Assembly: GCA_021780535.1 (NCBI GenBank)
Contig: JAJXYN010000009.1
Coordinates: forward strand, 224,360-288,359
DNA length: 64,000 nt
Source of the DNA: a bacterium
GTDB lineage: Bacteria > Patescibacteriota > Patescibacteriia > JAGPKW01
Reading direction: 5' to 3'
In this document: piece by piece, positions 1 to 64,000 of the stretch
Position numbering within the stretch: the stretch's first letter is position 1
Layout of the letters: each line of letters opens with the position of its first letter
Program-made: the position numbers and the translations under genes
Notes under the pieces: model-generated
The model's input: the letters and a program-made list of their open reading frames with translations, nothing else
The model's database searches: none
What the model was told of the DNA's origin: nothing

Positions 1-171
1 GCACTAATAAATATACAACTTGATATCGTTATTCTATTTATTATACTAATATTAATTCCTATTATATTAAGTATAATAAAATTTATAATTGGAATGATAA
101 TAATATTTGGTAAAAGCAAGAATAAAATTACATTAGAAAATATAAAAGACAAAATTAAAATATTTGATTAG
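1..171 (+). CDS. Partial CDS (5' end outside window), hydrophobic C-terminus of a membrane protein
   Basis: Open frame from position 1 to TAG at 169-171 (…IILSIIKFIIGMIIIFGKSKNKITLENIKDKIKIFD*). A hairpin terminator follows. Confidence 0.3.
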   Translation, partial: ALINIQLDIVILFIILILIPIILSIIKFIIGMIIIFGKSKNKITLENIKDKIKIFD

Positions 172-180
172 ATTAAAAAT

Positions 181-219
181 AAAAAAATAGACCATAATTT
201 AAATTGTGGTCTATTTTTG
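181..219. terminator. Bidirectional rho-independent terminator hairpin
   Basis: agaccataattt / aaattgtggtct inverted repeat (11 of 12 bp), flanked by an A-run and a T-run, between convergent genes. Confidence 0.4.
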
Positions 220-231
220 TAATTGCTATTT

Positions 232-729
232 TTATTTAACAACTGGAGTAGTTGGAGTTGCTACGTTAGCTAATTTTGTTTCTAGATCTGATTTTGTTTT
301 ATTAAATTTAGCTATTCTAGTATCAATAATTTTTTCTTTACTAGCTTTTACAGAAGCTGATAATTTTGTATTAGCTTCATATGCAACTTTTTGATCTTGA
401 GCTGTTATTATTTCTTTATCAATTGCAGCAATTTTATTTTCTAACATTTTTTTTGTTTGAGCAGATGTATCTTTCTTGGTAGTAGTTGATTTTGCTGTTG
501 TTACTTTTTTAACATTTGCCTTTTTTGCTGTTGTTACTTTTTTAACATTTGCCTTTTTTGCTATTTTACTTACCACTTTTTTAATATCTGTCTTTGCTTT
601 TACTTTCACAACTGGAGTTACTGATGGTGATGTAGCAACTTGTTTTGTTGTTACTAAAGCAAAAGATTGAGAAGCTAACAAAGCTGTTGCAAATACTCCA
701 ACTAATGCTAATTTTGTTTGATTTTTCAT
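232..729 (-). CDS. Secreted Lys/Ala/Thr-rich protein with tandem KKANVKKVTTAK repeats
   Basis: N-terminal signal peptide (MKNQTKLALVGVFATALLASQSFA). The lysine-rich tail is encoded by a perfect 33-nt tandem DNA repeat at about 476-560. Confidence 0.5.
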   Translation of the reverse strand: MKNQTKLALVGVFATALLASQSFALVTTKQVATSPSVTPVVKVKAKTDIKKVVSKIAKKANVKKVTTAKKANVKKVTTAKSTTTKKDTSAQTKKMLENKIAAIDKEIITAQDQKVAYEANTKLSASVKASKEKIIDTRIAKFNKTKSDLETKLANVATPTTPVVK

Positions 730-842
730 ATTTTTATAATTAATTTTAATATTGGTTTTATTTTTATATTGTGATCGAATTTTAACGACCTTTTATTCTT
801 TCATGTTTTATTACGATATTTATAAAAATATGTTACATTATC

Positions 843-1934
843 TTATTTAATTTTGTTATTTTTATTATTTTTATTGAAAATATTTGGATTATTAATGATA
901 AATTCTGCATCTTTTAGATCTTTTTCTGCTGATTTACTGTTCCCGTTATTATATTTTACTTTTGAATCTATTAATTTATTTTCTATAATCATCATTATGT
1001 TTTCTGAGGCTTTTTCGCTAAAGCCCTTTTTTAATAAATTATTTTTTAAATCTATTTGTTTATTGTTTATATCTTCTATATATTTTTTAAAACTATCTTT
1101 ATTTACTGGATCTATAAATGAATTTTCTAAAATATCTGTTGTAAGATCTATTTTTATTTCTGAAAGATTTTTTGTATTGCTTGTATTTATTTTGGAATAT
1201 ATTGAATTAATTTGTTCCTTGTTTCTATAAGCAATATCTAAAGATCTAGATGTTGTATTTATAATATCTTTAATTTCTTTAGTATCTTGGTCATCATTTA
1301 TTGATGTGCTAGCTAAATTTTCTAAAACCTCTATTTCTCTATTGATTGTATTGTTAAATATATCTAGTGCTTGCTTTAGTTCATTAGGATTTTTTAATTT
1401 TTTTATTTCTAATATTGTTTTATCTTTTAAATTTTTTATATCCTTCATAGTTTCAGCTATTGCTGTCTTTGAATAAACTTTTGTATTTATTGATGTATTA
1501 ACTTCAGCAGCATAAACCGTGTTTATAAATAACGTGCTTGTTGTTGTGTTATTTTGTGCATCTTTTTTTATATTTTTACTTTGTATATTTTTTATTTCGT
1601 CTAATTTTTGGTTAATTAAATTATTGTAGTATTTAATTTTAGATAAATTAGAAACTTTTGTTGAAGATACTATATTTTGTAAATCTGTTTTTATTGGATA
1701 TAAATAATCACCCATCGTGATGTTTGAAGAATTTATTATATATGATGACGATACAAAAATGATAGCAAATGAAGACGCTGTTATTAATTCAACAAAAAAA
1801 ATCTTTCTATTTATTTTATGCTTTTTAATAGATAAAAATAATAACTTTATAAATAACTTAAAACTGCCAAATATACTCATTTTATATTTTGGCATATTAC
1901 CTAACATATATTTTAAATCTTTATTATTTTCCAT
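843..1934 (-). CDS. Putative anti-sigma factor / single-pass membrane coiled-coil protein co-transcribed with the ECF sigma
   Basis: Start overlaps the ECF sigma gene stop by 11 nt. One predicted transmembrane helix near residues 45-65. Asn/Lys-rich coiled-coil ectodomain. No recognisable catalytic motif. Confidence 0.4.
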   Translation of the reverse strand: MENNKDLKYMLGNMPKYKMSIFGSFKLFIKLLFLSIKKHKINRKIFFVELITASSFAIIFVSSSYIINSSNITMGDYLYPIKTDLQNIVSSTKVSNLSKIKYYNNLINQKLDEIKNIQSKNIKKDAQNNTTTSTLFINTVYAAEVNTSINTKVYSKTAIAETMKDIKNLKDKTILEIKKLKNPNELKQALDIFNNTINREIEVLENLASTSINDDQDTKEIKDIINTTSRSLDIAYRNKEQINSIYSKINTSNTKNLSEIKIDLTTDILENSFIDPVNKDSFKKYIEDINNKQIDLKNNLLKKGFSEKASENIMMIIENKLIDSKVKYNNGNSKSAEKDLKDAEFIINNPNIFNKNNKNNKIK

Positions 1935-2463
1935 TTTTATTATTTTCTTCTATTATTTTTTTCAATTTAGCAAGTGTTCTATGAACCATAACTCTTATCG
2001 TACCTTCTTTTTTGTTTAATAATTTTGATATTTCTTCATAATCTATGTCGTCTATAAATTTTAATACTATTATTTCTTTTTCTAACTTAGATAATTTATT
2101 AATAGACCCTAACAAATCTTCTTTTAAAATTTCATTATCTATTTTATATTCAAAATCTTCTTTGTAACTTAAATTTATATCTTCTTCTATATTATTATCT
2201 TCAGCTTCTAATAATGCATCTATTGATAAATCTTTTTTATCTTTTCTATAATAATCTACCAGATGATTATGTGCTATTCTATATATCCAAGGTCCAAATT
2301 CTTTTGTATTATCAAAAGAATCCACTCCATTTATTGCTTTTTCAAATACATCAGAAACTAAATCTTCTGACAGCTCTCTATTAAAGCCTGTCCTATAAAA
2401 AAAATAATTAAATATTTTATCCTTAAATTTATTATAATTTTTTAAAAAATCAAGTGAACTCAT
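1924..2463 (-). CDS. ECF-type RNA polymerase sigma-70 factor
   Basis: 179 aa. Region 2 motifs (FEKAINGVDSFD…WIYRIAHNHLVDYYR) and a region 4 helix-turn-helix (EGTIRVMVHRTLAKLKK). Confidence 0.8.
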   Translation of the reverse strand: MSSLDFLKNYNKFKDKIFNYFFYRTGFNRELSEDLVSDVFEKAINGVDSFDNTKEFGPWIYRIAHNHLVDYYRKDKKDLSIDALLEAEDNNIEEDINLSYKEDFEYKIDNEILKEDLLGSINKLSKLEKEIIVLKFIDDIDYEEISKLLNKKEGTIRVMVHRTLAKLKKIIEENNKNGK

Positions 2464-2505
2464 CTCATGTTTTTTATACGATATTAGTATTTTTTTGTTA
2501 CAAGT

Positions 2506-4179
2506 TTATTCTTTTTTAGAAAATATTCCTGGTATTATATTATAATTTATTTTTATTATTGCAATACCCATATTTATAAAACTAGATCCTTCTTTGTAAA
2601 TTATATATCTTGATTCCCATTTGGGATGAAATTTTTCCTTAAATAAACTTAATCCCTTGAAATTATAAATTGAATTTAGATTTTTATACATAAAATTAAA
2701 TAATTTTTCCATTGTTTTATCTTCTTTACTTTCTCCAACTAAATAAAATGGGCTTAAACCTAAATTAACATTTTTTATGTTTTTTGATTTTGCATAATTA
2801 AATAATTCTACAAATAAAAATTCCATTACCCCATTATTTTCAGAATTTATTTTTCTTCTCATTAGATCTACTCCTATTTCATTATTGTTTTTATTTTCTA
2901 TTATATTTAAAAATGCTTCAATATCTCCTTTTGAGTTTTCTACTGTTAAAAATGTTGTTGTCTTAATATATTCATCATTAATACATCCCATTGCAAATCC
3001 ACCATTTTCTTTATTGTTATGAGAAGATAACCAATCATTTGTTATGCTTTTTAATTTATGAATAAAATGATTTTCTATTGGGGGATTATATATTTTAAAT
3101 GAATAATTTTCTTTTATTTTTTTTACTATACTTCTTATTTTTTTATTTTCATGTCCTTCTAAAGTAAAATTTTCTGAATCTACTATTGCCTCTCTTCCTA
3201 TTTTAAAATTACTAAAATTAGCTTTTCTATAAGCGTCTAAATATTTATCAGATGCTTGATAAAAATAAACATTCCAATCATTTTTATTTCCAAATTCTAT
3301 AAATTCTTTTATATCATCTTCTATAAAAATCTCATCACCTATCGGATCACCTAAAACTAAACAACTTCTACCAGATGTTTTGTATGCTATTAATGAATTG
3401 TGATTTGTAAAAAAATAATTTTTATCACCTATTAAACAAAAACTAGATATTAAAAATTTAGATTTTGATTTTAATATTTCTGTTGCTTTTAATTTTTCTT
3501 GTTTGCTTGGTTTATTTTTTATTAATATTGGCTGAACAATTTTAAAAAATGAATACAAAGATAAGCTTACAAATAATATATCAAATGAAATTATAAATTT
3601 GTTATATTTTATGCCCTCTAAGCCTTTTATATTTGAATTCACCAGTATATTCACTACGGATTTTGAGCCATCAATTAAATTTAATTCCATATTGTGCCTT
3701 TCGTAAATGATATGCGACCCTATAAAACCGTAAACAAAAATTATAACCAAAGAAACAATAGCCCTTATTATACCATCTTTTATTGACGGTTTATCAGATA
3801 ATACATTGTAATACTTTCTATTTACAAATATCCAAGACATTAATATTAAGAAAAAAATTGCTTCTTCATAATCAAATCCTTTTATTAAATTAAGTATTGC
3901 CGATATCATAAAAATTATAAAAGCTAAATACCATGCAGTTTTTTTTCTTCTTAATAAATTAATAGATAAAAATATTAAAAATACACCAAAAAACATTGTT
4001 ATAAATTTTGCTCCACTTGATACATCGGTCGGGATAAAATTGTACAAGAATCCTAATCTTTCTTTGATTGATGGTGTTATTGATGAAAAAATATTTATCA
4101 AACCAGATATAATCGTTATTATACCTATTGAATCTATGTTTATTTTTTCAATAATATCTTTGTTTAAAGTATTTTTCAT
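2506..4179 (-). CDS. Polytopic membrane protein with a C-terminal cytoplasmic domain, MprF/LysX-like (DUF2156-type) candidate
   Basis: About 7 N-terminal transmembrane helices followed by a roughly 280-aa soluble domain (…LVLGDPIGDE…). The architecture resembles aminoacyl-phosphatidylglycerol synthases. The assignment is tentative. Confidence 0.35.
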   Translation of the reverse strand: MKNTLNKDIIEKINIDSIGIITIISGLINIFSSITPSIKERLGFLYNFIPTDVSSGAKFITMFFGVFLIFLSINLLRRKKTAWYLAFIIFMISAILNLIKGFDYEEAIFFLILMSWIFVNRKYYNVLSDKPSIKDGIIRAIVSLVIIFVYGFIGSHIIYERHNMELNLIDGSKSVVNILVNSNIKGLEGIKYNKFIISFDILFVSLSLYSFFKIVQPILIKNKPSKQEKLKATEILKSKSKFLISSFCLIGDKNYFFTNHNSLIAYKTSGRSCLVLGDPIGDEIFIEDDIKEFIEFGNKNDWNVYFYQASDKYLDAYRKANFSNFKIGREAIVDSENFTLEGHENKKIRSIVKKIKENYSFKIYNPPIENHFIHKLKSITNDWLSSHNNKENGGFAMGCINDEYIKTTTFLTVENSKGDIEAFLNIIENKNNNEIGVDLMRRKINSENNGVMEFLFVELFNYAKSKNIKNVNLGLSPFYLVGESKEDKTMEKLFNFMYKNLNSIYNFKGLSLFKEKFHPKWESRYIIYKEGSSFINMGIAIIKINYNIIPGIFSKKE

Positions 4180-4180
4180 A

Positions 4181-4531
4181 TTATTTATTTTGTTGCAATA
4201 TTAAACTACTTATCTCTATTGCGTCAATATCATGACTACTTAAAAATTTACCTCGTATATTTATACTATCTCCTTTTTCTAACTTTAATTTTTGTTTAAA
4301 AATAGTATTTTCTGAAATATTTATCTTCCATTTTACTCCATTATTATCTTTAACGTATAAATATTGCTCATCTTTTGTTATTTTTGTATCCTCTATAACT
4401 CCTTTTAAATAATAATTTTCGCCTATTGTTGTACCGTTAATCACGTTTTTATTTTTGAAATACAAAATAAATACAATTATAAAAATTATTAATACAATAA
4501 TTGATATGATTAATTTTATTTGTTTATTCAT
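4181..4531 (-). CDS. Small membrane-anchored protein (N-terminal transmembrane helix plus beta-rich domain)
   Basis: 116 aa with a hydrophobic N-terminus (LIISIIVLIIFIIVFILYF). Sits immediately downstream of the MprF-like gene. Confidence 0.4.
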   Translation of the reverse strand: MNKQIKLIISIIVLIIFIIVFILYFKNKNVINGTTIGENYYLKGVIEDTKITKDEQYLYVKDNNGVKWKINISENTIFKQKLKLEKGDSINIRGKFLSSHDIDAIEISSLILQQNK

Positions 4532-4670
4532 ATTTAAATATTATATAGTAATTTTATCATAATATTTTTACAATATAAAAAATAGCTACTTCTAGCCATT
4601 TATAATACTACGTGGCCTCCTAATGCAGAACTTCCTATTTTCTAAATTCACTTCACTCATTAAAAAAATG

Positions 4671-4745
4671 CGGTGCCGACGGTGAGAATCGAACTCACGA
4701 CGCCAGGCTCTTCAGGCCTGCGCTCTACCACTGAGCTACATCGGC
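4671..4745 (-). tRNA. tRNA-Phe (anticodon GAA)
   Basis: The reverse complement folds as a cloverleaf: acceptor GCCGATG/CGTCGGC, D-loop AGCTCAGTGGTAGAGC, anticodon loop CUGAAGA, T-loop GTTCGATTC. Confidence 0.85.
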
Positions 4746-4837
4746 TTTAATATGAATAACAATATAACAGATATTATAACTTTAGACAAGACTTATAATA
4801 AAAAACAGGGCTTTAATATTTTAGCCCTGCAATATGA

Positions 4838-5776
4838 CTATTTTAAGCCATAAAATTCACTCATTGTTACAAATTTATAACCATCTTTTATATATTTTGA
4901 TAATATCTCTCTTAAATATATCTTATTACCTTCTTGATCTTCATCACAATGCAGAACTAATACAAACTTGTTATTAAACTCTAACTTGACTGCATTATTA
5001 TATACAGTTTTAACTGTGGTTTTAGTGCCCCAATCACCACAACTAGTACCTATTGTCACAATATAGCCAAATTTTTCTTTTATTGCCTCATTATATTTTT
5101 TTGTAGTTGAAAAATATGGTGGCCTGAAAAATCTTACCGGTCCAGAGTAATATTTTTCTATTTCATTCTTGCATTTATTTATATTTTCTAAGGCTTTTTC
5201 TATTGAAATATCTACCATATTCACATGATCATATGTATGATTCGCTATCTCATGATTACTTGCAACAATTCTATCAAATGACTTCTTAAATCTAGTAATA
5301 TTTCTACCGACAATGAAGAATGTTGCTTTTATTTTATATTCATCAAGTATATCTAGTAATTTTTCAGTTCCCTTATGTGGTCCATCATCAAAACATAATG
5401 CTACTATTTTTTCCCCATTATTATTCAAATTTTTATTATTATTTGTTTTGCTTACTTGATTGATGGTTTTAATGTTTTTTGGTTTTTCTACTTGTGGCTG
5501 TATTTTTTTAAATACAACAGGTTTAACCATTTTTATTAATCCAGTATTGTAATCATATAAATTAAAACTTATAGGACTTGCATTTACATTATTATGTTCT
5601 TGAATAATATTATCTTCTGTTTTAACCAAAAGCCTTGACGATGTATTTTTATTAATAATTCTACTATCACTTTCAAATGATGCGGAATTACCACCTACTA
5701 CAAATACATAAAAAAATACTAAAAGAGTAATTCTTGGCATATTCACGACGAGCCCCCTTGTGAATTGTATAAACAA
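4838..5776 (-). CDS. Polysaccharide deacetylase (NodB-homology, PgdA-like), secreted or membrane-anchored
   Basis: Motifs ALCFDDGP and HTYDHVNM (His-His metal site). N-terminal hydrophobic segment. Confidence 0.85.
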   Translation of the reverse strand: MFIQFTRGLVVNMPRITLLVFFYVFVVGGNSASFESDSRIINKNTSSRLLVKTEDNIIQEHNNVNASPISFNLYDYNTGLIKMVKPVVFKKIQPQVEKPKNIKTINQVSKTNNNKNLNNNGEKIVALCFDDGPHKGTEKLLDILDEYKIKATFFIVGRNITRFKKSFDRIVASNHEIANHTYDHVNMVDISIEKALENINKCKNEIEKYYSGPVRFFRPPYFSTTKKYNEAIKEKFGYIVTIGTSCGDWGTKTTVKTVYNNAVKLEFNNKFVLVLHCDEDQEGNKIYLREILSKYIKDGYKFVTMSEFYGLK

Positions 5777-5830
5777 GCTACCAGATATTATAACAAATGT
5801 AAATAAAAAAGAGACATTAAGTCTCTAATT

Positions 5831-7342
5831 TTATTTTATTAATATATTACCCGTCATTTCTTTTGGAATATCAAGATTTAACATGTTTAATATTGTTGGT
5901 GCTATATCATTTAAATAGCCGATTTTATTTGCAAATGTTTTTCCTTTATATTCTTCGCCAAAAACTATAAATGGAACCGGATTTAACGAATGAGATGTTA
6001 TTGGCTGATTTGATATTGGATCAAATTTTTCTTCTGCATTTCCATGATCAGCTGTAATTATAACTGTTGCGTCGTGCTTTTTTGCTTCTTCTAATATTTT
6101 TCCTATAGCTACATCAACCGCTTCAACACCTTTAATTATTGCTTCCCAATTTCCAGTGTGACCAACCATATCGCAATTTACTAGATTTGTAGCTATAAAT
6201 GAATATTTTTCTTCGGAAATAGCTTTTACAACTTCAGAGCTTATTTCTTTAGCTTTCATTTCTGGTTTTTCATCATGAGTTTTTACATTCTTATTACTAT
6301 CTATCATAATCCTATCCTCTCCTTCTTCTGATTCATATTTTTGAGCATTGAAGAAAAAAGTTAAATGAACAAATTTTTCAGTTTCTGTAACTTTTAATTG
6401 TTTTAAATTATTTCTACTTATAACTTCTGATAATGTATTATTTATAATTTCTTTCCCAAATAAAGCTTCTATATCTATAGTTGTATCTTTATCATCAAAA
6501 TAATTTGTCATTGTAACAAATTTTAAATTTTGTATTTTTGCATCATATATCATTCTTGTTATCTGTACCGCTCTATCACTTCTAAAATTTGCAAATATTA
6601 ATCCGTCATTTTCTTTTATTTCATGTCCATTTTTTACAAATACTGGTTCTATAAATTCGTCTGTTATATTTTTTGAATATGAATTGCTTATAATTTCTTC
6701 TGCACTATTTTCTTCTATAAAATCTTTTTTTGTTATTGTGTTAAAATATTTTTCTGTACGATCCATATTTTTATCACGATCCATCGCAAAATATCTTCCT
6801 GATATTGATGATATTCTTACCTCAGCAAAATCAGATATATAATCTTCTATATCTTTTAAATACTCTATAGATGATCTTGGAAATGTATCTCTTCCATCTG
6901 TTATTAAGTGCAATGAGATTTTTTTAATATTATTATCTTCTGCAATTTTTATTAATGCTTTTATATGATTTGAATGTCCATGAACACCACCCGGACCAAG
7001 TATCCCCATTATATGAAATGTACTATTATTCTCATTGACATGTTTTATTGTTTTTAATAAAACTTCATTATCTTTTAATGTATTATTCTTTATTGAATTA
7101 TCTATTTTTAATAAATTTTGATAAATTATTCTCCCAGAACCAATTATAAGATGGTTTGCCTCAGATGTTCCCATTTGGCCATCTGGCAAACCTATATCTT
7201 CTCCAGAAGCTTTTAATAAACAGTTTGGATAATTATTATATAAATAATTTAAATTTGGAGTGTTAGCATTAGCTATTGCATTATATTCTTTTTTTGGGCT
7301 ATATCCCATTCCATCGCATATTATTAGTACTATTTGCTTCAT
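5831..7342 (-). CDS. gpmI: 2,3-bisphosphoglycerate-independent phosphoglycerate mutase
   Basis: 503 aa. LIICDGMGYS, GQMGTSEANHLIIGSGR and ADHGNAE motifs typical of iPGM. Confidence 0.9.
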   Translation of the reverse strand: MKQIVLIICDGMGYSPKKEYNAIANANTPNLNYLYNNYPNCLLKASGEDIGLPDGQMGTSEANHLIIGSGRIIYQNLLKIDNSIKNNTLKDNEVLLKTIKHVNENNSTFHIMGILGPGGVHGHSNHIKALIKIAEDNNIKKISLHLITDGRDTFPRSSIEYLKDIEDYISDFAEVRISSISGRYFAMDRDKNMDRTEKYFNTITKKDFIEENSAEEIISNSYSKNITDEFIEPVFVKNGHEIKENDGLIFANFRSDRAVQITRMIYDAKIQNLKFVTMTNYFDDKDTTIDIEALFGKEIINNTLSEVISRNNLKQLKVTETEKFVHLTFFFNAQKYESEEGEDRIMIDSNKNVKTHDEKPEMKAKEISSEVVKAISEEKYSFIATNLVNCDMVGHTGNWEAIIKGVEAVDVAIGKILEEAKKHDATVIITADHGNAEEKFDPISNQPITSHSLNPVPFIVFGEEYKGKTFANKIGYLNDIAPTILNMLNLDIPKEMTGNILIK

Positions 7343-7487
7343 ATTATCTCTATTTGTTATTTATTAATTTATGTACAATGATTCTATAATAAAAAATGAT
7401 GTATGGAAAGAGATGAAAAAAATAAATTCAAATTAAAAATTTTCTATGCTATTATATTGATATAAGTTTAAATTTTATTAGATAAAA

Positions 7488-10022
7488 ATGTCTATCAACG
7501 AAGACTACAAACAAAAATCTATAGATGATTTAATTAAAGAATTAAATTCCTCAAAAAAAGGATTATCTGACAACGAAGCTAAACTAAGAATAAAAAAATT
7601 TGGTTTTAATGAAATAAAAAAAAGTAAAAAAATAAATCCTGTTTTTAAATTTTTATCTTTTTTAATTGATCCTTTATCTATAATACTTATTATAGCTGCT
7701 TTAATATCTGGCGTTACTGGTAGTTTCAAAAATTTTATAGTTATTATTATAATGGTTTTTGTAAGTGGTTTATTAAAATTTTATCAAGAATTTAAATCAG
7801 GAAAAGCTGCCGAAGCTATAGCTAAAAAACTGGCTATAAAATCTACGGTTTTAAGAAACAAAGAAAAGCAAGAAGTACCATCTAAGGAAATAGTAACTGG
7901 TGATATTGTTTTTTTATCTGCTGGTGATATCGTCCCAGCTGATGGAAAGATAATTAATTGTGATGATTTTTTTGTGAACGAATCTTCTTTAACTGGTGAG
8001 AGTTTTCCTGTTGAAAAATCTATTGATGGTGAATATAAAAATTCTTTTATCTATTCTGCTTCTAATGTAATATCTGGCTATGCAACATATCTTGTTTTAA
8101 AAACTGGAAAAGATACAGAATATGGTAAAATTGCTGAAAAAATAAATACTAATGAACCGGCAACAGCCTTTGAAGTTGGAATTAAAAAATTTAGCTTTTT
8201 GATTTTAAAATTAATAGTTGGACTTGTTGCTATAATTTTTTTTATCAATACCATACAACACAAAAATGTGCTTGATTCTTTTGTTTTCGCTATTGCTGTT
8301 GCGGTTGGTGTCACGCCAGAATTATTATCTATGATTATGAGCGTTAATATGGCAAAGGGCTCTATTGCTATGTCTAAAAAAGGTGTTATTGTTAAAAAAC
8401 TTGATGCTATACCAGATTTTGGAAGTATGGATATTTTATGTACTGATAAAACTGGGACATTGACTCAGGATAAAATTAGTTTAGTAAAAAATTTAGATGT
8501 AAATGGAAACGAATCATTAAAAGTTTTTGAACTTGTATATATAAATGGTAATCTTGAAACTGGAATTAAAAATCTTTTAGATAGAGCTATTTTGGAATTT
8601 GGAGAAAAAGAAAAAATAAAAAGTTTGTCAGAAATTAAAAAAATTAAAAAAATAGATGAAATTCCTTATGATTTTTTTAGAAAAAGATCTTCTATAGTTT
8701 ATATTGAAAAGAAAAATAAATTAATGGTTACAAAAGGAGCTCCTGAAGAAATATTTAAAATATGCTCTTACTATTTAGAAAATGACAAGGAAAACAAGAT
8801 AACAAAAAAAGTATTAGATGGAACTAAAAAAATATATAATGATTTATGCGCACAGGGTTTTAGAGTTTTAGCAATAGCAAGTAAAGATGTTGACGATAAT
8901 AAAACAAAATATTTAGTGCATGAAGAATTGGGAATGACACTTGTTGGATTTATTGCTTTTTTTGATCCACCAAAGATTAGTGCAAAAAAAACTCTTATTT
9001 TTATGAGAAATAGTGGTATTGAAATTAAAATATTAACTGGTGATTCTCATCTTGTTACTAAAAAAGTTTGCGAAGAATTAGATATTCCAATAAAAGGTAT
9101 TATCACCGGCGATGAATTAGATATAAATAATATTAGTGATGAAGAGCTTGGCAGAAAAGCTTTAAATATAACTATCTTTGGGAGAATGTCACCATCTCAA
9201 AAAGAAAGAATTATAATAGCTCTTAAAAAAACTGGCGCTATTGTTGGATATATGGGTGATGGTATTAATGACGCCCCTGCATTAAAATCTGCCGATGTTG
9301 GTATTTCTGTTGATAATGGTACTGATATTGCTAAAGAAAGTTCTGATATTATATTGATGAAAAAAGGATTAAAAGAATTAATAGACGGAGTTATTGAGGG
9401 TAGAAAAACATTTGGGAATACTATGAAATATATAATGATGGGATTATCTTCTAATTTTGGAAATATGTTTTCTATGATAGCAGCGGCTATATATTTACCA
9501 TTTTTTCCAATGTTACCATCTCAAATATTAGTAAATAATTTTATTTATGATTTATCACAAATATCTATACCATCAGATAATGTTGATGAAGAATATTTAA
9601 ATAAACCAAAGAGATGGGATATAAAATTTATTAGAAAATTTACTTTTATATTTGGACCGATTAGTTCATTGTTTGATATTTTAACATTTATTTTACTATT
9701 TAATGTATTTCATTTAAAAAATTCTCAATTCCAAACTGGTTGGTTTATAGAATCTTTATTAACTCAAGTTTTAGTTATTTTTATAATAAGAACTAATAAA
9801 AATCCATTAAAATCTAAACCAAGTAAATATATAGTATTAAGTAGTTTATTAGCATTACTTATTGGATTTACATTAATATCTCCTTTGTTTGCTAAATATA
9901 TAGAATTTTCATTATTGCCTATAAATGTATTGTTATCAATTTTTGTTTTAGTGTTTATTTATTTAATCCTTGTGGAAATTATAAAAAAAGTTTTTTATAA
10001 GAAGATATATACTAATAATTAA
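7488..10022 (+). CDS. Cation-transporting P-type ATPase (MgtA / Ca2+-ATPase-like)
   Basis: 844 aa. Phosphorylation motif CTDKTGTLT, hinge GDGINDAPALKSADVGISV, about 10 transmembrane helices and an N-terminal LSDNEAKLRIKKFGFNEI cation-ATPase_N motif. Confidence 0.85.
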   Translation: MSINEDYKQKSIDDLIKELNSSKKGLSDNEAKLRIKKFGFNEIKKSKKINPVFKFLSFLIDPLSIILIIAALISGVTGSFKNFIVIIIMVFVSGLLKFYQEFKSGKAAEAIAKKLAIKSTVLRNKEKQEVPSKEIVTGDIVFLSAGDIVPADGKIINCDDFFVNESSLTGESFPVEKSIDGEYKNSFIYSASNVISGYATYLVLKTGKDTEYGKIAEKINTNEPATAFEVGIKKFSFLILKLIVGLVAIIFFINTIQHKNVLDSFVFAIAVAVGVTPELLSMIMSVNMAKGSIAMSKKGVIVKKLDAIPDFGSMDILCTDKTGTLTQDKISLVKNLDVNGNESLKVFELVYINGNLETGIKNLLDRAILEFGEKEKIKSLSEIKKIKKIDEIPYDFFRKRSSIVYIEKKNKLMVTKGAPEEIFKICSYYLENDKENKITKKVLDGTKKIYNDLCAQGFRVLAIASKDVDDNKTKYLVHEELGMTLVGFIAFFDPPKISAKKTLIFMRNSGIEIKILTGDSHLVTKKVCEELDIPIKGIITGDELDINNISDEELGRKALNITIFGRMSPSQKERIIIALKKTGAIVGYMGDGINDAPALKSADVGISVDNGTDIAKESSDIILMKKGLKELIDGVIEGRKTFGNTMKYIMMGLSSNFGNMFSMIAAAIYLPFFPMLPSQILVNNFIYDLSQISIPSDNVDEEYLNKPKRWDIKFIRKFTFIFGPISSLFDILTFILLFNVFHLKNSQFQTGWFIESLLTQVLVIFIIRTNKNPLKSKPSKYIVLSSLLALLIGFTLISPLFAKYIEFSLLPINVLLSIFVLVFIYLILVEIIKKVFYKKIYTNN

Positions 10023-10023
10023 T

Positions 10024-10066
10024 AAAAAAATAAGTATCGCATTTGTGCAATACTTATTTTTATTAT
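10024..10066. terminator. Bidirectional terminator between the P-type ATPase and typA
   Basis: Hairpin aagtatcgca-tttg-tgcaatactt, flanked by an A-run and a T-run. Confidence 0.5.
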
Positions 10067-11874
10067 TTAGTTAATCCTTTTCTAAATCTTGCTTCTTCAA
10101 CCTCACTTAGCCATACCTTTCTAATTCTGACTGATTTTGGAGTTATTTCTACTAATTCATCGTCATTTATATATTCAAGCGCAAGCTCTAATTCCATTGT
10201 TTTTGGAGTTTTAATACCTTCCATTCCACCGTCTCCTTTAGATCTCATATTTGATAATTGTTTAGTCTTACAAATATTTACCCTAATGTCACCTTCTCTA
10301 GTGTTTTGTCCAACAACTTGTCCTTCATATATTTCTACTCCTGGACCAAAAAATAATTGACCTCTATCTTGTATATTTGTAATACCATAATTACTTGTTG
10401 TACCAGATTCGTTTGCTACAAGAGATCCATTTGTTCTATCTTTCCAAGTAAATGTATCTTCTTCATATTCATAGAAAACTGAATTTAATATACCCGTACC
10501 TTTTGTATCTGTCATAAATTCGTTTTTATAACCAAACAAACCTTTTGTAGGAATTATAAATTCTAAATGAGCTATTCCTTTATCTATTGATAAATTTTGC
10601 AATAATCCATTTCTATTTCCTAGTTTTTCCATGACAGCTCCCTGGTAGGCTTCTGGGACTTCAACAAATACTTGATCAAATGGAACCATTTTTTTCCCAT
10701 CTATTTCTTTAACAATTACTTGTGGTCTAGAAACCTGCAATTCATATCCTTCTCTTCTTAATCTTTCCATAAATATAGCAAGATGTAATTCTCCTCTTCC
10801 AGAAACAATCCATTTACCATCTTCTGTATCTTCTATTTTTAAAGCCATATCTGTTTCAAGTTCTTTATATAATCTTTCTTTTAATTGCCTACTTGTAACA
10901 TATTTGCCTTCTTTACCCATAAATGGGGAATCATTAATTAAAAATGTAGTTTTAACTGATGGTTCATCTATATGTAATAATGGTAATGCTATTGGATTTG
11001 CTGGATCAGCTATTGTTTCTCCAATTGTAATTTCTGGGATACCTGATACTGCAACTATTTCTCCGGCTACAGCTTTTTCTACCTCTATTCTTTGTAGTCC
11101 ATCAAAAGACATGAGAGAAGTAATTCTAAATTTCTTCATCTTACCTTCTCTATTAATATGGGCAACTTCTTGTCCTTTTTTTATCTGACCATTATATATT
11201 CTACCTGTGGCTGTTCTTCCTAAGAAATTATCAGATGATATAAATGTTGATAATATTTGAAGTGGGGCATCAATATTTCCATCCGCCTCTGGTATTTCTT
11301 TTATTACCATATCAAACAATGGGGATACGTCTGTCATTTTTGACATATCTGGTTCTAAACCTGCTAATCCATTTCTTGCGGAAGCATAAATTATTGGAAA
11401 TTCTAAAGCGTCATCATCTGCACCTAGCTCCATAAATAATTCATAAACCTTATCTATAACGTAATTTATCCTTGCACCATCTTTATCTATTTTATTTATA
11501 ACAACAATAATTTTATGATGTAATTCTAATGCTTTTTTAAGAACAAATCTTGTTTGAGGCATTGGACCTTCTTTTGCATCAACTAATAATAAACATCCAT
11601 CTGCCATTTTTAAAACTCTCTCCACTTCTCCACCAAAATCAGCATGACCTGGTGTGTCTATAATATTAAATTTAACATCCTTCCACATTACTGAAGCATT
11701 TTTTGAGAAAATAGTAATACCTCTTTCTTTCTCTATATCGTTATTATCCATAATACAGATGGTATTTTCTTGATCTTTTGTAAACTTTGTTTTTGCTTGT
11801 CTTAAAAGAGCATCTACCAATGTTGTTTTACCATGATCAACGTGGGCTATGATAGCTATATTTCTTACTTTCAT
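10063..11874 (-). CDS. typA: Translational GTPase TypA/BipA
   Basis: 603 aa. NIAIIAHVDHGKTTLVDALL G1 motif, DTPGHADF, NKIDK, and the EF-G-like domain order. Confidence 0.9.
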   Translation of the reverse strand: MKVRNIAIIAHVDHGKTTLVDALLRQAKTKFTKDQENTICIMDNNDIEKERGITIFSKNASVMWKDVKFNIIDTPGHADFGGEVERVLKMADGCLLLVDAKEGPMPQTRFVLKKALELHHKIIVVINKIDKDGARINYVIDKVYELFMELGADDDALEFPIIYASARNGLAGLEPDMSKMTDVSPLFDMVIKEIPEADGNIDAPLQILSTFISSDNFLGRTATGRIYNGQIKKGQEVAHINREGKMKKFRITSLMSFDGLQRIEVEKAVAGEIVAVSGIPEITIGETIADPANPIALPLLHIDEPSVKTTFLINDSPFMGKEGKYVTSRQLKERLYKELETDMALKIEDTEDGKWIVSGRGELHLAIFMERLRREGYELQVSRPQVIVKEIDGKKMVPFDQVFVEVPEAYQGAVMEKLGNRNGLLQNLSIDKGIAHLEFIIPTKGLFGYKNEFMTDTKGTGILNSVFYEYEEDTFTWKDRTNGSLVANESGTTSNYGITNIQDRGQLFFGPGVEIYEGQVVGQNTREGDIRVNICKTKQLSNMRSKGDGGMEGIKTPKTMELELALEYINDDELVEITPKSVRIRKVWLSEVEEARFRKGLTK

Positions 11875-12130
11875 TATAGTTTTATTTAATTACATATTAA
11901 ATTAAATAATTGATAAATTCCCAGATGTTAAATTTTATAATTTTCTATCATCAAAATCCTAAATTTAAAAACTCGCTTCGATCAGACAGGTTTAAATTTT
12001 TAACGGATTTTAATTTCTGAAAATTTAATAAAATATTAACAATGTGAATTTATTAATTATTTAACCCTAATTTACTTACATAAAAAGTTCTATGATTCTA
12101 CTATTTTTTGCAAAAAATGTCAAATATTTG

Positions 12131-12164
12131 CTTAAAAATAAAATGGTGAGCTGATAGCTCACCG
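12131..12164 (-). terminator. Rho-independent terminator of the sigma factor gene
   Basis: Perfect 8-bp hairpin ggtgagct-gata-agctcacc, followed on the minus strand by a U-run. Confidence 0.55.
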
Positions 12165-12174
12165 CTTAAAAATG

Positions 12175-13074
12175 TTAATACATTAAATTCTGCAACACTT
12201 TATATGATCTTAATTTTCTTAATGTGCTTGTTTCTATTTGACGTATTCTTTCTCTTGTTACTCCAAATTTATCACCAACTTCTTCTAGTGTATGTTGTTT
12301 AAGACCATAAAGACCGAACCTCATGCCAATAATCAATCTTTCTCTATCTTCAAGCTCACACATCACATCCTTGATATGTTCTGAAATTAAATCATTTAAA
12401 TAAATATCTTCAATTTTCATAGATTTTTTGTCTTCTATAAATTCAATTAATGGCGTTTCATCTCCAGAACTTGCTCCAGCATCCAAAGATGACATTTCTT
12501 CTGCAGACCACAATAATAGATTTATTTTTTCACGAGACATTTTTGTAAATTGTAATATTTCTTGAATAGTTGGCTCTCTATTGAAACGTGTAGTTAATAT
12601 TCTTATATGACGCTTCAATTTAACAACTTCACCATATACATTTAGTGGCAATCTAGCAACCAATCCTCTTTCTGCTAAAGATTTCATTATTGACTGCTTT
12701 ATCCACCAAATGGCATACGTGGATAACCTGCAATCTTTTCCTAATTTAAATTTTTTTATAGCTTTTATAAGACCGATATTTCCTTCTTGAATTAAATCAG
12801 CAAAAGGCATTACTTTGCTTACATAATTTTTTGCCACAAAAACTACAAGCCGAGCACAAGATTCAAACAAGATTCTTTCTATGTTACTTATTTTTTCATT
12901 TAACACTTGTTTTTCCGACTCTTCTTTATAATTTTCTAATTTTTCTAATTCTAAAGATCTTAATTCTTTAAACAGAGTAATTTCTTCCTCTGCTGTTATG
13001 GTTTTAAACCTTCTAATACTTTTTAAATAAATATCTGCTTCCGATTCTGAGAAAATTTGGTCACGTCCAAGCAT
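12175..13074 (-). CDS. Sigma-70 family RNA polymerase sigma factor (RpoD-like paralog, group 2/3)
   Basis: 299 aa. Region 2 ([37 protein letters not shown]), region 3, and region 4 ([27 protein letters not shown]). Lacks the long region 1.1 of the second sigma at 19375. Confidence 0.8.
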   Translation of the reverse strand: MLGRDQIFSESEADIYLKSIRRFKTITAEEEITLFKELRSLELEKLENYKEESEKQVLNEKISNIERILFESCARLVVFVAKNYVSKVMPFADLIQEGNIGLIKAIKKFKLGKDCRLSTYAIWWIKQSIMKSLAERGLVARLPLNVYGEVVKLKRHIRILTTRFNREPTIQEILQFTKMSREKINLLLWSAEEMSSLDAGASSGDETPLIEFIEDKKSMKIEDIYLNDLISEHIKDVMCELEDRERLIIGMRFGLYGLKQHTLEEVGDKFGVTRERIRQIETSTLRKLRSYKVLQNLMY

Positions 13075-13164
13075 ATATATTATCCTCCTATATAAAATTT
13101 GAATGTTATAAAAAAGATATCAAGTTTATTTGATATTGGCAAATTCTTATGATAAAGTTTAGAT

Positions 13165-13812
13165 ATGTCTAAAAAAATTGTTATAAATAAAATTAAAGAA
13201 TTAAAAAAAGAAATATCTTCTTTAGTTGATATTAGGCTGTCTGATTTTAAAAAAAATATTACAAAAAATGATAATGAACTTTTTGTTGAATTGTGCTTTT
13301 GTATTATTGTCGCAAACAATTCTATAGAAAATGGTCTTAGAGCTTATAATTCTATTGGCTTAGATTTTTTAAAATTTGAAGAAAAGGAATTAAAAGAAAA
13401 ACTTAGAATAACCGCGAGAAGATTTTATAATAAGAGAGCTGAGTATATTATAGACGCTAGAAAAATTAAAAATGATTTATATAAAAAAATTAAAGAATTA
13501 AAGAATTTAGAAATTAAAGAATTAGATTTTAGAAATTGGTTAGCAGAAAACATAAAAGGATTCGGATTAAAAGAAGCTTCTCATTATATGAGAAATTTGG
13601 GATTTTTTAATTTTGCTATTCTTGATAGACATATTTTAAAATTTCTATACAAAAATGAAATTATAACAGAAATCCCAAAAACTATTACTAAAAAAAATTA
13701 TTTTGAAATTGAAAAAATTATTTTAGATCTGGCAGAAGATTTACATATGAGCATGGCTGAATTAGATGTTTATCTTTTTTATATAGATTCTGGAAGAATA
13801 TGCGAAAAATAA
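13165..13812 (+). CDS. HhH-GPD superfamily DNA glycosylase / AP lyase (Ogg2-type 8-oxoguanine glycosylase candidate)
   Basis: 215 aa. Helix-hairpin-helix GFGLKEASHYMRNLG followed by a catalytic Asp in DRHI. The size and motif spacing fit archaeal/thermophile-type Ogg. Confidence 0.55.
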   Translation: MSKKIVINKIKELKKEISSLVDIRLSDFKKNITKNDNELFVELCFCIIVANNSIENGLRAYNSIGLDFLKFEEKELKEKLRITARRFYNKRAEYIIDARKIKNDLYKKIKELKNLEIKELDFRNWLAENIKGFGLKEASHYMRNLGFFNFAILDRHILKFLYKNEIITEIPKTITKKNYFEIEKIILDLAEDLHMSMAELDVYLFYIDSGRICEK

Positions 13813-13847
13813 AAAACACAAATTATTTTTAATCTGTGTTTTTTATT
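13811..13847. terminator. Bidirectional terminator between the glycosylase and pyruvate kinase
   Basis: aacacaaatta-tttt-taatctgtgtt hairpin, flanked by an A-run and a T-run. Confidence 0.5.
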
Positions 13848-13851
13848 TATA

Positions 13852-15282
13852 TTAGATAGTAAACAATCTTATTGAATTATTAATATCTTTTATATTAAAA
13901 TGCATTCCTGAAATTATTAAAACATTTTCACCTTGTTTAATCATTTCTTTTTCTTTTAACTCTTCAATAATGCAATCCATTTTATCTCCTTTGTACTTAT
14001 TAAAATCAATAAATATTGGTTTTATTCCGTATGACATTGTTAATCTTTTTGAAATATTTATATTTTCTGTTACTGCTATTGTTGGGATTTTCAATCTATA
14101 CGATGATATAACTTTTGATGTAAATCCAGATTCTGTGAATACAATAATTTTATCTATGTTTATATTACTTTTGTCTTCAATCATAGCAACAGCTGTTCTA
14201 GCTAATAAATGAGACACTCCTATTGCCTCTGTTTCAGTGTCTGTTGGCTTAAGAGTTGGGGCAAATTCTTCATTATAATCAGCTATTTTAGCCATTGTTT
14301 CAACTGCTTTTACTGGATATTTTCCAGCAGCTGTTTCTCCTGATAACATAACTGCATCTGTTCCGTAAAGCACAGCATTTGAAACGTCTGTCGCCTCTGC
14401 TCTTGTTGGTCTTGAATTTTGACACATTGATTCTAACATTTGTGTAGCTGTAATAACAGTTTTGTTTGCTGCTCTACATTTTTCTACCATCTTTTTTTGT
14501 TCATTAGCTATTCTTTCTATTGGAATTTCTATACCTAAATCCCCTCTAGCTATCATAATAGCATCAGAAGCTTCTATAATTTCATCTATATTATTTAAAC
14601 CTTCCTGATTTTCTATTTTTGAAACTATCCAAGAATCAAGATTTCTTTTTGCCATTTCTTCTCTGGCTTTTATAACATCTTCTTTTGATCTACAAAAACT
14701 TATAGCTATAAAATCTGCTTTCATTTCTGCTGCTAAGTCTAGCTTATCAAAATCATCTTGAGTTAATGCTGGAATTTTTGATAATTTTTTATCTGGCAAA
14801 TTTAATCCTTTTCTATTTTTAACTAAACAATCTCCTTGAGCTTCTGCATAAACTCCATTTGAAGTTTTTTCTATTACTTTGAATTCATAAAAACCGTCAT
14901 CTATTAAAATAGAATCACCAACATTTAATTCTTCAAAAATTACACTGTGAGAAATTTTAACTGATTGGGCATCTGTTGTGCTAAAATCTGATCCAAAATG
15001 TAATTTATTGCCATTTTTAACTTCTATTGGAGCTTTATCTGTTGTATCAACTCTTATATCTGGCCCTTGAAGATCAAATAATATTCCAACATTTGCTCCT
15101 AATTTTTTTATAACTTCTTGAGCTCTTTCTACTTTTGGTCTATACATTTCAGCTGGCTCATGCTTCATATTAAATCTAAAAACATTAACACCTGCTTTTA
15201 CTAATGATTCTAATGTTTCAGAAGAATCTGAGGCTGGCCCTATTGTTGCAACTATTTTCGTTTTTCTATTTCCTAAGAACAT
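13852..15282 (-). CDS. pyk: Pyruvate kinase
   Basis: 476 aa. KTKIVATIGPAS N-terminus and the NMKHEP/barrel and C-terminal domain order of PK. Confidence 0.9.
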   Translation of the reverse strand: MFLGNRKTKIVATIGPASDSSETLESLVKAGVNVFRFNMKHEPAEMYRPKVERAQEVIKKLGANVGILFDLQGPDIRVDTTDKAPIEVKNGNKLHFGSDFSTTDAQSVKISHSVIFEELNVGDSILIDDGFYEFKVIEKTSNGVYAEAQGDCLVKNRKGLNLPDKKLSKIPALTQDDFDKLDLAAEMKADFIAISFCRSKEDVIKAREEMAKRNLDSWIVSKIENQEGLNNIDEIIEASDAIMIARGDLGIEIPIERIANEQKKMVEKCRAANKTVITATQMLESMCQNSRPTRAEATDVSNAVLYGTDAVMLSGETAAGKYPVKAVETMAKIADYNEEFAPTLKPTDTETEAIGVSHLLARTAVAMIEDKSNINIDKIIVFTESGFTSKVISSYRLKIPTIAVTENINISKRLTMSYGIKPIFIDFNKYKGDKMDCIIEELKEKEMIKQGENVLIISGMHFNIKDINNSIRLFTI

Positions 15283-15436
15283 ATATTTACTTTTTTATTA
15301 TTTTAACTTATTTATGTAGATATATTATGTTATATTATTTTTATAAAAAAATCAATTTGATATTTTATTATTGCTTATTTTCATGTTTTGTCTATAATAT
15401 TATTATATTATAATAATTATTAATTATACTCTTTAT

Positions 15437-16060
15437 ATGGATATGCAAAATAACAAATCAAAAACATTGATGATAATATTATCTATTTTTGGTGGAATAT
15501 TGCTTTTGGCTATAATATTTTTTGGATGGATATTTGGTGTAAAAAACAGCATTGTTACAAAAGAACAATCTGTTAATTCTTCTTGGGCTCAAGTTCAAAA
15601 TCAATATCAAAGAAGATATGATTTGATTCCAAACTTAGTAGAAACCGTTAAAGGATATGCTACTCAAGAAAAAGATACATTCACACAAGTTACCGAAGCT
15701 AGAAGTAAAGCTTCCTCATTCCAAATTACTCCAGAAGTATTAAATAACCCTGAATCTTTTCAAAAATTTCAGGCTATACAGGGTGAATTGAGCTCTGCTT
15801 TATCTAGACTTATGGCTGTATCAGAAAATTATCCTACACTTAAATCAAACGAGAATTTCTTGCAACTTCAATCTCAACTTGAAGGAACAGAAAACAGAAT
15901 CTCTGTTGAAAGAAATAGATATAATGAAACCATACAATCTTATAACACTTTTATTAAATTATTTCCTCAAAGTTTTGTAGCATCAATGTTTGGATTTGCT
16001 GAAAAACCTTATTTTGAAGCTGCTAGCAATGCTCAAAATGCTCCGAAGGTTCAATTCTAA
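15437..16060 (+). CDS. lemA: LemA family protein
   Basis: N-terminal transmembrane helix. WAQVQNQYQRRYDLIPNLVETVKGYA…FTQVTEAR LemA signature. Confidence 0.85.
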   Translation: MDMQNNKSKTLMIILSIFGGILLLAIIFFGWIFGVKNSIVTKEQSVNSSWAQVQNQYQRRYDLIPNLVETVKGYATQEKDTFTQVTEARSKASSFQITPEVLNNPESFQKFQAIQGELSSALSRLMAVSENYPTLKSNENFLQLQSQLEGTENRISVERNRYNETIQSYNTFIKLFPQSFVASMFGFAEKPYFEAASNAQNAPKVQF

Positions 16061-16070
16061 TAATAAAAAA

Positions 16071-16547
16071 ATGAAAAATAAAAAATCAATATTATTTATA
16101 TTAATGATTTTTGTAATGTTTTTTTTACAAGGATGCTCTTTTAATTTTAATAAAAAAACCAATACTAATAACAACAATAACCAAAACCAAACCATAAAAA
16201 CAACAAAAGAAATTGATTATGTAAAAGAAATTTCAAAAAATGAAAATACTAACAATGCGAGTGAATGTAATATTTATGTAGATAGAGTTAATACAGAAAT
16301 AGAACAATATAAAAAAAGAGTTAGTAAAACAACTACTGGAGCAAGCGAGGAGTTTAAACTTATAGGAATATTTAAATCTAAAACATTAAATAAATGTTTT
16401 TATGTTTTAGAAGATTCTTATACAAATAACAATAATAAGATGGTTGATTATATAATAAATAATGCTCAAGCTGAAGAAACTATAGATATATTTAATAATG
16501 TTGATTATAAATTTTTAAATGAAAGAATTGGTGAACTTCAAAAATAA
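16071..16547 (+). CDS. Lipoprotein (hypothetical)
   Basis: Start chosen at the ATG after the lemA stop, not the upstream overlapping Met of the ORF track. Lipobox FFLQGC after a hydrophobic segment. Asn-rich linker. Confidence 0.55.
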   Translation: MKNKKSILFILMIFVMFFLQGCSFNFNKKTNTNNNNNQNQTIKTTKEIDYVKEISKNENTNNASECNIYVDRVNTEIEQYKKRVSKTTTGASEEFKLIGIFKSKTLNKCFYVLEDSYTNNNNKMVDYIINNAQAEETIDIFNNVDYKFLNERIGELQK

Positions 16548-17268
16548 GAATAATAAAAAAAATAGAAAAATATTTTTGTTTTTCTCTTTTTTTATATTTT
16601 CTTTTTTTGTTTTTAAAAACTGTTTTGCTATAGAAATTCCAAAACTAAATAATTATGTAAACGATTTTACCAACACATTAAACCAGAGTCAGAAAAATGA
16701 ATTAGAACAACAACTTTCTGATTTTGATAAAAAAACAAGCAACCAAATAGTTTTTTTAATGATAAATTCTCTAAACAATGAAGATGTAATAGAAAATTAT
16801 TCATTAAAAGTTGCTGAATTAAATAAAATAGGTTCTAATGGGAAAGATAATGGCGTTTTATTTACGGTTATAAAAAATGATAAAAAATTAAGAATAGAAG
16901 TTGGTTATGGCCTTGAAGGATTTTTAACTGATGCTAAAAGTAGTTATATAATAAGAAATATTATTACCCCACAATTTAAAAATAATGATTATTATTCCGG
17001 AATTAAAAATGGCCTAAATGAAATAATAAAAGTTGCTTCTGATGCTAATTACTTAAACGACAAAATACAAAGCAATAACAATAATAATTCTACTAACCCT
17101 ATTTTTGGAATTTTAATAACTATATTTTTTGTTATATTGTTTATAAAATATCCTAATTTGTTTTTATTTTTATTATTTTCTGGTGGATTTAATGGCAGAA
17201 GTGGAAGAGGTGGATTTTCTGGTGGTGGAGGTGGATTTGGCGGAGGTGGATCTTCTGGTAGTTGGTAA
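16519..17268 (+). CDS. TPM-domain (TLP18.3/Psb32/MOLO-1, YgcG-like) membrane protein with a Gly-rich C-terminal tail
   Basis: DNGVLFTVIKNDKKLRIEVGYGLEGFLTD core TPM motif. Signal peptide and C-terminal transmembrane helix. Ends in GGFSGGGGGFGGGGSSGSW. Confidence 0.8.
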   Translation: MKELVNFKNKNNKKNRKIFLFFSFFIFSFFVFKNCFAIEIPKLNNYVNDFTNTLNQSQKNELEQQLSDFDKKTSNQIVFLMINSLNNEDVIENYSLKVAELNKIGSNGKDNGVLFTVIKNDKKLRIEVGYGLEGFLTDAKSSYIIRNIITPQFKNNDYYSGIKNGLNEIIKVASDANYLNDKIQSNNNNNSTNPIFGILITIFFVILFIKYPNLFLFLLFSGGFNGRSGRGGFSGGGGGFGGGGSSGSW

Positions 17269-17398
17269 ATTGTATAATATAAAACTAATAACAATATTTT
17301 ATTCTCTGTGTTCCGCTCAATTGGGATATTAATGGAGCTTCACAACGTTCAGAAAACATTGTTATTAGTTTTATAAATAATTATATATTTTAATAAAT

Positions 17399-17851
17399 AT
17401 GTTTCAAAAAAAAATTTATAAAATTTTATCCAAAGAAGATCTTAAAAAAATATCTTCCGAAATTAAAAAAGCTGAAGAAAATACATCTGCCGAGATTGTT
17501 GTTTCTATTAAAAACAAAGTTCCTTTTATTTTTAATAGAAATGTTTATAAATTTGCATTGTCTCTTTTTAAGTTTTATAAGGTTCACAAAACAAAAGATC
17601 GAACTGGAATATTAATTTTATTTGTACTTCAAAGTAAACAATTCCATATCATAGGAGATATTGGAATATATAAAAAAATTAATCAAAATGTTTGGGATAA
17701 TTTATCTTCATCAATATCAAATCATATTAAAGAAAAAAGTTTATTAGATGGAATATTGCTCTCTATAAAACTAGTCAGCAAACTTGTTGATTATGATATT
17801 CCAAAAAAAAATGATGACAAAAATGAAATATCTGATAATGTAAGATTTTAA
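17399..17851 (+). CDS. Second TPM-domain protein (short, likely cytoplasmic)
   Basis: SAEIVVSIKN…DRTGILILFVLQSKQFHIIGDIGI matches the TPM fold pattern. LemA followed by two TPM genes is a common arrangement. Confidence 0.6.
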   Translation: MFQKKIYKILSKEDLKKISSEIKKAEENTSAEIVVSIKNKVPFIFNRNVYKFALSLFKFYKVHKTKDRTGILILFVLQSKQFHIIGDIGIYKKINQNVWDNLSSSISNHIKEKSLLDGILLSIKLVSKLVDYDIPKKNDDKNEISDNVRF

Positions 17852-17907
17852 TAAAAATAAAAAAGTGGTCGCTTTATTTGGTGTCCACTTTTTATAATTA
17901 CTTTTTA

Positions 17908-19263
17908 TTAATTTATATTTAATTCATCTCCTATTTTTGGTTGAAATGTTTTAAACCCAAAATTATTTTTTATTGCTTTTGCTAAGGCATCTCCTTTTTC
18001 TTTTTCTCCATGAATAACAATTACTTCTTCTAGCATATTCTTATCAAAATTAGAAAGCCAAGAAATAGTTTGTGGTTCATCTGCATGTGCAGAATATCCA
18101 CCTATAGCATCAACTGTTAAATTAACATTAAATTCTCTATCTTCTATCTCAACAATTTTTTCTCCATCAAATATTTTTCTTCCAAGTGTGCCTATTGCCT
18201 GATAGCCAACAAATATTAAAAAGTTTTTTGGATCTTCTATGTATTGTTTTAAATGTTTTGTAATTCTACCGCCAGTACACATACCAGACCCTGCTATAAC
18301 TATTTTTGGGCCTTTGACAGAATTTATTCTCTTTGATTCATCCACAGTATTAGTCATTACCAACCCTTGAAAATCAAATATATCATCTCCTGATTTTATT
18401 ATAGACATAGTTTCTTTATCATACAAATATTCATAATTTTTAAATACTCCTGTAATTTTATTTGCGAGTGGACTATCTATAAAAACTGGCAATGGCACTA
18501 TCTCACCATGCTCTACCATATTATTTAATTCATACATTATTTCTTGTGTTCTTTCTAATGCAAACGATGGAATTAATAATGTACTTTCTTTATTGAAAAC
18601 ATTAAAAACCGCCTGTTTTAATTTTTTTAATCTTATTTCTTTACTCTCATGAGTGATGCCACCATAGGTTGATTCAATAAAAACATAATTTGCTTCTTTT
18701 ATAATATCTGGCATTTTTAATATTGGAGATGGATAATTCCCAAGATCTCCAGAGAAAACCATTTTTTTATTTTCTATAAAAATTTCTATTGCTGCTGATC
18801 CTAGAATATGGCCAGCATCGTTGAATCTAAATTTTACAGAATCAAATTCTTTCAATTCTCCATATTCAACCGTTTCAAATAAACTAACACAGTTCATCGC
18901 ATCTTCTAATTCATATATTGGCCTTTCTCCTGTTTTAAAATATTTGTCCAATATCAAGTTTGCTGCATCCTCAAATAGCAATTTACATATATCTCTTGTT
19001 GGTCTTGTAGAAAATATTTTACCTCTAAAACCTTGTCTATATAATTTTGGTAATAATCCGGAATGATCTAAATGAGAATGTGTTAAAAATAATGCCTGTA
19101 TATTTTTTGGATTAAAATCAAAATCTTTGTAATTAATTTTTTCTAAATTTGGATCTCCTTGAAACAAACCGCAATCAACTAAAAATTGACTACCAGAATT
19201 TGTAATTATTTGATAACAAGATCCTGTTACTTCCTGAGCCGCACCATGAAATATTATTTTCAT
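17908..19263 (-). CDS. MBL-fold beta-CASP family (RNA-metabolising) metallo-hydrolase
   Basis: 451 aa. HSHLDHSG (HxHxDH) motif, MBL N-terminal domain, and beta-CASP-like and C-terminal regions. Confidence 0.65.
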   Translation of the reverse strand: MKIIFHGAAQEVTGSCYQIITNSGSQFLVDCGLFQGDPNLEKINYKDFDFNPKNIQALFLTHSHLDHSGLLPKLYRQGFRGKIFSTRPTRDICKLLFEDAANLILDKYFKTGERPIYELEDAMNCVSLFETVEYGELKEFDSVKFRFNDAGHILGSAAIEIFIENKKMVFSGDLGNYPSPILKMPDIIKEANYVFIESTYGGITHESKEIRLKKLKQAVFNVFNKESTLLIPSFALERTQEIMYELNNMVEHGEIVPLPVFIDSPLANKITGVFKNYEYLYDKETMSIIKSGDDIFDFQGLVMTNTVDESKRINSVKGPKIVIAGSGMCTGGRITKHLKQYIEDPKNFLIFVGYQAIGTLGRKIFDGEKIVEIEDREFNVNLTVDAIGGYSAHADEPQTISWLSNFDKNMLEEVIVIHGEKEKGDALAKAIKNNFGFKTFQPKIGDELNIN

Positions 19264-19317
19264 AATTTCTGTTTAATTATTATCGTTTTAGTATTATAGC
19301 AAAATATAGAATAATAA

Positions 19318-19352
19318 TAAACGAAAAGAGATGCGATAAAACACATCTCTTT
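19318..19352 (-). terminator. Terminator downstream of rpoD
   Basis: aagagatg-cgataaaaca-catctctt hairpin. Confidence 0.45.
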
Positions 19353-19374
19353 ATTCACTAAGCTCGTTAATTCT

Positions 19375-20679
19375 CTAATAATCTTCTACTTTTGTGATTT
19401 TATGGCTCTTTCTTATTTTTTCTAATGCTTTTGCTTCAATTTGTCTTATACGCTCTCTTGTTACTCCAAACTCTTGGCCAACTTCTTCAAGCGTGTGAGT
19501 AACTCCATCTGTAAGACCAAATCTCATTTCTAATATCTTCTTTTCCCTTGGCTGTAATTCATCTATTATTTCTGCTATATAATTTTTCAAAAGCTCTAAT
19601 TGTACTATTCTAGAAGGAGATTTTGTTTGTTTATCTTCAATAAAATCAGCTAAAGTACTTTCTTTATCATCAGATTTATTACTTATAGATGTTTCTATTG
19701 AAACTGTATCTTGAGAAATATCTATAACGTGTCTAATTTTTTTAATATCTTCATTCATTTCTGCTGCCAATTCTTCTGGTAATGGCTCTCTCCCTAACTC
19801 TTGAAGTAATTTTCTTTGTACTTGTTGAAATTTATTAATTGTTTCAACCATGTGAACTGGAATCCTTATAGTTCTTGATTGATCTGCTAATGCTCTTGTA
19901 ATTGCCTGTCTAATCCACCATGTAGCATATGTAGAAAACTTATAACCTCTTTTATAATCAAATTTTTCTACAGCTCTAAAAAGACCAATGTTACCTTCTT
20001 GTATTAAATCAAGTAAAGATAATTTTCTACCAGTAAATTTTTTTGCGATAGAAACAACTAGTCTAAGATTTGCTTCTATAAGTTTTTGTTTTGCAAGCCT
20101 TTCTCCTTTATCTTTTCTTTTAGCTAAAGCCATTTCTTCTGAAAATGTTAAAAGAGCTACACTACCTATTTCTCTTAAATACATTTGTATAGAATCTGAA
20201 GAAACTAATTCTGCTTCTAATTTTTTTAGTAGTGGGATTTCAATATCTGACTCATTTTTTACCTTTTTTGTTTTCGTTTTTTTAGTATCTTTAACATTAC
20301 TCTTTGGTTCTTCTTTTTTAATCCTTGCTGTCCCAAATATTGCTTCTGTTGTTTCTATAAGTTCTACTCCTAAAATATCTAAAACATCTAAGAATCTTTC
20401 AAATTCTTTTATACAATTTTCTATGTTAGACATAGAATAAAGTATCTCATCTTCTGTTATAAAACCTCTTGTTTTACCTTTTTGAATAAGATTTTTTGCT
20501 TCTTGTTTTACCCAATACGTGTTTTCAGAATCTATATCTTCTATATTTATTTTGGCAAATTTCATGTCGCCAATTATATCATCAATAGCATCTTCTTGAG
20601 CATTTGTTTCTAACAAATCTTCTTCCTGCTCTAGATCAATAGAGTTTTTATAAGATAAATCTGTTACTATTTTCGGCAT
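19375..20679 (-). CDS. rpoD: Primary RNA polymerase sigma factor RpoD/SigA
   Basis: 434 aa with acidic region 1.1. Regions 2.1-2.4 ([40 protein letters not shown]), 3 and 4.2 ([23 protein letters not shown]). Lies downstream of dnaG. Confidence 0.9.
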
Positions 20680-20774
20680 TTAATTATAGTTTAAATTTAT
20701 TAAATTTATTAAATTTTTAAACTCTAATATTTTTATCAATTAATTTATAGTATTAATTCACAAAAATATTTTAT

Positions 20775-22610
20775 TTAATTGTTATTGCTTGAGATTTTTT
20801 TAAATTGATTTAATTTATCAATTAAAATATTTTGCAATTTTATTATCTCTTCTTTGTTGTTTTCTTTTTCTGCTATCTCTATATTACGTTTGATTTGTTT
20901 TAATTCTTTATTTATAAGATTTTTATATAATTTAAGAATATTGGATTTAATATCTTTTTTTATATCTTTTAAACTAAAAAATTGGTCAGAAAAAAACTTC
21001 TCACCTAACATAGTAAGATAGCTGATATAATCGCTATTTTTTGAATCATTTGCGAATAGATATTCTAAAATATTATCTATTTTGTTATTGTAACACGCTT
21101 TTATATTAGTCGCAATAGATTTTATGTCCTCATGTTCAAATATATCTAGATTTATTTTTTCTAAAATTTCTATAAAATTTTGATTAACTAATATTGCTGA
21201 AATTAAAAACTCTTCGGTTTTTCTTATAGGATCATCTTCTTTAATTTTTGATTCTTCTTTTTTTATCTCTATTTTTTTTGATGGTGTAAATGTTGCTTTA
21301 TTGTTTTTATTTTGTATTATTAAAAGCTCTTCTTTTAATGTTCTTTCATCTAAATCTGTGATTTTTGATAAATTTTTTATCCAGACATTCTTTTCTATTT
21401 GCGAATTTATTTTACTGAGCTTTACTAAAAATGGCGTTATTAAATCTTTTATTTCTTTTGGTTTTGAGGATATTAATGAATCTTGATTTATTTTTTCATG
21501 TAATTTATTAAAGTAGTATTCTAAATATGGGGTTGCTTCACTTATTGCGTTAGTCCATTTTTCTAAGTCATTTTTTATACATTCGTCTGGATCTTTATAT
21601 CCAGTATTTTCTAAACTTATTACTTTAAGATTTATTTCATTTTCTAATGCTGCATCTATTGCTCTTTCTGCTGCATTTTGCCCTGCTAAATCTGAATCAA
21701 AACAAAAGCAAATAGTATTACTAAATCTTTTTAATGTCTTTATGTGAATTTCTGTTAATGCTGTTCCGGAAGATGCTACTACATTTTCACTTCCTACTTG
21801 ATGACAAGATATGCAGTCCATTTGCCCCTCTACAACTATAGAACAATCATTTCTTCTTATACTTTCTTTTGCAAAATTTAAACCAAAAATAACACTACTT
21901 TTGTCATAAAGTTCTGTTTGTGGTGAATTTATATATTTTGGCTCATCTTTATTATTATCTATTTGTCTTGCTGTAAAAGCTACAATATTTCCTGATATAT
22001 TAAAAATTGGATACATTATTCTCCCTCTAAATCTATCATAATATTTTCCTGAATTGTTTTTTATTATAAGGCCTGTTAAAAATATATCCTCGTCATTATA
22101 TTTTTTTGATTTTAAAAAATCATATAAACCATTCCAAAGATTTAACGAATATCCTAATTTAAATTTTACAATTGTTTCTTCTTCTAACCCTCTATTTTTG
22201 AGATATTCTAAAGCTTTTTTCCCTTGCTCTTTCTCTGTTAAAATATAATTATAATATTGTGCTGCTAAGTTTGATATTTCTTGCAATAATTCTTTTCTTG
22301 TTTTTTGGATTATATCTTCTTTTTCAAATTTTAATTCTACATTTGCTTTTTTAGCTAAAATTTTTAAAGCTTCTTTAAAATCTATATTTTCAAGCTTCAT
22401 AAGAAATTTAAACACATCACCACCTTCTCCACACCCAAAACAATGAAATATTTGTTTGTTTTGTGATGCCATGAATGATGGTGATTTTTCGTTATGAAAT
22501 GGGCATAATCCTTTATACGTTCCTCCACCAGCTTGCTTTAGAGTTACATATTCTGAAATTATGTCTATTATATCTAGCTTTGATTTTATTTCTTCAACTT
22601 GATTGTTCAT
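20775..22610 (-). CDS. dnaG: DNA primase
   Basis: 611 aa. CHC2 zinc finger CPFHNEKSPSF…HCFGCGEGGD, TOPRIM (VVEGQMDCIS) and a C-terminal helicase-interaction region. Confidence 0.9.
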   Translation of the reverse strand: MNNQVEEIKSKLDIIDIISEYVTLKQAGGGTYKGLCPFHNEKSPSFMASQNKQIFHCFGCGEGGDVFKFLMKLENIDFKEALKILAKKANVELKFEKEDIIQKTRKELLQEISNLAAQYYNYILTEKEQGKKALEYLKNRGLEEETIVKFKLGYSLNLWNGLYDFLKSKKYNDEDIFLTGLIIKNNSGKYYDRFRGRIMYPIFNISGNIVAFTARQIDNNKDEPKYINSPQTELYDKSSVIFGLNFAKESIRRNDCSIVVEGQMDCISCHQVGSENVVASSGTALTEIHIKTLKRFSNTICFCFDSDLAGQNAAERAIDAALENEINLKVISLENTGYKDPDECIKNDLEKWTNAISEATPYLEYYFNKLHEKINQDSLISSKPKEIKDLITPFLVKLSKINSQIEKNVWIKNLSKITDLDERTLKEELLIIQNKNNKATFTPSKKIEIKKEESKIKEDDPIRKTEEFLISAILVNQNFIEILEKINLDIFEHEDIKSIATNIKACYNNKIDNILEYLFANDSKNSDYISYLTMLGEKFFSDQFFSLKDIKKDIKSNILKLYKNLINKELKQIKRNIEIAEKENNKEEIIKLQNILIDKLNQFKKISSNNN

Positions 22611-22685
22611 TATTTATATTTAACCATTTCATAGACAAAAATAAAAGACCCGCTCTTGCACAAAATGTGCAGAACGAGTCGTTTG

Positions 22686-23147
22686 TCATGCTGAAACTGT
22701 TAATCTTTCCTCTCTTGAAGTCCCTGGAGGAAAATAATTGTTTATAGTATATTCGGCTACTTGTTCATCTCCTATTTTGTTTAAAATAAAGAAGAATTTA
22801 ACTGCATTAAATATGTCATCATGGACTCTTTCTGATTCATTCCATTTTTTTTCATCTATTAAATTAATAACTGACTTGTCTTGTGAGATAAACTCTGAAA
22901 AAAAATCAATATAACCAAGAAACATTCTTTCGTCTTTCCATTCTCTACTTTCAAGGGTTCTTACCCATATTAATCTATATGTTTTTCTAAAAAGAGCCGT
23001 TCTTGCCATAAAAGTAATATTGTCATCACCTGTTGCAAAATGACAATGTTTTTTGATAAACTTTTTTTCATGACCTGTAAATATCTTGAGTCCAGTTACA
23101 GAACACGGGTCAAGATATTCTCTAACGCTAAGTCTTTGCTGTTTCAT
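22686..23147 (-). CDS. Hypothetical protein (153 aa) immediately upstream of dnaG
   Basis: ORF only, no recognised motif. Relatively GC-rich codons compared with its neighbours. Confidence 0.4.
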   Translation of the reverse strand: MKQQRLSVREYLDPCSVTGLKIFTGHEKKFIKKHCHFATGDDNITFMARTALFRKTYRLIWVRTLESREWKDERMFLGYIDFFSEFISQDKSVINLIDEKKWNESERVHDDIFNAVKFFFILNKIGDEQVAEYTINNYFPPGTSREERLTVSA

Positions 23148-23332
23148 ATAAATATCCCTCCCTTAGAAAAATAATCTTCTGCTTATGTTTTATTTATTAA
23201 AAGCTTATATTCTTTTATAAAACACAAACAGAAAATTGTTTATTTACTTTATTGTTAATTTACTATATATTATGTTTATACTATACCATTTTTTTACTAA
23301 AAAGTAAATAATTATCCACAATTAACCCTTAT

Positions 23333-23409
23333 GCATCCTTAGCTCAATTGGATAGAGCATCTGGCTTCGAACCAGGGGGTTGCAGGTTCGAGTCCTGCAG
23401 GGTGCACCA
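23333..23409 (+). tRNA. tRNA-Arg (anticodon TCG), CCA encoded
   Basis: GCATCCTTAGCTCAATTGGATAGAGCATCTGGCTTCGAACCAGGGGGTTGCAGGTTCGAGTCCTGCAGGGTGCACCA gives a cloverleaf with anticodon loop CTTCGAA. Confidence 0.85.
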
Positions 23410-23427
23410 AAATAAATAAAAAAGTAA

Positions 23428-23688
23428 TTATCTGCTTTTTAAATTATCCCATTTGAAGAAAATGGTATTCTTTCCTATTAATAATCCTATTATAACAAAA
23501 CAAACAAATCCCATAACTAATGTGTCTTTTGAATTAATATTTGTATAATTAAGCAATATTATTAAAACTGAAACCATAAAAACTTTCCCGGAATATATCG
23601 CGATTTCTCTTGTTACTATATAACCACTTATATCATCACCTTTATCTGCTTCTTTTTTGTACCAATAAGATTCATATGGGGTCTTCAT
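23428..23688 (-). CDS. Small 2-transmembrane membrane protein, possibly a detached C-terminal fragment of the upstream MFS gene
   Basis: 86 aa with two hydrophobic helices. Lies 32 nt downstream of the MFS-like ORF on the same strand. Confidence 0.35.
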   Translation of the reverse strand: MKTPYESYWYKKEADKGDDISGYIVTREIAIYSGKVFMVSVLIILLNYTNINSKDTLVMGFVCFVIIGLLIGKNTIFFKWDNLKSR

Positions 23689-23720
23689 TATTGATTCTGA
23701 TATATTTTGATAAACAATTG

Positions 23721-24644
23721 CTAAAAAACATTTACATTACTAATGGCAAACAATTTTAAAAGCCATCCAAATCCATAGAGAAATGAACCTGTTTTTAATA
23801 AATTATGGTCTTTATCTTGATCTGACAATTTACCTATTATTAAATTTATAAAAAATGTTGCTATCAGTGTTAATGAAGTAAAACCACCTAGTATTGTAAA
23901 ATTTTTATTAAATATCAAGACTATAATTATGGGCCATATTATTAATGAAAAAACTGTTTCACATCCTTCTAAAAAGTGAATGAAAAAATCCTTAACACGT
24001 TCTTTTGAAAAACATTGTATAAATGTTCCTATATATGAATAAGAATAATATAATTTTACATTTAATATTTTTATAAGTGGAAATAATGATAATAAATAAA
24101 AAAATGTTGTAACAATAAACAATCCGGTAAACCCAAAAAAATTTATTATTAAACCTCCAACAAATGGTAAAAATATATTTAACAAACTAAGAATTGATCT
24201 TATAATACCTATTTCAAATCCTCTGTTTTCATTTGTAGTGTTTAATGCTAAATCTATTCTAAATGGTATTCTAAAAAGTATTCTTGATAGTGTTAAAAAT
24301 ACTATATTTACAAACATCCATAAATATAAATTTTGTTCCCAAAATATAAATGATATATTACTTAATGATAAAAATATACTTCCTATTATTATAGATCTTT
24401 TCAACCCCAATAGAGATACCATTTTACCTCCCAATGGAAGTATCAATACCATTGCAATAGATGATATCAAAAAATAAGCTAATGTCATTTTTAATGACTT
24501 TCCAAATTGTAAATAAACAAAAAAAGTACTAAACATGCCAAGCATATTAGAACCTATGTTTCTTGTTTCATATGAAAGAAACAGTAAGAAAAAGTTATTT
24601 TCTTGTTTTGAAATCAATGATTTGATACTATTAATAAAGTCCAT
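23721..24644 (-). CDS. MFS-type transporter, N-terminal portion (apparently truncated at 307 aa)
   Basis: About 8 transmembrane helices. Loop 2-3 motif PLGGKMVSLLGLKRSIIIG resembles the MFS G-x3-D/G-R-x-G-R-R motif. Too short for a 12-transmembrane MFS. Confidence 0.5.
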   Translation of the reverse strand: MDFINSIKSLISKQENNFFLLFLSYETRNIGSNMLGMFSTFFVYLQFGKSLKMTLAYFLISSIAMVLILPLGGKMVSLLGLKRSIIIGSIFLSLSNISFIFWEQNLYLWMFVNIVFLTLSRILFRIPFRIDLALNTTNENRGFEIGIIRSILSLLNIFLPFVGGLIINFFGFTGLFIVTTFFYLLSLFPLIKILNVKLYYSYSYIGTFIQCFSKERVKDFFIHFLEGCETVFSLIIWPIIIVLIFNKNFTILGGFTSLTLIATFFINLIIGKLSDQDKDHNLLKTGSFLYGFGWLLKLFAISNVNVF

Positions 24645-24692
24645 AGTTTAAAATATCGTATTATCTTACATATAAATATAACCTATTATACC

Positions 24693-25985
24693 ATGAATTT
24701 TTTAAAGAAAAATGCTGGGAAGATATTAATATTCATCCTATCCTTAATCCCAATAATTTTTTGGGCAACAACTTACGATCTGCAAACAAAGTTTAATACA
24801 ATAAGCTCTACCTTTATATCTCTTACTCAATTATCTGGATTAGTCGGTTTTGTTTTATTTGCTGTAAATATAATAATAGGAATGAGATCAAAAATACTTG
24901 AAAAGTTTTTTAATTCTATTCCTGATATTTATAAACTGCACAGATTTTTAGGAATATCATCTTTTGTTTTATTATCTCTTCACCCACTTTTTATTATTAT
25001 AAATTATTTATCTTTTTCAATTAAATTTGCTGTTGATTATATTTTTTCTTTTACTGATTTAAGTTTGTCTTTAGGAAAAATTTCACTAATTGCAATGTTT
25101 TTTATCATATTAACGACAATATTTTTAAAAATAAAATATGACACATGGAAAATAATCCATAAAATTTTATCATTTTCTTTTTTTATTGGATTTTTTCATG
25201 TATTAGTTGTAAATAGCACTGTATCAAGAAATATGGGATTACGATATTACTTGCTTTTTTTAGGCACAATTACTGCTTCACTTGCTATATATAAAATTAT
25301 TTTTAATATAAATTTAGCAAAAATTTATAAATACTTGGTTGTTAATATAAAATTTATAAACAATAATTCTATGGAAATAGAATTATCTCCCATTGATAAA
25401 AAAATATATTTCAAACCAGGCCAATTTGTCTTTATAAAAATTAATCAAGAAAAATTAGATGAAGAACATCCTTTTTCTATATCATCAGGAGTTAATGAAA
25501 AAAATTTAAAAATTACTGTTAAAAATCTTGGAGATTATACTTTAGATTTAAGAAATAAATTAAAAATGAATTCTATAGTTAGCATAGATGGCCCTTATGG
25601 TGATTTTTATACTGATAATAAAAAAGATAAAATATTTATAGCTGGCGGAATAGGAATTACACCATTTTTAAGTATATTAAAAGCTGAAAGAACAAAAAAT
25701 AATATTACATTATTTTTTTGTGCTAAAGATAAAAGCGAATCAGAACTTATTAATGACATAAAACAAACACAAGATATTCATCCAAATTTAAATATAATTG
25801 AAATATATTCCTCAATAAGAGATCGTATTTCTATTAAAGATATTAAAAGCGTCCCAAATTTTGAAAATTCTGATATTTTTATTTGTGCGTCAAGCGTTAT
25901 GATGAATGATATTAAAAATCAACTTATAAATAATGGGTTTGATAAAAAAAATATTTACTTTGAAGATTTTAGTTTTAAAAAATAA
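24693..25985 (+). CDS. NOX/ferric-reductase-like flavocytochrome (FRD transmembrane domain plus FAD and NAD(P)H-binding domains)
   Basis: Two His pairs spaced 13 residues apart in transmembrane helices (HRFLGISSFVLLSLH, HKILSFSFFIGFFH) for bis-heme. HPFSISS FAD motif. GGIGITPF NAD(P)H motif. Confidence 0.8.
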   Translation: MNFLKKNAGKILIFILSLIPIIFWATTYDLQTKFNTISSTFISLTQLSGLVGFVLFAVNIIIGMRSKILEKFFNSIPDIYKLHRFLGISSFVLLSLHPLFIIINYLSFSIKFAVDYIFSFTDLSLSLGKISLIAMFFIILTTIFLKIKYDTWKIIHKILSFSFFIGFFHVLVVNSTVSRNMGLRYYLLFLGTITASLAIYKIIFNINLAKIYKYLVVNIKFINNNSMEIELSPIDKKIYFKPGQFVFIKINQEKLDEEHPFSISSGVNEKNLKITVKNLGDYTLDLRNKLKMNSIVSIDGPYGDFYTDNKKDKIFIAGGIGITPFLSILKAERTKNNITLFFCAKDKSESELINDIKQTQDIHPNLNIIEIYSSIRDRISIKDIKSVPNFENSDIFICASSVMMNDIKNQLINNGFDKKNIYFEDFSFKK

Positions 25986-26053
25986 TTTTGAGTAAATTTA
26001 TAAAATAAATAATCGTATTAAAAATATAGACTTAATTAAGTATTAATAATTTT

Positions 26054-26551
26054 ATGGAAACAAAAAATATTGTTGTAGCTAGCGTTGTTGGAGTTGCTGC
26101 TGTAAGTTTTATTGGATGGCAAATCTCAAATAGTAAGAGCTATCAACCATCACAACAAAATAATTCGTTATCAACTACTACTAATACTGACAGTGGCCAA
26201 AATAATATTACTACCCCAACTGTTACTAGTACAAATAATCAAAACAATTCTACTTCATATAAAGATGGTAGTTATTCTGCAGATGGCTCTTATTTAGTTT
26301 CTGATAAACAAGAAACTATTAAACTGTTATTAGATATATCTAATAACAAAATAACATCTGCTAGTATCACACCTATTAACGTTAGCCATGATAGTCAATT
26401 TTATATCAATATGTTTCAACAAGGATTCACTTCTTTGGTTGTAGGAAAAAATATAGATGACGTAAATTTAACTGTTGTAAATGGTGCATCTTTAACTCCT
26501 AACGGCTTTAACGAAGCTTTAAATGCTATAAAATTACAAGCTAAAAACTAA
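26054..26551 (+). CDS. Membrane-anchored extracytoplasmic FMN-binding domain protein (flavinylation substrate candidate)
   Basis: N-terminal transmembrane helix, Ser/Thr/Asn-rich linker, and a C-terminal FMN_bind-like domain with VVNGASLTPNGFNEALNAI (the [S/T]GA[S/T] flavinylation-type motif). Confidence 0.6.
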   Translation: METKNIVVASVVGVAAVSFIGWQISNSKSYQPSQQNNSLSTTTNTDSGQNNITTPTVTSTNNQNNSTSYKDGSYSADGSYLVSDKQETIKLLLDISNNKITSASITPINVSHDSQFYINMFQQGFTSLVVGKNIDDVNLTVVNGASLTPNGFNEALNAIKLQAKN

Positions 26552-26554
26552 CTA

Positions 26555-27430
26555 ATGAAAAAATTTGAATTTGATTCTATTGGATCTCATTTTGAAATAT
26601 CTATTTACGATAATATTGATGATGTTTTTTTTGAACAAATAAAATCTGACATACTTGCTTGGATAAATGATTTTGATAATAAATACTCTAGATTCAAAGA
26701 TTCTTCTGTTGTTTCTTTTTTAAACAATAAAATTGGAGTATTTTCTGTAAGAGATGATTTTTCAGAAATAATGACTTGGTATTTTAAATTGTATAAATTA
26801 TCTAACCACAAATTTACTCCACTTATAGGATCTATGTTAGATGATCTTGGTTATGATAAAAATTATACCTTAATACCAAAGGATAAAATTAATAATATAT
26901 CTGATTTATATGAATCAATAAAAATTTTAGATAAAAATAAAATAGAAATAATAAAACCAGTTAATTTAGATTTTGGTGGAGTTGGAAAAGGATATTGCGT
27001 TGATGTTATAAAAAGTAAACTAGAAAAATATAATATAAAAAAATTTATAGTTAATGGTGCTGGAGATATTTTTTATAAAACAAATGATACTGAATCAATA
27101 ATTTCTGGACTTGAAAATCCTAATAATTTTTCTCAAATAATAGGAACTATAAACATTAAAAATCAATCTATTTGTGCATCTTCTGGAAGTAGAAGAAAAT
27201 GGGATAAATATCATCATATAATAGATCCTGACTTAAAAAAACAAAATGACGAAATAGTTGCTACCTGGGTAATAGCAGAGAATACCTTGATAGCAGATAC
27301 AATAGCTACATGTTTATTTATGTGCTCACCAGAAAATTTTCAAAATGATTTTAAATTTGAATACTGTATATTAAATAAAGATATGAAGATAAAAAAGTCA
27401 AATGGATTTGATGCTAAATTTTATCAATAA
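26555..27430 (+). CDS. apbE: FAD:protein FMN transferase ApbE
   Basis: GGVGKGYCVD (ApbE GG[IV][AG]KGY) and SSGSRRKWDKYHHIIDP C-terminal motif. Confidence 0.8.
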   Translation: MKKFEFDSIGSHFEISIYDNIDDVFFEQIKSDILAWINDFDNKYSRFKDSSVVSFLNNKIGVFSVRDDFSEIMTWYFKLYKLSNHKFTPLIGSMLDDLGYDKNYTLIPKDKINNISDLYESIKILDKNKIEIIKPVNLDFGGVGKGYCVDVIKSKLEKYNIKKFIVNGAGDIFYKTNDTESIISGLENPNNFSQIIGTINIKNQSICASSGSRRKWDKYHHIIDPDLKKQNDEIVATWVIAENTLIADTIATCLFMCSPENFQNDFKFEYCILNKDMKIKKSNGFDAKFYQ

Positions 27431-27444
27431 CTATGATAACTAAA

Positions 27445-27469
27445 CTATTGCTTTTTTTATAAAATAGTA
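27445..27469 (+). promoter_or_regulatory. Conserved 25-nt upstream motif ctattgctttttttataaaatagta (copy 1), a promoter -10 plus operator-like sequence
   Basis: Identical 25-mer at 27880-27904, the same distance (about 40 nt) upstream of paralog 2. Contains TATAAAAT and the small inverted repeat CTATT…AATAG. Confidence 0.45.
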
Positions 27470-27507
27470 TTAAGTTTATACAAATACTTTTAAATGGAGG
27501 TCTAAAT

Positions 27508-27756
27508 ATGTATATAGAAGTTACGGAAACCAAATTTTATAGCATCATTACAAAATTAGAACAAGCCGGTATCTCCTTTATTAGAAATGATGACCCAAAA
27601 AATGGTACCGCTATATTTATATATAAAAAAAATGGGAAAGATAAAGTTATTGCTAGAATACATGTAGAAAATTTTAGTGATCCAAAAGAAATATGGAAAA
27701 GAATATATCAAATAGATAATATATTTTTTAAAGAACTTGAAATTCCTATAGATTAA
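27508..27756 (+). CDS. Small paralog-family protein 1 (82 aa)
   Basis: GGAGG ribosome-binding site. Shares a core with the next two genes (T/D-A-I-I/F-I-Y-K-K-N-G…R-V-I-A-R-I-H). Confidence 0.55.
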   Translation: MYIEVTETKFYSIITKLEQAGISFIRNDDPKNGTAIFIYKKNGKDKVIARIHVENFSDPKEIWKRIYQIDNIFFKELEIPID

Positions 27757-27764
27757 TATTATTA

Positions 27765-27845
27765 TAGCTCTATAATTGATATGAATAGAGCTATTTTCCG
27801 CCAACACAATCATTAATAAGCAAAAAGTGTTAGCGGATTTTTATT
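27765..27845 (+). terminator. Tandem hairpin terminators after paralog 1
   Basis: tagctctat/atagagcta (9 bp) followed by ccgccaacac/gtgttagcgg (9 of 10 bp) and a T-run. Confidence 0.5.
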
Positions 27846-27945
27846 TTATAATAACCATAAAAAAATATTGTATCTATTACTATTGCTTTTTTTATAAAAT
27901 AGTAATATAAATTATAATACAACAAGTTATTTTGGAGGTTATAAC

Positions 27946-28230
27946 ATGCTTATAGACGTTACAGAGGCTCAGTTTCGTAGTTTTATCGATGAATTGGATA
28001 AAAAATTTCGTGAGAATGGAAAAATCCTAACAATGGACGATGATTTTAAAAATGATACAGCCATTATATTCTGTTATGCAAAAAATGGTATAAATAGAAT
28101 TGCTGCTCGAGAATACGTGAAAAATCCTACTGATCTAAAAATAGAATGGACAAAGGGATACGAAATAAATGATAAATTATTTGATGAATTTAATATTTCA
28201 ATAGAAGGCTTTCAGATTCTTACACGGTAG
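27946..28230 (+). CDS. Small paralog-family protein 2 (94 aa)
   Basis: MLIDVTEAQFRSFIDEL…TAIIFCYAKNGINRIAAREYV is homologous to the proteins encoded at 27508 and 28369. GGAGG ribosome-binding site. Confidence 0.55.
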   Translation: MLIDVTEAQFRSFIDELDKKFRENGKILTMDDDFKNDTAIIFCYAKNGINRIAAREYVKNPTDLKIEWTKGYEINDKLFDEFNISIEGFQILTR

Positions 28231-28244
28231 AATATTAAAATTAC

Positions 28245-28288
28245 CCTAGCTAGACCAAATTCACTCGTTTAGCTAGGTTTTTTATTTA
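28245..28288 (+). terminator. Rho-independent terminator after paralog 2
   Basis: cctagcta…tagctagg 8-bp stem followed by tttttattt. Confidence 0.55.
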
Positions 28289-28368
28289 TAAACAATAATT
28301 AACCTTGATTTTTTTCACAAAACAAGATTAAATTAACATAAACTACTTTTAATAAAGGGGGTTATTAA

Positions 28369-28644
28369 TTGTATATAGATATTACGCCAAACCAATTTAT
28401 TGACCTTATCAAGATACTGGCCGTTAGAATAAAAGAAAATGGAGCATCTCTTGAAAGGCATGGTGATCACAAAGATGGTATAATTATATTTATTTATAAA
28501 AAACATAATATGACAAGAGTTATTGCTAGAATACATAAATATAACCCGAATAAACAAAATAAAAATTTGGAGAAAATATATCAAATAGATGATAGGTTGT
28601 TTAAATATTCTATTATTTCTACTGAAGATATGAAAACTTTTTAA
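28369..28644 (+). CDS. Small paralog-family protein 3 (91 aa, TTG start)
   Basis: MYIDITPNQFIDLIK…GIIIFIYKKHNMTRVIARIH. GGGGG ribosome-binding site upstream. The start codon is TTG. Confidence 0.5.
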   Translation: MYIDITPNQFIDLIKILAVRIKENGASLERHGDHKDGIIIFIYKKHNMTRVIARIHKYNPNKQNKNLEKIYQIDDRLFKYSIISTEDMKTF

Positions 28645-28779
28645 ATAATAATATTTATTTCTATTAAGTAGAATACTTAATAAGTGTTTTATAATTATGA
28701 TGTTATTTTGACATAAATTATAAAATGTTGTATTTATTTATATAACAACTTTAGTCAGTCTAATAAATAGGGGGATTTT

Positions 28780-29076
28780 ATGAAGAAAAGAGCCACGGCA
28801 AAAATTATATTTAAAACACTAAATGAGGCTTTAGAGGCAAAAAATAATGGCGATACTGATCTTTTGTTAAAATTAAGAAAAAAGGCTATTGGTTATCAAT
28901 GGGATATACTTAGACAAGCTGAAGAAGCTCAAAAACTTGGCAATAATGCTATTGCTAACGAATTAATGTCTATTATTGATAAATCAAAAATTATTACTAT
29001 TAGTACTTTTCCAAAAAATATCCAGAACGAATTAAAAGAAGTAATTGAAATATGCGAAGCATCTAGAAATTCTTGA
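28780..29076 (+). CDS. Hypothetical small alpha-helical protein (98 aa)
   Basis: Strong ribosome-binding site (agggggattttatg). A terminator follows. Confidence 0.45.
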   Translation: MKKRATAKIIFKTLNEALEAKNNGDTDLLLKLRKKAIGYQWDILRQAEEAQKLGNNAIANELMSIIDKSKIITISTFPKNIQNELKEVIEICEASRNS

Positions 29077-29093
29077 TTTTCTAGACAGATGAT

Positions 29094-29125
29094 AATCCGC
29101 TAAAAATATGGCGGATTTTTTATTA
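29094..29125. terminator. Terminator hairpin aatccgc…gcggatt followed by a T-run
   Basis: 7-bp stem and a U6 tract. Sits between convergent genes. Confidence 0.5.
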
Positions 29126-29179
29126 ATTAAATTAAAAATAGGAACCACATATATAGTGGCCCCTATTATTTTCTTATTA

Positions 29180-29953
29180 TCAGAATGTGGTTACAGCTAC
29201 CCCCGGACGCAGAAATTCACCATATTTCTTGTAAATCGCGTCACAGGTTCCATCTTTTTTGAGAGCTTCAAATGCATCAATCCATTTTTGCACAATAGCT
29301 TTATCTGTTGTTTTAGAAAAAGCTATCCAAAGTTGAGCCCTCAAAAAAACAAACTGTTGCTTAACATCACTTGGTTTAGCCTCAACATCAGCAAGTTGGT
29401 TTGATGATCCAACTACTGACAAAACTACTAGGTCAGTCCTGTTGTTGAGCATTTTTTTCAAACTTGTTACATAGTCTGCTGACCTATCGAGATTTGAAAA
29501 ACCTGCACTGGTAAGAAACTGATCCCTGACGTCATTTAGAACAACGCCAATTTTTGCTACATTCTTAGCATCTTCCAATGATTTGATAGACAATTTAGAA
29601 TCTGCTCTTGAATAAAGAGCATAATTATTCTCCGTTAGCGGTCCAACCCATTGAAACAATGGATTTCTGGCCTTATTGCGGGCCATGCTAAAAAGAACCA
29701 CATTAGGAGAATCACTTTGTATCAAACCATAGCCTCTAGCCCATGGAGCAACTTCTATTGGATCTGTATTCCCAACACGTTTTTGAATCGCTTGGACCAG
29801 TTCCACGGAAAGACCCTTGAGGTTTTTATTTGCATCAGTGAATTGAAATGGAGCATTTTCTTCGCAATAAATGCTGAGAGTCTGCGAGTAGCCAAAAACT
29901 GTGACTACTCCAAAAAAAAGCAGAGCAAGAACCATCCTCGTTTGCAACTTCAC
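29180..29953 (-). CDS. Periplasmic/extracellular solute-binding protein, family 3 (SBP_bac_3)
   Basis: 257 aa. Signal peptide, type 2 periplasmic-binding fold pattern. Noticeably higher GC codon usage than its neighbours. Confidence 0.7.
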   Translation of the reverse strand: MKLQTRMVLALLFFGVVTVFGYSQTLSIYCEENAPFQFTDANKNLKGLSVELVQAIQKRVGNTDPIEVAPWARGYGLIQSDSPNVVLFSMARNKARNPLFQWVGPLTENNYALYSRADSKLSIKSLEDAKNVAKIGVVLNDVRDQFLTSAGFSNLDRSADYVTSLKKMLNNRTDLVVLSVVGSSNQLADVEAKPSDVKQQFVFLRAQLWIAFSKTTDKAIVQKWIDAFEALKKDGTCDAIYKKYGEFLRPGVAVTTF

Positions 29954-30047
29954 AATAAACCATCCTTGTAAAAGAAAAATATATCTGCAAAAAACAGATA
30001 TGATGTATGGTAGTGTAATTAAAAAATAATGTCAATTGAATAATTAA

Positions 30048-30090
30048 AATAAAAAGTGGTTCAAGTTTTGGTTGAACCACCAATTTTTTG
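30048..30090. terminator. Bidirectional terminator downstream of the MCP gene
   Basis: gtggttcaa-gttttgg-ttgaaccac hairpin, flanked by an A-run and a T-run. Confidence 0.5.
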
Positions 30091-31806
30091 TTAAGACACT
30101 TCCCTTGTTTTAAAAACACTGAGGGCTATATTTGCTTCTTGAGAAATTTCTCTATTTTTTATACTCATATCAGAAATACTTGATATTGCAATATTTACTT
30201 CTTGAGTTCCAATTGTAATTTCCTCCATTGATCCACGAACTTCTGCAGATATTTCATTCAATGCCTTTATCTCCATTGTTATTTTTTCATTAAGTTTCAT
30301 AATGCTGTTAGCACTTTCTCTTACTGAAACAGAACTTTCATTTATCCCACTCAAATTTTCCAAAATTTGAGTGGAACCAGTAGTTTGTTCCTCCATTGCT
30401 GTATAAATTTGCTTTTCCAACACTGTTGTTGCTTTTAAACGATCTGTAACTATTTCAAAAGCTTTTTCTGCATCACTACTTGCTGTTGCAGTATCTTTTA
30501 TTGAACTTGCGATTTCTCTTAACATTGATTTAGTTTCTCTTGATTGTTTTGATGATTTCTCGGCGAGTTTTCTTATTTCATCTGCAACCACAGAAAATCC
30601 CTTACCTGAATCACCAGCGTGCGCAGCTTCAATGGCTGCATTCATAGCAAGAAGATTTGTTTGACTTGCAATATTTGCAATTATAACATTTGTTTCTTCT
30701 AGCCTTTCTGAATTTTGTGTTATTTTTGTAACGGTTTCTTTTACTCTATCAAGTTGTTTTTTGCCGTTTTCTGATGCAGATAATAATCCTTGATATTCTC
30801 TACTAAGATTTCCTACTATACCTGAAACCGCCTTAATATTTGCTACCATCTCTTCTATCGCAGAAGAAGATCCTTGAATGTGTTTAAACTGTTCTTCAAT
30901 GCGTTTAAAAAGTGTAGTAACATTTACATTCACCGCTTTAATAGTTTCTGCAGTGACATCTGAAGCATCTGATTGTTTATCAATTTCTTTTTTAATTGAT
31001 GAAATATTGGCAGTTATCTCATTAATAGAAGAAGCTGTTTCAATAGAACTGGCACTAAGACTATCACTAATATTTAAAAGCTTAGTAAATGATGTACGAG
31101 TTTTATTAATTATTAAAGAAAGTTTACCTTGAAAAATATTAAAAGAATTTGAAAGATCAGAAATTTCATTACTCCCTCTTATTGGGAGATCTTTTGTTAA
31201 ATCTCCTTCTCCTTTAGAAATTTCATGCATATTCCCATTAATAGCTGATATTGGTTTTATCACAATAATTGTTATAAGAAAATATACAAGAAAAGACATA
31301 ACTATACACATAACCAAAATCTGAATTATTATTGCATTAATTTCTTTTTTAAGAGATTCATTTATATATTCTGTTGTATATCTAACAAATAGAGTCCCTA
31401 TTGTTTTATCTTCGTGAATAATAGATTTCTCTATCTCTAATTCATTAACCTTTTTTGGCATAGAACCTGGCTCAAGTTCTATTATCTTTCCAGACTTATC
31501 TTTTATAAGACCTGCAAAAAAGGTTTTTTTATCATCATTCAACAATACATATATTCCAACTACAAGTTGTTCCCCCATCTCTGATTGTATTATTGCTTTT
31601 GCTGTTTCTGCGTTAAAATCCCATACACTTTCTGATACTGTTAATGCTAAACGAGTTTTTGTAGCACTAAGAGATGAATTTAGTCTGTTAACCAATTCTG
31701 TCCTTCTTTCCTGAAATTGAAAAAAACCAAAAATAGAAAAAATAAATATAATAAAAGAAACAGAAACTGTTATAAATAATCTACTAATTGATTTAGTGTG
31801 CTTCAT
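30091..31806 (-). CDS. Methyl-accepting chemotaxis protein
   Basis: 571 aa. Transmembrane helix 1, periplasmic sensor, transmembrane helix 2, HAMP and an MCP signalling domain ([32 protein letters not shown]). Confidence 0.9.
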
Positions 31807-31961
31807 GGTTTCCCTCCTATAAACAGAAACTTGTTAACGTTATATTATCCTTGCCAATATAAAAAGTCAATTCATATAATACATTTTAATAAAAAATAAT
31901 TATTTACAAAAACTACAAACTACATTAATCTTATAAAGACAATTTACAAAGGAGGATTAGA

Positions 31962-33074
31962 ATGATAAATATATTCGCTATAATAATGAAAAATAAAAAA
32001 ATATTTAAGGCTACAAATTTTTTTATGAATATATTATACGAAGAAAGATTAAGAAATAAATTATACATTCATGCTGTAATAATCACAATTATTGCACTAT
32101 CTATAGAGGTAGTAACTTTTTTACTACAATCTCCTAAAGATGTGTTGCCATATTTTATTAGATTATTGTTTATTTTTTTATTTGTTTTAATAATTTATAT
32201 TGCTAAAAGTAAAAAAATATATTTTATATTTTCATTTAATATGGCTATATTTTGTTTACTCGTGTACCTTTGGTTTCCGTCTGGTGGCATAAAAAGCATA
32301 ACAATGTTATTTATGTTTATGAATTTAATAATATCATGGCTATTTTTTTCAACAAATAAATTAAAAATCATTACATCAACATTATTACATATTGTAGCTA
32401 TATATTTCATGATTTTTACAGAATTATATCATCCAGAATGGGTAACAAATAAATTTCCAACAACGGAAAGCCTTTTACATTATTGGCTATCAGAAGTGTT
32501 TATTGGTTTTATTGTTGTTATTGGCTTTCTTGGTCCATTATTTAGAGAATCTCTTAAATATATTGAATCTAAAGAAGCTGAAATAGCAGAAGTAAAAAAA
32601 CTCGCACAGTACGATCCATTAACCAGTGCATTAACTAGATCATATATAGTAACACTTATGATTGCTGGCCAAAACGATAATCATCATAAATACACTTTAG
32701 CTTTTGTTGATTTGGATAAATTTAAACTAGTTAATGATAAACATGGGCATCTTATTGGTGATGAATTATTAATAATAATTGTGGCCTTTTTTAAGAAACA
32801 CCTTAGAGATGGTGATTGTGTTGCTAGGTGGGGTGGAGATGAATTTTTGATATTATTTAAAGATACAAATCCTAATATTGCATATCAAAGAATGGATGAT
32901 ATTAGAATGAAAATTTCAAAAGAAGAGTGGACTTCAAAAAAATTACACATCACAATTAGTGTTGGTATTGCAGAAATGGAAAGAAATAAGAATATTCAAG
33001 ATATTATTAAAAAAGCTGATGAAAATCTTTATCAATCAAAAGAAAATGGTAGAAATAGAGTATCTATGTTGTAA
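31962..33074 (+). CDS. Membrane-bound diguanylate cyclase (GGDEF)
   Basis: N-terminal 6-7 transmembrane helices. C-terminal GGDEF domain with an RWGGDEFLILF active site and an upstream DLDKFKLVND inhibitory-site-like region. Confidence 0.85.
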   Translation: MINIFAIIMKNKKIFKATNFFMNILYEERLRNKLYIHAVIITIIALSIEVVTFLLQSPKDVLPYFIRLLFIFLFVLIIYIAKSKKIYFIFSFNMAIFCLLVYLWFPSGGIKSITMLFMFMNLIISWLFFSTNKLKIITSTLLHIVAIYFMIFTELYHPEWVTNKFPTTESLLHYWLSEVFIGFIVVIGFLGPLFRESLKYIESKEAEIAEVKKLAQYDPLTSALTRSYIVTLMIAGQNDNHHKYTLAFVDLDKFKLVNDKHGHLIGDELLIIIVAFFKKHLRDGDCVARWGGDEFLILFKDTNPNIAYQRMDDIRMKISKEEWTSKKLHITISVGIAEMERNKNIQDIIKKADENLYQSKENGRNRVSML

Positions 33075-33446
33075 ATACGTTTCAACAACTCTGGCTAACA
33101 TGAAAGTGTTAGCCTTATTTTATTTATATTTATTTAGAATAATAATATAGGTTTATATTATTTTTTATAATTTATTTTTCAAATTTTTCAATATTATGAT
33201 ATTGTTTTTGTATATTTAATTCAATTTCTTATGGGTACAAAAAAATATGCAGTGTTAGTGCATATTTTAAAGCTGGCACCATTCTGGCACACAAATTTTT
33301 AGACTTGCTTTACTCGTCAAAATTTGGAGCTCGTTTGTAGAGGACGTTAGAACTAATTTAGCTAATATACACCAGTAGTTCTCACTATATTGATATTATT
33401 TTATATTAAAGTAAAATTATAGTTATTAGATAAATAATTATAAAAT

Positions 33447-34868
33447 ATGGACAATGAAGAATTATTAGACAAAATACTTCAAGATAAAATTGAGAATGAA
33501 ATAATAGAATTCAAGGAAGCTAAAAATAATTTTGATTTAGATGATTTAGGAAAATATTTTTCTGCATTAAGCAATGAAGCTAATTTAAATAACGCAAACA
33601 ATGCGTATCTTGTATTTGGTATTGATGATAATAAAAAAATAGTTGGGACAACTTGGAAAGATAGTGAAAAGGAAATAAATAAATTAAAAATGTTTATTTC
33701 TGAACATACTGCTAATTCAATTACATTTGAAAATATAATAGTAATAACAAAAGATAAAAAGAGGGTTTTGATATTTGAAATATCTCCAACACCAATAGGA
33801 ATACCAATGTCTTGGAAGGGGCATTTTTATGGCAGAAATGGAGAAAGTTTAGTCCCATTAAATATTGATAAAATAGAAAAAATTAGAAAACAAACAAAAA
33901 TATCATTTGAAAAAGAGATATCAACTGATAATCTAACGGAGGATGAAGTTCTTGGATTACTTGATTATTCAAAATATTTTAGTTTATTAAGCTTCCCCAC
34001 ACCTAAAACAAGAGAAGGCATAACAAGAAAATTGATTGATGATGGTTTTGTTGTTAGAGATGGAAATAGTTTTAAGATAAAAAATTTAGGAGCTATCCTT
34101 TTAGCTAATAATTTAAATGATTTTGAAAAAGTAAAAAGAAAAAAAATAAGAATTATATTATATAAAGGAAAAAATAAAATTGAAACAATAAGAGAAATAG
34201 AGATACAAAAAGGTTATGCTGTTGGTTTTACTGATATAGTTAACAATATAAACACTATATTACCGTCTAATGAAGAGATTTCAAAATTTTTAAGAACAGA
34301 AAAAAAGATGTATCCAGAAATAGCCATAAGAGAATTACTAGCAAACTCATTAGTGCATCAGGATTTCACAGTAACAGGAACAGCACCTATGATTGAAATA
34401 TTTGATGATAGAATAGAGATAACAAACCCAGGAAGTCCCTTAATAGATATAAATAGATTTATAGACCACCATCCACAATCTAGAAATGAAGGCGTTGCCA
34501 ATATAATGAGAATGATAAATATTTGTGAAGAAAGAGGTAGTGGAATAGATAAAGTAATAGCCAGTATAGAGGTATATCAATTACCACCATTAAAAATAGA
34601 AAAATATGAAAATTTTACAAAAGTGATACTCTATTCTGATAAAAGATTATCTTATATGGACAAGAATGATAAAATAAGAGCTTGCTATCAACACTGTTGT
34701 TTAAAGTATGTTGGTAACGAAATAATGACAAATGCCACATTAAGAGAGAGACTTGGAATAAAAAGTGAAAACTATTCTACCGTTTCTAGAATAATAAGAG
34801 ATACTATAGAACAGGGCTTAATAAAAGAATATAAAAATAAGGAATATATACCATTTTGGGCTTCTTGA
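33447..34868 (+). CDS. AlbA_2 (Schlafen-like divergent AAA) plus HATPase_c_4 domain protein, a putative ATP-dependent DNA-binding/defence-associated protein
   Basis: IEFKEAKNNFD…ALSNEANLN…AYLVFGIDDNKKIVG N-terminal AlbA_2 pattern. C-terminal AIRELLANSLVHQDF…IEITNPG HATPase_c_4 pattern plus a wHTH. Confidence 0.7.
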   Translation: MDNEELLDKILQDKIENEIIEFKEAKNNFDLDDLGKYFSALSNEANLNNANNAYLVFGIDDNKKIVGTTWKDSEKEINKLKMFISEHTANSITFENIIVITKDKKRVLIFEISPTPIGIPMSWKGHFYGRNGESLVPLNIDKIEKIRKQTKISFEKEISTDNLTEDEVLGLLDYSKYFSLLSFPTPKTREGITRKLIDDGFVVRDGNSFKIKNLGAILLANNLNDFEKVKRKKIRIILYKGKNKIETIREIEIQKGYAVGFTDIVNNINTILPSNEEISKFLRTEKKMYPEIAIRELLANSLVHQDFTVTGTAPMIEIFDDRIEITNPGSPLIDINRFIDHHPQSRNEGVANIMRMINICEERGSGIDKVIASIEVYQLPPLKIEKYENFTKVILYSDKRLSYMDKNDKIRACYQHCCLKYVGNEIMTNATLRERLGIKSENYSTVSRIIRDTIEQGLIKEYKNKEYIPFWAS

Positions 34869-34904
34869 TGTGATTTTATATATAACAATATAAAACAATA
34901 TAAA

Positions 34905-34932
34905 AAAAATATGCTAATTTTAGCATATTTTT
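34905..34932. terminator. Bidirectional terminator (perfect 12-bp hairpin aaaaatatgcta/tagcatattttt)
   Basis: Lies between the convergent AlbA_2 gene and the defence operon. Confidence 0.5.
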
Positions 34933-34984
34933 TATGTGACTGGAATGTGATTTTAATAAATTATTATCTAAAATAAGGTATTTT

Positions 34985-35446
34985 TTATTTAAACTCATTA
35001 ACAATAAATTTATGTATATTTTTATCTTTTATTTTTCTTAAATATTTTAATAGCAAATCATAAGCTTTGTGTTCTTTATTCTTAGACCAAACAATATTAT
35101 TATCCTCTCTTATTATATCTGAACTTAAAAAGTTTTTTAAAACATCTAAATCTGAGAAATAAGGCACTATGAGTTTATCAAATACTGTATTGTAGTGAGC
35201 ACCCCAACTACACTCTATAAAATGTTTTAGTAACTTTTCTGAATTGTAATTTACTATACATTTTAGAGCTAATTTATCTGCATAGATACAATCAGAATAT
35301 AACACTAAAAAATCATCATCTTTCCCTAATAGTTTTATTATACTACTAAAACTAAAACCACAATTTAGACAACCATTTTCAGTGTCTTGCAAAGTAATTT
35401 TTGTATCACATTTTGGACAAATTAAATATTTTTCAAAAATACCCAT
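34985..35446 (-). CDS. Zn-ribbon protein (last gene of the R-M-linked operon)
   Basis: N-terminal CPKC…(17)…CLNC zinc ribbon. 153 aa. 10-nt gap to the upstream gene. Confidence 0.45.
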   Translation of the reverse strand: MGIFEKYLICPKCDTKITLQDTENGCLNCGFSFSSIIKLLGKDDDFLVLYSDCIYADKLALKCIVNYNSEKLLKHFIECSWGAHYNTVFDKLIVPYFSDLDVLKNFLSSDIIREDNNIVWSKNKEHKAYDLLLKYLRKIKDKNIHKFIVNEFK

Positions 35447-35456
35447 TTTTATTAAA

Positions 35457-35741
35457 TTATTTTATTGGACTAAATATATCTTTTTGTTTTTTATATTGTT
35501 GTTCTTGGATAGCTTCTAAACTTTTTTCCATTATCTTCTTTCTATAAGCTAGTATCTCTTCTCTATAAAAAAGAAAGTAATTTAGTTTAGCATTTTTAGA
35601 ATAATCTGCTAATTGTTCTAAGTCATTAGCTAAAGCCTCTATTCTTTTTACTGTTTTTTCTGCTTTTTTTATTATTATATCCTGCTTCTTTAGAAATACT
35701 TTTTCATTTTTTTCTATTTGGTCAAATCTTCTTGGTGGCAT
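35457..35741 (-). CDS. Small coiled-coil protein (94 aa) in the R-M-linked operon
   Basis: Heptad-rich, Lys/Glu-rich. 18 nt after the nuclease-like gene. Confidence 0.4.
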   Translation of the reverse strand: MPPRRFDQIEKNEKVFLKKQDIIIKKAEKTVKRIEALANDLEQLADYSKNAKLNYFLFYREEILAYRKKIMEKSLEAIQEQQYKKQKDIFSPIK

Positions 35742-35759
35742 ATTCTTTTATTATTATAA

Positions 35760-37229
35760 TTATATATTATTTAAATAATTCAATATCTTAACCATAGCAA
35801 GCGTATCAAGATGACAATAAGTAGTTAAATCCTTATGTATTTTATCTCTATCTTCCTGAGTAAATCTTTCTTCTAATATCATCTCTCTCCAACTATTTGA
35901 AGCCGTCATTCCTTCTTTAATATTAAGCTCTTTGTATGATAATTCTGGAACAAGTATTGGGAGAACTTTTTTAATAGACCAACTTCCGTGAAATCTTCCG
36001 TCTACATAATAAGCATCGTGGAATATGTCCATTAAATCAAATACTCTTTCATTTACATTTAACAAGAAATTATTGTAATTAGGATATCTTTCAGCCATTT
36101 CTCTATTACAACCCATTTCAAAAGATTTATTCCATACAATTACGCTCCCATTATCATCTTTTATTATTTCTTTTAATGTTTTAACTAAATCTATAGAAGG
36201 GTCAGTATTTTCTTTTCCTAGAAATTCAAAATGTTCTAATTCTGAATATGGGGTTTGTTGTATGTGTAATGAATATTGAAATACAACTCTTTGGTATGGC
36301 TTATATCCATTAAACATAGGAATAGCTGGGTTTAAAGTTTCGTAATCAAGAAAATATAAAGGATATTTTAATTTAGATAATTCTTCCTTTATTTTATCTT
36401 TCTCTATATGAGGTTTTCCTGTATTTAAACTCTCTACATAGTATTTCTTTAAATCATTTGTAAGATAACTATCAGGTATATCTTTAGCGTGTATTATTCC
36501 TTCATCAATTAAATTCATTAACTTATTCTCTCTGAATTGAAAGTTATAAATACTATCATCAGGAATATCTTTTTGGCAGTAATCTATAAAATTACAAGTT
36601 TCTGGATTTTTACATTGAGAAAGTATTTCAACATTAAGTTCTTCTTTAAATGTAAGAACTTCTTTTAATTTACTTATTTCATTTTTAACTTCTTCTAGTT
36701 TTTCTATAACTTCTATAGTCTTGTTTTCAATACTAAAATATTGATTTATATCTATTTCACCATTTCTAATATATTGATTATTAACGTGAACTACATAAGT
36801 TTCACCAATACTTAATCCTTGTTTTTCTAATACAATCTTTTGAAAAGCTAAATCTTTAATATGTTGTTTATCTACTTCTGTAGTAGCTTTAATTTCATAT
36901 ATATCAAACTTATTTGTTTCGTTATTAAATTTTAATATATCAGAACGACAATATAACTCATCAACAATAAAAGTGGCTTGATGAATGATTTTAGCACCTT
37001 CTTTAATATATTTTTCTGTTTCTAAGCTACCTTGAAGTTTATCCTCTGTAATTATCTTATCTTTACTATCAAATAACTTATATGCGAGAGTTTCAACTTG
37101 ATATCCTTCTTCTATTTTAAGTTGTTCATTTTTATCTGGAGGTAATACTAAATCTGGTCTATTGATAAATAGCCAAGCAAATTTAGGACATTGTATAAAA
37201 CGTAGATAGTCGGATTTTGTTATTAACAT
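35760..37229 (-). CDS. Nuclease-like protein with an N-terminal Cas4-like PD-(D/E)xK module and a C-terminal FLDYET-bearing domain (recalled as DUF2779)
   Basis: MLITKSDYLRFIQCPKFAWL N-terminus. D…D…EIK motif (VDELYCRSD…IYEIKATT). Cys cluster CKNPETCNFIDYC. C-terminal YFLDYET…VVFQYSLH…VWNKSFE (DEDD/RNase-H-like). The start abuts the res stop (37229/37230). Confidence 0.5.
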   Translation of the reverse strand: MLITKSDYLRFIQCPKFAWLFINRPDLVLPPDKNEQLKIEEGYQVETLAYKLFDSKDKIITEDKLQGSLETEKYIKEGAKIIHQATFIVDELYCRSDILKFNNETNKFDIYEIKATTEVDKQHIKDLAFQKIVLEKQGLSIGETYVVHVNNQYIRNGEIDINQYFSIENKTIEVIEKLEEVKNEISKLKEVLTFKEELNVEILSQCKNPETCNFIDYCQKDIPDDSIYNFQFRENKLMNLIDEGIIHAKDIPDSYLTNDLKKYYVESLNTGKPHIEKDKIKEELSKLKYPLYFLDYETLNPAIPMFNGYKPYQRVVFQYSLHIQQTPYSELEHFEFLGKENTDPSIDLVKTLKEIIKDDNGSVIVWNKSFEMGCNREMAERYPNYNNFLLNVNERVFDLMDIFHDAYYVDGRFHGSWSIKKVLPILVPELSYKELNIKEGMTASNSWREMILEERFTQEDRDKIHKDLTTYCHLDTLAMVKILNYLNNI

Positions 37230-39473
37230 TTAGTTTAAACTTATAAGATTGCCGTTACTAACTTCATATACATCATTTGTGTTTAATTTAAATAATCTAC
37301 CGTTTTCTTTTGGTATAACTATACCACCAAATAATTTATTATTTCCAGCTTCTTTTATATATTCCTGTAGGGCTTCTGCTTTTAACTTTGTTTCTAATTG
37401 TTCTGCTGTTATTCCTTCTTTTGTATCAAAAATACCAATTCTTTCATCTTTATATTTTACTATAAAATCTGGATAAAAACCTTTTAGCTCATTATTCATT
37501 TTATAAGTTATTCCAAAAAATATTTTATTTCCTTGTCCATTTTTAAACCACCACTCAATCTCACTACTTTGTTCCAAATAATTATTTATAAAGTCATTTT
37601 CAGTTTTCCATTTATTATCTAAAAAACAAGGACTTAATATACATTTATCAAAATTGTTTTCATTAAACGTATCTGGGTATGATAAATATTCCGGTACGTT
37701 AAATATTGTTTCAATAGGTTCTTTTATTTTTATTTCTCTTGATTTTATATATTCATCTTTTGATTTATTTATTAAATCTATAAAAAAACTCTGATTTGTT
37801 AATACGATACTTTGTATATCTAATCTACTTTTATTTTGTTCTTCAAATCCAAGATATTTTTCAAAAAGTTCATATATTGATTGCTCTAATATCCCAGTAG
37901 ACCTAGATTGTTGAAATGGAGCACATAAAGAGCTTAAAAATGAGTAAAATAATACTTTTACATATGAATATGATTGTTTAAATTCTTCTTTTTTATCACC
38001 ACTCAAAAAGATTTTGTTATCTATTTCATCTATATTTGAAAATCCTAAATTTGTTATAATTTTTGTATTTAGTTCTTTATTAAAATCAATAAATTTATTT
38101 GCTATGTTTATGTTTTCTTTACTTTTTTCTATATCATAAAATCCATTTATTTTATTAAAAAACTCTTTATGTAAAAATGGTCTAAATTCTAACTTTAAAT
38201 CATTGTAATCAATTCTAGGTAAATAGTATGATTTTAGATTTATGTTTGAGTATAAATTTTTTCTTTTTGCTTCTTTTCTTTTTATGTATTCTTGGGCAAC
38301 ACCTTCAGCAATAGAAATATTTTCTATATTTGTATATAAATAAGCTTTATTTAAATCTTCATTTTGGTAATGCTTTAGTTCTGGCATTCTCATTATTCTA
38401 CCAACTGTTTGTATTTCAAAAATTTGACTTCCTGTTTCTCTGAATTTAATTAAAATTTGAGCCCTTGGACAATCCCAACCAGTCGCTATTGCTTGTTTAA
38501 AGATTAAAGCATCTATAATACTGCTATTTCTATCTATTTCTTCTAAATTCACTTTATCTTCTGAAAGCCACAAAGATAATCTTTTATTTTCTTCTGTTAT
38601 ATTAAATTTATTTTTTAAAATATCTTTAATTTCATCAATTTTTTGTTTGTCTAAATCACTTAAAGTACTCTTTTCATTTGGTAATTGAATTAAAATAAGA
38701 GGATTTATATTAGAATTATTTTTTAAATATAAATCTTTTAAATATTTTTGTTTTTTAATAGCTTCCTCTATTATTGCTTCATCTATAATTAAATTTCTAT
38801 CATTTTTTAACTCTGGATTTATAATAACTTCTTTTTTTATCATTTGTTCATCAATAACATCCTGTAATTCTACGTCAACATTCGGGTTTTCTTCTGGTGT
38901 TGCGGAAATATCTATTTGTAGTTTTGGTTGAATAATTTCATCTATTATTTTTTTACTATCTATCGTCATATGTAAATGACTTTCGTCTATAATAAGAATA
39001 ATTGTTCTACCTTCATCTTTTGCGTTTGTTATAAAATTTTTTAAATTTCTGTTATATTCATTATCCGCCATAAAAATATTAGTATAATCACCAGATTGTA
39101 TACCTTTTTCAGGATTATCCTGTTTTGCTTTATTTCTTATTTTTTCCCAATTTATAAAAAGTATCTCATTTTGTTTTAATATATTATCTTGGACATCTTC
39201 TAAATTTGAAAACTTAAAAACACCATTATTTATTATAGATTGAAGTCTATTTTTACTTTGATTATGTAATTCGTGTATAGATAACCAAACAAAGCTAAAA
39301 TTACCTTGTATTTCTTTAGTAAATCTTTCTAGATATTTTGCTATCATAACTGTTTTTCCAGAGCCGGTAGGAGCTTTAAATACTATTTTTCTGTTATCAT
39401 TTTTATTTAAAAATTTCACAGTCTCTTCAAAAAGTTCGTTTATAGCTTTTATTTGATAATTTTTTAATTCCAT
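37230..39473 (-). CDS. res: Type III restriction enzyme, Res subunit
   Basis: 747 aa. SF2 helicase motifs (KAPTGSGKT, LIIDESHL, TVGRIMRMP) and a C-terminal PD…(D/E)xK (YPDFIV…IFDTKEG). Directly downstream of mod. Confidence 0.8.
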   Translation of the reverse strand: MELKNYQIKAINELFEETVKFLNKNDNRKIVFKAPTGSGKTVMIAKYLERFTKEIQGNFSFVWLSIHELHNQSKNRLQSIINNGVFKFSNLEDVQDNILKQNEILFINWEKIRNKAKQDNPEKGIQSGDYTNIFMADNEYNRNLKNFITNAKDEGRTIILIIDESHLHMTIDSKKIIDEIIQPKLQIDISATPEENPNVDVELQDVIDEQMIKKEVIINPELKNDRNLIIDEAIIEEAIKKQKYLKDLYLKNNSNINPLILIQLPNEKSTLSDLDKQKIDEIKDILKNKFNITEENKRLSLWLSEDKVNLEEIDRNSSIIDALIFKQAIATGWDCPRAQILIKFRETGSQIFEIQTVGRIMRMPELKHYQNEDLNKAYLYTNIENISIAEGVAQEYIKRKEAKRKNLYSNINLKSYYLPRIDYNDLKLEFRPFLHKEFFNKINGFYDIEKSKENINIANKFIDFNKELNTKIITNLGFSNIDEIDNKIFLSGDKKEEFKQSYSYVKVLFYSFLSSLCAPFQQSRSTGILEQSIYELFEKYLGFEEQNKSRLDIQSIVLTNQSFFIDLINKSKDEYIKSREIKIKEPIETIFNVPEYLSYPDTFNENNFDKCILSPCFLDNKWKTENDFINNYLEQSSEIEWWFKNGQGNKIFFGITYKMNNELKGFYPDFIVKYKDERIGIFDTKEGITAEQLETKLKAEALQEYIKEAGNNKLFGGIVIPKENGRLFKLNTNDVYEVSNGNLISLN

Positions 39474-39476
39474 ATT

Positions 39477-41195
39477 TTAAAAATTAAATATCTTCTTATA
39501 TGTTTCTAGTATTGGGTCTGGTATATCTTCCAATTCCAAATTCAAATTTAAATGTTCCAATTCTTGTTTAAAATTTATTTTTGATGGAGAAAATATATAC
39601 ATTTTAATCTTCTTATGTTCTAATTTTAATAAGTCTTTTTTAAATTCATCAAACATAAATAAATCAAATAAAATAGCTAGATAGATATCTTTATTTTGAT
39701 AAATTTTTATCATTTTTCCATTTTTTACAACACTAAAACAATCCTCTTTTAAACAAAGAATTTCTGTTGACCTATTAACCATTTTTTTTCTTAAGTCATC
39801 TGTTATTTTATCTAAATTTATAAAATCTGTTTTTAAATATTTTAGATTTCCTTTGAGGGCTTTTATTGTTTTGCCCTTTTTGTTTTTATAGCCCTCTATT
39901 ACTTTTTTTATTCTTAAATAACATATATCTTCGCATATTTTATGTTCAGATTTTTCATCGCCATTATTTGTACATAGTATAAATTTTCTATTCCCATTAT
40001 CTTCATTATTTAATTCCAAAACAGCTTGTCCCGTTGTTCCTGAACCAGCAAAAAAATCTAAAACAGTTATGTTATTATTTTTATTTGTAATTGAAATTAA
40101 ATGTTTAATAAGTTCTTTTGGTTTAGAAAAAGGAAAATCAATATCTAGTTTAATAAGTTCTTTTGAGCCCATAGAGTTTGGCATATCAATAAAAGTAAGT
40201 GGCTTCATACCAGCTTCTTGTCTTTCGTGTAAATAAATTTTTGTGTAAACATTCCATATAGACCTTTTACCACTCTCATCTATTAAAGGAGATGTTTTTG
40301 TTTTTAGAAAAACAACTCTATTTTCTTCTAATTTTGATTTAAATGTAGATGGTATCCATCTAAACATTTTATTTTCAAAAGGAGTTGTAACCTTTGTTCC
40401 GTCTGGGCACTCTATAAAATATCTCTGATTTGGACGTTTATCTAGACTTGGCATATATAAAGATACTAAATTATATTTTCCTCTATCATCTGAATATTTA
40501 AATAATTTTATATATTCAGAACTTTCTTGAGCTTCAGCATCGTTAAATTCTTCTAATAAATCTATATTTTTTGCATAACAAAGAATGTAATCTGTTGAGG
40601 GAGAAAAAAATCTACCCTTATTACTTGTTTCTTTTTGTTTTCTAACTACATTTGCTAAAAAATTTTGTTCTCCAAATATTTCATCGCATAATATCTTTAA
40701 TTGATACAATTCATCATCTCCAATTGAAATAAATATAACCCCATTATTATTTAGAAGTTCCTTAGCTAATTTCAATCTTTTATTCATAAAAGATAACCAC
40801 TTAGAATGTCTAAATCTATCTTCTTTATCAACAAATACATCATTATAAATGAAATCTTTATTCCCAGTATTGTATGGTGGGTCAATATATATAACATCTA
40901 TTTTTTCTTTATGTGTATAGCTTAACACAGACAAAGAATGATAATTATCTCCTTCTATAAGTATGTTCATACTATCATTTATATCAGATATTACATCATT
41001 ATAATTATCTTTTTTCTTCTCACTTAAAACAGGAAGGGATATTTCAGATTGTTTTTCAAAAATCTCTTTTTTATCTTCCCATATTAAACCATACCTCTTA
41101 TTTTTTTTAACAGTTTTTATTTGTTTTTTTAACTTTTCTATCTCATTTAATAATTCTTGTTCTTTTTGATTGTTTTGCATAAAAAAATCGGACAC
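39477..41195 (-). CDS. mod: Type III R-M DNA methyltransferase, Mod subunit (N6-adenine, beta class)
   Basis: DPPY motif IV (IYIDPPYNTG) before the C-terminal motif I (FFAGSGTTGQA). GTG start at 41195, with an alternative ATG at 41180. Confidence 0.8.
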   Translation of the reverse strand: MSDFFMQNNQKEQELLNEIEKLKKQIKTVKKNKRYGLIWEDKKEIFEKQSEISLPVLSEKKKDNYNDVISDINDSMNILIEGDNYHSLSVLSYTHKEKIDVIYIDPPYNTGNKDFIYNDVFVDKEDRFRHSKWLSFMNKRLKLAKELLNNNGVIFISIGDDELYQLKILCDEIFGEQNFLANVVRKQKETSNKGRFFSPSTDYILCYAKNIDLLEEFNDAEAQESSEYIKLFKYSDDRGKYNLVSLYMPSLDKRPNQRYFIECPDGTKVTTPFENKMFRWIPSTFKSKLEENRVVFLKTKTSPLIDESGKRSIWNVYTKIYLHERQEAGMKPLTFIDMPNSMGSKELIKLDIDFPFSKPKELIKHLISITNKNNNITVLDFFAGSGTTGQAVLELNNEDNGNRKFILCTNNGDEKSEHKICEDICYLRIKKVIEGYKNKKGKTIKALKGNLKYLKTDFINLDKITDDLRKKMVNRSTEILCLKEDCFSVVKNGKMIKIYQNKDIYLAILFDLFMFDEFKKDLLKLEHKKIKMYIFSPSKINFKQELEHLNLNLELEDIPDPILETYKKIFNF

Positions 41196-41400
41196 CTGAC
41201 TAGTTAGCTTGCGAAGCTACATAGTGGTATCCGAGAGACGCCACTTATGATTTAACCGTCAGATGCCCGATTATCTTCATAAATGGCGAATATATGTATT
41301 AAAAAATACAAAATAAACAAAAAACAATTATCTGTAATAATTGCAGTATTCTCTCGGATATTAAATTGTAGCTTCGCATTATCTAATATAACCTTAATAT
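41189..41400. repeat. GC-rich structured element with nested long-range inverted repeats
   Basis: Arms tgcgaagctaca…tatccgagaga (41210-41238) and tctctcggata…tgtagcttcgca (41350-41378). Inner pair cgccacttatga (41239-41250) with tcataaatggcg (41277-41288). Pair cggacacctgac (41189-41200) with ccgtcagatgcccg (41256-41269). Confidence 0.45.
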
Positions 41401-41544
41401 AACAAAAAAACAAGGCGATGCTATAACAAAATGTCTTTCTTTGTTTTTTATTATATTATTGAGCAACACTTCAATATATGTGTTGAAAAATGTGATATTT
41501 TAGAATAAGATAAAAGTAATATTTATATTTAAATTAAGATTAAA

Positions 41545-42642
41545 ATGGAAGAATTATTTAAAAATTTGAAACCTTACTCAAAAATAACCTTTTACAATGA
41601 TACAACGCCATTAGAATACGACTGTTTTGATTTAATTTTTGACTTATATCACGATTTTTATTCTTTAAATAGAGACACTACTTATACACTTAAAAAAAGT
41701 TTTGTATTTGATGATGATGAATTTAATAAAATTAAAATATTTTTAGAAGAATTAAAAAATGCTAATATTATTGATAGTTTTTCTGAAGAAAAAACAGCTC
41801 TTAAACCAAAAGATGATGATGATATAATAATGTGGCTGAATAGTAAATTCGATATAAAAATATTATTTACACCAAAAATAGAAGGATTTGATTTACTTGG
41901 CTATATTGCAGAAAAAAATAAATTAAATATCTACGGGGATAAAATACAAAAACAAAAGATATCTAAGATGATTTTATCTAAATTCGAAGAATACCAAAAT
42001 AATGAGTTATTTTTTGATTTGTATTATAGTGATGAATGGAATAATTCTGAAGATATAGAAAAATATTTAGATGGTTCATATTCTGATTACGAAAAGATAA
42101 ACGCATTTAAAACACTAAGAAATCTAGAGAATGATAAAATAATACAAATAAAAGAAACTTCCGTATTAAGAGAATATGGAAATAAAATAATTATAGCAAA
42201 TGTAAAAATAAAAATATTGGAAACAGATAAGCTTTATAATGCGAGCTATGATAAATCTAAAAAAGAAATTACTACTGATAAAGAAATAAACACTGAACAA
42301 TTTCTATATACCTACAATAAACAAAAGAAAAATGGCTCGCTTGTTTTAAAAAGCTTTGGGGAATACGTTAATTTTACAGGAAGAAGGAGCGCAATATTTC
42401 TATTTTTTTACAAAAAAAGAAATGAAAATAAATTTTTTGATTACAAAGAACTAAATTTATTTCTAAAAGAAAATGATTTTGAAGAAATAAAATCCGATGG
42501 CTTAAACAAAGACATTAAAACAGTTAATAAAATTATAAATGTTTTAACAAACAATGAATTAAAAGAAATAATACTTATAGATAAAGAGAAAAATGAAAAA
42601 GACGCTGATATAAATGTTTATAAATTTAATAACCTAAAATAG
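41545..42642 (+). CDS. Hypothetical protein (365 aa), first gene of the element
   Basis: ORF only. Asp/Glu/Lys-rich with no recognised motif. Confidence 0.45.
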   Translation: MEELFKNLKPYSKITFYNDTTPLEYDCFDLIFDLYHDFYSLNRDTTYTLKKSFVFDDDEFNKIKIFLEELKNANIIDSFSEEKTALKPKDDDDIIMWLNSKFDIKILFTPKIEGFDLLGYIAEKNKLNIYGDKIQKQKISKMILSKFEEYQNNELFFDLYYSDEWNNSEDIEKYLDGSYSDYEKINAFKTLRNLENDKIIQIKETSVLREYGNKIIIANVKIKILETDKLYNASYDKSKKEITTDKEINTEQFLYTYNKQKKNGSLVLKSFGEYVNFTGRRSAIFLFFYKKRNENKFFDYKELNLFLKENDFEEIKSDGLNKDIKTVNKIINVLTNNELKEIILIDKEKNEKDADINVYKFNNLK

Positions 42643-42860
42643 TCGGATTTATACTCGGATTTTTTAAAAAATAGCTAATATATGGCTATTTTTTATTTGA
42701 ATATTTTTATTTTTCATAAGTATATCGTATTTTATGTCGTTGTTAATAAATCACCAAAACCGAGAATAGTAGCATATTTTAAGTTATGAAATAATACAAA
42801 ATGAAAATATTTTCTAAACAACAAACTGCAGTTTGAATATTTAATAATAAAAATAAAATT

Positions 42861-43112
42861 ATGTTCAAATATTTAAAAGAAAACGATTTTTTTACAACTC
42901 CAGACATTTGTCTTGGGGCTACAATATTGTATTTTGGATACAAAATAGAATGTGTTGAAAATAAAAACAACAAAACACACTTCTCTTTTAGAAGAGATAA
43001 AAAACTAGATGATTTAATACAAGACCATTTAAATCATTTATTAAAGGTTGAGCCTATGATGTTTTTTGAAAAAACAAAAGAACTTAAAAAAAGAATACAT
43101 TTTGGTATATGA
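42861..43112 (+). CDS. DUF5659-like small protein
   Basis: FFTTPDICLGATILYFGYKIECVEN…THFSF…LKVEPMMFFEKTKELKKRIH matches the remembered DUF5659 pattern (F-T-D-L-L-A…G…F-F…E-P…L-K). Confidence 0.45.
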   Translation: MFKYLKENDFFTTPDICLGATILYFGYKIECVENKNNKTHFSFRRDKKLDDLIQDHLNHLLKVEPMMFFEKTKELKKRIHFGI

Positions 43113-43264
43113 ATTTAAAAGAAAAAGACATTAAAGAATTCCAAAGGCTTTATAAAGAAGAATTTGGAGAAGAATTGGATTTTGAAGAAGCAAAAAAACA
43201 ATGTGACGACTTCCTTGAATTTATGGTTTTATTCTTCAAACCAAAAAATCTTATAAAATATTAA
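43109..43264 (+). CDS. Small acidic ORF (51 aa), ATGA-overlapped with the upstream gene
   Basis: MNLKEKDIKEFQRLYKEEFGEELDFEEAKKQCDDFLEFMVLFFKPKNLIKY. Translationally coupled position. Below the ORF-track cutoff. Confidence 0.3.
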   Translation: MNLKEKDIKEFQRLYKEEFGEELDFEEAKKQCDDFLEFMVLFFKPKNLIKY

Positions 43265-43280
43265 AATTAACATTAAAAAT

Positions 43281-44567
43281 ATGGAAAATATAGAGAGCGT
43301 TTTAAGTTCTGTTGATGAAGTTTTTGAAAAAGAGCAAAAAGAGCAAATCAATAAATTTAAAGAAAAGTTTAAAGAATTAAATGCTGAAAATCTAAAAAGT
43401 ACTTTAGGTCTAACAATTAAAAAGGATAATGAAAATAAGATAATAACTTTCTTATGCCAATTATCATCTTACACAGAAGATAACCAATTTAATATTATAT
43501 TTAACGCCCCCTCTTCTAGTGGTAAATCATATATACCAACAGAGATAGCAAAACTTTTCCCAAGCGAAGATGTAATGGAAGTTGCTTATTGTTCTCCAAC
43601 AGCTTTTTTTCACGATAGTGGTGTATACAATGAAGAAAGAAAAAGTATAGATATGGATTTATCTAAAAAAATACTTATATTTTTAGACCAGCCACACGCT
43701 CAATTATTAGAAAGATTAAGACCTTTGTTGTCTCACGATAAAAAAGAAATACTTGTTAAAATATCTGATAAAACTGGCAAGGGCGGTTTAAAAACAAGGA
43801 ATATTTATATAAAGGGCTTTCCATCTGTAATATTTTGTTCTGCTAATACAAATATAGACGAACAAGAAAGTACTAGGTCTATATTATTATCACCTGAAAT
43901 AAATCAAGAAAAATTAAGAGAAAGTATCTTGGAAAAAATAAAATATGAAACAAATAAGGATACTTATAAAGATTTTATAAATCAAAATCAAGAAAGAATT
44001 TTATTAAAGGAAAGAATTTTAGAAATTAAAAAACTAAATATAAAGGATATAAAAATAGCAGATGAAGAACTTATTATAGGATTATTTTTTAAGGGTAAAA
44101 AAATATTAAAACCAAGACACCAAAGAGATATAGCTAGATTTATATCAATAATAAAATCATTTGCTTTATTAAATTGTTTCTATAGAGAGAAAAGTGGTGA
44201 TGACATAATAGCTAGTTATGATGATATAGAAAGTGCTATGAACATATGGCAAGTTGTTTCTGAAAGCCAGGAATATAATATCTCTCCTTATTTGTATGGT
44301 TTTTATAAAGAGATAATACTCCCATTGTTTTTAAGTAAAAACAAAAGAGGTATTTTAAGAAAAGAAGTTTTGCAAAAATATTTTGAAGTTTATGAAAAGA
44401 ATATACCAGATTGGCAATTAAGACAAAGTATTCTGCCAGCTCTTGAAAACTCTGGTTTAATATATCAAGAACAAGACGAAACAAATAAAAGAAAAATTCT
44501 TATTTACTGCTCCGAAAGAGAAAACAAAGAAATAATTGATTTAAGCAAAAACGAAATAACAATATAG
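43281..44567 (+). CDS. P-loop NTPase (element replication/primase-helicase-like)
   Basis: Walker A FNAPSSSGKSY and Walker B-like ILIFLDQ. 428 aa. Sits in the mobile element. Confidence 0.45.
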   Translation: MENIESVLSSVDEVFEKEQKEQINKFKEKFKELNAENLKSTLGLTIKKDNENKIITFLCQLSSYTEDNQFNIIFNAPSSSGKSYIPTEIAKLFPSEDVMEVAYCSPTAFFHDSGVYNEERKSIDMDLSKKILIFLDQPHAQLLERLRPLLSHDKKEILVKISDKTGKGGLKTRNIYIKGFPSVIFCSANTNIDEQESTRSILLSPEINQEKLRESILEKIKYETNKDTYKDFINQNQERILLKERILEIKKLNIKDIKIADEELIIGLFFKGKKILKPRHQRDIARFISIIKSFALLNCFYREKSGDDIIASYDDIESAMNIWQVVSESQEYNISPYLYGFYKEIILPLFLSKNKRGILRKEVLQKYFEVYEKNIPDWQLRQSILPALENSGLIYQEQDETNKRKILIYCSERENKEIIDLSKNEITI

Positions 44568-44604
44568 TGAGTTGCACTATATGTAATTTATAAATAATAA
44601 AAAT

Positions 44605-45255
44605 ATGAGTAAAAAACTTAAAATATTAAAAAAAGATAGAGACAGAGTTGTAAAAAGAATATCAGAAGATTATACAAACGAAGATATTGTAAATATATCA
44701 ATTTTAAATTCTACCACTTGGTTAAAAAGAGATAATCTTATAGAAGAGTTAAAAACGGATTTATCAGAATTACAATTATTAAAAAAAGAAAATAAAGACA
44801 CTTCAGAATTTGAAGAAAAAATAAAAGATAAGATGGAAAAGATATCTCTTGTTAATAGTAATAAATCCAGTCACGCTTTTATAGAGGGCGTGTCTGTGAG
44901 GTATAGAGGTTATGCTATAAAAATGAAAGAGGATTTAATAAAAGAATATGATGCAAAAACGTTGATAGAATTTTCTCTAATAGAACAAATAGTAAGTTCT
45001 AATATAAAGTTTATTGCCTGTTCAAAAAAAATGATAGAAGCTTCTGAATTTGATTACTTTGGAAATGATAGAAATAATTTTTTAAAATTTTTATCTATAG
45101 AAAAAGATAGAGCTTTTAGACAGTTTATTTCTGGAACACAAGCATTGCAACAATTAAAACAACCTTCATTGAATATTAAAATAAACACTAAAAATGCTTT
45201 TATAGCTCAAAATCAGCAATTAAACAGTAATTCAGAAAACAATGATACCAAATAA
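44605..45255 (+). CDS. Hypothetical protein (216 aa)
   Basis: ORF. Overlaps the next gene by 14 nt. Confidence 0.4.
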   Translation: MSKKLKILKKDRDRVVKRISEDYTNEDIVNISILNSTTWLKRDNLIEELKTDLSELQLLKKENKDTSEFEEKIKDKMEKISLVNSNKSSHAFIEGVSVRYRGYAIKMKEDLIKEYDAKTLIEFSLIEQIVSSNIKFIACSKKMIEASEFDYFGNDRNNFLKFLSIEKDRAFRQFISGTQALQQLKQPSLNIKINTKNAFIAQNQQLNSNSENNDTK

Positions 45256-45565
45256 TTTCGACAAGTTTTTAGTAAGTCAATGTCAAAAGCTTGATATAAA
45301 AAATCTAGTTAAGTCAATACAGGAAGAGCTTTTAAGAGATTTAATATTAAAATCTGAAATAAATTTTGAGGATGTAAATATAGAGTTTTCTTATTCCAAG
45401 ACTGGCTTTGATGGTTCTAGGTTATGGTTAAAATGCCCTATATGTAGTCATAATATAAGAATAATTTATAAAACACCTAATAATTTTATAGGTTGTAGAA
45501 AATGTTTAAACTTAGACTATGAAAGTCATATATATAAAAAAATAAAAAATAAAATATGGGATTAA
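45242..45565 (+). CDS. Small Zn-finger protein (107 aa)
   Basis: CPIC…(18)…CRKC motif. Confidence 0.4.
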   Translation: MIPNNFDKFLVSQCQKLDIKNLVKSIQEELLRDLILKSEINFEDVNIEFSYSKTGFDGSRLWLKCPICSHNIRIIYKTPNNFIGCRKCLNLDYESHIYKKIKNKIWD

Positions 45566-45864
45566 GTATAGATGGTAAAAATATAGAACAAAATATACAT
45601 TTTAACTGGAATTGTTTAGATAATTTTATAAAGTGGTGTAGCACGAAAAACATACCATTATTATTTCCTGATTGGGACGGAACAAATGCCAATAAAATAA
45701 TTGATTTAAGAAATAAGAAATCACAAAGAAAATTAAAGAAAAAATTGTATGTGGTAGAAAAATTTATAACAAATGAAATAGATTATAATTTGTTTATTCT
45801 TATTAAGTATTATATATTTTTAAAAAATCAATTAGATAATAATGGATTTATAGAATATTCTTAA
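45556..45864 (+). CDS. Hypothetical protein (102 aa)
   Basis: ORF. Overlaps the previous gene by 10 nt. Confidence 0.35.
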   Translation: MGLSIDGKNIEQNIHFNWNCLDNFIKWCSTKNIPLLFPDWDGTNANKIIDLRNKKSQRKLKKKLYVVEKFITNEIDYNLFILIKYYIFLKNQLDNNGFIEYS

Positions 45865-45874
45865 CTTAAAATAT

Positions 45875-46015
45875 ATGATTTCAGAAAAAAACTTACAAAA
45901 ATTTATGGATTTATACGAAAAAGAATACGGGGTTAAATTAACAAGACAGGAGGCGTTCAATCTTTTCTCAAGGTTTGTAAACATAGTAAGAATTGTATAT
46001 GAAACAAAGGATTAA
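45875..46015 (+). CDS. Small ORF (46 aa) upstream of the recombinase (excisionase/RDF-like candidate)
   Basis: MISEKNLQKFMDLYEKEYGVKLTRQEAFNLFSRFVNIVRIVYETKD. Position suggests a directionality factor. Speculative. Confidence 0.25.
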   Translation: MISEKNLQKFMDLYEKEYGVKLTRQEAFNLFSRFVNIVRIVYETKD

Positions 46016-46115
46016 CAAATCAATAAAAGTATTATAAAATGATTATATTGACCCAACTTAATATTTTCTATGAAAGAGACTTTTTATAATGTCTATCTTT
46101 GTTATCGTCTATATA

Positions 46116-46170
46116 GGACAGTTCTGCCGATAATTCTTTCATAGGAATGTTGGGTCAATCAGGACTGTCC
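46116..46170. other. Candidate recombination (att-like) site: ggacagt…(40 nt)…gactgtcc inverted repeat
   Basis: Imperfect inverted-repeat arms GGACAGT / ACTGTCC, interleaved with a second pair ttgacccaac (46048-46057) / gttgggtcaa (46149-46158). About 35 nt upstream of the serine recombinase start. Confidence 0.35.
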
Positions 46171-46204
46171 TTTTAGATTTAATAAAATTAACATTAAAAA
46201 AAAT

Positions 46205-47827
46205 ATGATAAAAGAAAATAGAAATTTAAAATATGCTATATATCTTCGTAAATCAACTGATAGTGAAGATAGACAAGTTCAGTCAATAGAAGACCAAGAA
46301 AAAGAAATAAATATTTTAGTAGAAAGAGAAGGAATTAAAAAAGAAAATATAATAGAAATCTTCAAAGAAAGTAAATCTGCCAAAAAACCTGGGAGAGAAG
46401 AATTCAATAGAATGATGTGTTTAATAAAAGAAGGCAAAATTGATAGTGTTATGTGTTGGAAATTAAATCGTTTAGCAAGAAATCCTATCGATGGTGGCGA
46501 AATTCAATGGTTACTACAACAAAATATAATTAAATCAATATTAACAAATGAAAGAGAATACCTTCCAACTGACAATGTTCTTATGATGGCAGTTGAATTG
46601 GGAATGGCAAATCAATTTGTATTAGACTTAAGTAAAGATGTTAAAAGAGGAATGAGGGGTAAAGTAGAAAAAGGCTGGAGACCAATGAGAGCTCCCATTG
46701 GATATATAAACGACAAAGCTGGTAATAAAGGAGAGAAAAAGATTTTTAGAGATGAAACTAGATTTGATATAGTGAGAAAGTGTTGGGAGCTTTTATTTAC
46801 AAGAAAATATACAGTACCAGAAATTACAGAAATAGCTAATGAAACATATGGTTTAAGAGACTATAAAGGTGAGAAAATAAATAATAGCACCTTTTATAAG
46901 ATATTTAGAAATACTTTTTATTATGGAGAGTTTAGTTATTGTGGCGAAGTGTATCAAGGAAAACACGAACCAATGATAACAAAAACAGAATTTGAATACG
47001 CTCAAGATATTTTAAGTGGTAGTAAACATAATAAAAGACCAAAAACAAAAAATCTCCCATACAATGGAATTATTACTTGTGGCGAATGTGGCTGTTATAT
47101 TACATCAGAAGAGAAAATAAAATATGTTAAGTCAGAAAATAAAGTCAAAAATTATGTATATAATAAATGTTGTAGTAATAATAGATGTTTTAAATGTTCT
47201 CAGAAGCCAATAAAATATGAAGAATTGTCTGAACAAGTTAAAAAATACCTAGAAACAATAAAGATAACTGATAAATTTTTTAATTTTGCCCTAATGGTTT
47301 TCAAAGAAAGAAATATGGTAGAAGAAGAAAATAGAAATAGTATCATAAGAAACTTACAATCAAATCATACGGAGGTTATAAAAAAGATAGATAACTTAAT
47401 AAATTTATTTGTATCTCAAAATAATCAAAATAGAGAGCTTTTAAGTGAAGATGAATATATTTCTCAAAAATCATTTCTTGCTAAAGAAAAAATAAGAATA
47501 GAACAACAAATAAAGGATATTATGGAAGAAACATCAACTCAAGATAAAAGATTTGATGACGAAATAAACTTTGTTCATACAGAAATAGAAATGTTTGATA
47601 ATGGGAGTTATGAAAAAAGAACTCAAATATTAAGAAAAATGGGAGAAAGCTTTATTTTAAAGGATGGAATGCTTGATATACAATTAAAAAAAGTATTTCT
47701 AACATTCACTACTTACCAGTCAGAGTATAAAAAGAGAGAAATAGAACTAAGCAATATAAGAAATTTCAGCGAATTTAAAACAAAAAAAGAAGCTGATGCT
47801 TCTTTTCGTTCTATCTGGAGCGGGTAA
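46205..47827 (+). CDS. Large serine recombinase (integrase)
   Basis: N-terminal resolvase domain (AIYLRKSTDSEDRQ…LNRLARN), recombinase domain and Cys-rich zinc ribbon (CGECGCYIT…C…C). 540 aa. Confidence 0.85.
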   Translation: MIKENRNLKYAIYLRKSTDSEDRQVQSIEDQEKEINILVEREGIKKENIIEIFKESKSAKKPGREEFNRMMCLIKEGKIDSVMCWKLNRLARNPIDGGEIQWLLQQNIIKSILTNEREYLPTDNVLMMAVELGMANQFVLDLSKDVKRGMRGKVEKGWRPMRAPIGYINDKAGNKGEKKIFRDETRFDIVRKCWELLFTRKYTVPEITEIANETYGLRDYKGEKINNSTFYKIFRNTFYYGEFSYCGEVYQGKHEPMITKTEFEYAQDILSGSKHNKRPKTKNLPYNGIITCGECGCYITSEEKIKYVKSENKVKNYVYNKCCSNNRCFKCSQKPIKYEELSEQVKKYLETIKITDKFFNFALMVFKERNMVEEENRNSIIRNLQSNHTEVIKKIDNLINLFVSQNNQNRELLSEDEYISQKSFLAKEKIRIEQQIKDIMEETSTQDKRFDDEINFVHTEIEMFDNGSYEKRTQILRKMGESFILKDGMLDIQLKKVFLTFTTYQSEYKKREIELSNIRNFSEFKTKKEADASFRSIWSG

Positions 47828-47890
47828 GGAGAATCGGACTCCCCTCTTCAGCTTGGAAGGCTGACATAATAGCCACTATACGATACCCGC
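47816..47890 (-). tRNA. tRNA-Gly (anticodon TCC), CCA encoded, with an atypical T-loop (C at position 55)
   Basis: Reverse complement GCGGGTATCGTATAGTGGCTATTATGTCAGCCTTCCAAGCTGAAGAGGGGAGTCCGATTCTCCTTACCCGCTCCA. 7-bp acceptor stem and anticodon stem TCAGC/GCTGA. The 3' 12 nt overlap the recombinase stop. Confidence 0.65.
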
Positions 47891-48017
47891 GATTGCTTAC
47901 GAAATATATAATATCAAATATTTCTAATATAATCAAGATCAAGCTTTGTTATGCTAATTTATGACTTGCTGAAATTTATATTCCGAGTATCCGATAAGGT
48001 GGTTATACTATCATCTT

Positions 48018-48653
48018 TCAACCTCTAAACTTCTCATATAAATCTTTCAACGCACAATCATTATTACCCACTCTCCCAGTCTTACAACATTCTCTCCCAT
48101 GTTGAATTATTAAATATGTGTATTTATTCCATAATTTTTTGTCCAATATTTTCATTAATTCTAGTTCTCCTTTTTTTGCATCATTTCTATCTTTTATTAA
48201 TCCTAGACAATAATTTAATCTTAACATGTGCGTATCTACTGCTATTCCTGAATTTATTCCATATACTGTTGATAATATTATATTCGCTGTTTTTCTTCCT
48301 ACTCCATTTAATTCTACTAATTCTTCCATATTGCTTGGGACTTTCCTGTTATACTTTTGTTTTATAATCTTGCATGTTGTGAGTATGTTTTTTGATTTTG
48401 TATTATAAAGCCCTATTGATTTTATATCTTTTTTGAATTCTTCTATGTTGCAATTACAATAATCTTCTATGGTTTTATATTTTTTAAATAATTTTTCTGT
48501 TACTTTGTTTACCATCTTATCGGTACATTGTGCTGATAATATTACGGCTATTAATAATTCTAATGGGTTAGAATAATTTAAAGCTATTTTCTGTTCTCCG
48601 TACAATATTTTTAACCTTTTATATACTTCTTTTATTTTTTCTTTTTTTGTCAT
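48018..48653 (-). CDS. nth: Endonuclease III
   Basis: HhH LNGVGRKTANIIL, catalytic Lys/Asp region and a C-terminal Cys cluster (CCKTGRVGNNDC). Confidence 0.9.
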   Translation of the reverse strand: MTKKEKIKEVYKRLKILYGEQKIALNYSNPLELLIAVILSAQCTDKMVNKVTEKLFKKYKTIEDYCNCNIEEFKKDIKSIGLYNTKSKNILTTCKIIKQKYNRKVPSNMEELVELNGVGRKTANIILSTVYGINSGIAVDTHMLRLNYCLGLIKDRNDAKKGELELMKILDKKLWNKYTYLIIQHGRECCKTGRVGNNDCALKDLYEKFRG

Positions 48654-48822
48654 AATTATTATTTATTCTATATATTAACATGAAACTAAATATTAATTAA
48701 TATTTTTTATTATTGGGTTTTCCTCATGTTATTATTTATGAATCTACACTATAATAGTATCTATTAGTTCCTTGTGTTTATTGTCTTATTTATATAGTAT
48801 AGGAAATAAATAATATGAAGAA

Positions 48823-49707
48823 ATGAATTTTATATTTAACGCCTTTTCTAACCTATTCAAACTTATTGAATGGATATTAAAAAAAACATACAAAATCATT
48901 AGGGTTTTAGGATTTTTTGTTTTTACTTTTGTTTTTTTGATTTTTGGATGGATTATATTTTTTCTTATATATAAACTACTTATAGCTAGAATATTAAAAA
49001 ATAAAGAAACTAGAATTGTTAATAAATTTTTTTATGATTGCATAGTATTTTTTATAAAATCTTTTTTAGATACATTTGTGGAAGTGAAAATATGGGGCAA
49101 AAAAAATATATCAAAAGATACTTCAAAGTTATTTATATCAAATCATTTTTCTTCTACTGATCCTTTATTTATGTTTGGTTTTATAAAAGATAGAATCCAT
49201 ATGGTTATTGGACCAGCCTATGATATTCCTGTATTAAAAAATTTTTTAAGAGTACTTGAACAAATAGATGCTACAGAAAATAATAGAAAAAATGTTGTTT
49301 CTAATTCTATAGAATATATAAAAAGAAATGAATCTGTATATATATTTCCAGAAGGAGACTTAAACAACCAACAAGATTTTTTAAATTTTTATCATGGTGC
49401 TGCTAAGATATATATAGAATCTAATGGTATTGCACCAATAATTCCAATAGGGATAGTTGCATCTAAAAAAGATGTTAAAGAATTTAAATTATTTAATATA
49501 AAATCTAAAAAAAATAATAAAACATATAAAAGTTTAAATGTTTTATCTGGTAGATATCTTATTAATATTGGTGAACCTTTAGAATTTCAAGAACTTTTGA
49601 ATAGTGATAAATCTTATGAAGATAAATGTAATCAAATAACTACATTTATAAAAAAATATGTTAAGGAGCTTGTTGATGAAGCTAAATTTGATAAATTTTG
49701 GAATTAA
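48823..49707 (+). CDS. 1-acyl-sn-glycerol-3-phosphate acyltransferase family (PlsC-like)
   Basis: ISNHFSSTDP (H-x4-D) and FPEGDL acyltransferase motifs. N-terminal transmembrane helix. Confidence 0.75.
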   Translation: MNFIFNAFSNLFKLIEWILKKTYKIIRVLGFFVFTFVFLIFGWIIFFLIYKLLIARILKNKETRIVNKFFYDCIVFFIKSFLDTFVEVKIWGKKNISKDTSKLFISNHFSSTDPLFMFGFIKDRIHMVIGPAYDIPVLKNFLRVLEQIDATENNRKNVVSNSIEYIKRNESVYIFPEGDLNNQQDFLNFYHGAAKIYIESNGIAPIIPIGIVASKKDVKEFKLFNIKSKKNNKTYKSLNVLSGRYLINIGEPLEFQELLNSDKSYEDKCNQITTFIKKYVKELVDEAKFDKFWN

Positions 49708-50198
49708 TTCAAATAAATATTTTCTTTATTTGAATCTGATAATATATTTGTTCCCTTTCCATCTGCAGCTAATATTAGGCTTTTATTGAATACTAATTCT
49801 GTTGTTTTTATTTCTTGATTCTTTATTTTAAATTTCATAGTAAATAACTCCCCTTTCCCTACAAATCCATCTGTTGAACCCCCCGCAAAATATATATATC
49901 CTTTAGAATTTGAATACCTTGGGGATTTCATCCAAAGATTAAAGATAGAATTATTATAATATTCTATTCCCACTATTTCCAAATCTTTATTATTAAAATT
50001 TATAGTTGATTGCCCAGCATTAACTATAGAACTTGAATTTACGTTTAACGAAACTTCTATAATTCCTTTTTTTTCATTAATACTTTGATTTAAATAAAAA
50101 TTAGCACTTTCAGCGTTTGCAATATTACAAAATAACAATCCAAACATAAATGGAATAGCTAAAAACAATATATTATTAGATATTGTTATTTTTTTCAT
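49704..50198 (-). CDS. Secreted beta-rich protein, paralog of the N-terminal domain encoded at 50176..51204 (cohesin-like candidate)
   Basis: Signal peptide. LWMKSPRYSNSKGYIYFAGGSTDGF aligns with FWVKSPRIQGNKIFFSGITPGGF of its neighbour. Confidence 0.4.
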   Translation of the reverse strand: MKKITISNNILFLAIPFMFGLLFCNIANAESANFYLNQSINEKKGIIEVSLNVNSSSIVNAGQSTINFNNKDLEIVGIEYYNNSIFNLWMKSPRYSNSKGYIYFAGGSTDGFVGKGELFTMKFKIKNQEIKTTELVFNKSLILAADGKGTNILSDSNKENIYLN

Positions 50199-51204
50199 TT
50201 TTTAATTTATTTCTTCTATTTAAATACGCATTTAGAAGTATTAACACAAAAACTATAAAAAGTAAAGAGATAATTATAACATTATAATTAATAACTGCTT
50301 TTTTTTCATTAATTATAAATGGCCCTATTTTTTCAATTCTATAATTACCAGCTAAATCAACAGCCTTTACTTGTATTTCTTTTGTTAAATCTTGAAATTG
50401 TAATACATAAGGACTTTCTGCTCTTTTAAATGCTTCATCACCTTCTTTAACTTCATAATAATCTATTCCTGAATCTTTATCTTGTGCATTAAATATTATA
50501 GAAAATTTTCCATTACCTATTTTACTATCTTTTATTATTTTTACCGTAAATTCTTCTGGTCTTGTTGTATCTTCTGGATTAACTTTATCTGTGTTGTTAA
50601 TAGAATTATCAATCGGTTTATCTACTACTGGCGTTTGATTATTTACTGGCTGGTTATCAGTATTAGTTGGTGGATTTGCTGTATTATCTTTATTCGTTAC
50701 TGGCTGATTATTATTAGATGAATTGTTATTTGTATTTACAATTTCTAATAATAAATTTTTTATTTTAAATTTATCCTCTGTTGCATTACCATCATTCAAT
50801 AAAAATTTACTATTACTATCTATTTCTATACTTGTGATGCCTGGCTGCTTTGCAACAAATAAAGCAGAGAATATTTTTCCATTTTCTCCATTAAAGCCAC
50901 CTGGTGTTATCCCTGAAAAAAATATTTTATTACCTTGTATTCTTGGACTTTTTACCCAAAAAGCCACAGTAGAGTTACCTTTATAAATTTTTTGTAATTC
51001 TAAAAAATTACTATCAAAAGATAAAGACGATTCAAAAGCATTTATATTAGAGTTTTCTGTATTTATTAAAAAATCTACTCTAAAAACCTCACTAGTTGAA
51101 AGTTTATTACTTGTGGAATTTAAATAAACTGTTGAAGCATTAACATTAAACCCCAACAAAAAAATTGCAAATATAAGTGTTTGTAAAATAATTTTTTTTA
51201 TCAT
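50176..51204 (-). CDS. Two-domain secreted protein with an Asn/Pro/Thr-rich linker and a C-terminal transmembrane anchor (scaffoldin-like candidate)
   Basis: Signal peptide. Domain 1 is homologous to the protein encoded at 49704. NQPVTNKDNTANPPTNTDNQPV linker. C-terminal hydrophobic helix plus basic tail. Confidence 0.4.
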   Translation of the reverse strand: MIKKIILQTLIFAIFLLGFNVNASTVYLNSTSNKLSTSEVFRVDFLINTENSNINAFESSLSFDSNFLELQKIYKGNSTVAFWVKSPRIQGNKIFFSGITPGGFNGENGKIFSALFVAKQPGITSIEIDSNSKFLLNDGNATEDKFKIKNLLLEIVNTNNNSSNNNQPVTNKDNTANPPTNTDNQPVNNQTPVVDKPIDNSINNTDKVNPEDTTRPEEFTVKIIKDSKIGNGKFSIIFNAQDKDSGIDYYEVKEGDEAFKRAESPYVLQFQDLTKEIQVKAVDLAGNYRIEKIGPFIINEKKAVINYNVIIISLLFIVFVLILLNAYLNRRNKLKNEKNNNI

Positions 51205-51212
51205 TTGTTTGA

Positions 51213-52199
51213 TTAATCACCTGTCCAATTATATGCCATTATAGAAAAATCTTTAATATCTATAATACCATCATTATTAAAATCTCCTTCTTTATAGTCA
51301 CTAGCTAACCAATGGAACAAAAGTATTGAAAAATCTATTAAATCAACATTACCATCTCCATTTAAATCACACTTTACCTTATAGTTATTATAATTTTCTG
51401 AATTTTTAATTTTATCATTTGAAATTAATATATTAATATCAATATTTTTACTTGAACCCACAATAGTATCGCTTAATAAATTTTTTGAATATAAAACATA
51501 ATTACCTTCTAATAAATCCTTTGTGTCAAATTGATATATATAATACCCTTGTTTGTTTGTTTTTATGGTATTTAATATTTTTTCTGTATTATCTTTTTTG
51601 TTTTGTAAGAATATTTGAACATCTGATTCTGATAAACCATAGCCATCTATATTAATATTCTCTCCTTTTTTAACTTCATTTACACTAGAGCTGATAGTTG
51701 GGGAAACATAAACATCTGTTACGGATATATAACTTCCCGGATTTAAGCTAACATTGAAATTTACTAAATTTGTTGTTGTTTTATTTTTAGTTTCTGACGT
51801 AACACTAAAAGAATAATCACCATGATAAAAACCATATATACTTTGAGAAAAATTCCCATTATCATCTGATTTAGCATATATTAAAATTTTTCCATCTTTT
51901 AAAATTTTAATTTTTGCATTAGGGATTGTCCTTCCTTGTATAAATATTACAGAGGAAGCAAGATTAACTTTTGAATGAGGCCCTTCATTATCATCTGTTG
52001 GGGATGTACAATCTGGATCTGCTGGATAATCAATTAGACCATCTCCATCATTATCTCTTCCATCCATACATTGTGGTACATATATTATTTTTAATGAAAA
52101 TTGTGGATTTGCTGCAAATGTTTGCTTATTAAAAAACAATGAGATTATAAAAATAATCAATGATGTTGTAAAAAAATTAAAAAATTTTTTATTAACCAT
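51213..52199 (-). CDS. Secreted dockerin-domain protein
   Basis: Two Ca-binding dockerin repeats (DLNGDGNVDLIDFSILL and DFNNDGIIDIKDFSIMA) at the C-terminus. N-terminal DNDGDGLIDYPADPDC. Signal peptide. Confidence 0.65.
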   Translation of the reverse strand: MVNKKFFNFFTTSLIIFIISLFFNKQTFAANPQFSLKIIYVPQCMDGRDNDGDGLIDYPADPDCTSPTDDNEGPHSKVNLASSVIFIQGRTIPNAKIKILKDGKILIYAKSDDNGNFSQSIYGFYHGDYSFSVTSETKNKTTTNLVNFNVSLNPGSYISVTDVYVSPTISSSVNEVKKGENINIDGYGLSESDVQIFLQNKKDNTEKILNTIKTNKQGYYIYQFDTKDLLEGNYVLYSKNLLSDTIVGSSKNIDINILISNDKIKNSENYNNYKVKCDLNGDGNVDLIDFSILLFHWLASDYKEGDFNNDGIIDIKDFSIMAYNWTGD

Positions 52200-52287
52200 C
52201 TTAATTTATACCTTAATTTAAATTAATATTTTATCTGTTAATTATATCATTTTAGATTTTTTATTTATAATAATTATCCACAAAAAT

Positions 52288-52314
52288 AAATATCACGCGA
52301 AGTGCGTGATATTT
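52288..52314 (-). terminator. Terminator of the giant surface protein gene
   Basis: Perfect 11-bp hairpin aaatatcacgc-gaagt-gcgtgatattt, 10 nt after the stop. Confidence 0.55.
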
Positions 52315-52324
52315 ATAAGAAAAA

Positions 52325-55300
52325 TCAATTACCTATTACTGTAAGTGTCATATTTATTGAATACTCTCCACTTCTCTGACTTGCTGGAATTGATTGTAAT
52401 ATTGATACACCCATAATATCCCAATAAGAATTTGTTTGAGTTGCCGATGAAGATGACGCTATAGTAAGTGAATTTTGAGTGCCCTCAATAAAAGATGATG
52501 GACTTGAAAGAACTATACCCGTTGAAGTACCTCCTGGTTTTGGTGTGATAGAGGCAAATGAAGGATCTATAGACATTTGCCCACCTATAGTGTCCGGATC
52601 TGGTCCATCTTTTGCATCTGGTGTGGGGTCATTAAAATCATAACTATCTGTTCCGTCTGACCAAAAAGCAGTTTCTCCATATGATGCTGATAATGATACT
52701 GTCCATAAAGGATTAGCTGTTGAATTTGTTATTCTAATTTTTTGATTATCAAATCCAAATATACCTTGAGAACTTGAACTTGAATAACTAAATGTCCTTG
52801 GGTCCAAACTAAATATTGGATTCGTTATGGAATTTCCATTATTATCCACTATATCTATTGATAAAACACCAGATACTATAGAAACTTCTGGATAATTTGA
52901 GTATGTTTGTATATCTGTACCATCCACATTTACAACTTTAAAACAAAATGTTTTTCCTACCCCTGCATTATTATCAAATAAAGCAAAGTCCCATTTACCA
53001 TATTCTCCTATATTTAAATCACTCATGGAATTTGAAAAATCTCCGATTTCATTATATGTTTGATTTTTAATAGTAGCACCAATTTCATAAGGATCAGAAA
53101 GATTGCTTGTTAAAGCTACTCCACTGGAAACACTTGGATTATCTTTTAGCGCTATTGCCGTTGTCCTTGTTAAAACTGAATATGGGTATTGTGGATTACT
53201 ACATGTACCTGTCCCTTTTTCTGCAAATTGTAATTTAAAAAATCCTTCGTTTTGTAATATTTTGTTTTTAGAAACAGACATTAATAATCTTAATCTAAAA
53301 TCAGACAATGGTTCAATAGATCCTGCTATGTTTTGTTCTGCTATTCCATTTCCAACATCTGACGAATCTGTGTTTTTAAATAGTTTATAAGAGGCTAGAT
53401 TATAATATGGGCTTGTATTAACTGAAACCATAGGATAATTAGTATAATTATCTAATACTTCACCAGTAGATTTAACTAATCTAAAATAATAATTATTACC
53501 TGTAGCGTTTTTAGGGATTAAAGAAAAATCATATTCTCCAACATCATTATTTAATAAATTATTTATATTATTTATTGTTGGATTTTGTTCTGAATAAGAT
53601 TCTTTTTTTGTTGATGTAGATAATAATGTATTACCTATAACACTATCTGAATTAACTAAATTATTATCATAAAATTCCCATTCCTGATTTAAACCAACAC
53701 CATTCCAAGGACCTACTAATGATTTTGAATACTGTAAGACAAATGAAGTAGAGCTTGCTTTAAGTTCTGATAAATTATTTTTTATATTTATTCTTAATCT
53801 TAGTGGATTATTTTTTGAATCAGACAACCCTACTTGATTTTCATTAGCTATTGCCGTTACTGGGTCTATTGCATTTGTATTTGAATACCATCTATAAGAA
53901 TTTTGTGTTAAAGAATTCCCTATAGTTAATTTGGCATAATTTAAATATTCTTCAAAATCAGATCCTTCTGCTCTTATTAATTTAAAATAATATGTTGATT
54001 TTTCTGCGTTTTTTGAATTTAAAGGAAAATCATATTCTCCAGACTGATCTACTTGAATTATGTTTGGATTCAAATCTATTGGGTTTACTTCTGAATACAA
54101 TTCACCAACATTAGAATTAGACAATAACATTTGTGATATTATTGCTGATTGATTTATATTAACCGAATCATAAAATTCCCAGTCTTCTTTAGTCTCAACC
54201 GTATTTAAAGATGTTGTGGGACCGACAGAAACTAATTTAATTAATTTAAAATAATTAAATTTTCCGACCGACAAAATATCCCCACCATTAGATAAAACAT
54301 AAATACCCACATCTTGAACATTAGAAGCATTTGCTATTGTCACGGAATTCATTGCTGAAAAATTTATGCAGTCAATAGAATATGTTGCAGTAAAAACTGT
54401 CCCTTGTTTTTTAATTCTCAAACAATGCGGCCAGGTTGGAGTAACTGTTGGCGAATATAATGTATCTAAATAACCATTATTATTACTATCCCAAGCTGAA
54501 AGAAATGCTGTATTAATATTATCAACATTAACAAAATACCCATTATTTGGTTGTGTTTTTGTAATATCATTTTTAACCATAAGACCCATATTTTCTGAAG
54601 GACTTACATTATCCTGAGAAATACATCTTAAAGTAGCCTCAAAATCTCCATCTATATTATCTTGGTACACTGTTGAATAATCATCTACTGGAGTAACACC
54701 CGTAGCTTCCCATGTATCAACACCTCCAGAATTTATATTTAATGTACCATTTGATTCTGAAAAACTTGTTCCAGAAACTTTATCATTATCAAACGTTTTC
54801 CAATCTGATCTTATTGCCCCACCACTAAAATCATCATAAACTGCATATATATTATTTAAATTTGTTGGTGGGTTTACTGCATTTGGATTACCATAATACA
54901 CATAATAGTCACCTGTTGTTGATGAATTTGTATTTACTGCAATGTCAGACATGAGTCTAAATTGTATATTAGAAGATGTAGAAAACCAATTATCTGCTAT
55001 TCTGTCTAATTCATAATTTTCACCAGTACTTTTTTGAAAAACTACTCTAATATCATCACCACTTGTTTGAGCAATTTGTGTGTTCATTGTGAATGACACC
55101 GTTAGTCCACTTGGCAGTAATGAGTGACTTGTCCCAAAATTTATCTTTTGTCTTTTTGAATAATAATTATTCCACCATTTTGCACCAACACTAGGATTTG
55201 AAACTGTTTTCCATGGACCATTTATACTCATTTTTGAATATTGTAAAATGAAACCTTTTGAAGTAAGTGCTTCATTTTTTGCTTGAACGTTTAATCTTAA

Positions 55301-57235
55301 TCTTGCTAAATCATTTTCATTTATAAAAGATTCTGAATTTTCTTGAGCTAATGAAATTGTTGGTGTTATTAGATCATTGTTTGCATACCATCTGTAATAG
55401 TTTTGAACCAAATGACTTCCAACCAACATTTCTGGATAATTTAAATAGCTACTCAATTCTTTATTATCTGTTGCATTAAATAATCTCAAACAATAATCAC
55501 CATCCAAAATGGTGCTAGAAATTTTAATACTATATTCTAGTTCCGTGTATCCATTGTTTAATAAAGCTATTTGACTACTAGTATTTGTTGTATCCATACC
55601 TCTGCCTGATGTAAATGTGTATGCTTCTGGATTATCAAATATTGGCAACGTTAAATCTTGATCTATATATTGGGTTGAATCTGACATAACAATATTTGAA
55701 GCATCTGGTATATCTTTCCATGTTGTAGTGCTTAAACAACTACCCCCCGTTTTTGACCCATATTGTATTTTTAAACCTTTACCAGCTGTTGTATCTGATT
55801 CTCCAGTATTTGAAATTGCAAATCTAATTCTATAATTTATATTTTTTGTTATTAATGGTGGGTTTTCATTATAATTCGTTGTTAACCAACCATTGTTATC
55901 ATTTAATGCTTTTGTATCATCTCTCCATTTGTATTTATATTGATTCAATGTTGGTTGTGGCGTGTATTGTATATTTTTAAAATTAAGACCTTGAGCCCAT
56001 GTTGCAAAATTATAACTAGTCCCTGTTGGATAATATTCTCTTTGCAATGTGATTGTTGTATTTGCAGAATATCTAGATGAAAAAATACCAGCTGGATAAT
56101 TATTTGTATTATTATTCATACTTGAATAAGCCGTTGACATTCTACAAGTTGTATTTGGATTTGATGTGGTTGTTATAGCAGCAGTTTTAGAACCACCCCC
56201 AGAATTTGTTTTAAATTTATAATCTACTGATAAATTTGGATGGCTAAATACATATATATCAAATGATTTAATTGCTCCTGATATTTGAGAGCCCATGGCT
56301 ACTGTTGTTTCTGATGTATTTTGTGCAACCCCATTTCCTAGCGTTATTATTGTACCGAGTGAACCATTACCAAGTGCTGCTGCTTGTGAATATCCAGATC
56401 CGTACACCCAAGTATTAGCTCTTGTGGCTGAAGATATTGTTGCTGTATTATATGCTGCCGTTGTATTTGAACCACTTGCACCATTTGAACCAGATATAGC
56501 AACTCTTTGCACATTCCAAGCACTTCCCCACTCTATCGCGTAAACAGTACTTGTTGCTAATGACAAAATACCATCATTATTACTATTATATCTTTCCCAA
56601 TTTATCGTATTTGTCCCTGTTGGATAAAGTCTTAGCCAACCTGCATTATAATAACCAGAATTTGCGGCGCTATCTTCTATATTTGTTCCAGAACCTAACC
56701 CCCCACCAAATATAGAAACTTTATTAATATTAGTCCATGGGGTAATGGAAGATGTTGTTCCTGACTGTAATCTAGTTGTTGTATTTGTATATCTTGGAGT
56801 TGATAAATCTAATATATCTAATGTCTTAAATCCATTATTTGTACAATCAACTAAACACTCAACTACTGTCACCACACCAACCCAACTTGATGAACCTACT
56901 GCATATCTTTTTAGTTCTACCGATGTTGTACTTCCTGTTGTTGGTAAACTTTTATTTGCTCCTAATGGTAATTTTGATATTTTTACATAACTGTTTGTGG
57001 GACTTTTTATGACATTCCCACTTTCAGCTCCTCGTATTAGAATAAAATGATCTGGAGATAATGGATTATTTAAAGTCAAATTATATGTAGTGCCAGTAAA
57101 ACCTGTTGTTATATTATATTCTGTAACTCTAAAAACATCACTAGCAGAGACATTACGTGATACAAAAAAACAACCTAAAACAAGGCTTCCTAATAAAACT
57201 TTTTTAAAAATATTCCCCAAACTCCTTGGATTCAT
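52325..57235 (-). CDS. Giant (1636 aa) Thr/Ser/Asn-rich secreted surface protein with four internal repeat modules and a WxL-like C-terminal domain
   Basis: Signal peptide. Repeats sharing NYP…YRWY…RLRL…LQYS. The C-terminal roughly 110 aa are homologous to the C-terminus of the 210-aa protein encoded at 58714 (GQMSIDPS…YWDIMGVSILQSIPA…EYSINMTLTV). Confidence 0.7.
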   Translation of the reverse strand: MNPRSLGNIFKKVLLGSLVLGCFFVSRNVSASDVFRVTEYNITTGFTGTTYNLTLNNPLSPDHFILIRGAESGNVIKSPTNSYVKISKLPLGANKSLPTTGSTTSVELKRYAVGSSSWVGVVTVVECLVDCTNNGFKTLDILDLSTPRYTNTTTRLQSGTTSSITPWTNINKVSIFGGGLGSGTNIEDSAANSGYYNAGWLRLYPTGTNTINWERYNSNNDGILSLATSTVYAIEWGSAWNVQRVAISGSNGASGSNTTAAYNTATISSATRANTWVYGSGYSQAAALGNGSLGTIITLGNGVAQNTSETTVAMGSQISGAIKSFDIYVFSHPNLSVDYKFKTNSGGGSKTAAITTTSNPNTTCRMSTAYSSMNNNTNNYPAGIFSSRYSANTTITLQREYYPTGTSYNFATWAQGLNFKNIQYTPQPTLNQYKYKWRDDTKALNDNNGWLTTNYNENPPLITKNINYRIRFAISNTGESDTTAGKGLKIQYGSKTGGSCLSTTTWKDIPDASNIVMSDSTQYIDQDLTLPIFDNPEAYTFTSGRGMDTTNTSSQIALLNNGYTELEYSIKISSTILDGDYCLRLFNATDNKELSSYLNYPEMLVGSHLVQNYYRWYANNDLITPTISLAQENSESFINENDLARLRLNVQAKNEALTSKGFILQYSKMSINGPWKTVSNPSVGAKWWNNYYSKRQKINFGTSHSLLPSGLTVSFTMNTQIAQTSGDDIRVVFQKSTGENYELDRIADNWFSTSSNIQFRLMSDIAVNTNSSTTGDYYVYYGNPNAVNPPTNLNNIYAVYDDFSGGAIRSDWKTFDNDKVSGTSFSESNGTLNINSGGVDTWEATGVTPVDDYSTVYQDNIDGDFEATLRCISQDNVSPSENMGLMVKNDITKTQPNNGYFVNVDNINTAFLSAWDSNNNGYLDTLYSPTVTPTWPHCLRIKKQGTVFTATYSIDCINFSAMNSVTIANASNVQDVGIYVLSNGGDILSVGKFNYFKLIKLVSVGPTTSLNTVETKEDWEFYDSVNINQSAIISQMLLSNSNVGELYSEVNPIDLNPNIIQVDQSGEYDFPLNSKNAEKSTYYFKLIRAEGSDFEEYLNYAKLTIGNSLTQNSYRWYSNTNAIDPVTAIANENQVGLSDSKNNPLRLRINIKNNLSELKASSTSFVLQYSKSLVGPWNGVGLNQEWEFYDNNLVNSDSVIGNTLLSTSTKKESYSEQNPTINNINNLLNNDVGEYDFSLIPKNATGNNYYFRLVKSTGEVLDNYTNYPMVSVNTSPYYNLASYKLFKNTDSSDVGNGIAEQNIAGSIEPLSDFRLRLLMSVSKNKILQNEGFFKLQFAEKGTGTCSNPQYPYSVLTRTTAIALKDNPSVSSGVALTSNLSDPYEIGATIKNQTYNEIGDFSNSMSDLNIGEYGKWDFALFDNNAGVGKTFCFKVVNVDGTDIQTYSNYPEVSIVSGVLSIDIVDNNGNSITNPIFSLDPRTFSYSSSSSQGIFGFDNQKIRITNSTANPLWTVSLSASYGETAFWSDGTDSYDFNDPTPDAKDGPDPDTIGGQMSIDPSFASITPKPGGTSTGIVLSSPSSFIEGTQNSLTIASSSSATQTNSYWDIMGVSILQSIPASQRSGEYSINMTLTVIGN

Positions 57236-57352
57236 TAAAATATTTTATAATTTATTAATAATATTATAGCATAAATAAATAAATAATATATATACACAAA
57301 AACATAAAAAAGAGACTACTATCTAAAAGTAAACCTCTTTTTTTAATTTAAA

Positions 57353-58597
57353 TTATTTAGTTTTTTTCTTTTTTGTTAATTTCTTTTTTGGTGAAGTTAT
57401 TGATTTAACTTTATTTATCATAGAAATTCTTTTTTTATTATAATCTTCCTCTAGATCATCTGGTACTTTAATTTCGTCTTTTGAATCTACCATATATGGC
57501 GCTTTTATTTTGTTAACACTTGCTAACAATTTCCAATTAACTTCATATTTCTCTGCTAATACTTTTATATTTGTAGCTCTTGCAACTGTATGTTTTTTCC
57601 ATGTTCCTATCCAATTTTGTCTTTTCTTCCATATAGACAAAAGATAGATATTAAATGTTATAAATAATAATATAATAATTTCAAACATTAAACCTTTTGC
57701 TGTTGGAAATGAAAAAAATGATATTTCTTTTTCCGATTCTAATATTTTTAATTTGCTTTCATCTTTTAGATCTCCTTTAATGTTTGGATTATATTTTGCC
57801 ACTAATCTAGCTGTATAAAATCCTCCCCAAAAAGGTTTTGGTAATTCAAAATTCCAAACCGATGTTTCTCCTCTCAATACAATAAATTCTCCACCTACTG
57901 TTTTATGAGTTATTCCTAATATATTTTTTACGATTACATTTACATCTGTATTCACTGAAACATTACCACTATTTTTGATTGATGAATTAAACACAAAAGA
58001 TCCATCTTGTTTATTTGATATTTCAAATTTACCCAAAGATATTTTTTTAATCAAATCACCTGGAATTGTTATAGAAACCCTTACCCCGGTTCTTATAGAT
58101 AATTGTATTCCTGATTTTTTATTATTTTTATCAACTGTATCATCTTTTTTTTCTTGAATTAAAAAACATCCATCATGTTCACCAGAATCTGTTTTGGCTG
58201 GAATAGAAATTGTAAAAGGTATAATTTCATTTGTTCCGGGATCTAATTCTACTTCATTTTTATCTAACTTAATCCAAGATCCTACTTCTATCTTGTTTTC
58301 ACCAAATTGCTTACAAGCAAAGCCACCATCTGTTGATGATACGGAATCAGCTGCATATACTGAAAATGTTTTTTTAACTTTTGTGTTATTAATCACCATT
58401 AGACCATCTCTTTTACTTGAACCTAAATCTATATCATATGAAAAAGCGCTATCACTTTTTCTAACTGTTCCATTTTCTAAATCTGCTGGCCTTAATCCAA
58501 AACCACCATATTCAAAGGCTTTTACTGTTGGTATTAAAAAACTAGAAACAAGAAAAACCAATAAAAACGACGATGTTAAATACCTTTTATTTATCAT
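57353..58597 (-). CDS. Cell-surface protein with a C-terminal transmembrane anchor (CscA/DUF916-like candidate) followed by a LysM-like tail
   Basis: Signal peptide, beta-rich ectodomain, transmembrane helix (IIILLFITFNIYLLSIW), then HTVARATNIKVLAEKYEVNWKLLASVNKIKAPYMVDSKDEIKVP (LysM pattern) and a poly-Lys end. Confidence 0.45.
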   Translation of the reverse strand: MINKRYLTSSFLLVFLVSSFLIPTVKAFEYGGFGLRPADLENGTVRKSDSAFSYDIDLGSSKRDGLMVINNTKVKKTFSVYAADSVSSTDGGFACKQFGENKIEVGSWIKLDKNEVELDPGTNEIIPFTISIPAKTDSGEHDGCFLIQEKKDDTVDKNNKKSGIQLSIRTGVRVSITIPGDLIKKISLGKFEISNKQDGSFVFNSSIKNSGNVSVNTDVNVIVKNILGITHKTVGGEFIVLRGETSVWNFELPKPFWGGFYTARLVAKYNPNIKGDLKDESKLKILESEKEISFFSFPTAKGLMFEIIILLFITFNIYLLSIWKKRQNWIGTWKKHTVARATNIKVLAEKYEVNWKLLASVNKIKAPYMVDSKDEIKVPDDLEEDYNKKRISMINKVKSITSPKKKLTKKKKTK

Positions 58598-58713
58598 AAT
58601 TTAATTTAATTACTAAATAATAATATAAGAAATATTGATTATAATTATATCATGAATATATTTTTTAGAAAACAAAAAAGAATGGTTTAAACACCATTCT
58701 TTTTAATAAATAA

Positions 58714-59346
58714 TTATTTAGCAACAACTGAAATTGTCATTGGTAAAGAATAATCTGCTGCTGTTTGCATAGCTGGGATTGTTTGTGTTAATGCAACACC
58801 TTGCAACGTCCAATCTCCAATTTTAGCAGAAGTAGCATCAGCATCTAATAATGTAATAGAAGCTACAGTTGAAGAAAAATTACTTGCTGAACCTTTTACA
58901 ACGCCTGTATTTGCAGCTGTTGATTTACCATGAGTCAATACTCCAACTGAAGGATCAATTGCTAATTGACCACTAGTAGCTACATCATTTTTATAATCAA
59001 AATTAACAGTATTACCAGCGTCTTGCCATTTTGCAGCAGTTGCAGCTATTGATGTTGTCCAACCATTAGGAGCAGCATCAGGGTTTGATACTAAAATTTG
59101 CTGTGTTGGAGAACCTAAAGTAGCTGTAGAAGTTTCAGATACCATGCTTGCAGTAACAGGAGCAAAGGCAATAGCAGGAGCAGCTATCGTAGCATAAGTA
59201 CCATCCACAATATCAACCGCTAAAGTACCTGGATTAATTTTTAAAGTAAATTGAGCCATATTAGAAGCAAGAACAACTCCAGCAACTAATACCATTCCTG
59301 TCATAGCTAAAGCAGGAATACTTATTTTTCTAAATGATTTTGACAT
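58714..59346 (-). CDS. WxL-domain-like small surface protein (CscB-like)
   Basis: Signal peptide. Ala/Thr-rich. The C-terminus carries WTTSI and DWTLQGVALTQTIPA…DYSLPMTISVV, a two-motif WxL-type domain shared with the giant protein. Confidence 0.5.
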   Translation of the reverse strand: MSKSFRKISIPALAMTGMVLVAGVVLASNMAQFTLKINPGTLAVDIVDGTYATIAAPAIAFAPVTASMVSETSTATLGSPTQQILVSNPDAAPNGWTTSIAATAAKWQDAGNTVNFDYKNDVATSGQLAIDPSVGVLTHGKSTAANTGVVKGSASNFSSTVASITLLDADATSAKIGDWTLQGVALTQTIPAMQTAADYSLPMTISVVAK

Positions 59347-59514
59347 TTTTGTTTTGTTTAAAAACTTAATTAAATAAAATATATTTTGGTTTGGTTTATA
59401 TATTAGTTATATTATAACACAATTATTAATATATGCACTTACTTTCCACCTGTGGATAAGTTGTTGGTGTATAAAAAATAACCAACCAGCATATTACTGA
59501 TTGGCTAGACTTCG

Positions 59515-60546
59515 TCAATATCCTACGAATTGACGGTAATCATTTTGATCAACAGACCAAAGTTTCATATTCGGGACACCATCCCGCCCTTTGTATTTTT
59601 CAAAAAGATTTTGATATATTTCAATTAGCTTTTGGTTTCTTGCAACAGTTACTACATCTTCTCCATAATTTATTATAAATTTTGCACTTTTAACATCCTC
59701 CTTCTTTTTTGCATAACCAGCGAGATACTCTTTTCCGTTTATTGCGGCTGTTACATTGTTGTAGGCCATTGCAATAAAAAACGGACTTTCATTTTTATAA
59801 TAATCCCTTAAATAATCCCATTTATTTCCAACAAAATCCGTAGAGTAATCAATGTTCATAGCATCTTCTATTCTTATTTTATCGTTAGCATTATACCCAA
59901 TATTGATTTGGGCTGCGCCAAACGATGCTTCCCCTTTATATAAATACCACTTTCCATTACCATTAAAATACTTTACATATACATCAAATGCTTTTCTCTG
60001 AGTATTCCAAGCTTGTTTAACATTTGAAATACTTCCATTACTTTTTCCAAAATATAAAGATTCTTCATTGATTTTGGTTTCAACCCAAAGCTGAGCACTA
60101 AGTAGAGATGCTGGAATACTGTATTTATATTGTGCTTTCAGAATTGGAGAAATAAATCTCTCCGGAGTCCCATTAATTGGGTCCGCAGAAAAATCCTCAA
60201 ACTTTAGACTTTTGAGTGGTTTATGTAGCTCCTCGTTCCACTTTATGATAGCTTCATTGAGTGAATTTGTTTCATTAACAAAAACTAATTGCATTGTTAA
60301 CGTATTTATTTCAGCTGTTTTTTCACTTGCTGTTTTATAATACTTAACAAACAAAATGGAAGAAATAGAAAATGCAATAAACAAAGAAATGGCTATGATT
60401 ATAAATCTATTTTTTGAATATCTTGTCTTTTGATGTTCTGTGTACATTTTGTCGGCGTGTTGTATCCACGTAGAAAAGTCCATACTCATATCATCAGAAA
60501 GTTCTATTTCACTCATAACATCCTCCCAGATGTCTTCATGAACCAA
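59515..60546 (-). CDS. Membrane-anchored lytic transglycosylase-like (SLT/lysozyme-like) protein
   Basis: N-terminal transmembrane helix. AQLWVETKINEES (E-S region), GAAQIN and AMAYNNVTAAINGKEY (AYNxG) motifs. Confidence 0.45.
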   Translation of the reverse strand: MVHEDIWEDVMSEIELSDDMSMDFSTWIQHADKMYTEHQKTRYSKNRFIIIAISLFIAFSISSILFVKYYKTASEKTAEINTLTMQLVFVNETNSLNEAIIKWNEELHKPLKSLKFEDFSADPINGTPERFISPILKAQYKYSIPASLLSAQLWVETKINEESLYFGKSNGSISNVKQAWNTQRKAFDVYVKYFNGNGKWYLYKGEASFGAAQINIGYNANDKIRIEDAMNIDYSTDFVGNKWDYLRDYYKNESPFFIAMAYNNVTAAINGKEYLAGYAKKKEDVKSAKFIINYGEDVVTVARNQKLIEIYQNLFEKYKGRDGVPNMKLWSVDQNDYRQFVGY

Positions 60547-60603
60547 TATTTAGCTCATAAAGAGTTTGATGTAAATTATCATAAAATTGACTGTATGTCA
60601 ATC

Positions 60604-62376
60604 TTATTTTTTAATAGAATATTGCTTTCCGAATAATAAATCATTGTATATAATTGAGAAATTTGAAAGTTGGGATGTTGATAAAATAGAATTAAAAGAA
60701 TTTGATAATTTTACATACTCTGGTGTTGTTTTATCCACATATAATGGTCTAATATTATTTAATTCTTCTATATTAAATAAATCTAACAATGTATCTTTTG
60801 TTTCTACTCCTATTTTATTTAATATTTGTTCCCCAAATCTAAACATGTTTACATGCCCAACATTTTCTATTTTATTTTTATTGATGAATATTAATGGCGT
60901 TGAATGAAGAGTTAATTCATTTAATGTGTTTGTTTTTTTATAAACTTCTTGATTCATTCCTAAAAATGGTAAATGATCACCTGTTATTATTATTATAGAA
61001 TTTTGATCATTTTTTCTTATTTTATCAACAAATTCTGAAATTTCTTTTGTTGAATAATAAATGGAATTTGAATAATTATTTATCCAATCATTGTTTATAT
61101 TATTTGTTATAATGTGTGGCCTTTTGCTATTTAATGAATATGGTATATGTGTTGACAATGTCATATAATAATTAAATTTTGGTTTACTATTATTATTATT
61201 TTTATTAGCTAGATCATATGCTTGATTTAAAAATGATTGATCTGATAATTTACCATCATTAAGATCGTCCATATTAAAATCATTTAAAGAAAAATAATTT
61301 TTAAATCCTATTTTTTTATAAGCATTTGTTCTATTAAAAAAATTCGCATAATCTGGGTGAAATGCATTTGTTTCGTACCCTAATTCCGACAATATGTTTG
61401 GAAGGCATGCTAAATTATTTTTTAACTCAGTCTGGAATACTACACTATTATTTAAAACTGGAATGCCACACAATAATTCAAACTCTGGATCAGCTGTCTT
61501 ACCTTCAAACGTTGGGCTTACTAAAAAATTATCTTTGGATTGATTTCTTAAATCTCTAAAATCTTTATAAAAAGGATCTTGAGAATAACTTGAATTATTT
61601 AATAATTTCGGATCCCACAATGACTCCACTAAAATAAAATAAATATTTGGAAGTGGCTTTAAAGAAGAAGCAATTGTAGATGAAAATGGATAAGAAGATA
61701 AAATTTTATTTTTACCAATAGAATTTAACGCATCCTCTACTGTTTGTTGTTTTGGAATTTCTTTTTTATTATCTGATCTTATGTATTGGTCTATAAAATA
61801 CATAAACGGTCCTTCGTGTTTATAATTTTCTTGTTGATTCCAAAATAAATATGACACATCTGCTTTATTTATTATAGAATCATACTGCTTTGAAAATATA
61901 TTTAAAGAAATTATAAACAACATTAATATTATAAATAATACCAATCCTGATTTTCTAAATTTAAAATTTAAAATTAATACGAGTACTATTATAGATAAAG
62001 CAATAATTATAAGTACTACAAATATTGGGTTAATCATCCATATAGCTATTATCGCTTCTTTTGCTGAAAATACATCATCCATTATTATTGGTGCTCCAAA
62101 AAAAGCAGTTTTTATTGAGTCTGATACTTGTATAGTAAGTAATATTATAAATTGTATTATTAAAAATATATTTATTTTTTTAGAAAATAAAAATAATATA
62201 TAGCTGATAAATACAAAAAAAATAATATCTGAGATTATATATATTGAACTTAATAAATTTAATTTAAAAAAAATAATATTTATTAAATTTATTATTATAT
62301 AAAAAAATATTCCAGAGATTATTGGTGTAAAATAGAATATTTTTGTTTTAATTATTTCTAAATTTATTTTATTCAT
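60604..62376 (-). CDS. LtaS-like sulfatase-family membrane phosphotransferase (lipoteichoic acid synthase family)
   Basis: 5 N-terminal transmembrane helices and an extracellular alkaline-phosphatase-superfamily domain (ILVESLWDP, FEGKTADPEFELLCGIP, GDHLPF). Confidence 0.75.
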   Translation of the reverse strand: MNKINLEIIKTKIFYFTPIISGIFFYIIINLINIIFFKLNLLSSIYIISDIIFFVFISYILFLFSKKINIFLIIQFIILLTIQVSDSIKTAFFGAPIIMDDVFSAKEAIIAIWMINPIFVVLIIIALSIIVLVLILNFKFRKSGLVLFIILMLFIISLNIFSKQYDSIINKADVSYLFWNQQENYKHEGPFMYFIDQYIRSDNKKEIPKQQTVEDALNSIGKNKILSSYPFSSTIASSLKPLPNIYFILVESLWDPKLLNNSSYSQDPFYKDFRDLRNQSKDNFLVSPTFEGKTADPEFELLCGIPVLNNSVVFQTELKNNLACLPNILSELGYETNAFHPDYANFFNRTNAYKKIGFKNYFSLNDFNMDDLNDGKLSDQSFLNQAYDLANKNNNNSKPKFNYYMTLSTHIPYSLNSKRPHIITNNINNDWINNYSNSIYYSTKEISEFVDKIRKNDQNSIIIITGDHLPFLGMNQEVYKKTNTLNELTLHSTPLIFINKNKIENVGHVNMFRFGEQILNKIGVETKDTLLDLFNIEELNNIRPLYVDKTTPEYVKLSNSFNSILSTSQLSNFSIIYNDLLFGKQYSIKK

Positions 62377-62486
62377 GAAGAAAGTATAATATAAAAATAG
62401 ATATATGGAAATATGGAAAATTTAAATATAAAAAAATAGGTTCCAGATATACATCTGAAACCTACAATAAACAGATAGACTTGAGA

Positions 62487-63014
62487 TTATCCTGCTATTA
62501 CTGTAATTTGTTTTATAACAAAGTCTGTAATTGCATAGGCCGCAGCTATAATAGCTATACCAATCATTCCTGATGTCATAAGCTTTCTTGCTGAACCAAT
62601 TTTTGTTGGATCTCCTTTTGAAATCATCCATTGTATTCCACCCCAAATAATGAAAATAAGAGCTACAGTTCCAGATATTCCAAGTATTACTTTAATAACA
62701 TTTCCTATTATTACTGGAACAGATGTTGTTGTATTTAATCCACCAGAACCAGCTAATGATGCTGCCGAATTAGTAGAACCTGATGTATTTAAGTTGTCAT
62801 ATTTAGAAACAGCTGAACAAGTAGCGGCACCAGTATCAGTAGCGCATGTACAAGAAAAACCCGTACCAGAAGTTACACAAGTTGTTGTACTACCAGATCC
62901 ACAATTACCCGCGCTTGATCCACATGTTACCGTATCTGCAAACACAGATGATGTTGACATTACTAGCACTGAAAATATCGCAATAAATATTGAGCTTAAT
63001 AAAAATTTTTTCAT
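62487..63014 (-). CDS. Small secreted/membrane protein with VirB2/TrbC-like topology, copy A (Cys/Thr/Gly-rich variable ectodomain)
   Basis: Signal peptide. Variable region CGSSAGNCGSGSTTTCVTSG…. The conserved C-terminal two-helix core VPVIIGNVIKVILGISGTVALIFIIWGGIQWMISKGDPTKIGSARKLMTSGMIGIAIIAAAYAITDFV is identical to copy B. Confidence 0.45.
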   Translation of the reverse strand: MKKFLLSSIFIAIFSVLVMSTSSVFADTVTCGSSAGNCGSGSTTTCVTSGTGFSCTCATDTGAATCSAVSKYDNLNTSGSTNSAASLAGSGGLNTTTSVPVIIGNVIKVILGISGTVALIFIIWGGIQWMISKGDPTKIGSARKLMTSGMIGIAIIAAAYAITDFVIKQITVIAG

Positions 63015-63298
63015 TTTGATTAGTTAAAAAATTATTTAATTTTTGTTATTTTTATATTTTATCACAAAAAAATAAAATATGGAAATATTGACACATGGGG
63101 ATATGTTAACTACCCTGCTATTACTGTAATTTGTTTTATAACAAAGTCTGTAATTGCATAGGCCGCAGCTATAATAGCTATACCAATCATTCCTGATGTC
63201 ATAAGCTTTCTTGCTGAACCAATTTTTGTTGGATCTCCTTTTGAAATCATCCATTGTATTCCACCCCAAATAATGAAAATAAGAGCTACAGTTCCAGA
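62490..63298 (-). repeat. Direct repeat: the 3' roughly 185 nt of the two tandem pilin-like genes are nucleotide-identical (62490-62675 and 63113-63298)
   Basis: Read directly: ctgctattactgtaatttgttttataacaaagtctg…gagctacagttccaga is the same in both copies. Upstream parts diverge completely. Confidence 0.8.
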
Positions 63299-63637
63299 CA
63301 CACCAAGTATTACTTTTATTACTGAGCCTATTATTGCTGGAACAGAAGTACTAGAAAGACCTGCTTGATCACTAACTGTTTCTAGTCCTGCTCCAAATGG
63401 CTTTTTGCAAGAACAACTTCCAAGAGCACCATCTCTTGAACACATTGTACCACCAGTACAATCATCACCACATAAACTTCCCTTATCTGAAGGAATTGTT
63501 CCCGTTTGGTCAATTACGCAACCACCCGCCGCATAAGCACATGCTGCACAGACTGATGCATTAACTTTATTATTACTTACGAAAATAATAATAATTGTAA
63601 AAACACTCACAAACAATAACTTAAATATATTTTTCAT
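63110..63637 (-). CDS. Small secreted/membrane protein with VirB2/TrbC-like topology, copy B
   Basis: Signal peptide. Different Cys-rich ectodomain (CAACAYAAGGCVIDQTG…CGDDCTGGTMCSRDGALGSCSCKK). Identical C-terminal core. Confidence 0.45.
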   Translation of the reverse strand: MKNIFKLLFVSVFTIIIIFVSNNKVNASVCAACAYAAGGCVIDQTGTIPSDKGSLCGDDCTGGTMCSRDGALGSCSCKKPFGAGLETVSDQAGLSSTSVPAIIGSVIKVILGVSGTVALIFIIWGGIQWMISKGDPTKIGSARKLMTSGMIGIAIIAAAYAITDFVIKQITVIAG

Positions 63638-63672
63638 TTTGGTTTTTAATATTAATATTATAATTATAACAC

Positions 63673-64000
63673 TTAGTTTCTAAACATTCTATATATTTTA
63701 TTTATTTCTACTATTTCTATATTTGTATTTAATTTTTTTGATTTCTCTAATATTATATCCTTATAATCTTTTTGTTCACGAATGTATTTTTCTGAGAGAT
63801 GATAAAGAATTAAAGATGAGAACAAATTAGAATTTAATGAGTTGGATGAAAATTTTTTAACTAAAGATTCTAAATCAGTGTGAGCAGCATCACATTCAGC
63901 TTTAGTTAAAAAAGTACATTCATGCATCAATATCTCCGTCTGTCCTATTTTTTCTAAATCAACTGGAAGAGAATCTCCACAATAAGTTACATATTTATAA
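63673..64000 (-). CDS. Hypothetical protein, probably 5'-truncated by the window end
   Basis: The frame stays open upstream of the annotated Met (…GDSLPVDLEKIGQTEILMHECTFLTKAECDAAHTDLE…) through position 64000. Confidence 0.3.
   Translation of the reverse strand, partial: YKYVTYCGDSLPVDLEKIGQTEILMHECTFLTKAECDAAHTDLESLVKKFSSNSLNSNLFSSLILYHLSEKYIREQKDYKDIILEKSKKLNTNIEIVEINKIYRMFRN

Follow-up and report, generated by a model that had tools for sequence, protein, structure and literature searches.

A probable 14.5-kb mobile element of Patescibacteria at a tRNA-Gly 3′ end, with a large serine recombinase as its likely integrase

Gene content of the locus

The locus lies in a window of 64,000 nt, the whole stretch of Patescibacteria DNA that was analysed. 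It is sequentially composed of a cargo block, a divergent control region, a core module of nine genes, and a tRNA-Gly(TCC) gene.

The cargo block begins with a plus-strand gene (33447–34868) for a 473-aa protein that contains Schlafen AlbA_2 and HATPase_c_4 domains by Pfam and gives a weak Argonaute-associated match in PADLOC. The remaining genes lie on the minus strand. They encode two small proteins (34985–35741) of 153 aa, with an N-terminal zinc-ribbon-like motif, and 94 aa; a DUF2779 protein (35760–37229; Pfam, 2e-41) whose N-terminal region is Cas4-like, of the PD-(D/E)xK type (PADLOC Cas4, 1e-7); and a type III restriction-modification system (37230–41195). This system consists of a Mod N6/N4 methyltransferase (39477–41195) adjoining a Res SF2 helicase-nuclease (37230–39473), as recognized by both Pfam and PADLOC (MTase_III, 5e-89; REase_III, 7e-18). 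Homologous Mod/Res pairs are located upstream of the recombinase modules of four related loci (L015, L017, L038, and L049). The block is probably swappable and comprises type III restriction-modification together with other nuclease or defence-like genes.

The cargo block is separated from the core module by a region that contains an interrupted inverted repeat (41210–41378) with 29-nt arms and a 111-nt A/T-rich spacer. The repeat folds with a z of −7.0 and is a candidate origin of replication or operator.

The core module is built from nine plus-strand ORFs (41545–42642, 42861–43112, 43109–43264, 43281–44567, 44605–45255, 45242–45565, 45556–45864, 45875–46015, and 46205–47827). All nine ORFs, their strand, and the overlaps of 4, 14, and 10 nt between them match the tight gene packing of the original prediction. 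The first encodes a 365-aa protein without a homologue in the related loci. The second product, of 83 aa, had been called DUF5659-like and does match DUF5659 in Pfam (1e-8). It is paired with a 51-aa helical protein (43109–43264), and the pair is kept in the family. The 46-aa protein at 45875–46015 is a paralogue of the 51-aa protein (E = 3e-6). The two corresponding ORFs, first listed as cryptic and below the ORF cutoff, are real genes with homologues beside large serine recombinases elsewhere.

The fourth gene (43281–44567) encodes a 428-aa MCM-like AAA+ NTPase that corresponds to the helicase part of a primase-helicase family. More than 2231 homologues occur, in Toprim-fused forms of ~720 aa and short forms of ~415–450 aa. 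A Toprim primase domain is present at the N terminus of about half of them and is missing here. A structural model (pLDDT 77) gave MCM subunits as the best Foldseek matches, with an E of 5e-8 and a TM score of only 0.4–0.48, and also matched BchI; a sequence comparison with the PDB returned no match. A role in replication is supported by the fusion of homologues to Toprim primase. Three overlapping ORFs (44605–45864) follow. Their products are a 216-aa protein and a 107-aa CxxC...CxxC zinc-ribbon protein, which are found together again in L007 and L078, and a protein of 102 aa.

The last gene (46205–47827) encodes a large serine recombinase (LSR) of 540 aa, recognized by Pfam and PHROG. The Pfam matches are Resolvase (PF00239, 2e-17), Recombinase (PF07508, 7e-9), and Zn_ribbon_recom (PF13408, 2e-4). 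The last match scores 22.1 bits, under the cut-off of 25.3, yet its cysteines C292, C295, C322, and C331 are invariant. S17, in a Y-x-R-K-S motif, is invariant in 17 clade members. The protein thereby shows the resolvase-type catalytic domain with its catalytic serine, followed by an RD and a four-cysteine zinc-ribbon domain (ZD). Residues 340–470 align across the clade. It is the only protein with a Resolvase domain in the element.

The stop codon of the LSR gene (TAA, 47825–47827) is located within the tRNA-Gly gene, which was identified by ARAGORN and Rfam on the minus strand (47816–47890). In reverse complement, the final 12 nt of the ORF (TGG AGC GGG TAA) correspond to the CCA end, the discriminator, and the acceptor stem. 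This confirms the predicted series of nine co-directional genes ending in an intact 540-aa recombinase, with a stop codon 12 nt within an antisense tRNA-Gly(TCC).

Probable attachment sites and extent of the element

A 6-nt repeat, TGGAGC, brackets 14.5 kb of DNA. The right copy, the attR core (47816–47821, plus strand), adjoins the tRNA body and corresponds, in reverse complement, to the CCA end, the discriminator, and two bases of the acceptor. The acceptor/T-arm half of the tRNA constitutes the B′ arm of the target site. The left copy, the attL core (33325–33330, plus strand), is identical to the 6 nt with which the tRNA-Gly 3′ end begins in plus-strand reading, and the crossover is predicted to fall within it. 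The complete attL (33325–33353) joins the native tRNA flank, TGGAGC, and a P′ arm. The P′ arm, TCGTTTGTAGAGGACGTTAGAAC (33331–33353, plus strand), is a T-arm-like motif whose end is 29 nt away from the start of the core, 5 nt beyond the position (24 nt) of the genuine T-arm of the tRNA. Position 33325 is the sole site between 24000 and 46200 where a core is followed by a P′ arm.

The other side of attL is the B arm (33238–33324, minus strand), which is the native 3′ flank displaced from tRNA-Gly and contains the original intrinsic terminator, with a hairpin at 33245–33265 plus a T-run on the minus strand, and a 51-nt spacer (33277–33327) that overlaps the attL core. In three related genomes (L108, L109, and L110) the tRNA-Gly is contiguous with this flank, which is 14.5 kb away in the window. 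The alignment with the B arm has 82 identical columns out of 97 and a score of 95.5, compared with 19.4 ± 5.2 for shuffled sequences. The terminator part also matches L086 and L094 at 91–93%. Synteny with L086 ends exactly at 47816, and synteny with L108, which lacks the whole 14.5 kb, likewise ends at the tRNA-Gly 3′ end. Positions 33325–47821 are likely to be an integrated mobile element of ~14.5 kb, placed by the LSR at the extreme 3′ end of tRNA-Gly(TCC). The element accounts for the hypervariable locus beside this tRNA gene.

A composite history of the interval is possible, if less likely than a single insertion. The attL at 33325 would then be the relic of an earlier family member, the defence genes (33.4–41.2 kb) would be older cassettes gathered by accretion, the LSR core module (~41.2–47.8 kb) would have arrived later in the tRNA-proximal position, and the newer left junction would have been lost. 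The attL could predate the present LSR module, because attL-type sites without an LSR occur in three related lineages (L086, L102, and L108), with near-identical P′ arms (79–89% identity to that in the window) followed by different genes. Terminator flank types X and Y are swapped between L102 and L108, tandem attL copies are present in L006, L007, L025, L051, L057, L062, and L070, and the ssrA islands of Dehalococcoides provide a published case of accretion (PMC3146451). However, no second attL- or attP-type site was found between 33.4 and 46.2 kb of the window. Relatives with a mapped attL display the same bipartite layout of a minus-strand cargo block and a plus-strand core module as a single unit, with element sizes of 6.5–10.5 kb. 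The position of Mod/Res relative to the core module is also the same in L038 and L049. Under a composite history, 14.5 kb would still be the unit between usable att sites.

The element may alternatively be a fixed island that integrated long ago, lost its mobility, and was inherited vertically, with a recombinase kept for another role or not yet decayed. All assemblies sharing the identical flank contain the element in its integrated state, and a search for this same element in an excised (attP) or circular state found no instance. The attL region has diverged from its relatives as much as host DNA, and the NTPase is without the Toprim domain of about half of its homologues. Fixation nevertheless seems less likely than retained mobility. 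The LSR retains every clade-invariant residue, including S17 and the four zinc-ribbon cysteines; both att sites of the element possess a perfect 6-nt core, and the P′ arm is the consensus; and many family members have the short NTPase, which is hence no truncation. Such fixation bears on present activity and not on the nature of the structure.

The original prediction described a 6.5-kb element (41401–47890) of the classic tRNA-integrating kind, bounded at its other end by a long, directly repeated copy of the tRNA 3′ segment. The strand switch and the 350-nt intergenic region at 41196–41544 speak for this version, as does the conservation of the nine plus-strand genes as a module. It is nonetheless very unlikely. 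Position 41401 is not a boundary and falls in the internal divergent control region (41196–41544), and the att sites enclose the genes for type III restriction-modification, the DUF2779 nuclease, and the Schlafen-like protein. There is no core-plus-P′ site near 41.4 kb, and the entire 14.5 kb is absent from L108. The upstream search for the 29-nt tRNA end was negative, even with three mismatches, and no 14-nt repeat was found either; the displaced fragment is 6 nt only and the tRNA itself is intact. The ‘classic’ signature is that of tyrosine integrases, whose integration leaves behind a long displaced piece of the tRNA, whereas the enzyme here is a serine recombinase. Integration at the tRNA-Gly 3′ end is supported, with the element side providing the tRNA terminus and the sequence downstream, and the proposed comparison with relatives that have an empty tRNA-Gly site succeeded in L108, L109, and L110. 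The missing 29-nt repeat was by itself one of two observations named as grounds for refutation, although the element appears to be real.

Relatives of the recombinase and a proposed model of tRNA targeting

An antisense tRNA is located at the 3′ end of the LSR gene in 48 of 74 assessable relatives, mostly Patescibacteria, and weaker tRNA-like sequence in eight more. The targets represent 13 anticodons and 10 amino-acid identities, and the ORFs have systematic tails such as W-S-G-stop, W-G-A-stop, and W-R-R-G-stop. The shortness of the overlap (12 nt) is all that favours a gene-calling coincidence in an A/T-rich genome, which can practically be dismissed because the same convergent overlap, with systematic tails, recurs in these 48 relatives and at many tRNA species. 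The LSR belongs to a widespread and apparently undescribed group that probably targets tRNA genes by a T-arm copy in its own attachment site. Elements of this family are seldom classed as viral, with seven distant matches in IMG/VR.

Rutherford et al. (2013) located the ZD motif at bp 16–24 in attP and 11–19 in attB, ‘shifted by 5 bp’ (PMC3783163). With this offset, the centre of attB would fall near nt 5 of the tRNA end and hence within the observed core. A far end with a short tRNA-end core and a T-arm-like motif at a shift of +5 was seen, over the 10 kb that each locus offered, in only 14 of 49 related loci, against ~1 expected. Other shifts gave 0–5 loci, the opposite strand 1, and shuffles 0.8. 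The P′/B′ half-sites thus agree with the serine-integrase rule, by which the ZD motif of attP is displaced outward by 5 bp relative to that of attB. A clear mirror-image motif is absent from the P and B arms, and the ZD-motif reading is therefore backed by one half-site per att site only. Junctions of the attP type (P-core-P′) occur directly after the LSR in L020, L023, L033, L040, and the IMG/VR contig L087, and those of L020, L033, L040, and L087 also contain the T-arm-like P′ motif. The subgroups of L048, L051, and L057 instead possess tRNA repeats of 16–22 nt that reach the T-loop.

The last LSR codons also contain a predicted replacement terminator for tRNA-Gly (47784–47807, minus strand), which is borne by the element and forms part of the P arm. 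Across the clade, the corresponding segments fold with a mean MFE of −15.7 kcal/mol, compared with −7.4 in controls (p = 1e-22). A hairpin plus T-run is present at the LSR end in 35 of 49 loci and in 23% of controls.

In the proposed mechanism, the acceptor/T-arm of the tRNA would be the B′ half of attB, in which the recombinase would recognize the near-universal T-arm (...TCGAAC) as its ZD motif. The P′ half of attP would be a T-arm look-alike set 5 bp further out, in which the stretch GTTAGAAC would correspond to the T-arm GAAC of attB. Strand exchange would take place inside TGGAGC. After integration the tRNA body would stay chromosomal, the discriminator and CCA would come from the shared core, and the displaced terminator would be replaced by the hairpin plus T-run within the last ~15 LSR codons. 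The LSR gene would itself be the P arm. The ORF ‘ends inside’ the tRNA because its reading frame would run over the crossover and halt at the first stop codon there; read-through of the reconstructed attP predicts a protein of 554 aa, compared with 540 aa in the integrated form. The remainder of the element would consist of a replication-type module, comprising the MCM-like NTPase and conserved small proteins, and the swappable cargo block. Excision would need recombination between attL and attR and a directionality factor; no recombination directionality factor was identified.

A broader proposal, to which we give roughly even chances, is that a Patescibacteria-wide LSR clade adopted the tRNA T-arm as its ZD recognition motif and switches target among at least 10 tRNA identities through acceptor-end contacts only. 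A T-arm decoy 5 bp further out would mark attP, and the LSR gene would double as the P arm and the replacement terminator of the tRNA. The clade would then embody a natural, modular, and predictable attB code and the main integrative-element family of CPR.

Comparison with known systems and significance

The targeting of tRNA genes has been regarded as characteristic of tyrosine integrases. A 2020 survey contained only 14 serine cases, which were unproven (PMC7192596). Like tyrosine-integrase islands of the Islander type (P4-like, SaPI-like, and ICEs), the element targets a tRNA 3′ end, restores the tRNA, and has its integrase gene adjoining one att site, and cargo islands accumulate at the site. 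It differs in enzyme family and chemistry, and in a displaced tRNA fragment of 6 nt rather than a long one. A classical Islander-type island was rejected on the enzyme, since the element contains no tyrosine integrase: no ORF between 33.4 and 47.8 kb matches the Phage_integrase domain of the Islander definition.

Integrase genes that overlap attP and have their C terminus altered by integration include that of the Myxococcus phage Mx8 tyrosine integrase IntP. As in IntP, the frame would cross the crossover and the integrated and excised C termini would differ. Unlike IntP, the enzyme here is a serine recombinase, and the change falls in a poorly conserved tail.

The ssrA islands of Dehalococcoides employ the serine recombinase DsiB and the small DsiA, and target tmRNA with a 20-bp repeat (McMurdie et al. 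2011, PMC3146451). They share with the element a CcrB/large-serine recombinase of ~540 aa at one end and a target at the 3′ end of a tRNA-like gene. Their insertion was inferred to lie in or near the T-loop, and tandem accretion, repeat-bounded cassettes without a recombinase, and accessory cargo were reported. The present element differs in its tRNA target, its 6-nt repeat, its lack of a small DsiA-type recombinase, and its host phylum, and the T-arm mimic offset, the ORF-tRNA overlap, and the built-in terminator are not described for the islands (PMC3146451). An ssrA-type integration module was rejected, given the single Resolvase-domain protein, the tRNA target, and the 6-nt repeat.

Of 937 Tycheposons of Prochlorococcus, 27 have a large serine recombinase in place of the tyrosine enzyme (Hackl et al., bioRxiv 10.1101/2020.12.28.424599). 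By description, they resemble the element as small tRNA-adjacent elements with an integrase and a primase/helicase replication module; their cargo is ecologically relevant. Their host phylum is different, and the att-site logic of their serine-recombinase minority is unanalysed in that study.

The Rutherford-Van Duyne model predicts an outward shift of 5 bp between attB and attP (PMC3783163), which one half-site pair (P′ versus B′) displays here. The element shares a three-domain recombinase, short att sites, and a small shared core with phage serine integrases such as A118/LI, Bxb1, and phiC31. Those enzymes target protein-coding or intergenic sites, whereas here a tRNA gene end is targeted, the shared motif is the T-arm, and the ORF spans the P arm and the crossover.

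Large DNA is inserted mainly with serine integrases, and the natural targets of these enzymes have looked idiosyncratic. A large natural family may recognize one half-site through a conserved tRNA feature, with the other contacts being variable. If so, dozens of enzyme-site pairs, over 13 anticodons, would form a data set on how specificity is encoded, and attB sites would be present in essentially every organism. The clade would also provide independent comparative support for the model of a 5-bp attP/attB offset. In CPR/Patescibacteria, where mobile elements are barely described, the family may be a common vehicle for defence systems and replication genes.

Recombinase gene and its junction with tRNA-Gly

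The tRNA-Gly(TCC) gene, identified by both ARAGORN and Rfam, occupies 47816–47890 on the minus strand. The ORF of the large serine recombinase (LSR; 46205–47827, 540 aa) ends inside it in antisense orientation, in agreement with the original prediction. The ORF closes with ...TGG AGC GGG TAA, and its final 12 nt match, in reverse complement, the tRNA's CCA end, discriminator and acceptor stem. The nine plus-strand ORFs previously described are likewise present, with overlaps of 4, 14, and 10 nt. The recombinase is composed of Resolvase, Recombinase, and zinc-ribbon domains and matches a PHROG integrase family at 2e-59. Aligned with 16 relatives, it retains all invariant residues, including the catalytic serine and the four zinc-ribbon cysteines.

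Overlap with an antisense tRNA is a property of the LSR clade. Among 80 LSR loci from reference genomes, mostly Patescibacteria MAGs, an antisense tRNA overlaps or abuts the 3′ end of the ORF in 48. Three further loci show a tRNA only at a relaxed threshold, five a T-arm-like sequence only, and 18 no tRNA-like sequence, while six were not assessable. The tRNAs are of ten identities (Asn, Asp, Gln, Gly, His, Ile, Ser, Thr, Trp, and Tyr) with 13 anticodons. The commonest overlap is 12–13 nt and yields ORF tails such as W-S-G*, W-G-A*, and W-R-R-G*, in which the tryptophan is the antisense of CCA.

The same stretch also carries a replacement terminator. The last LSR codons hold AAAAGAAGC-TGAT-GCTTCTTTT (47784–47807), which on the tRNA strand reads as a hairpin followed by a T-run, 9 nt past the tRNA. 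The displaced native terminator lies at 33245–33265. In 49 loci, the mean folding energy of the 55 nt following the tRNA is −15.7 kcal/mol, compared with −7.4 kcal/mol for antisense segments taken from the same ORFs as controls (p=1e-22). A hairpin with a T-run is found in 35 of these 49 loci and in 23% of the controls.

Attachment sites and extent of the element

The original prediction placed the element at 41401–47890, a length of 6.5 kb, and proposed an upstream direct repeat of the tRNA-Gly end. Searches with a 29-mer and a 14-mer, allowing up to three mismatches, found no such repeat, and general repeat finding over 30–50 kb returned only A/T-rich noise. Upstream repeats of the tRNA end do occur in three related loci (L048, L051, and L057), where the far junction is sequentially composed of native terminator, tRNA 3′ fragment, and element DNA. 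The junction of another locus, L036, resembles window 33325–33353, and a core-plus-offset architecture was therefore tested across loci. A locus was counted if, upstream of the LSR and on its strand, it had at least 5 nt of its own tRNA end and a T[ACT]G[AG]AC motif whose end lay at a set offset relative to the T-loop position. At offset +5, 14 of 49 loci contain such a site, a count limited by the 10 kb of upstream sequence in most loci. Each other offset from −3 to +11 gave 0–5 loci, the opposite strand at +5 gave one, and shuffled sequence gave 0.8.

In the window, the left junction attL (TGGAGC followed by TCGTTTGTAGAGGACGTTAGAAC, at 33325) is the sole candidate; relaxing the core brings up no other between 24.0 and 46.2 kb. 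Only the register-aware test is informative: the motif of the element half-site P′, searched alone with four edits, gave 234 matches versus 282 in shuffled sequence, no better than chance. Window 33325–33400 was also considered as a decayed tRNA duplicate, but it has no Rfam tRNA signal and is better explained as attL, that is, core plus P′ arm.

The original prediction also called for relatives with an empty tRNA-Gly site. The first candidate, L086 (Nth 81%, DnaG 89%), shares synteny with the window to the left and right, and the right-hand match stops exactly at 47816, the right junction attR. It was rejected as a clean empty site because its terminator is duplicated and a relic of attL type lies 1.4 kb from the tRNA. 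Further relatives were found through DnaG and Nth homologs. In three of them (L108, L109, and L110), the tRNA and native flank are contiguous, with aattttgac...ccagctttaaaatatgcac directly after tRNA-Gly. This flank lies immediately left of the attL core in the window, with 82 of 97 aligned columns identical and an alignment score of 95.5 versus 19.4 ± 5.2 in shuffles. Compared with L108, the window thus has an insertion of 14,491 bp between ...AAAATT and TGGAGC-GGGTAAGG..., well over the 6.5 kb first proposed. L108 is a better empty site than L086, and the 51 nt that appeared extra relative to L086 are part of the native flank.

L004 (GCA_021833805.1, JAKBEM010000191.1) was considered as a possible empty or variant site. 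Its sequence equals that of the window as far as 47262, within the LSR gene, and continues with 392 nt (L004 8209–8600) of ~55% GC. The jump is most likely a chimeric join in metagenome assembly, and the locus was set aside. Read in the frame of TGG, the native flank at 33277–33330 is open for 19 codons and ends in ...LLVKIWS, recalling the LSR tail ...FRSIWSG. Conceivably, this flank might be what is left of the 3′ end of an earlier recombinase gene, a former P arm.

The position of the P′ motif recalls a Listeria integrase, in which the zinc-ribbon domain (ZD) motif lies at bp 16–24 of the attP half-site and bp 11–19 of the attB half-site; the attB motif is “shifted by 5 bp toward the center” relative to attP (Rutherford et al. 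2013, PMC3783163). The T-arm ...TCGAAC ends 24 nt from the tRNA 3′ end. If it is the ZD motif of attB, the site center would fall near nt 5, within the TGGAGC common to attL and attR, so that two independent lines, core identity and motif offset, agree. From these sequences, we infer that crossover occurs in TGGAGC and that the ZD reads the motif. Only the pair formed by P′ and the host half-site B′ shows the offset; in the P and B arms, no mirror-image motif was convincing by eye.

The T-loop of the window tRNA-Gly is TCCGATT, with C at the normally invariant U55 (window 47837); L086, L102, and L108 have TTCGATT. The change falls within the proposed B′ recognition motif. The Rfam score of this tRNA, 54.6, is below those of the other two tRNAs in the window.

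The predicted attP junction of the element is ...CGTTCTATC-TGGAGC-TCGTTTGTAGAGGACG..., and the predicted restored attB junction is ...CTCGTCAAAATT-TGGAGC-GGGTAAGGAGAATCGG.... The exact attP junction is absent from the viral contigs searched, none of the short contigs is circular by terminal repeats, and the assemblies, short contigs, and viral contigs examined show no sign of present-day excision. Junctions of attP type (P arm, core, and P′ motif) directly follow the LSR, without a tRNA, in L020, L023, L033, L040, and the IMG/VR contig L087. Those of L033 (~11580–11620) and L040 (~11650–11700) are located within long chromosomal contigs (698 kb; 2.18 Mb) of Bacteroidetes and Latescibacterota MAGs. 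These two may represent tandem arrays or members of the family from beyond CPR.

Gene content and variability of the site

The core module, present in many loci, consists of DUF5659, a small helical protein, an NTPase, a Zn-ribbon protein, and the LSR. The 83-aa protein called DUF5659-like is indeed a DUF5659 protein, and the two small ORFs described as cryptic are mutual paralogs that recur in related loci. The NTPase family has more than 2,200 members, in a ~720-aa form with an N-terminal Toprim primase and a ~415–450-aa form like that of the element. The NTPase model (pLDDT 77) best matches MCM AAA+ cores and, more weakly, phage or satellite primase-helicases.

The cargo on the minus strand adjoins attL and comprises a type III R-M system together with a DUF2779/Cas4-like nuclease and two small proteins; the element further encodes a Schlafen-AlbA_2/HATPase_c_4 protein. 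Relatives with a mapped attL share this bipartite layout with other cargo (KAP NTPase, SF1 helicase, DUF5677, and Y-family polymerase), and four other loci have Mod/Res pairs upstream of their LSR modules. Between the divergent mod and 365-aa genes lies an interrupted inverted repeat (41210–41378; fold z-score −7.0) with 29-nt arms, 83% complementary, and a 111-nt A/T-rich spacer. Its possible roles include a replication origin for the MCM-like NTPase, a pair of operators, and a structured leader; Rfam gave nothing meaningful for intergenic 41150–41560.

The tRNA-Gly site is hypervariable among relatives. In L102, the tRNA is followed by a different terminator, Fic and WG-repeat genes, and an attL-type site. 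L108 carries genes for MarR and flavodoxin, and its attL-type site borders on the terminator type seen behind the tRNA in L102. The flank in L105 is of a third type, and seven LSR loci carry tandem attL copies. Two terminator or flank types, X (ataaaaataacgct..agcgttattttt) and Y (..ctttaaaatatgcac..), exchange places. In L102 (10745–10780, 14227–14300), X comes after the tRNA and Y after the attL-type site, and the order is reversed in L108 (9135–9275, 11460–11517). The swap suggests that downstream sequence brought in by one element serves as the host arm when the next one integrates. Contigs L104, L106, and L107, from several samples and with Nth 79% identical, break off at tRNA-Gly or no more than ~140 nt past it, a pattern that polymorphism of the site in those populations would produce. 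The pattern resembles the accretion and decay of Dehalococcoides ssrA islands (PMC3146451); given this pattern, the 14.5 kb may have come in a single arrival or by stepwise accretion.

A second variable block (24648–33180) separates the element from tRNA-Arg; L086 lacks it, and L094 has other genes in its place. Its GC content rises to 0.32–0.37 at 29–31 kb, a stretch that, unusually for a CPR genome, encodes a methyl-accepting chemotaxis protein, a periplasmic binding protein, and a GGDEF protein. The block probably stems from horizontal transfer at an earlier time. At 27508–28644, three small paralogous ORFs in tandem (82, 94, and 91 aa) each start with MxI(D/E)VTE/ITP....

Host and place among known systems

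The window sequence has a match in GCA_027355865.1 (contig DAIEHF010000006.1). For the host DnaG, the closest named homologs are found in MAGs of Patescibacteria group, Parcubacteria, and Falkowbacteria, identifying the host as a CPR bacterium, with a GC content of about 25%. Viral contigs gave no match to the LSR alone and seven distant matches to the LSR alignment. Two viral LSRs from IMG/VR (L090 and L093), 23–26% identical, are directly followed by long tRNA 3′ fragments (acceptor, T-arm, and more). Targeting of tRNAs by serine recombinases may thus reach phages, with a more “classical” long identity segment.

Serine recombinases at tRNA or tmRNA ends appear in earlier studies, and the kind of element is therefore already known. 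Mageeney et al. (PMC7192596) reported 14 of 297 predicted cases, noting that “experimental proof will be required”. An LSR is present in 27 of 937 tycheposons, and Dehalococcoides islands target tmRNA with a CcrB-like serine recombinase (PMC3146451). Durrant et al. 2022 nowhere mention tRNA, and our searches found no literature on DUF5659 or on serine recombinases with tRNAs in CPR bacteria. As far as the literature covered extends, four aspects appear to be new: tRNA targeting across the clade, a very short core, a T-arm decoy at a 5-bp offset, and the overlap of ORF, P arm, and terminator.

Follow-up and report, generated by a model that had tools for sequence, protein, structure and literature searches.

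A three-gene cluster on the minus strand of a 64-kb stretch of Patescibacteria DNA (the whole stretch analysed, hereafter the window) raises the question of whether an ultra-small bacterium of this group holds proteins at its surface through a cohesin-dockerin interaction, as a sequence-only reading of the locus had proposed. Patescibacteria (CPR) account for much of bacterial diversity and live mostly attached to other cells; to our knowledge, the proteins with which they build their surfaces and make contact are largely unknown. Few protein-protein interactions lend themselves, as cohesin-dockerin binding does, to prediction from sequence and to testing with simple recombinant fragments, and the cassette therefore offers a testable handle on CPR surface architecture. 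What that reading observed in the sequence holds, and its interpretation is largely supported. We put at roughly 70% the probability that this gene cluster specifies a non-cellulosomal module for surface display through cohesin and dockerin in a monoderm cell of the Patescibacteria type. A literature search found no publication describing the cassette.

Gene layout and transcription

The ORF list places three co-directional genes on the minus strand, with the coordinates and orientation that had been proposed for them:

52286-52316, minus strand: terminator-like hairpin with a 13-bp stem and a T run (consensus match only)
51213-52199, minus strand: doc328, encoding a 328-aa secreted protein (ORF; AF2 model, pLDDT 86.7)
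50176-51204, minus strand: anch342, encoding a 342-aa membrane-anchored cohesin protein (ORF; AF2 model, pLDDT 87.3)
49704-50198, minus strand: coh164, encoding a 164-aa secreted cohesin-only protein (Pfam PF00963; paralogy to anch342)

The genes are tightly packed, with an 8-nt gap between doc328 and anch342 and a 23-nt overlap between anch342 and coh164, and all three products (3/3) carry a hydrophobic signal-like segment at the N-terminus. The terminator-like hairpin lies between the stop of the preceding gene, which encodes a 1636-aa protein, and the start of doc328, a position which suggests that the trio forms its own transcription unit. No other dockerin or cohesin was found elsewhere within the 64-kb window. 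Domain searches of the cassette and its neighbours returned no glycoside hydrolase, CAZyme or CBM, in agreement with the earlier observation that the locus lacks a glycoside hydrolase.

The dockerin-bearing protein

Behind its signal peptide, the product of doc328 has an acidic double-disulfide repeat and two Ig-like (Big_6-type) domains, from which a short linker leads to the dockerin at the C-terminus:

52113-52199, minus strand: signal peptide, residues 1-29, ending in QTFA with A as the next residue (hydrophobic at residues 5-23; model helix 4-22)
52002-52073, minus strand: acidic double-disulfide (thrombospondin-type-3-like) Ca-binding repeat, residues 43-66, CMDGRDNDGDGLIDYPADPDC (NF033662)
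51420-51959, minus strand: two tandem Ig-like beta-sandwich domains, the cargo, residues ~81-260 (model, Foldseek, Big_6)
51216-51374, minus strand: dockerin module, residues 276-328 (Ca-loop motifs, helices, PDB profile)

Its N-terminal signal-like segment marks doc328 as a predicted exported protein, with a putative cleavage site after QTFA. The acidic repeat scored 24.6 bits against NCBIfam NF033662, under the cutoff of 41, and gave many short, high-identity matches among unrelated secreted proteins. The strands of the Ig-like domains (E83-E258) were modelled at pLDDT 89-98, and the Big_6 match, weak in doc328 itself, was strong in its homologues (36/42). When the whole doc328 chain was compared with the PDB by Foldseek, tandem FN3/Ig modules were retrieved; the Ig domains dominate such a search, and the 50-residue dockerin is not addressed by it.

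The sequence-only reading had assigned two dockerin Ca-binding repeats to the C-terminus of the 328-aa protein, and this assignment stands: neither repeat lacks any of the five ligands. The 22-residue repeats begin at D278 (nt 51368; DLNGDGNVDLID) and D306 (nt 51284; DFNNDGIIDIKD) and are identical at 10 of 22 residues; each has a 12-residue Ca loop with D/N/D/D/D at positions 1, 3, 5, 9 and 12 that continues into DFSI and a helix, and the helices (residues 287-295 and 315-326) were modelled at pLDDT 91-98. A six-frame scan of ORFs of at least 60 aa found the dockerin Ca-loop motif just these two times in 64 kb, and chance is thereby excluded. Against Pfam Dockerin_1 (PF00404), doc328 scored 16.5 bits, under the gathering score of 22.9, while 34 of 42 full-length homologues matched the family at E<=0.01 (best 1.5e-8) and the ortholog at locus L034 reached 44.1 bits. 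A profile of the dockerin module (A4) retrieved solved dockerins from the PDB sequences (2y3n_B, E 1.9e-7; 5nrm_B, 6.6e-6; 1daq, 3.5e-5); the top 14 matches were all dockerins, ranked before any EF-hand protein, and the alignments cover both repeats. By sequence, then, doc328 ends in a real, type-I-like dockerin. One could instead see here generic EF-hand-type Ca motifs and generic Ig-like sandwiches whose likeness to cohesin and dockerin is superficial, given that these proteins themselves score marginally in Pfam or not at all and that EF-hand families also match the doc328 C-terminus weakly. This reading is disfavoured, and we regard it as exceedingly improbable.

Two paralogous cohesins, one of them membrane-anchored

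The two genes downstream of doc328 had been described as encoding secreted paralogs with a common beta-rich domain, and the two products indeed align over ~150 aa at 32% identity (E 3e-11). Their parts are as follows:

50737-51135, minus strand: anch342 cohesin domain, residues 24-156
50569-50736, minus strand: anch342 Asn/Thr/Pro-rich flexible linker, residues 157-212 (pLDDT 44-53)
50317-50568, minus strand: anch342 membrane-proximal Ig-like (OmpL47-type barrel-like) domain, residues 213-296 (NF047446)
50230-50289, minus strand: anch342 C-terminal TM helix, residues ~306-325, followed by the basic tail AYLNRRNKLKNEKNNNI (Kyte-Doolittle, model)
49722-50102, minus strand: coh164 cohesin, residues ~33-159, preceded by a signal peptide at residues 1-29

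That the shared domain would have a cohesin fold was borne out by the structural comparison: it is a nine-stranded flattened beta-sandwich (jelly-roll) that superimposes on solved cohesins, with which the cassette cohesins share only 9-19% sequence identity, and the non-cohesin fold that would have refuted the proposal was not obtained. Foldseek of anch342 gave 2w1n as the top match (E 4.4e-10), over both the cohesin and the Ig-like domain. At the sequence level, coh164 scored 25.4 bits against Pfam Cohesin PF00963, over the gathering score of 24.1 (E 1.8e-5), orthologs of the third gene scored 30.9-31.9 bits, and coh164 matched the cohesin HMM of the family at E 2.9e-20. Pfam gave no match for anch342 itself, and Cohesin was matched in 11 of 78 family members (best 3.8e-9). 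Searches of PDB sequences were less informative: phmmer with coh164 returned only noise, and the A1 profile matched a cohesin only at E 0.0019.

In anch342 the order is signal peptide, cohesin, N/T/P linker, Ig-like domain, TM helix and basic tail, which matches the arrangement of linker, second domain and C-terminal anchor that had been claimed for the larger neighbour. The linker holds 18 N, 7 T and 7 P in 56 residues, is modelled below pLDDT 55 throughout, and is much shorter in most homologues. The second, Ig-like beta domain scored 28 bits against NCBIfam NF047446, under the cutoff of 40, and its motifs SGIDYYEVKEG and VKAVDxAGN are strongly conserved. The hydrophobic helix was located at residues 302-320 by Kyte-Doolittle analysis and at 307-339 in the AF2 model, and a C-terminal TM segment is retained in 77 of 80 orthologs. 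Thus, anch342 is a type-I membrane protein that carries its cohesin on a flexible linker above an Ig-like domain. The anchor family comprises at least 3,573 clusters at 50% identity (E<=1e-30). A cluster look-up returned no public name for any of the three cassette proteins.

The product of coh164, by comparison, is an exported cohesin without an anchor, a shortened form of the cassette's third gene. Short-form orthologs have 152-161 aa at 66-73% identity; elsewhere the third gene encodes a protein of ~580 aa with a TM segment (present in 68/75) and a cytoplasmic tail of ~93 aa.

Conservation across Patescibacteria

Conservation was assessed in a set of 80 related Patescibacteria loci, taken at species level. 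A cohesin ORF follows within 600 nt on the same strand after 70 of the 71 dockerin ORFs in these loci, and of the 70 loci with room for a doc328 homologue ahead of the anchor gene, 65 have one immediately before it. Nearly all of the 80 loci have the genes in the order dockerin, cohesin-TM anchor, second cohesin, exactly two cohesin genes being present in 70, and this order is kept across more than 15 named candidate lineages. Each of the 171 cohesin ORFs (171/171) carries a single cohesin, and no protein has both a cohesin and a dockerin. At one locus (L074) there is a second, diverged cassette, again with a dockerin-only match and two cohesin genes. Gene order and strand are preserved in many lineages, and the trio is a cassette both widespread and conserved in Patescibacteria.

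Are the neighbouring cohesins the partners of the dockerin?

We infer physical contact between cohesin and dockerin from genomic adjacency, which is the one line of evidence bearing on it, and by analogy with known pairs the putative pair is probably located at the cell surface and probably Ca dependent. Neither of two in-silico tests for coupling showed a signal specific to dockerin and cohesin. Mirror-tree/partial-Mantel analysis of the dockerin against each cohesin yielded r values of 0.08 and 0.16 (p 0.14 and 0.05); the Big_6 control gave the stronger correlation, and the analysis is uninformative. A change from E to A/G/Q in the beta6 motif of the cohesin encoded by the third gene tracks the class of dockerin helix 1 ('AAY' vs 'LL[FY]'), and the two 'LL' dockerin groups are not sister clades. 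Class-tracking cohesin columns were rejected as interface evidence, since they amounted to 10 of 131 as against 13 of 169 in the Big_6 control.

The lack of a coupling signal would fit a reading in which the modules are genuine and the neighbouring cohesins are nevertheless not the dockerin's partners, the genes being co-located only as envelope genes. The dockerin would then bind another genomic cohesin, a host-surface component or a glycan, and the cohesin-like domains would be independent adhesin or ligand-binding beta-sandwiches. Consistent with this, nearly every locus has two cohesins per dockerin, leaving at least one without an obvious dedicated partner, and a cultivated Saccharibacterium has an essential dockerin protein, SEML1_0315, that has no cohesin neighbour (PMC10633639) and for which its authors proposed glycan targeting (PMC10633639). 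We nonetheless consider the non-partner explanation unlikely, because a cohesin gene comes right after the dockerin gene in nearly all of the cases counted above, in divergent lineages, because adjacency so strict and so old is typical of genes whose products interact physically, and because the window offers no further dockerin or cohesin. SEML1_0315 itself (Southlakia, 927 aa; PMC10633639) was considered as a cassette ortholog and rejected, its neighbours being unrelated.

If the neighbouring cohesins are the partners, as we prefer, the cassette might work as follows. When Ca2+ is present, the pair of EF-hand-like loops would, by analogy, fold the doc328 dockerin; its helices would then bind the flat face of the cohesin in anch342 and so tether the Ig-like protein at the cell surface. 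The internally duplicated dockerin may alternatively, or by a second face, engage the third-gene cohesin. Because most relatives have another membrane protein as their third-gene product, the dockerin protein may connect two membrane anchors or select one of them; in the window's lineage this product is reduced to a free cohesin, which could act as a cap or as a competitor. With no catalytic domain in the cargo, an adhesive or structural role (envelope organisation or host contact) is likely.

Comparison with known cohesin-dockerin systems

The cassette does not have the makeup of a cellulosome and shows no tie to cellulose degradation: its dockerin protein carries only Ig-like domains, its cohesins occur singly and it has neither CAZyme nor CBM; together with the TM anchor, this domain content fits the non-cellulosomal surface assembly that the sequence-only reading had envisaged. 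Non-cellulosomal cohesin and dockerin modules have reportedly been surveyed across the three domains of life by Peer et al. in 2009. Relative to the Archaeoglobus fulgidus cohesin (PDB 2xdh) and other non-cellulosomal pairs, the cassette differs in that its modules lie on separate proteins, encoded by a fixed set of three genes that an entire radiation has kept and that has a TM-anchored cohesin among its products. Cell-surface scaffoldins of Clostridium (Acetivibrio) thermocellum such as OlpA and OlpC (3ul4, 4dh2) offer a comparison for the anchor, which here is a C-terminal TM helix and not an SLH or sortase-dependent one; the cargo, moreover, consists of Ig-like domains instead of enzymes or scaffoldin, and there is no CBM or multi-cohesin scaffoldin. 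The cohesin-FN3 module of Clostridium perfringens GH84C (2w1n, 2o4e) resembles anch342 in having an Ig/FN3-type domain behind its cohesin and a setting outside cellulosomes. The C. perfringens modules, however, are attached to large secreted glycoside hydrolases, whereas the cassette has no catalytic domain and its cohesin is membrane-anchored. The cassette extends the cohesin-dockerin principle to a TM-anchored cohesin, enzyme-free cargo and a constant 1:2 ratio of dockerin to cohesins, and its extremely conserved dockerin (DFSI...YWTG) could serve biotechnology as an orthogonal affinity pair.

WxL-like genes upstream of the cassette

The genes upstream of the cassette bring in a different kind of surface system:

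52325-57235, minus strand: 1636-aa secreted giant protein, its C-terminal 180 aa homologous to p210
57353-58597, minus strand: 414-aa WxLIP-like membrane protein (WxLIP_PGBD/DUF916 and TM at residues 301-319; PF06030)
58714-59346: 210-aa protein (p210), small partner of the 1636-aa giant

The 414-aa protein scored 30.7 bits against PF06030, over the gathering score of 27.3, and the C-terminal 180 aa of the giant align with p210 at 31% identity (E 1e-19, BLASTP); p210 contains 'DWTL'. WxL clusters resemble these genes in combining a small secreted protein that is homologous to the C-terminus of a large one with a PF06030-TM protein, and differ from them in their Pfam WxL domain, which, even at E<=10, gave no match to the C-terminal domain common to p210 and the giant in 7 members of that family. 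Firmicutes account for more than 91% of known WxL proteins (PMC9772566), and a term search of that WxL-cluster paper (PMC9772566) found no mention of cohesin or dockerin. An iterated HMM detected a WxLIP-like homologue in 43 of the 80 loci, mostly ~2 kb upstream of the anchor gene, the usual place of these orthologs being right before the dockerin gene. Upstream of the cassette, 7-13 of the 80 loci have homologues of the C-terminal domain seen in giant and p210.

These genes admit the explanation that the trio is subsidiary to a WxL/Csc-type cell-wall complex, in which the WxLIP-like protein would drive assembly by inserting itself into WxL-like domains, those of p210 and the giant, and cohesin, Ig and dockerin would be passive spacers or Ca-stabilised elements. 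The upstream genes, with their small/large homologous pair and DUF916/WxLIP_PGBD-TM protein, do have the layout of a WxL cluster (PMC9772566, PMC10599100), and the position of the WxLIP-like gene directly upstream of the dockerin gene in those 43 loci points the same way. Against this, WxL-like proteins occur in only 7 of the 80 loci compared with a near-universal cohesin-dockerin triad, the Pfam WxL domain is not detectable as noted above, profile-profile comparison found no WxL-like domain in the long third-gene products, and the terminator-like hairpin stands between the giant gene and the trio. We judge this explanation to be a slim prospect, distinctly less probable than non-partner cohesins. 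The candidate WxL-like domain in the long third-gene products was rejected at an hhalign probability of 0.1%.

A cohesin-dockerin module in its own right, which remains our preferred reading, may nevertheless have a connection to the gene upstream, in that the cargo may act together with the WxLIP-like membrane protein. A wider, tentative version of this reading, for which we see less than even odds, combines the WxLIP-like protein, the Ig-dockerin protein and two TM-anchored cohesins in a four-gene envelope module that would occur in much of the Patescibacteria and have the trio as its local copy; in it, one internally duplicated dockerin would bridge or switch between two cohesins in the service of envelope organisation or host contact, possibly with transmembrane signalling. 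If true, this would be a cohesin-dockerin device for envelope or host contact and not for enzyme assembly, and a module previously undescribed. In the four-gene reading the first cohesin anchor is short-tailed, while the second has a coiled-coil-like cytoplasmic tail of ~93 aa. The membrane-proximal Ig-like domain of anch342 also recurs in giant proteins, which carry up to 31 copies of it.

Organization of the Trio and Its Cohesin Domains

Three minus-strand genes form a real cohesin-dockerin module that has strong support from genomic context, with binding between the partners predicted. They encode a dockerin-bearing protein (doc328), a membrane-anchored cohesin protein (anch342) and a cohesin-only protein (coh164), and are spaced by an 8-nt gap and then a 23-nt overlap in a window of ~25% G+C; two public MAG assemblies contain the same locus.

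52286-52316, minus strand: terminator-like hairpin (terminator-like sequence) between the 1636-aa gene and doc328
51213-52199, minus strand: doc328 gene (ORF, 328 aa)
50176-51204, minus strand: anch342 gene (ORF, 342 aa)
49704-50198, minus strand: coh164 gene (ORF, 164 aa)

Each of the three products (3/3) begins with a hydrophobic signal-like segment. The sequence-only reading had described two secreted paralogs, the larger with the layout of an anchored protein, and both descriptions held: anch342 and coh164 carry signal-like segments and align over ~150 residues (32% identity, E 3e-11), and in anch342 the shared domain is followed by a linker of 56 residues rich in N, T and P (pLDDT about 45-53), then by another beta domain, and finally by a hydrophobic helix and basic tail at the C-terminus. 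The shared domain is a cohesin, as had been proposed. coh164 exceeds the Pfam Cohesin gathering score (25.4 bits vs 24.1), and the AlphaFold2 model of anch342, for which a 78-sequence alignment served as input, is confident (pLDDT 87.3 overall; 83-98, mostly >92, in the cohesin domain). Pfam Cohesin is matched by 11 of 78 anch342 relatives (best 3.8e-9) and not by anch342 itself, and some relatives carry the NCBI name "cohesin domain-containing protein". Against PDB sequences the family profile found R. flavefaciens ScaB Coh3 with weak significance (E 0.0019), and the family therefore represents a divergent cohesin branch.

The Dockerin of doc328

The C-terminus of doc328 (DLNGDGNVDLID...DFNNDGIIDIKD) contains the two Ca-binding repeats that had been recognized there, each loop having a full ligand set (D, N, D, D, D at positions 1, 3, 5, 9 and 12) and being followed by DFSI and a helix; AlphaFold2 modelled the region as loop-helix, loop-helix with pLDDT 91-98. 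A six-frame scan of the 64 kb detected no further loops of this type. Judged by sequence comparison, the evidence for a dockerin is much stronger at the family level than for doc328 alone, which scored 16.5 bits against Pfam Dockerin_1, below the threshold of 22.9. Among 42 full-length homologues, by comparison, Dockerin_1 was matched in 34 and Big_6 in 36, and the ortholog in a Parcubacteria genome (locus L034) reached 44.1 bits for Dockerin_1. The family consensus is DLNxDxxVNLVDFSIxAYWYKR...DLNxDGKVDLVDFSIMAYYWTG. When a profile built from 32 C-termini was compared with PDB sequences, the best 14 matches were all dockerins, with both repeats aligned in 2y3n_B (1.9e-7), 5nrm_B (6.6e-6) and CelS 1daq (3.5e-5); EF-hand proteins began at E >0.04.

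The remainder of doc328 comprises an acidic double-disulfide Ca repeat (weak match) and two Ig-like domains; the protein lacks a catalytic domain. The acidic repeat (residues 43-66, window 52002-52073; CxDGxDNDGDGxxDxxxDPDC) is also present, at 60-85% identity, in numerous secreted but otherwise unrelated proteins of Deltaproteobacteria, archaea and other groups, and is a mobile Ca-binding mini-module.

Conservation across Patescibacteria

Relatives of anch342 were sought in one genome per GTDB species; 373 species were positive, and 80 loci were retrieved. Their record titles, a few of which bear evidently automatic labels, name Niyogi-, Doudna-, Falkow-, Nomura-, Kaiser-, Komeili-, Wolfe-, Lipton-, Taylor-, Colwell-, Zambryski- and Magasanikbacteria as well as Peribacteraceae, Paceibacterota and Minisyncoccota. 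Gene order is conserved throughout this range: ORF-level searches placed a doc328 homologue immediately upstream of the anchor gene in 65 of 70 loci with room for one, and another cohesin gene immediately downstream of it in 74/80; a cohesin ORF comes no more than 600 nt after 70 of the 71 dockerin ORFs, on the same strand. The C-terminal transmembrane segment is kept in 77/80 anchors, exactly two cohesin genes are present in 70/80 loci, and every one of 171 cohesin ORFs carries a single cohesin domain and none a dockerin. No conserved neighbours were found among the window genes downstream of the trio (36-49.7 kb). Searching 1.84 billion representative proteins exhaustively with the anchor-family profile yielded 11,293 matches at E<=1e-3 and at least 3,573 at E<=1e-30, mostly of about 290-310 aa, the length of the anchor architecture.

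Some genomes have a further cassette of a dockerin and two cohesins, or three to five single-cohesin genes in a row (L074:12324-15283; L057:11434-15931; L061:8855-13583), and the system has thus expanded in certain lineages. The Ig-like domain that lies next to the membrane in the anchor (profile positions about 170-252) is repeated in up to 31 tandem copies in giant metagenomic proteins (P0220, 4269 aa; P0221; P0222). In some anchor homologues (P0015, P0092 and L005:7623-8897) a PF05635/PF22296 '23S rRNA intervening sequence protein' four-helix bundle is annotated before the signal peptide, which may reflect a genuine gene fusion or an artefact of gene calling.

The gene in the coh164 position typically encodes 570-610 aa in relatives (e.g., L034:8852-10600 and L021:8801-10615), the long product consisting, from N to C terminus, of a cohesin, a Y_Y_Y-like domain, an anchor-type Ig-like domain, a Big_13-type domain, a transmembrane segment, and a cytoplasmic tail of ~93 residues that is strongly charged and probably helical. 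A transmembrane segment C-terminal to the cohesin occurs in 68 of 75 such products. Besides the window, cohesin-only versions were found in L004, which is closest to it (161 aa), and in two relatives from metagenomes (152 aa, 66-73% identity); in the window's lineage all parts C-terminal to this cohesin have been lost. Because all four of these diverged sequences retain an intact ORF, the short gene is probably functional and not a remnant.

Proposed Mechanism and Comparison with Known Systems

In cohesin-dockerin pairs generally, the helices of a Ca-folded dockerin pack against a single sheet of the cohesin, and internal symmetry is common among dockerins. On this basis, anch342 most likely tethers doc328 outside the cytoplasmic membrane, holding it on the outer face of the membrane of a monoderm cell, with the linker acting as a spacer between membrane and cohesin. 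A further socket for this dockerin would be offered by coh164, or in relatives by the long membrane-anchored form. Binding would be Ca-dependent, and the assembly at the cell surface may have an adhesive or structural role. Mirror-tree analysis gave no specific signal of dockerin-cohesin co-evolution (partial correlations r 0.08 and 0.16). Alignment columns tracking dockerin helix class were considered as an interface signal and rejected, being as frequent in the Big_6 control, the Ig-like domain of the dockerin protein, as in the cohesins.

The cassette would work like a minimal version of an anchoring-scaffoldin/dockerin pair. In agreement with the non-cellulosomal assignment made from the sequence, it lacks CAZymes and CBMs and its proteins carry no more than one cohesin each, which places it outside the definition of a cellulosome; it belongs with the non-cellulosomal cohesin-dockerin systems of A. 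fulgidus and C. perfringens. Unlike these, it combines transmembrane anchoring with an enzyme-free Ig-like cargo, and it is a fixed triad of one dockerin and two cohesins associated with a WxLIP-like protein. Full-text searches for cohesin or dockerin in Patescibacteria, CPR or Parcubacteria, with subscription journals outside their coverage, returned no published description of the cassette. For a cultivated Saccharibacterium, one dockerin protein is reported to be essential (PMC10633639); it is a different protein, without cohesin neighbours, and was rejected as a cassette member. The significance of the cassette lies mainly in its very wide conservation in a poorly understood radiation, and it is readily testable.

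Upstream WxL-Like Genes and Other Genes of the Window

Upstream of the trio, window 52325-59346 (minus strand) has a WxL-operon-like layout consisting of a 210-aa secreted protein (p210), the 1636-aa secreted giant and a membrane protein.

58714-59346, minus strand: p210 (210 aa); the final 180 residues of the 1636-aa giant are homologous to it (E 1e-19)
57353-58597, minus strand: 414-aa WxLIP-like protein with Pfam WxLIP_PGBD/DUF916 (30.7 vs 27.3 bits) and a transmembrane segment

To our knowledge, Bacilli account for nearly all other WxL clusters. p210 contains "DWTL"; the C-terminal domain shared by p210 and the giant had no match to the Pfam WxL domain. By iterated HMM search the WxLIP-like gene is present in 43/80 loci, and in 35/50 where the upstream flank exceeds 4 kb, usually as the dockerin gene's immediate upstream neighbour, whereas a WxL-like domain occurs near the cassette in only 7 of 80; the conserved core is therefore four genes. 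In the window, the giant gene sits between the first and second of these.

A 540-aa large serine recombinase (Resolvase, Recombinase and Zn ribbon; window 46205-47890, plus strand) abuts tRNA-Gly(tcc) (47816-47890, minus strand). This juxtaposition of a serine recombinase gene and a tRNA gene is a typical mark of integrated mobile elements, and the plus-strand gene block at ~41.5-47.8 kb may be one. Two tandem 175-aa genes (62487-63014 and 63110-63637, minus strand) match the type IV secretion system pilin family PF18895 (TrbC/VirB2-like), in keeping with reports of a monoderm-type T4SS in Patescibacteria. A 590-aa protein (60604-62376, minus strand) carries a Sulfatase-family domain in its C-terminal half (PF00884, E 1.4e-33) and may be an envelope enzyme of the LtaS-like or phosphoethanolamine-transferase type.

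Follow-up and report, generated by a model that had tools for sequence, protein, structure and literature searches.

A candidate Patescibacteria counterpart of the Firmicutes WxL (Csc) surface cluster, built around a 1636-aa giant protein

Three adjacent genes in a 64-kb stretch of patescibacterial DNA (the window, meaning the whole stretch that was analyzed) probably constitute the Patescibacteria/CPR counterpart of the WxL (Csc) surface cluster of Firmicutes, including the docking mechanism proposed for it. We place the probability of this reading at roughly 0.7. The published minimal WxL cluster consists of a small protein comprising only the WxL domain, a WxL-interacting protein (WxLIP), and a large protein that carries the same domain at its C terminus (PMC9772566, PMC10599100). 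A WxL/Csc-like cluster had been proposed in a sequence-only reading of the window, and this proposal is supported by a DUF916 match above threshold, by the cluster layout, and by a profile link between the domain shared by two of the proteins and actinobacterial WxL. The outcome that the sequence-only reading had named as telling against it, no match to WxL or DUF916 together with a match of the shared domain to some other known anchor, is not what was found, as DUF916 scored above its gathering threshold.

The three open reading frames are co-directional, lie on the minus strand with intergenic gaps of 116-117 bp, and agree exactly with the coordinates and lengths in the sequence-only reading. 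The genes and the terminator-like hairpins around them are as follows.

58714..59346, minus strand: small WxL-like protein, 210 aa; signal peptide and a single all-beta domain of ~180 aa (ORF; AF2; BLASTP to the giant; hhalign)
57353..58597, minus strand: WxLIP/CscA homolog, 414 aa; signal peptide, PGBD (DUF916), second Ig-like (HBD-like) domain, TM helix, LysM, and Lys-rich tail (Pfam; hhalign)
52325..57235, minus strand: giant large-type WxL-like protein, 1636 aa (ORF; HMM of the CPR C-terminal domain)
58675..58704, minus strand: terminator-like hairpin directly 3' of the small gene; 12-bp stem, then a T-rich tail (consensus scan; pattern match only)
52286..52316, minus strand: terminator-like hairpin directly 3' of the giant gene; 13-bp stem, then TTTTGT (consensus scan)
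59479..59507, minus strand: terminator-like hairpin 3' of an upstream 343-aa gene, taken as the upstream boundary of the cluster (consensus scan)

It is possible that the hairpin behind the small gene is an attenuator that yields a surplus of the small subunit. The upstream 343-aa gene was rejected as a cluster member because it resembles none of the genes upstream of the cluster at other loci and because a terminator-like hairpin intervenes. Published WxL clusters frequently, but not essentially, include an LPXTG (CscD-type) protein; no ORF with an LPXTG motif and a hydrophobic tail was found in the whole 64-kb window.

The middle protein connects the cluster to known WxL clusters. Its Pfam match to PF06030 (WxLIP_PGBD/DUF916) scored 30.7 bits against a gathering score of 27.3, and hhalign aligned its family with 57 Firmicutes WxLIP proteins of DUF916-DUF3324-TM architecture over 328 columns (98.4%, E 7.6e-15), an alignment that covers the signal peptide, PGBD, HBD, and TM helix. 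These results indicate that the middle protein, which had been likened to CscA in position and topology, goes beyond a look-alike and is, as judged from its sequence, a true WxLIP/CscA homolog. Pfam gave no DUF3324 match in this protein; the hhalign alignment places its second Ig-like domain opposite the corresponding Firmicutes region. Its parts are listed below.

58157..58477, minus strand: PGBD/DUF916 domain, residues 41-147 (best stretch of the PF06030 match)
57698..58057, minus strand: second Ig-like domain, residues ~181-300 (hhalign to the Firmicutes HBD/DUF3324 region)
57617..57688, minus strand: TM helix, residues ~304-327 (hydrophobicity scan; aligned to the Firmicutes TM helix)
57461..57559, minus strand: LysM, residues 347-379, C-terminal to the TM helix (weak here, E 0.013; present family-wide)

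The earlier description of a C-terminal TM anchor thus stands as to the single helix but not as to its place at the extreme C terminus, because a basic LysM tail of ~87 aa lies beyond it. Among 187 homologs of the middle protein most have PF01476 LysM, and LysM after the TM helix is a trait specific to the CPR WxLIP family. The LysM is predicted to face the cytoplasm, a placement that the docking model leaves unexplained.

The small protein and the giant share their C-terminal domain. Residues 40-210 of the small protein aligned by BLASTP to residues 1456-1636 of the giant with 31% identity over 183 columns (E 7e-20), so that the pairwise similarity suggested for the two C termini is far beyond chance. 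The domain is ~180 aa in length rather than the ~110 aa first estimated by eye, and it makes up the entire mature small protein. An AF2 model of the small protein is all-beta with a pLDDT of 83. The 44 close homologs of the small protein are all from CPR and all lack Pfam annotation. One candidate identity, a Camelysin/TasA-like subunit (SipW type), was prompted by an N-terminal 'N-x-G-T-L' motif and is unsupported; Peptidase_M73 gave a single match, at E 0.057, among 35 members of the small family.

The giant was divided into the following regions.

55955..57139, minus strand: N-terminal domain, residues 33-427, without family assignment (no Pfam match)
55442..55954, minus strand: repeat module 1, residues 428-598, ~170 aa, beta-rich, starting 'YKYKWRDD' and ending 'YLNYPEMLV' (BLAST; HMM)
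54269..54763, minus strand: ConA-like jelly-roll region, residues 825-989 (Pfam DUF1349, sub-threshold)
53423..53941, minus strand: repeat module 3, residues 1099-1271 (BLAST; HMM)
52871..53422, minus strand: repeat module 4, residues 1272-1455 (BLAST; HMM)
52328..52870, minus strand: C-terminal WxL-like domain, residues 1456-1636 (BLASTP to the small protein, E 7e-20; HMM)

The HMM of the CPR C-terminal domain matched residues 1438-1635 of the giant at E 1.7e-71. A BLAST of the giant against itself gave only the diagonal, and fragments were therefore searched against the masked remainder, which revealed repeat modules of ~170 aa with E values down to 7e-22. An HMM seeded from two module copies found further copies (i-E 1e-15, 7e-11, and 4e-4). 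The repeats reported previously as at least four tandem modules of ~150 aa are therefore real, with a module size of ~170 aa and a number of four or so. The same module, in the phase of module 3, recurs in at least 20 other large CPR family proteins, whereas the N-terminal domain has 34-40% identity with just two other family members, P0141 and P0111. A Pfam search of eight segments of the giant added just a weak DUF2341 match and the DUF1349 match at residues 825-989 (E 9.6e-6), the latter lending weak support to the suggested ConA/LamG-like region with 25.8 bits against a cutoff of 32.4. Pfam detected neither a catalytic domain nor one with a defined ligand in the giant. Laminin_G_3 and DUF2341 are present in other large proteins of the family, and the N-terminal repertoire of the large proteins in CPR (Laminin_G_3, H_lectin, PATR, fn3, and Ig-like domains) is of adhesin and lectin types.

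The shared-domain family is large, with 721 clusters at 50% identity, and its named matches are all CPR. Of 150 representatives, comprising 57 small and 93 large proteins, 143 have the domain running to their final residue. Four further CPR loci keep the order small, WxLIP-LysM, large; they come from Kerfeldbacteria, Dojkabacteria, a Nomurabacteria-type contig, and an unclassified Patescibacteria MAG. The small and large proteins with the shared domain adjoin the WxLIP, an arrangement that fits the definition of a WxL cluster only if the divergent domain is counted as WxL-like. Published work places WxL clusters mainly in Lactobacillales and Bacillales (PMC9772566, PMC10599100). Our literature search returned no paper that ties them to Patescibacteria.

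The cluster runs on downstream into a conserved dockerin/cohesin trio at 49704-52199.

51213..52199, minus strand: fourth gene, 328 aa; Big_6-like secreted Ig protein with a pair of dockerin-like Ca-binding repeats at its C terminus (Pfam Big_6 and Dockerin_1, both weak)
50176..51204, minus strand: fifth gene, 342 aa; cohesin-like N-terminal domain, OmpL47-type beta domain, and C-terminal TM anchor (orthologs; weak NCBIfam)
49704..50198, minus strand: sixth gene, 164 aa; small cohesin-domain protein (Pfam Cohesin, 25.4 bits against a gathering score of 24.1)

Orthologs of the fourth gene occupy the same position at three other loci, L083, L084, and L081 (E 1.5e-35, 5e-34, and 2e-17, respectively). 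Dockerin_1 scored 16.5 bits on the 328-aa protein of the window, below the gathering score of 22.9, but the L083 and L084 orthologs clear the gathering scores of both Big_6 and Dockerin_1, the latter with 25.3 and 23.2 bits. The fifth gene has orthologs in L084 and L083 (E 2e-46 and 7e-41), matches NCBIfam barrel_OmpL47 weakly, and is paralogous to relatives of the 164-aa cohesin protein. The sixth gene matches the N terminus of the 573-584-aa sixth genes in L083 and L084. A WxL-type trio coupled to a cohesin-dockerin set was not described in the literature that we searched.

The identity of the shared domain is the point on which the WxL designation turns. The Pfam WxL model (PF13731), suggested earlier as a check, had no match in the small protein or the giant at E<=0.1, in 35 small homologs at E<=1, or in 63 large homologs at E<=0.01, and the strict dual Trp-x-Leu signature is absent from the domain. 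One of the two W-x-L/I motifs that had been read by eye is a strict W-x-[LI] (W179-T-L in the small protein, W-D-I in the giant), but the other conserved Trp falls in W-T-[TV]-S-[IL]. Aligned to canonical WxL, the domain retains the Trp of motif 1 (W96 of the small protein) with T or V at the +2 position, whereas in motif 2 I205 (L/I across the family) stands in place of the Trp and V/I in place of the Leu; the W-T-L at 179-181 of the small protein aligns to the Trp of the canonical 'G-T-W', which is not a motif Trp. The shared domain also has ~30 additional residues in mid-domain, as short strands, relative to Firmicutes WxL. PDB sequence searches with the small protein, its profile, or the middle protein returned nothing useful; a search with canonical Enterococcus WxL was equally uninformative and gave no solved WxL structure.

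The case for WxL homology rests on profile-profile comparison via actinobacterial intermediates. A Streptomyces large protein (L001 3828-5861) clears PF13731 with 29.1 bits against 25, and the actinobacterial WxL family matches Firmicutes WxL in profile comparison at 96-97% (E 2.9e-9 and 6e-10). Hhalign aligned the CPR profile with the actinobacterial WxL profile over 142 collinear columns (87.3%, E 3.8e-6), and the value rose to 96.5% once AF2-derived secondary structure was included. Block-shuffled templates gave a mean score plus secondary structure of 15.4 and a maximum of 23.2, compared with 57.6 for the real pair. Real beta-sandwich decoys scored 15.6-20.5 compared with 43-58 for the CPR-actinobacterial pair, and in another alignment mode reversed or shuffled templates reached 10-20 compared with 29-33. 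Strand order is collinear between the AF2 models of the CPR small protein and of Streptomyces WxL, the latter with a moderate pLDDT of 69. An initial CPR alignment of low depth gave no significant hhalign match to individual actinobacterial sequences (E 0.1-0.3), and HMM-versus-sequence searches linking the CPR domain with its Firmicutes or actinobacterial counterparts placed the correct proteins high in the ranking at weak E values (0.0016-1.8). The direct comparison of the CPR and Firmicutes domains gave only E 7e-4 to 1e-3, and comparison with only the small or only the large Firmicutes domains gave E 0.02-0.07, the level of decoys. A homology search seeded with Streptomyces WxL yields only close Streptomyces relatives, and the bridging profile is therefore shallow. 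These profile comparisons indicate that the shared domain is a remote, very divergent homolog of WxL.

One possible alternative is that the domain is a CPR-specific anchor, analogous rather than homologous to WxL, that was independently recruited to pair with a DUF916-type protein. The genes would even then encode a surface complex, but 'WxL' would be a mislabel. We regard this explanation as quite improbable: the lack of a Pfam WxL match in ~100 family members, the missing dual motif, and the decoy-level comparison with Firmicutes subsets all favor it, but they must be set against an alignment to actinobacterial WxL that is collinear over the full length and scores far higher than shuffles and decoys, the agreement of strand order in independent AF2 models, and a small/large C-terminal architecture and gene order like those of true WxL clusters. 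It is very unlikely that the genes instead specify a pilus-like organelle, with the small protein as the major donor-strand fiber subunit, the giant as a tip adhesin bearing the same pilin-like domain, and the DUF916 protein as a membrane-anchored chaperone or base. The hallmarks of chaperone-usher or donor-strand pilins (an incomplete Ig fold that a donor strand completes, and a dedicated chaperone plus usher or sortase) were not found. A further alternative concerns function. The original Csc hypothesis, from Lactobacillus plantarum, was polysaccharide harvesting rather than host attachment, in which case the giant would present environmental glycans and the cohesin-dockerin proteins would form a mini-cellulosome. 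The actinobacterial large proteins bear GH43, ricin, and LamG modules and adjoin sugar transporters, the ConA-like region of the giant is related to DUF1349/GH43_C2-type folds, and cohesin and dockerin genes are co-conserved. However, searches of the giant and 63 CPR large proteins detected no glycoside hydrolase or other catalytic domain, just lectin and adhesin modules, and no sugar transporter was found adjacent to the cluster in the window, which makes harvesting an unlikely, if plausible, primary function.

If the cluster is a WxL counterpart, then its products could be assembled as follows. Sec signal peptides would export the small, WxLIP, and giant proteins. The WxLIP homolog would be held in the cell's own membrane by its single TM helix, with the PGBD and the HBD-like Ig domain facing outside. 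The WxL-like C-terminal domains of the small protein and the giant may dock noncovalently on both the cell wall and the PGBD of the WxLIP; for the Firmicutes/Enterococcus system, AlphaFold2 predicts that a hairpin strand of the WxLIP completes the WxL sandwich. The giant would be held at the surface by its C terminus, with approximately four 170-aa beta modules, the ConA-like module, and the N-terminal domain pointing outward, and the outward modules might bind glycan or the surface of a partner (host) cell. The dockerin protein and the membrane-anchored cohesin proteins probably add a second layer of noncovalent docking. The domain content suggests a role in carbohydrate or host binding and in episymbiotic attachment. 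A more far-reaching version is that all six genes (WxL-like small, WxLIP-LysM, giant, dockerin, and two cohesins) specify a lineage-wide host-attachment organelle of episymbiotic Patescibacteria in which the giants set host range and the TM-LysM end, not a cytoplasmic tail, engages the peptidoglycan of the partner or links the complex to wall synthesis from inside. Either of these roles for the TM-LysM end would be without precedent among WxL systems. We consider this extension decidedly doubtful.

The WxL-like domains described here form a large family that is divergent, invisible to Pfam, and organized alike across CPR lineages, with the actinobacterial loci as a sequence bridge. These findings suggest that the pairing of WxL with WxLIP is an ancient monoderm surface-display system. 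The cluster, with its variable lectin- and adhesin-type giants, offers a concrete and testable candidate for attachment of CPR to partner cells beyond type IV pili, and would represent a widespread, hitherto unannotated candidate attachment system of ultrasmall bacteria. The CPR clusters add two twists: the LysM behind the TM helix and the coupling to cohesin-dockerin genes.

The WxL/Csc clusters of Firmicutes (Enterococcus Swp-Duf-Lwp, Lactiplantibacillus cscA-D, Listeria, and the E. faecalis elr operon) have the same minimal gene set as the cluster in the window. Their large proteins, like the CPR giant, have the domain at the extreme C terminus behind adhesin-type modules, and in 26 of the 34 Firmicutes loci in which both were caught the gene immediately upstream of the WxLIP gene is the small one, as it is here. 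The host lineage is Patescibacteria rather than Bacilli, the giant is longer (1636 aa) than the 500-1000 aa reported for Firmicutes large proteins, and PF13731 misses the CPR domain, in which the motif-2 Trp is aliphatic and the motif-1 Leu is Thr/Val. The CPR WxLIP has a LysM after its TM helix, and in place of an LPXTG/CscD gene there is a co-conserved dockerin/cohesin trio. This trio resembles cohesin-dockerin scaffolds of the cellulosome type in combining a cohesin protein, a membrane-anchored cohesin-like paralog, and a putatively dockerin-bearing Ig protein, syntenic in CPR, but it differs from them in having no dockerin-bearing enzymes and in being coupled to a WxL-type trio.

The closest detectable relatives are actinobacterial DUF916 loci (Streptomyces pADI95-16a, Clavibacter pCCh, Cellulosimicrobium pCPRO01, and an Arthrobacter plasmid), which match the middle protein by tblastn at E 2e-13 to 1e-4 and the shared domain by hhalign at E 3.8e-6. 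Unlike their CPR counterparts, the actinobacterial large proteins have GH43 and ricin modules and are set among sugar-utilization genes, the DUF916 proteins are without LysM, and the domain keeps a D-x-R-G...G-W-x-L motif 1 and clears the Pfam gathering score. However, the actinobacterial C-terminal strand, 'Y-x-x-T-[LI]-T-L-[ST]-L', lacks the second Trp, as in CPR, and Cellulosimicrobium plasmid pCPRO01 has the same gene order, with a small protein followed by a DUF916 protein and a LamG-type large protein.

The sequence-only reading had placed three open reading frames of a Csc/WxL-like surface cluster on the minus strand, and all three are present precisely where it placed them, in very AT-rich DNA (G+C of the window, ~22 to 31%). 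The trio is real, but the conserved unit is larger. The small protein, the WxL-interacting protein with a LysM domain (WxLIP-LysM), and the large protein occur in this order in several other CPR loci, in which C-terminal-domain HMM matches were checked: a Kerfeldbacteria genome (L079), an unclassified Patescibacteria MAG (L081), a Dojkabacteria MAG (L083), and a Nomurabacteria-type contig (L084). Immediately downstream of the WxL-like trio lies a dockerin/cohesin trio (49704-52199) that is syntenic in L083 and L084 and partly in L081. Because these three downstream genes are co-conserved, the conserved unit is six genes, 49704-59346.

58714-59346, minus strand: small protein gene (210-aa ORF)
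58675-58704, minus strand: 12-bp hairpin with a T-rich tail, within the cluster, 10 nt past the small-gene stop (pattern match)
57353-58597, minus strand: middle protein gene (414-aa ORF)
57353-57616: tail of the 414-aa protein behind its TM helix (basic juxtamembrane stretch, then LysM)
52325-57235, minus strand: giant gene (1636-aa ORF)
51213-52199, minus strand: Ig protein with a dockerin-like domain, 328 aa (same-position genes in L083, L084, and L081: E 1.5e-35, 5e-34, and 2e-17)
50176-51204, minus strand: cohesin-like protein with a C-terminal TM anchor, 342 aa (L084 and L083: E 2e-46 and 7e-41)
49704-50198, minus strand: 164-aa cohesin protein (matched by the N-terminal parts of the sixth genes in L083 and L084: E 4e-12 and 5e-11)

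The 164-aa protein scored 25.4 bits with Pfam Cohesin (gathering score, 24.1), and orthologues of the 328-aa protein carry Big_6 and Dockerin_1 over gathering scores. None of the papers searched describes cohesin-dockerin genes coupled to a WxL-type cluster. At the N-terminus of the 328-aa protein, residues 43-66 form an acidic double-disulfide repeat, CMDGRDNDGDGLIDYPADPDC (NCBIfam NF033662, E 1.6e-5, under the cutoff); BLAST also paired a similar stretch, weakly, with the WxLIP homologue of the Kerfeldbacteria genome (L079 10784-12124, E 0.001). Terminator-like hairpins, as pattern matches only, follow the upstream gene, the small gene, and the giant. A hairpin in the position behind the small gene would be consistent with over-expression of that subunit, and it is possible that it acts as an attenuator, with the small protein made in excess of the WxLIP or the giant.

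Profile evidence identifies the middle protein as a WxLIP/CscA homologue, as had been proposed from gene position and topology. Residues 41-147 match Pfam WxLIP_PGBD (DUF916) with 30.7 bits (gathering score, 27.3). For reference, 57 canonical DUF916-DUF3324-TM proteins were taken from 68 Firmicutes loci retrieved by the published motif NQIDKxxxYFDLK (PMC10599100). The 116-sequence CPR profile aligned to the Firmicutes profile by hhalign (98.4%, E 7.6e-15, 328 columns) across the signal peptide, both Ig-like domains, and the TM helix. Unlike the Firmicutes and actinobacterial homologues examined, which are without LysM, the CPR family has a conserved LysM ~12 residues past the helix, and most of the 120 listed homologues of the middle protein carry a PF01476 annotation (187 homologues at E ≤ 0.001). 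The segment behind the helix is strongly basic (RKRKKWIKK), and thus, by the positive-inside rule, the LysM is predicted to be on the cytoplasmic side.

The C-terminal domain shared by the small protein and the giant, which the sequence-only reading had recognized by eye, is real but longer than the ~110 aa proposed. Residues 40-210 of the small protein align with residues 1456-1636 of the giant (BLASTP, 31% identity, 183 columns, E 7e-20), giving a domain of ~180 aa that is practically the entire mature small protein. Pfam WxL (PF13731) matched neither protein, nor any of 35 small and 63 large homologues. When 1.84 billion representatives were searched with the family profile (cutoff, E ≤ 0.001), 721 proteins matched, 412 of them at ≤ 1e-30. 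In 143 of the best 150 the domain reaches the last residue; 57 of these 150 are small (~210-260 aa) and 93 large (300-1764 aa), the same split that is a defining trait of WxL proteins (PMC9772566). Organism-named matches all belong to Patescibacteria lineages (Kerfeldbacteria, Nomurabacteria, Dojkabacteria, Parcubacteria, Gracilibacteria, Microgenomates), with the sole exception of P0215, a partial middle-protein homologue in a MAG labelled 'archaeon'.

A tblastn search of plasmids with the middle protein yielded actinobacterial loci with a small hypothetical protein, a DUF916 protein, and a LamG/GH43 large protein in that order (L072 7064-12219; L002 5095-6909; L001 3828-6876; L071 7161-8876). 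The terminal domain of a Streptomyces GH43-ricin protein passes PF13731 (29.1 versus 25 bits), and the same motifs occur in small 'hypothetical' proteins of Clavibacter, Cellulosimicrobium, and Arthrobacter. These small proteins, e.g., Clavibacter L002 5095-5721, have no Pfam WxL match although the domain is clearly present, and therefore WxL-type clusters look under-annotated outside Firmicutes.

Profile-profile comparison through these intermediates assigns the shared domain to the WxL superfamily as a divergent member. Actinobacterial and Firmicutes WxL (75 sequences) aligned at 96-97% (E 2.9e-9 and 6e-10), and CPR (151 sequences) and actinobacterial domains at 87.3% over 142 collinear columns (E 3.8e-6, score 43.0), rising to 96.5% with AF2-derived secondary structure (42.6 + 15.0 = 57.6). 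Controls scored 10-14 (reversed template), a mean of 11 and maximum of 15 (column shuffles), a mean of 14-15 and maximum of 20 without and 23 with secondary structure (8-column block shuffles), and 15.6-20.9 (WxLIP profiles as real beta-sandwich decoys). The CPR profile matched Firmicutes directly at E 7e-4 to 1e-3 and merged Firmicutes and actinobacterial domains at E 3.7e-5; against small or large Firmicutes domains taken separately, the values were at decoy level (E 0.02-0.07). Firmicutes small- and large-protein WxL profiles (L003-L070) aligned with each other over 144 columns (probability, 99.5%; E 1e-22), which does not fit comfortably with the published claim that these two differ completely in structure (PMC9772566).

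In the CPR alignment, 'G-T-L-x-V-D' pairs with canonical 'G-x-L-S-I-D', 'V-S-N-P-D-A-A-x-N-G-W-T-V-S-L' with 'V-T-D-x-R-G-x-x-x-G-W-x-L-x-V', 'D-W-T-L' with the non-motif 'G-T-W', and 'I-P-A-x-Q…Y-x-I-x-M-x-L-S-I' with 'V-P…Y-x-x-x-L-x-W-x-L'. Therefore, the CPR domain retains the motif-1 Trp and has an aliphatic residue for the motif-2 Trp; the second Trp is also absent from actinobacterial domains (…T-L-T-L). There is no solved WxL structure. AF2 models are all-beta (CPR small protein, pLDDT 83; Streptomyces WxL, pLDDT 69), and in this indirect comparison of folds, all 10 predicted Streptomyces strands have a partner in the CPR model, with strand order preserved; the CPR model has four additional short strands in a central insertion.

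The giant does contain tandem modules (fragment-versus-rest BLAST, E down to 7e-22), with a unit of ~170 aa rather than the ~150 aa claimed, and an HMM seeded with two copies found more at i-E 1e-15, 7e-11, and 4e-4. The suggested ConA/LamG-like region has a DUF1349 match that falls below threshold.

Residues 1-32: signal peptide
Residues 33-427: N-terminal domain without family match, common to only two other family members
Residues 428-598: module 1
Residues 599 to ~1098: second module (whole, or split by insertion), ConA-like jelly-roll (825-989; DUF1349 E 1e-5), and weak DUF2341-like stretch
Residues 1099-1271: module 3
Residues 1272-1455: module 4
Residues 1456-1636: WxL-like domain

Taken in the phase of residues 1099-1271, the module recurs in at least 20 further large proteins, frequently immediately N-terminal of the C-terminal domain, and other large family members bear Laminin_G_3, H_lectin, PATR, DUF2341, fn3, and Ig-like domains.

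Given the homology and architecture of the cluster, the reading with the most support is a WxL-type surface complex assembled through non-covalent contacts. The membrane-anchored WxLIP would display its PGBD and HBD, the small protein and the giant would be held at the wall and on the WxLIP via their common C-terminal domain, and the giant would project lectin-like modules outward. Docking, orientation, and ligand are suggested by domain content and by Firmicutes work, most of it in silico (PMC10599100). The cluster may instead serve glycan harvesting, as actinobacterial relatives carry GH43 and LamG; no catalytic domain was detected in the giant or in 63 large CPR proteins of the family. A donor-strand fibre built by the cluster proteins is a weakly supported reading. 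For a WxL-type surface complex in episymbiotic CPR bacteria, attachment to partner cells would be an attractive role.

Beyond the cluster, the minus strand encodes a tandem pair of type IV secretion pilin paralogues (T4SS_pilin/TrbC-like, 175 aa each; 62487-63014 and 63110-63637), which are near-identical over the C-terminal ~80 aa and differ in their Cys-rich N-terminal parts. Between the cluster and this pair sits a gene for a 590-aa polytopic membrane protein (60604-62376, minus strand) with a Sulfatase-family domain (E 1.4e-33). Its domain layout is that of LtaS-type lipoteichoic-acid synthases.

For CPR bacteria, the cluster offers a specific candidate for a system of surface attachment. 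In Bacilli, WxL clusters have been described in detail (PMC9772566, PMC10599100), and some actinobacterial members are already within Pfam coverage. The Pfam WxL model is blind to the CPR domain, and no paper in the literature searched linked WxL or DUF916 to Patescibacteria. New here, relative to the described clusters, are the divergent WxL-superfamily domain, the LysM-extended WxLIP, and the coupling to cohesin-dockerin genes.
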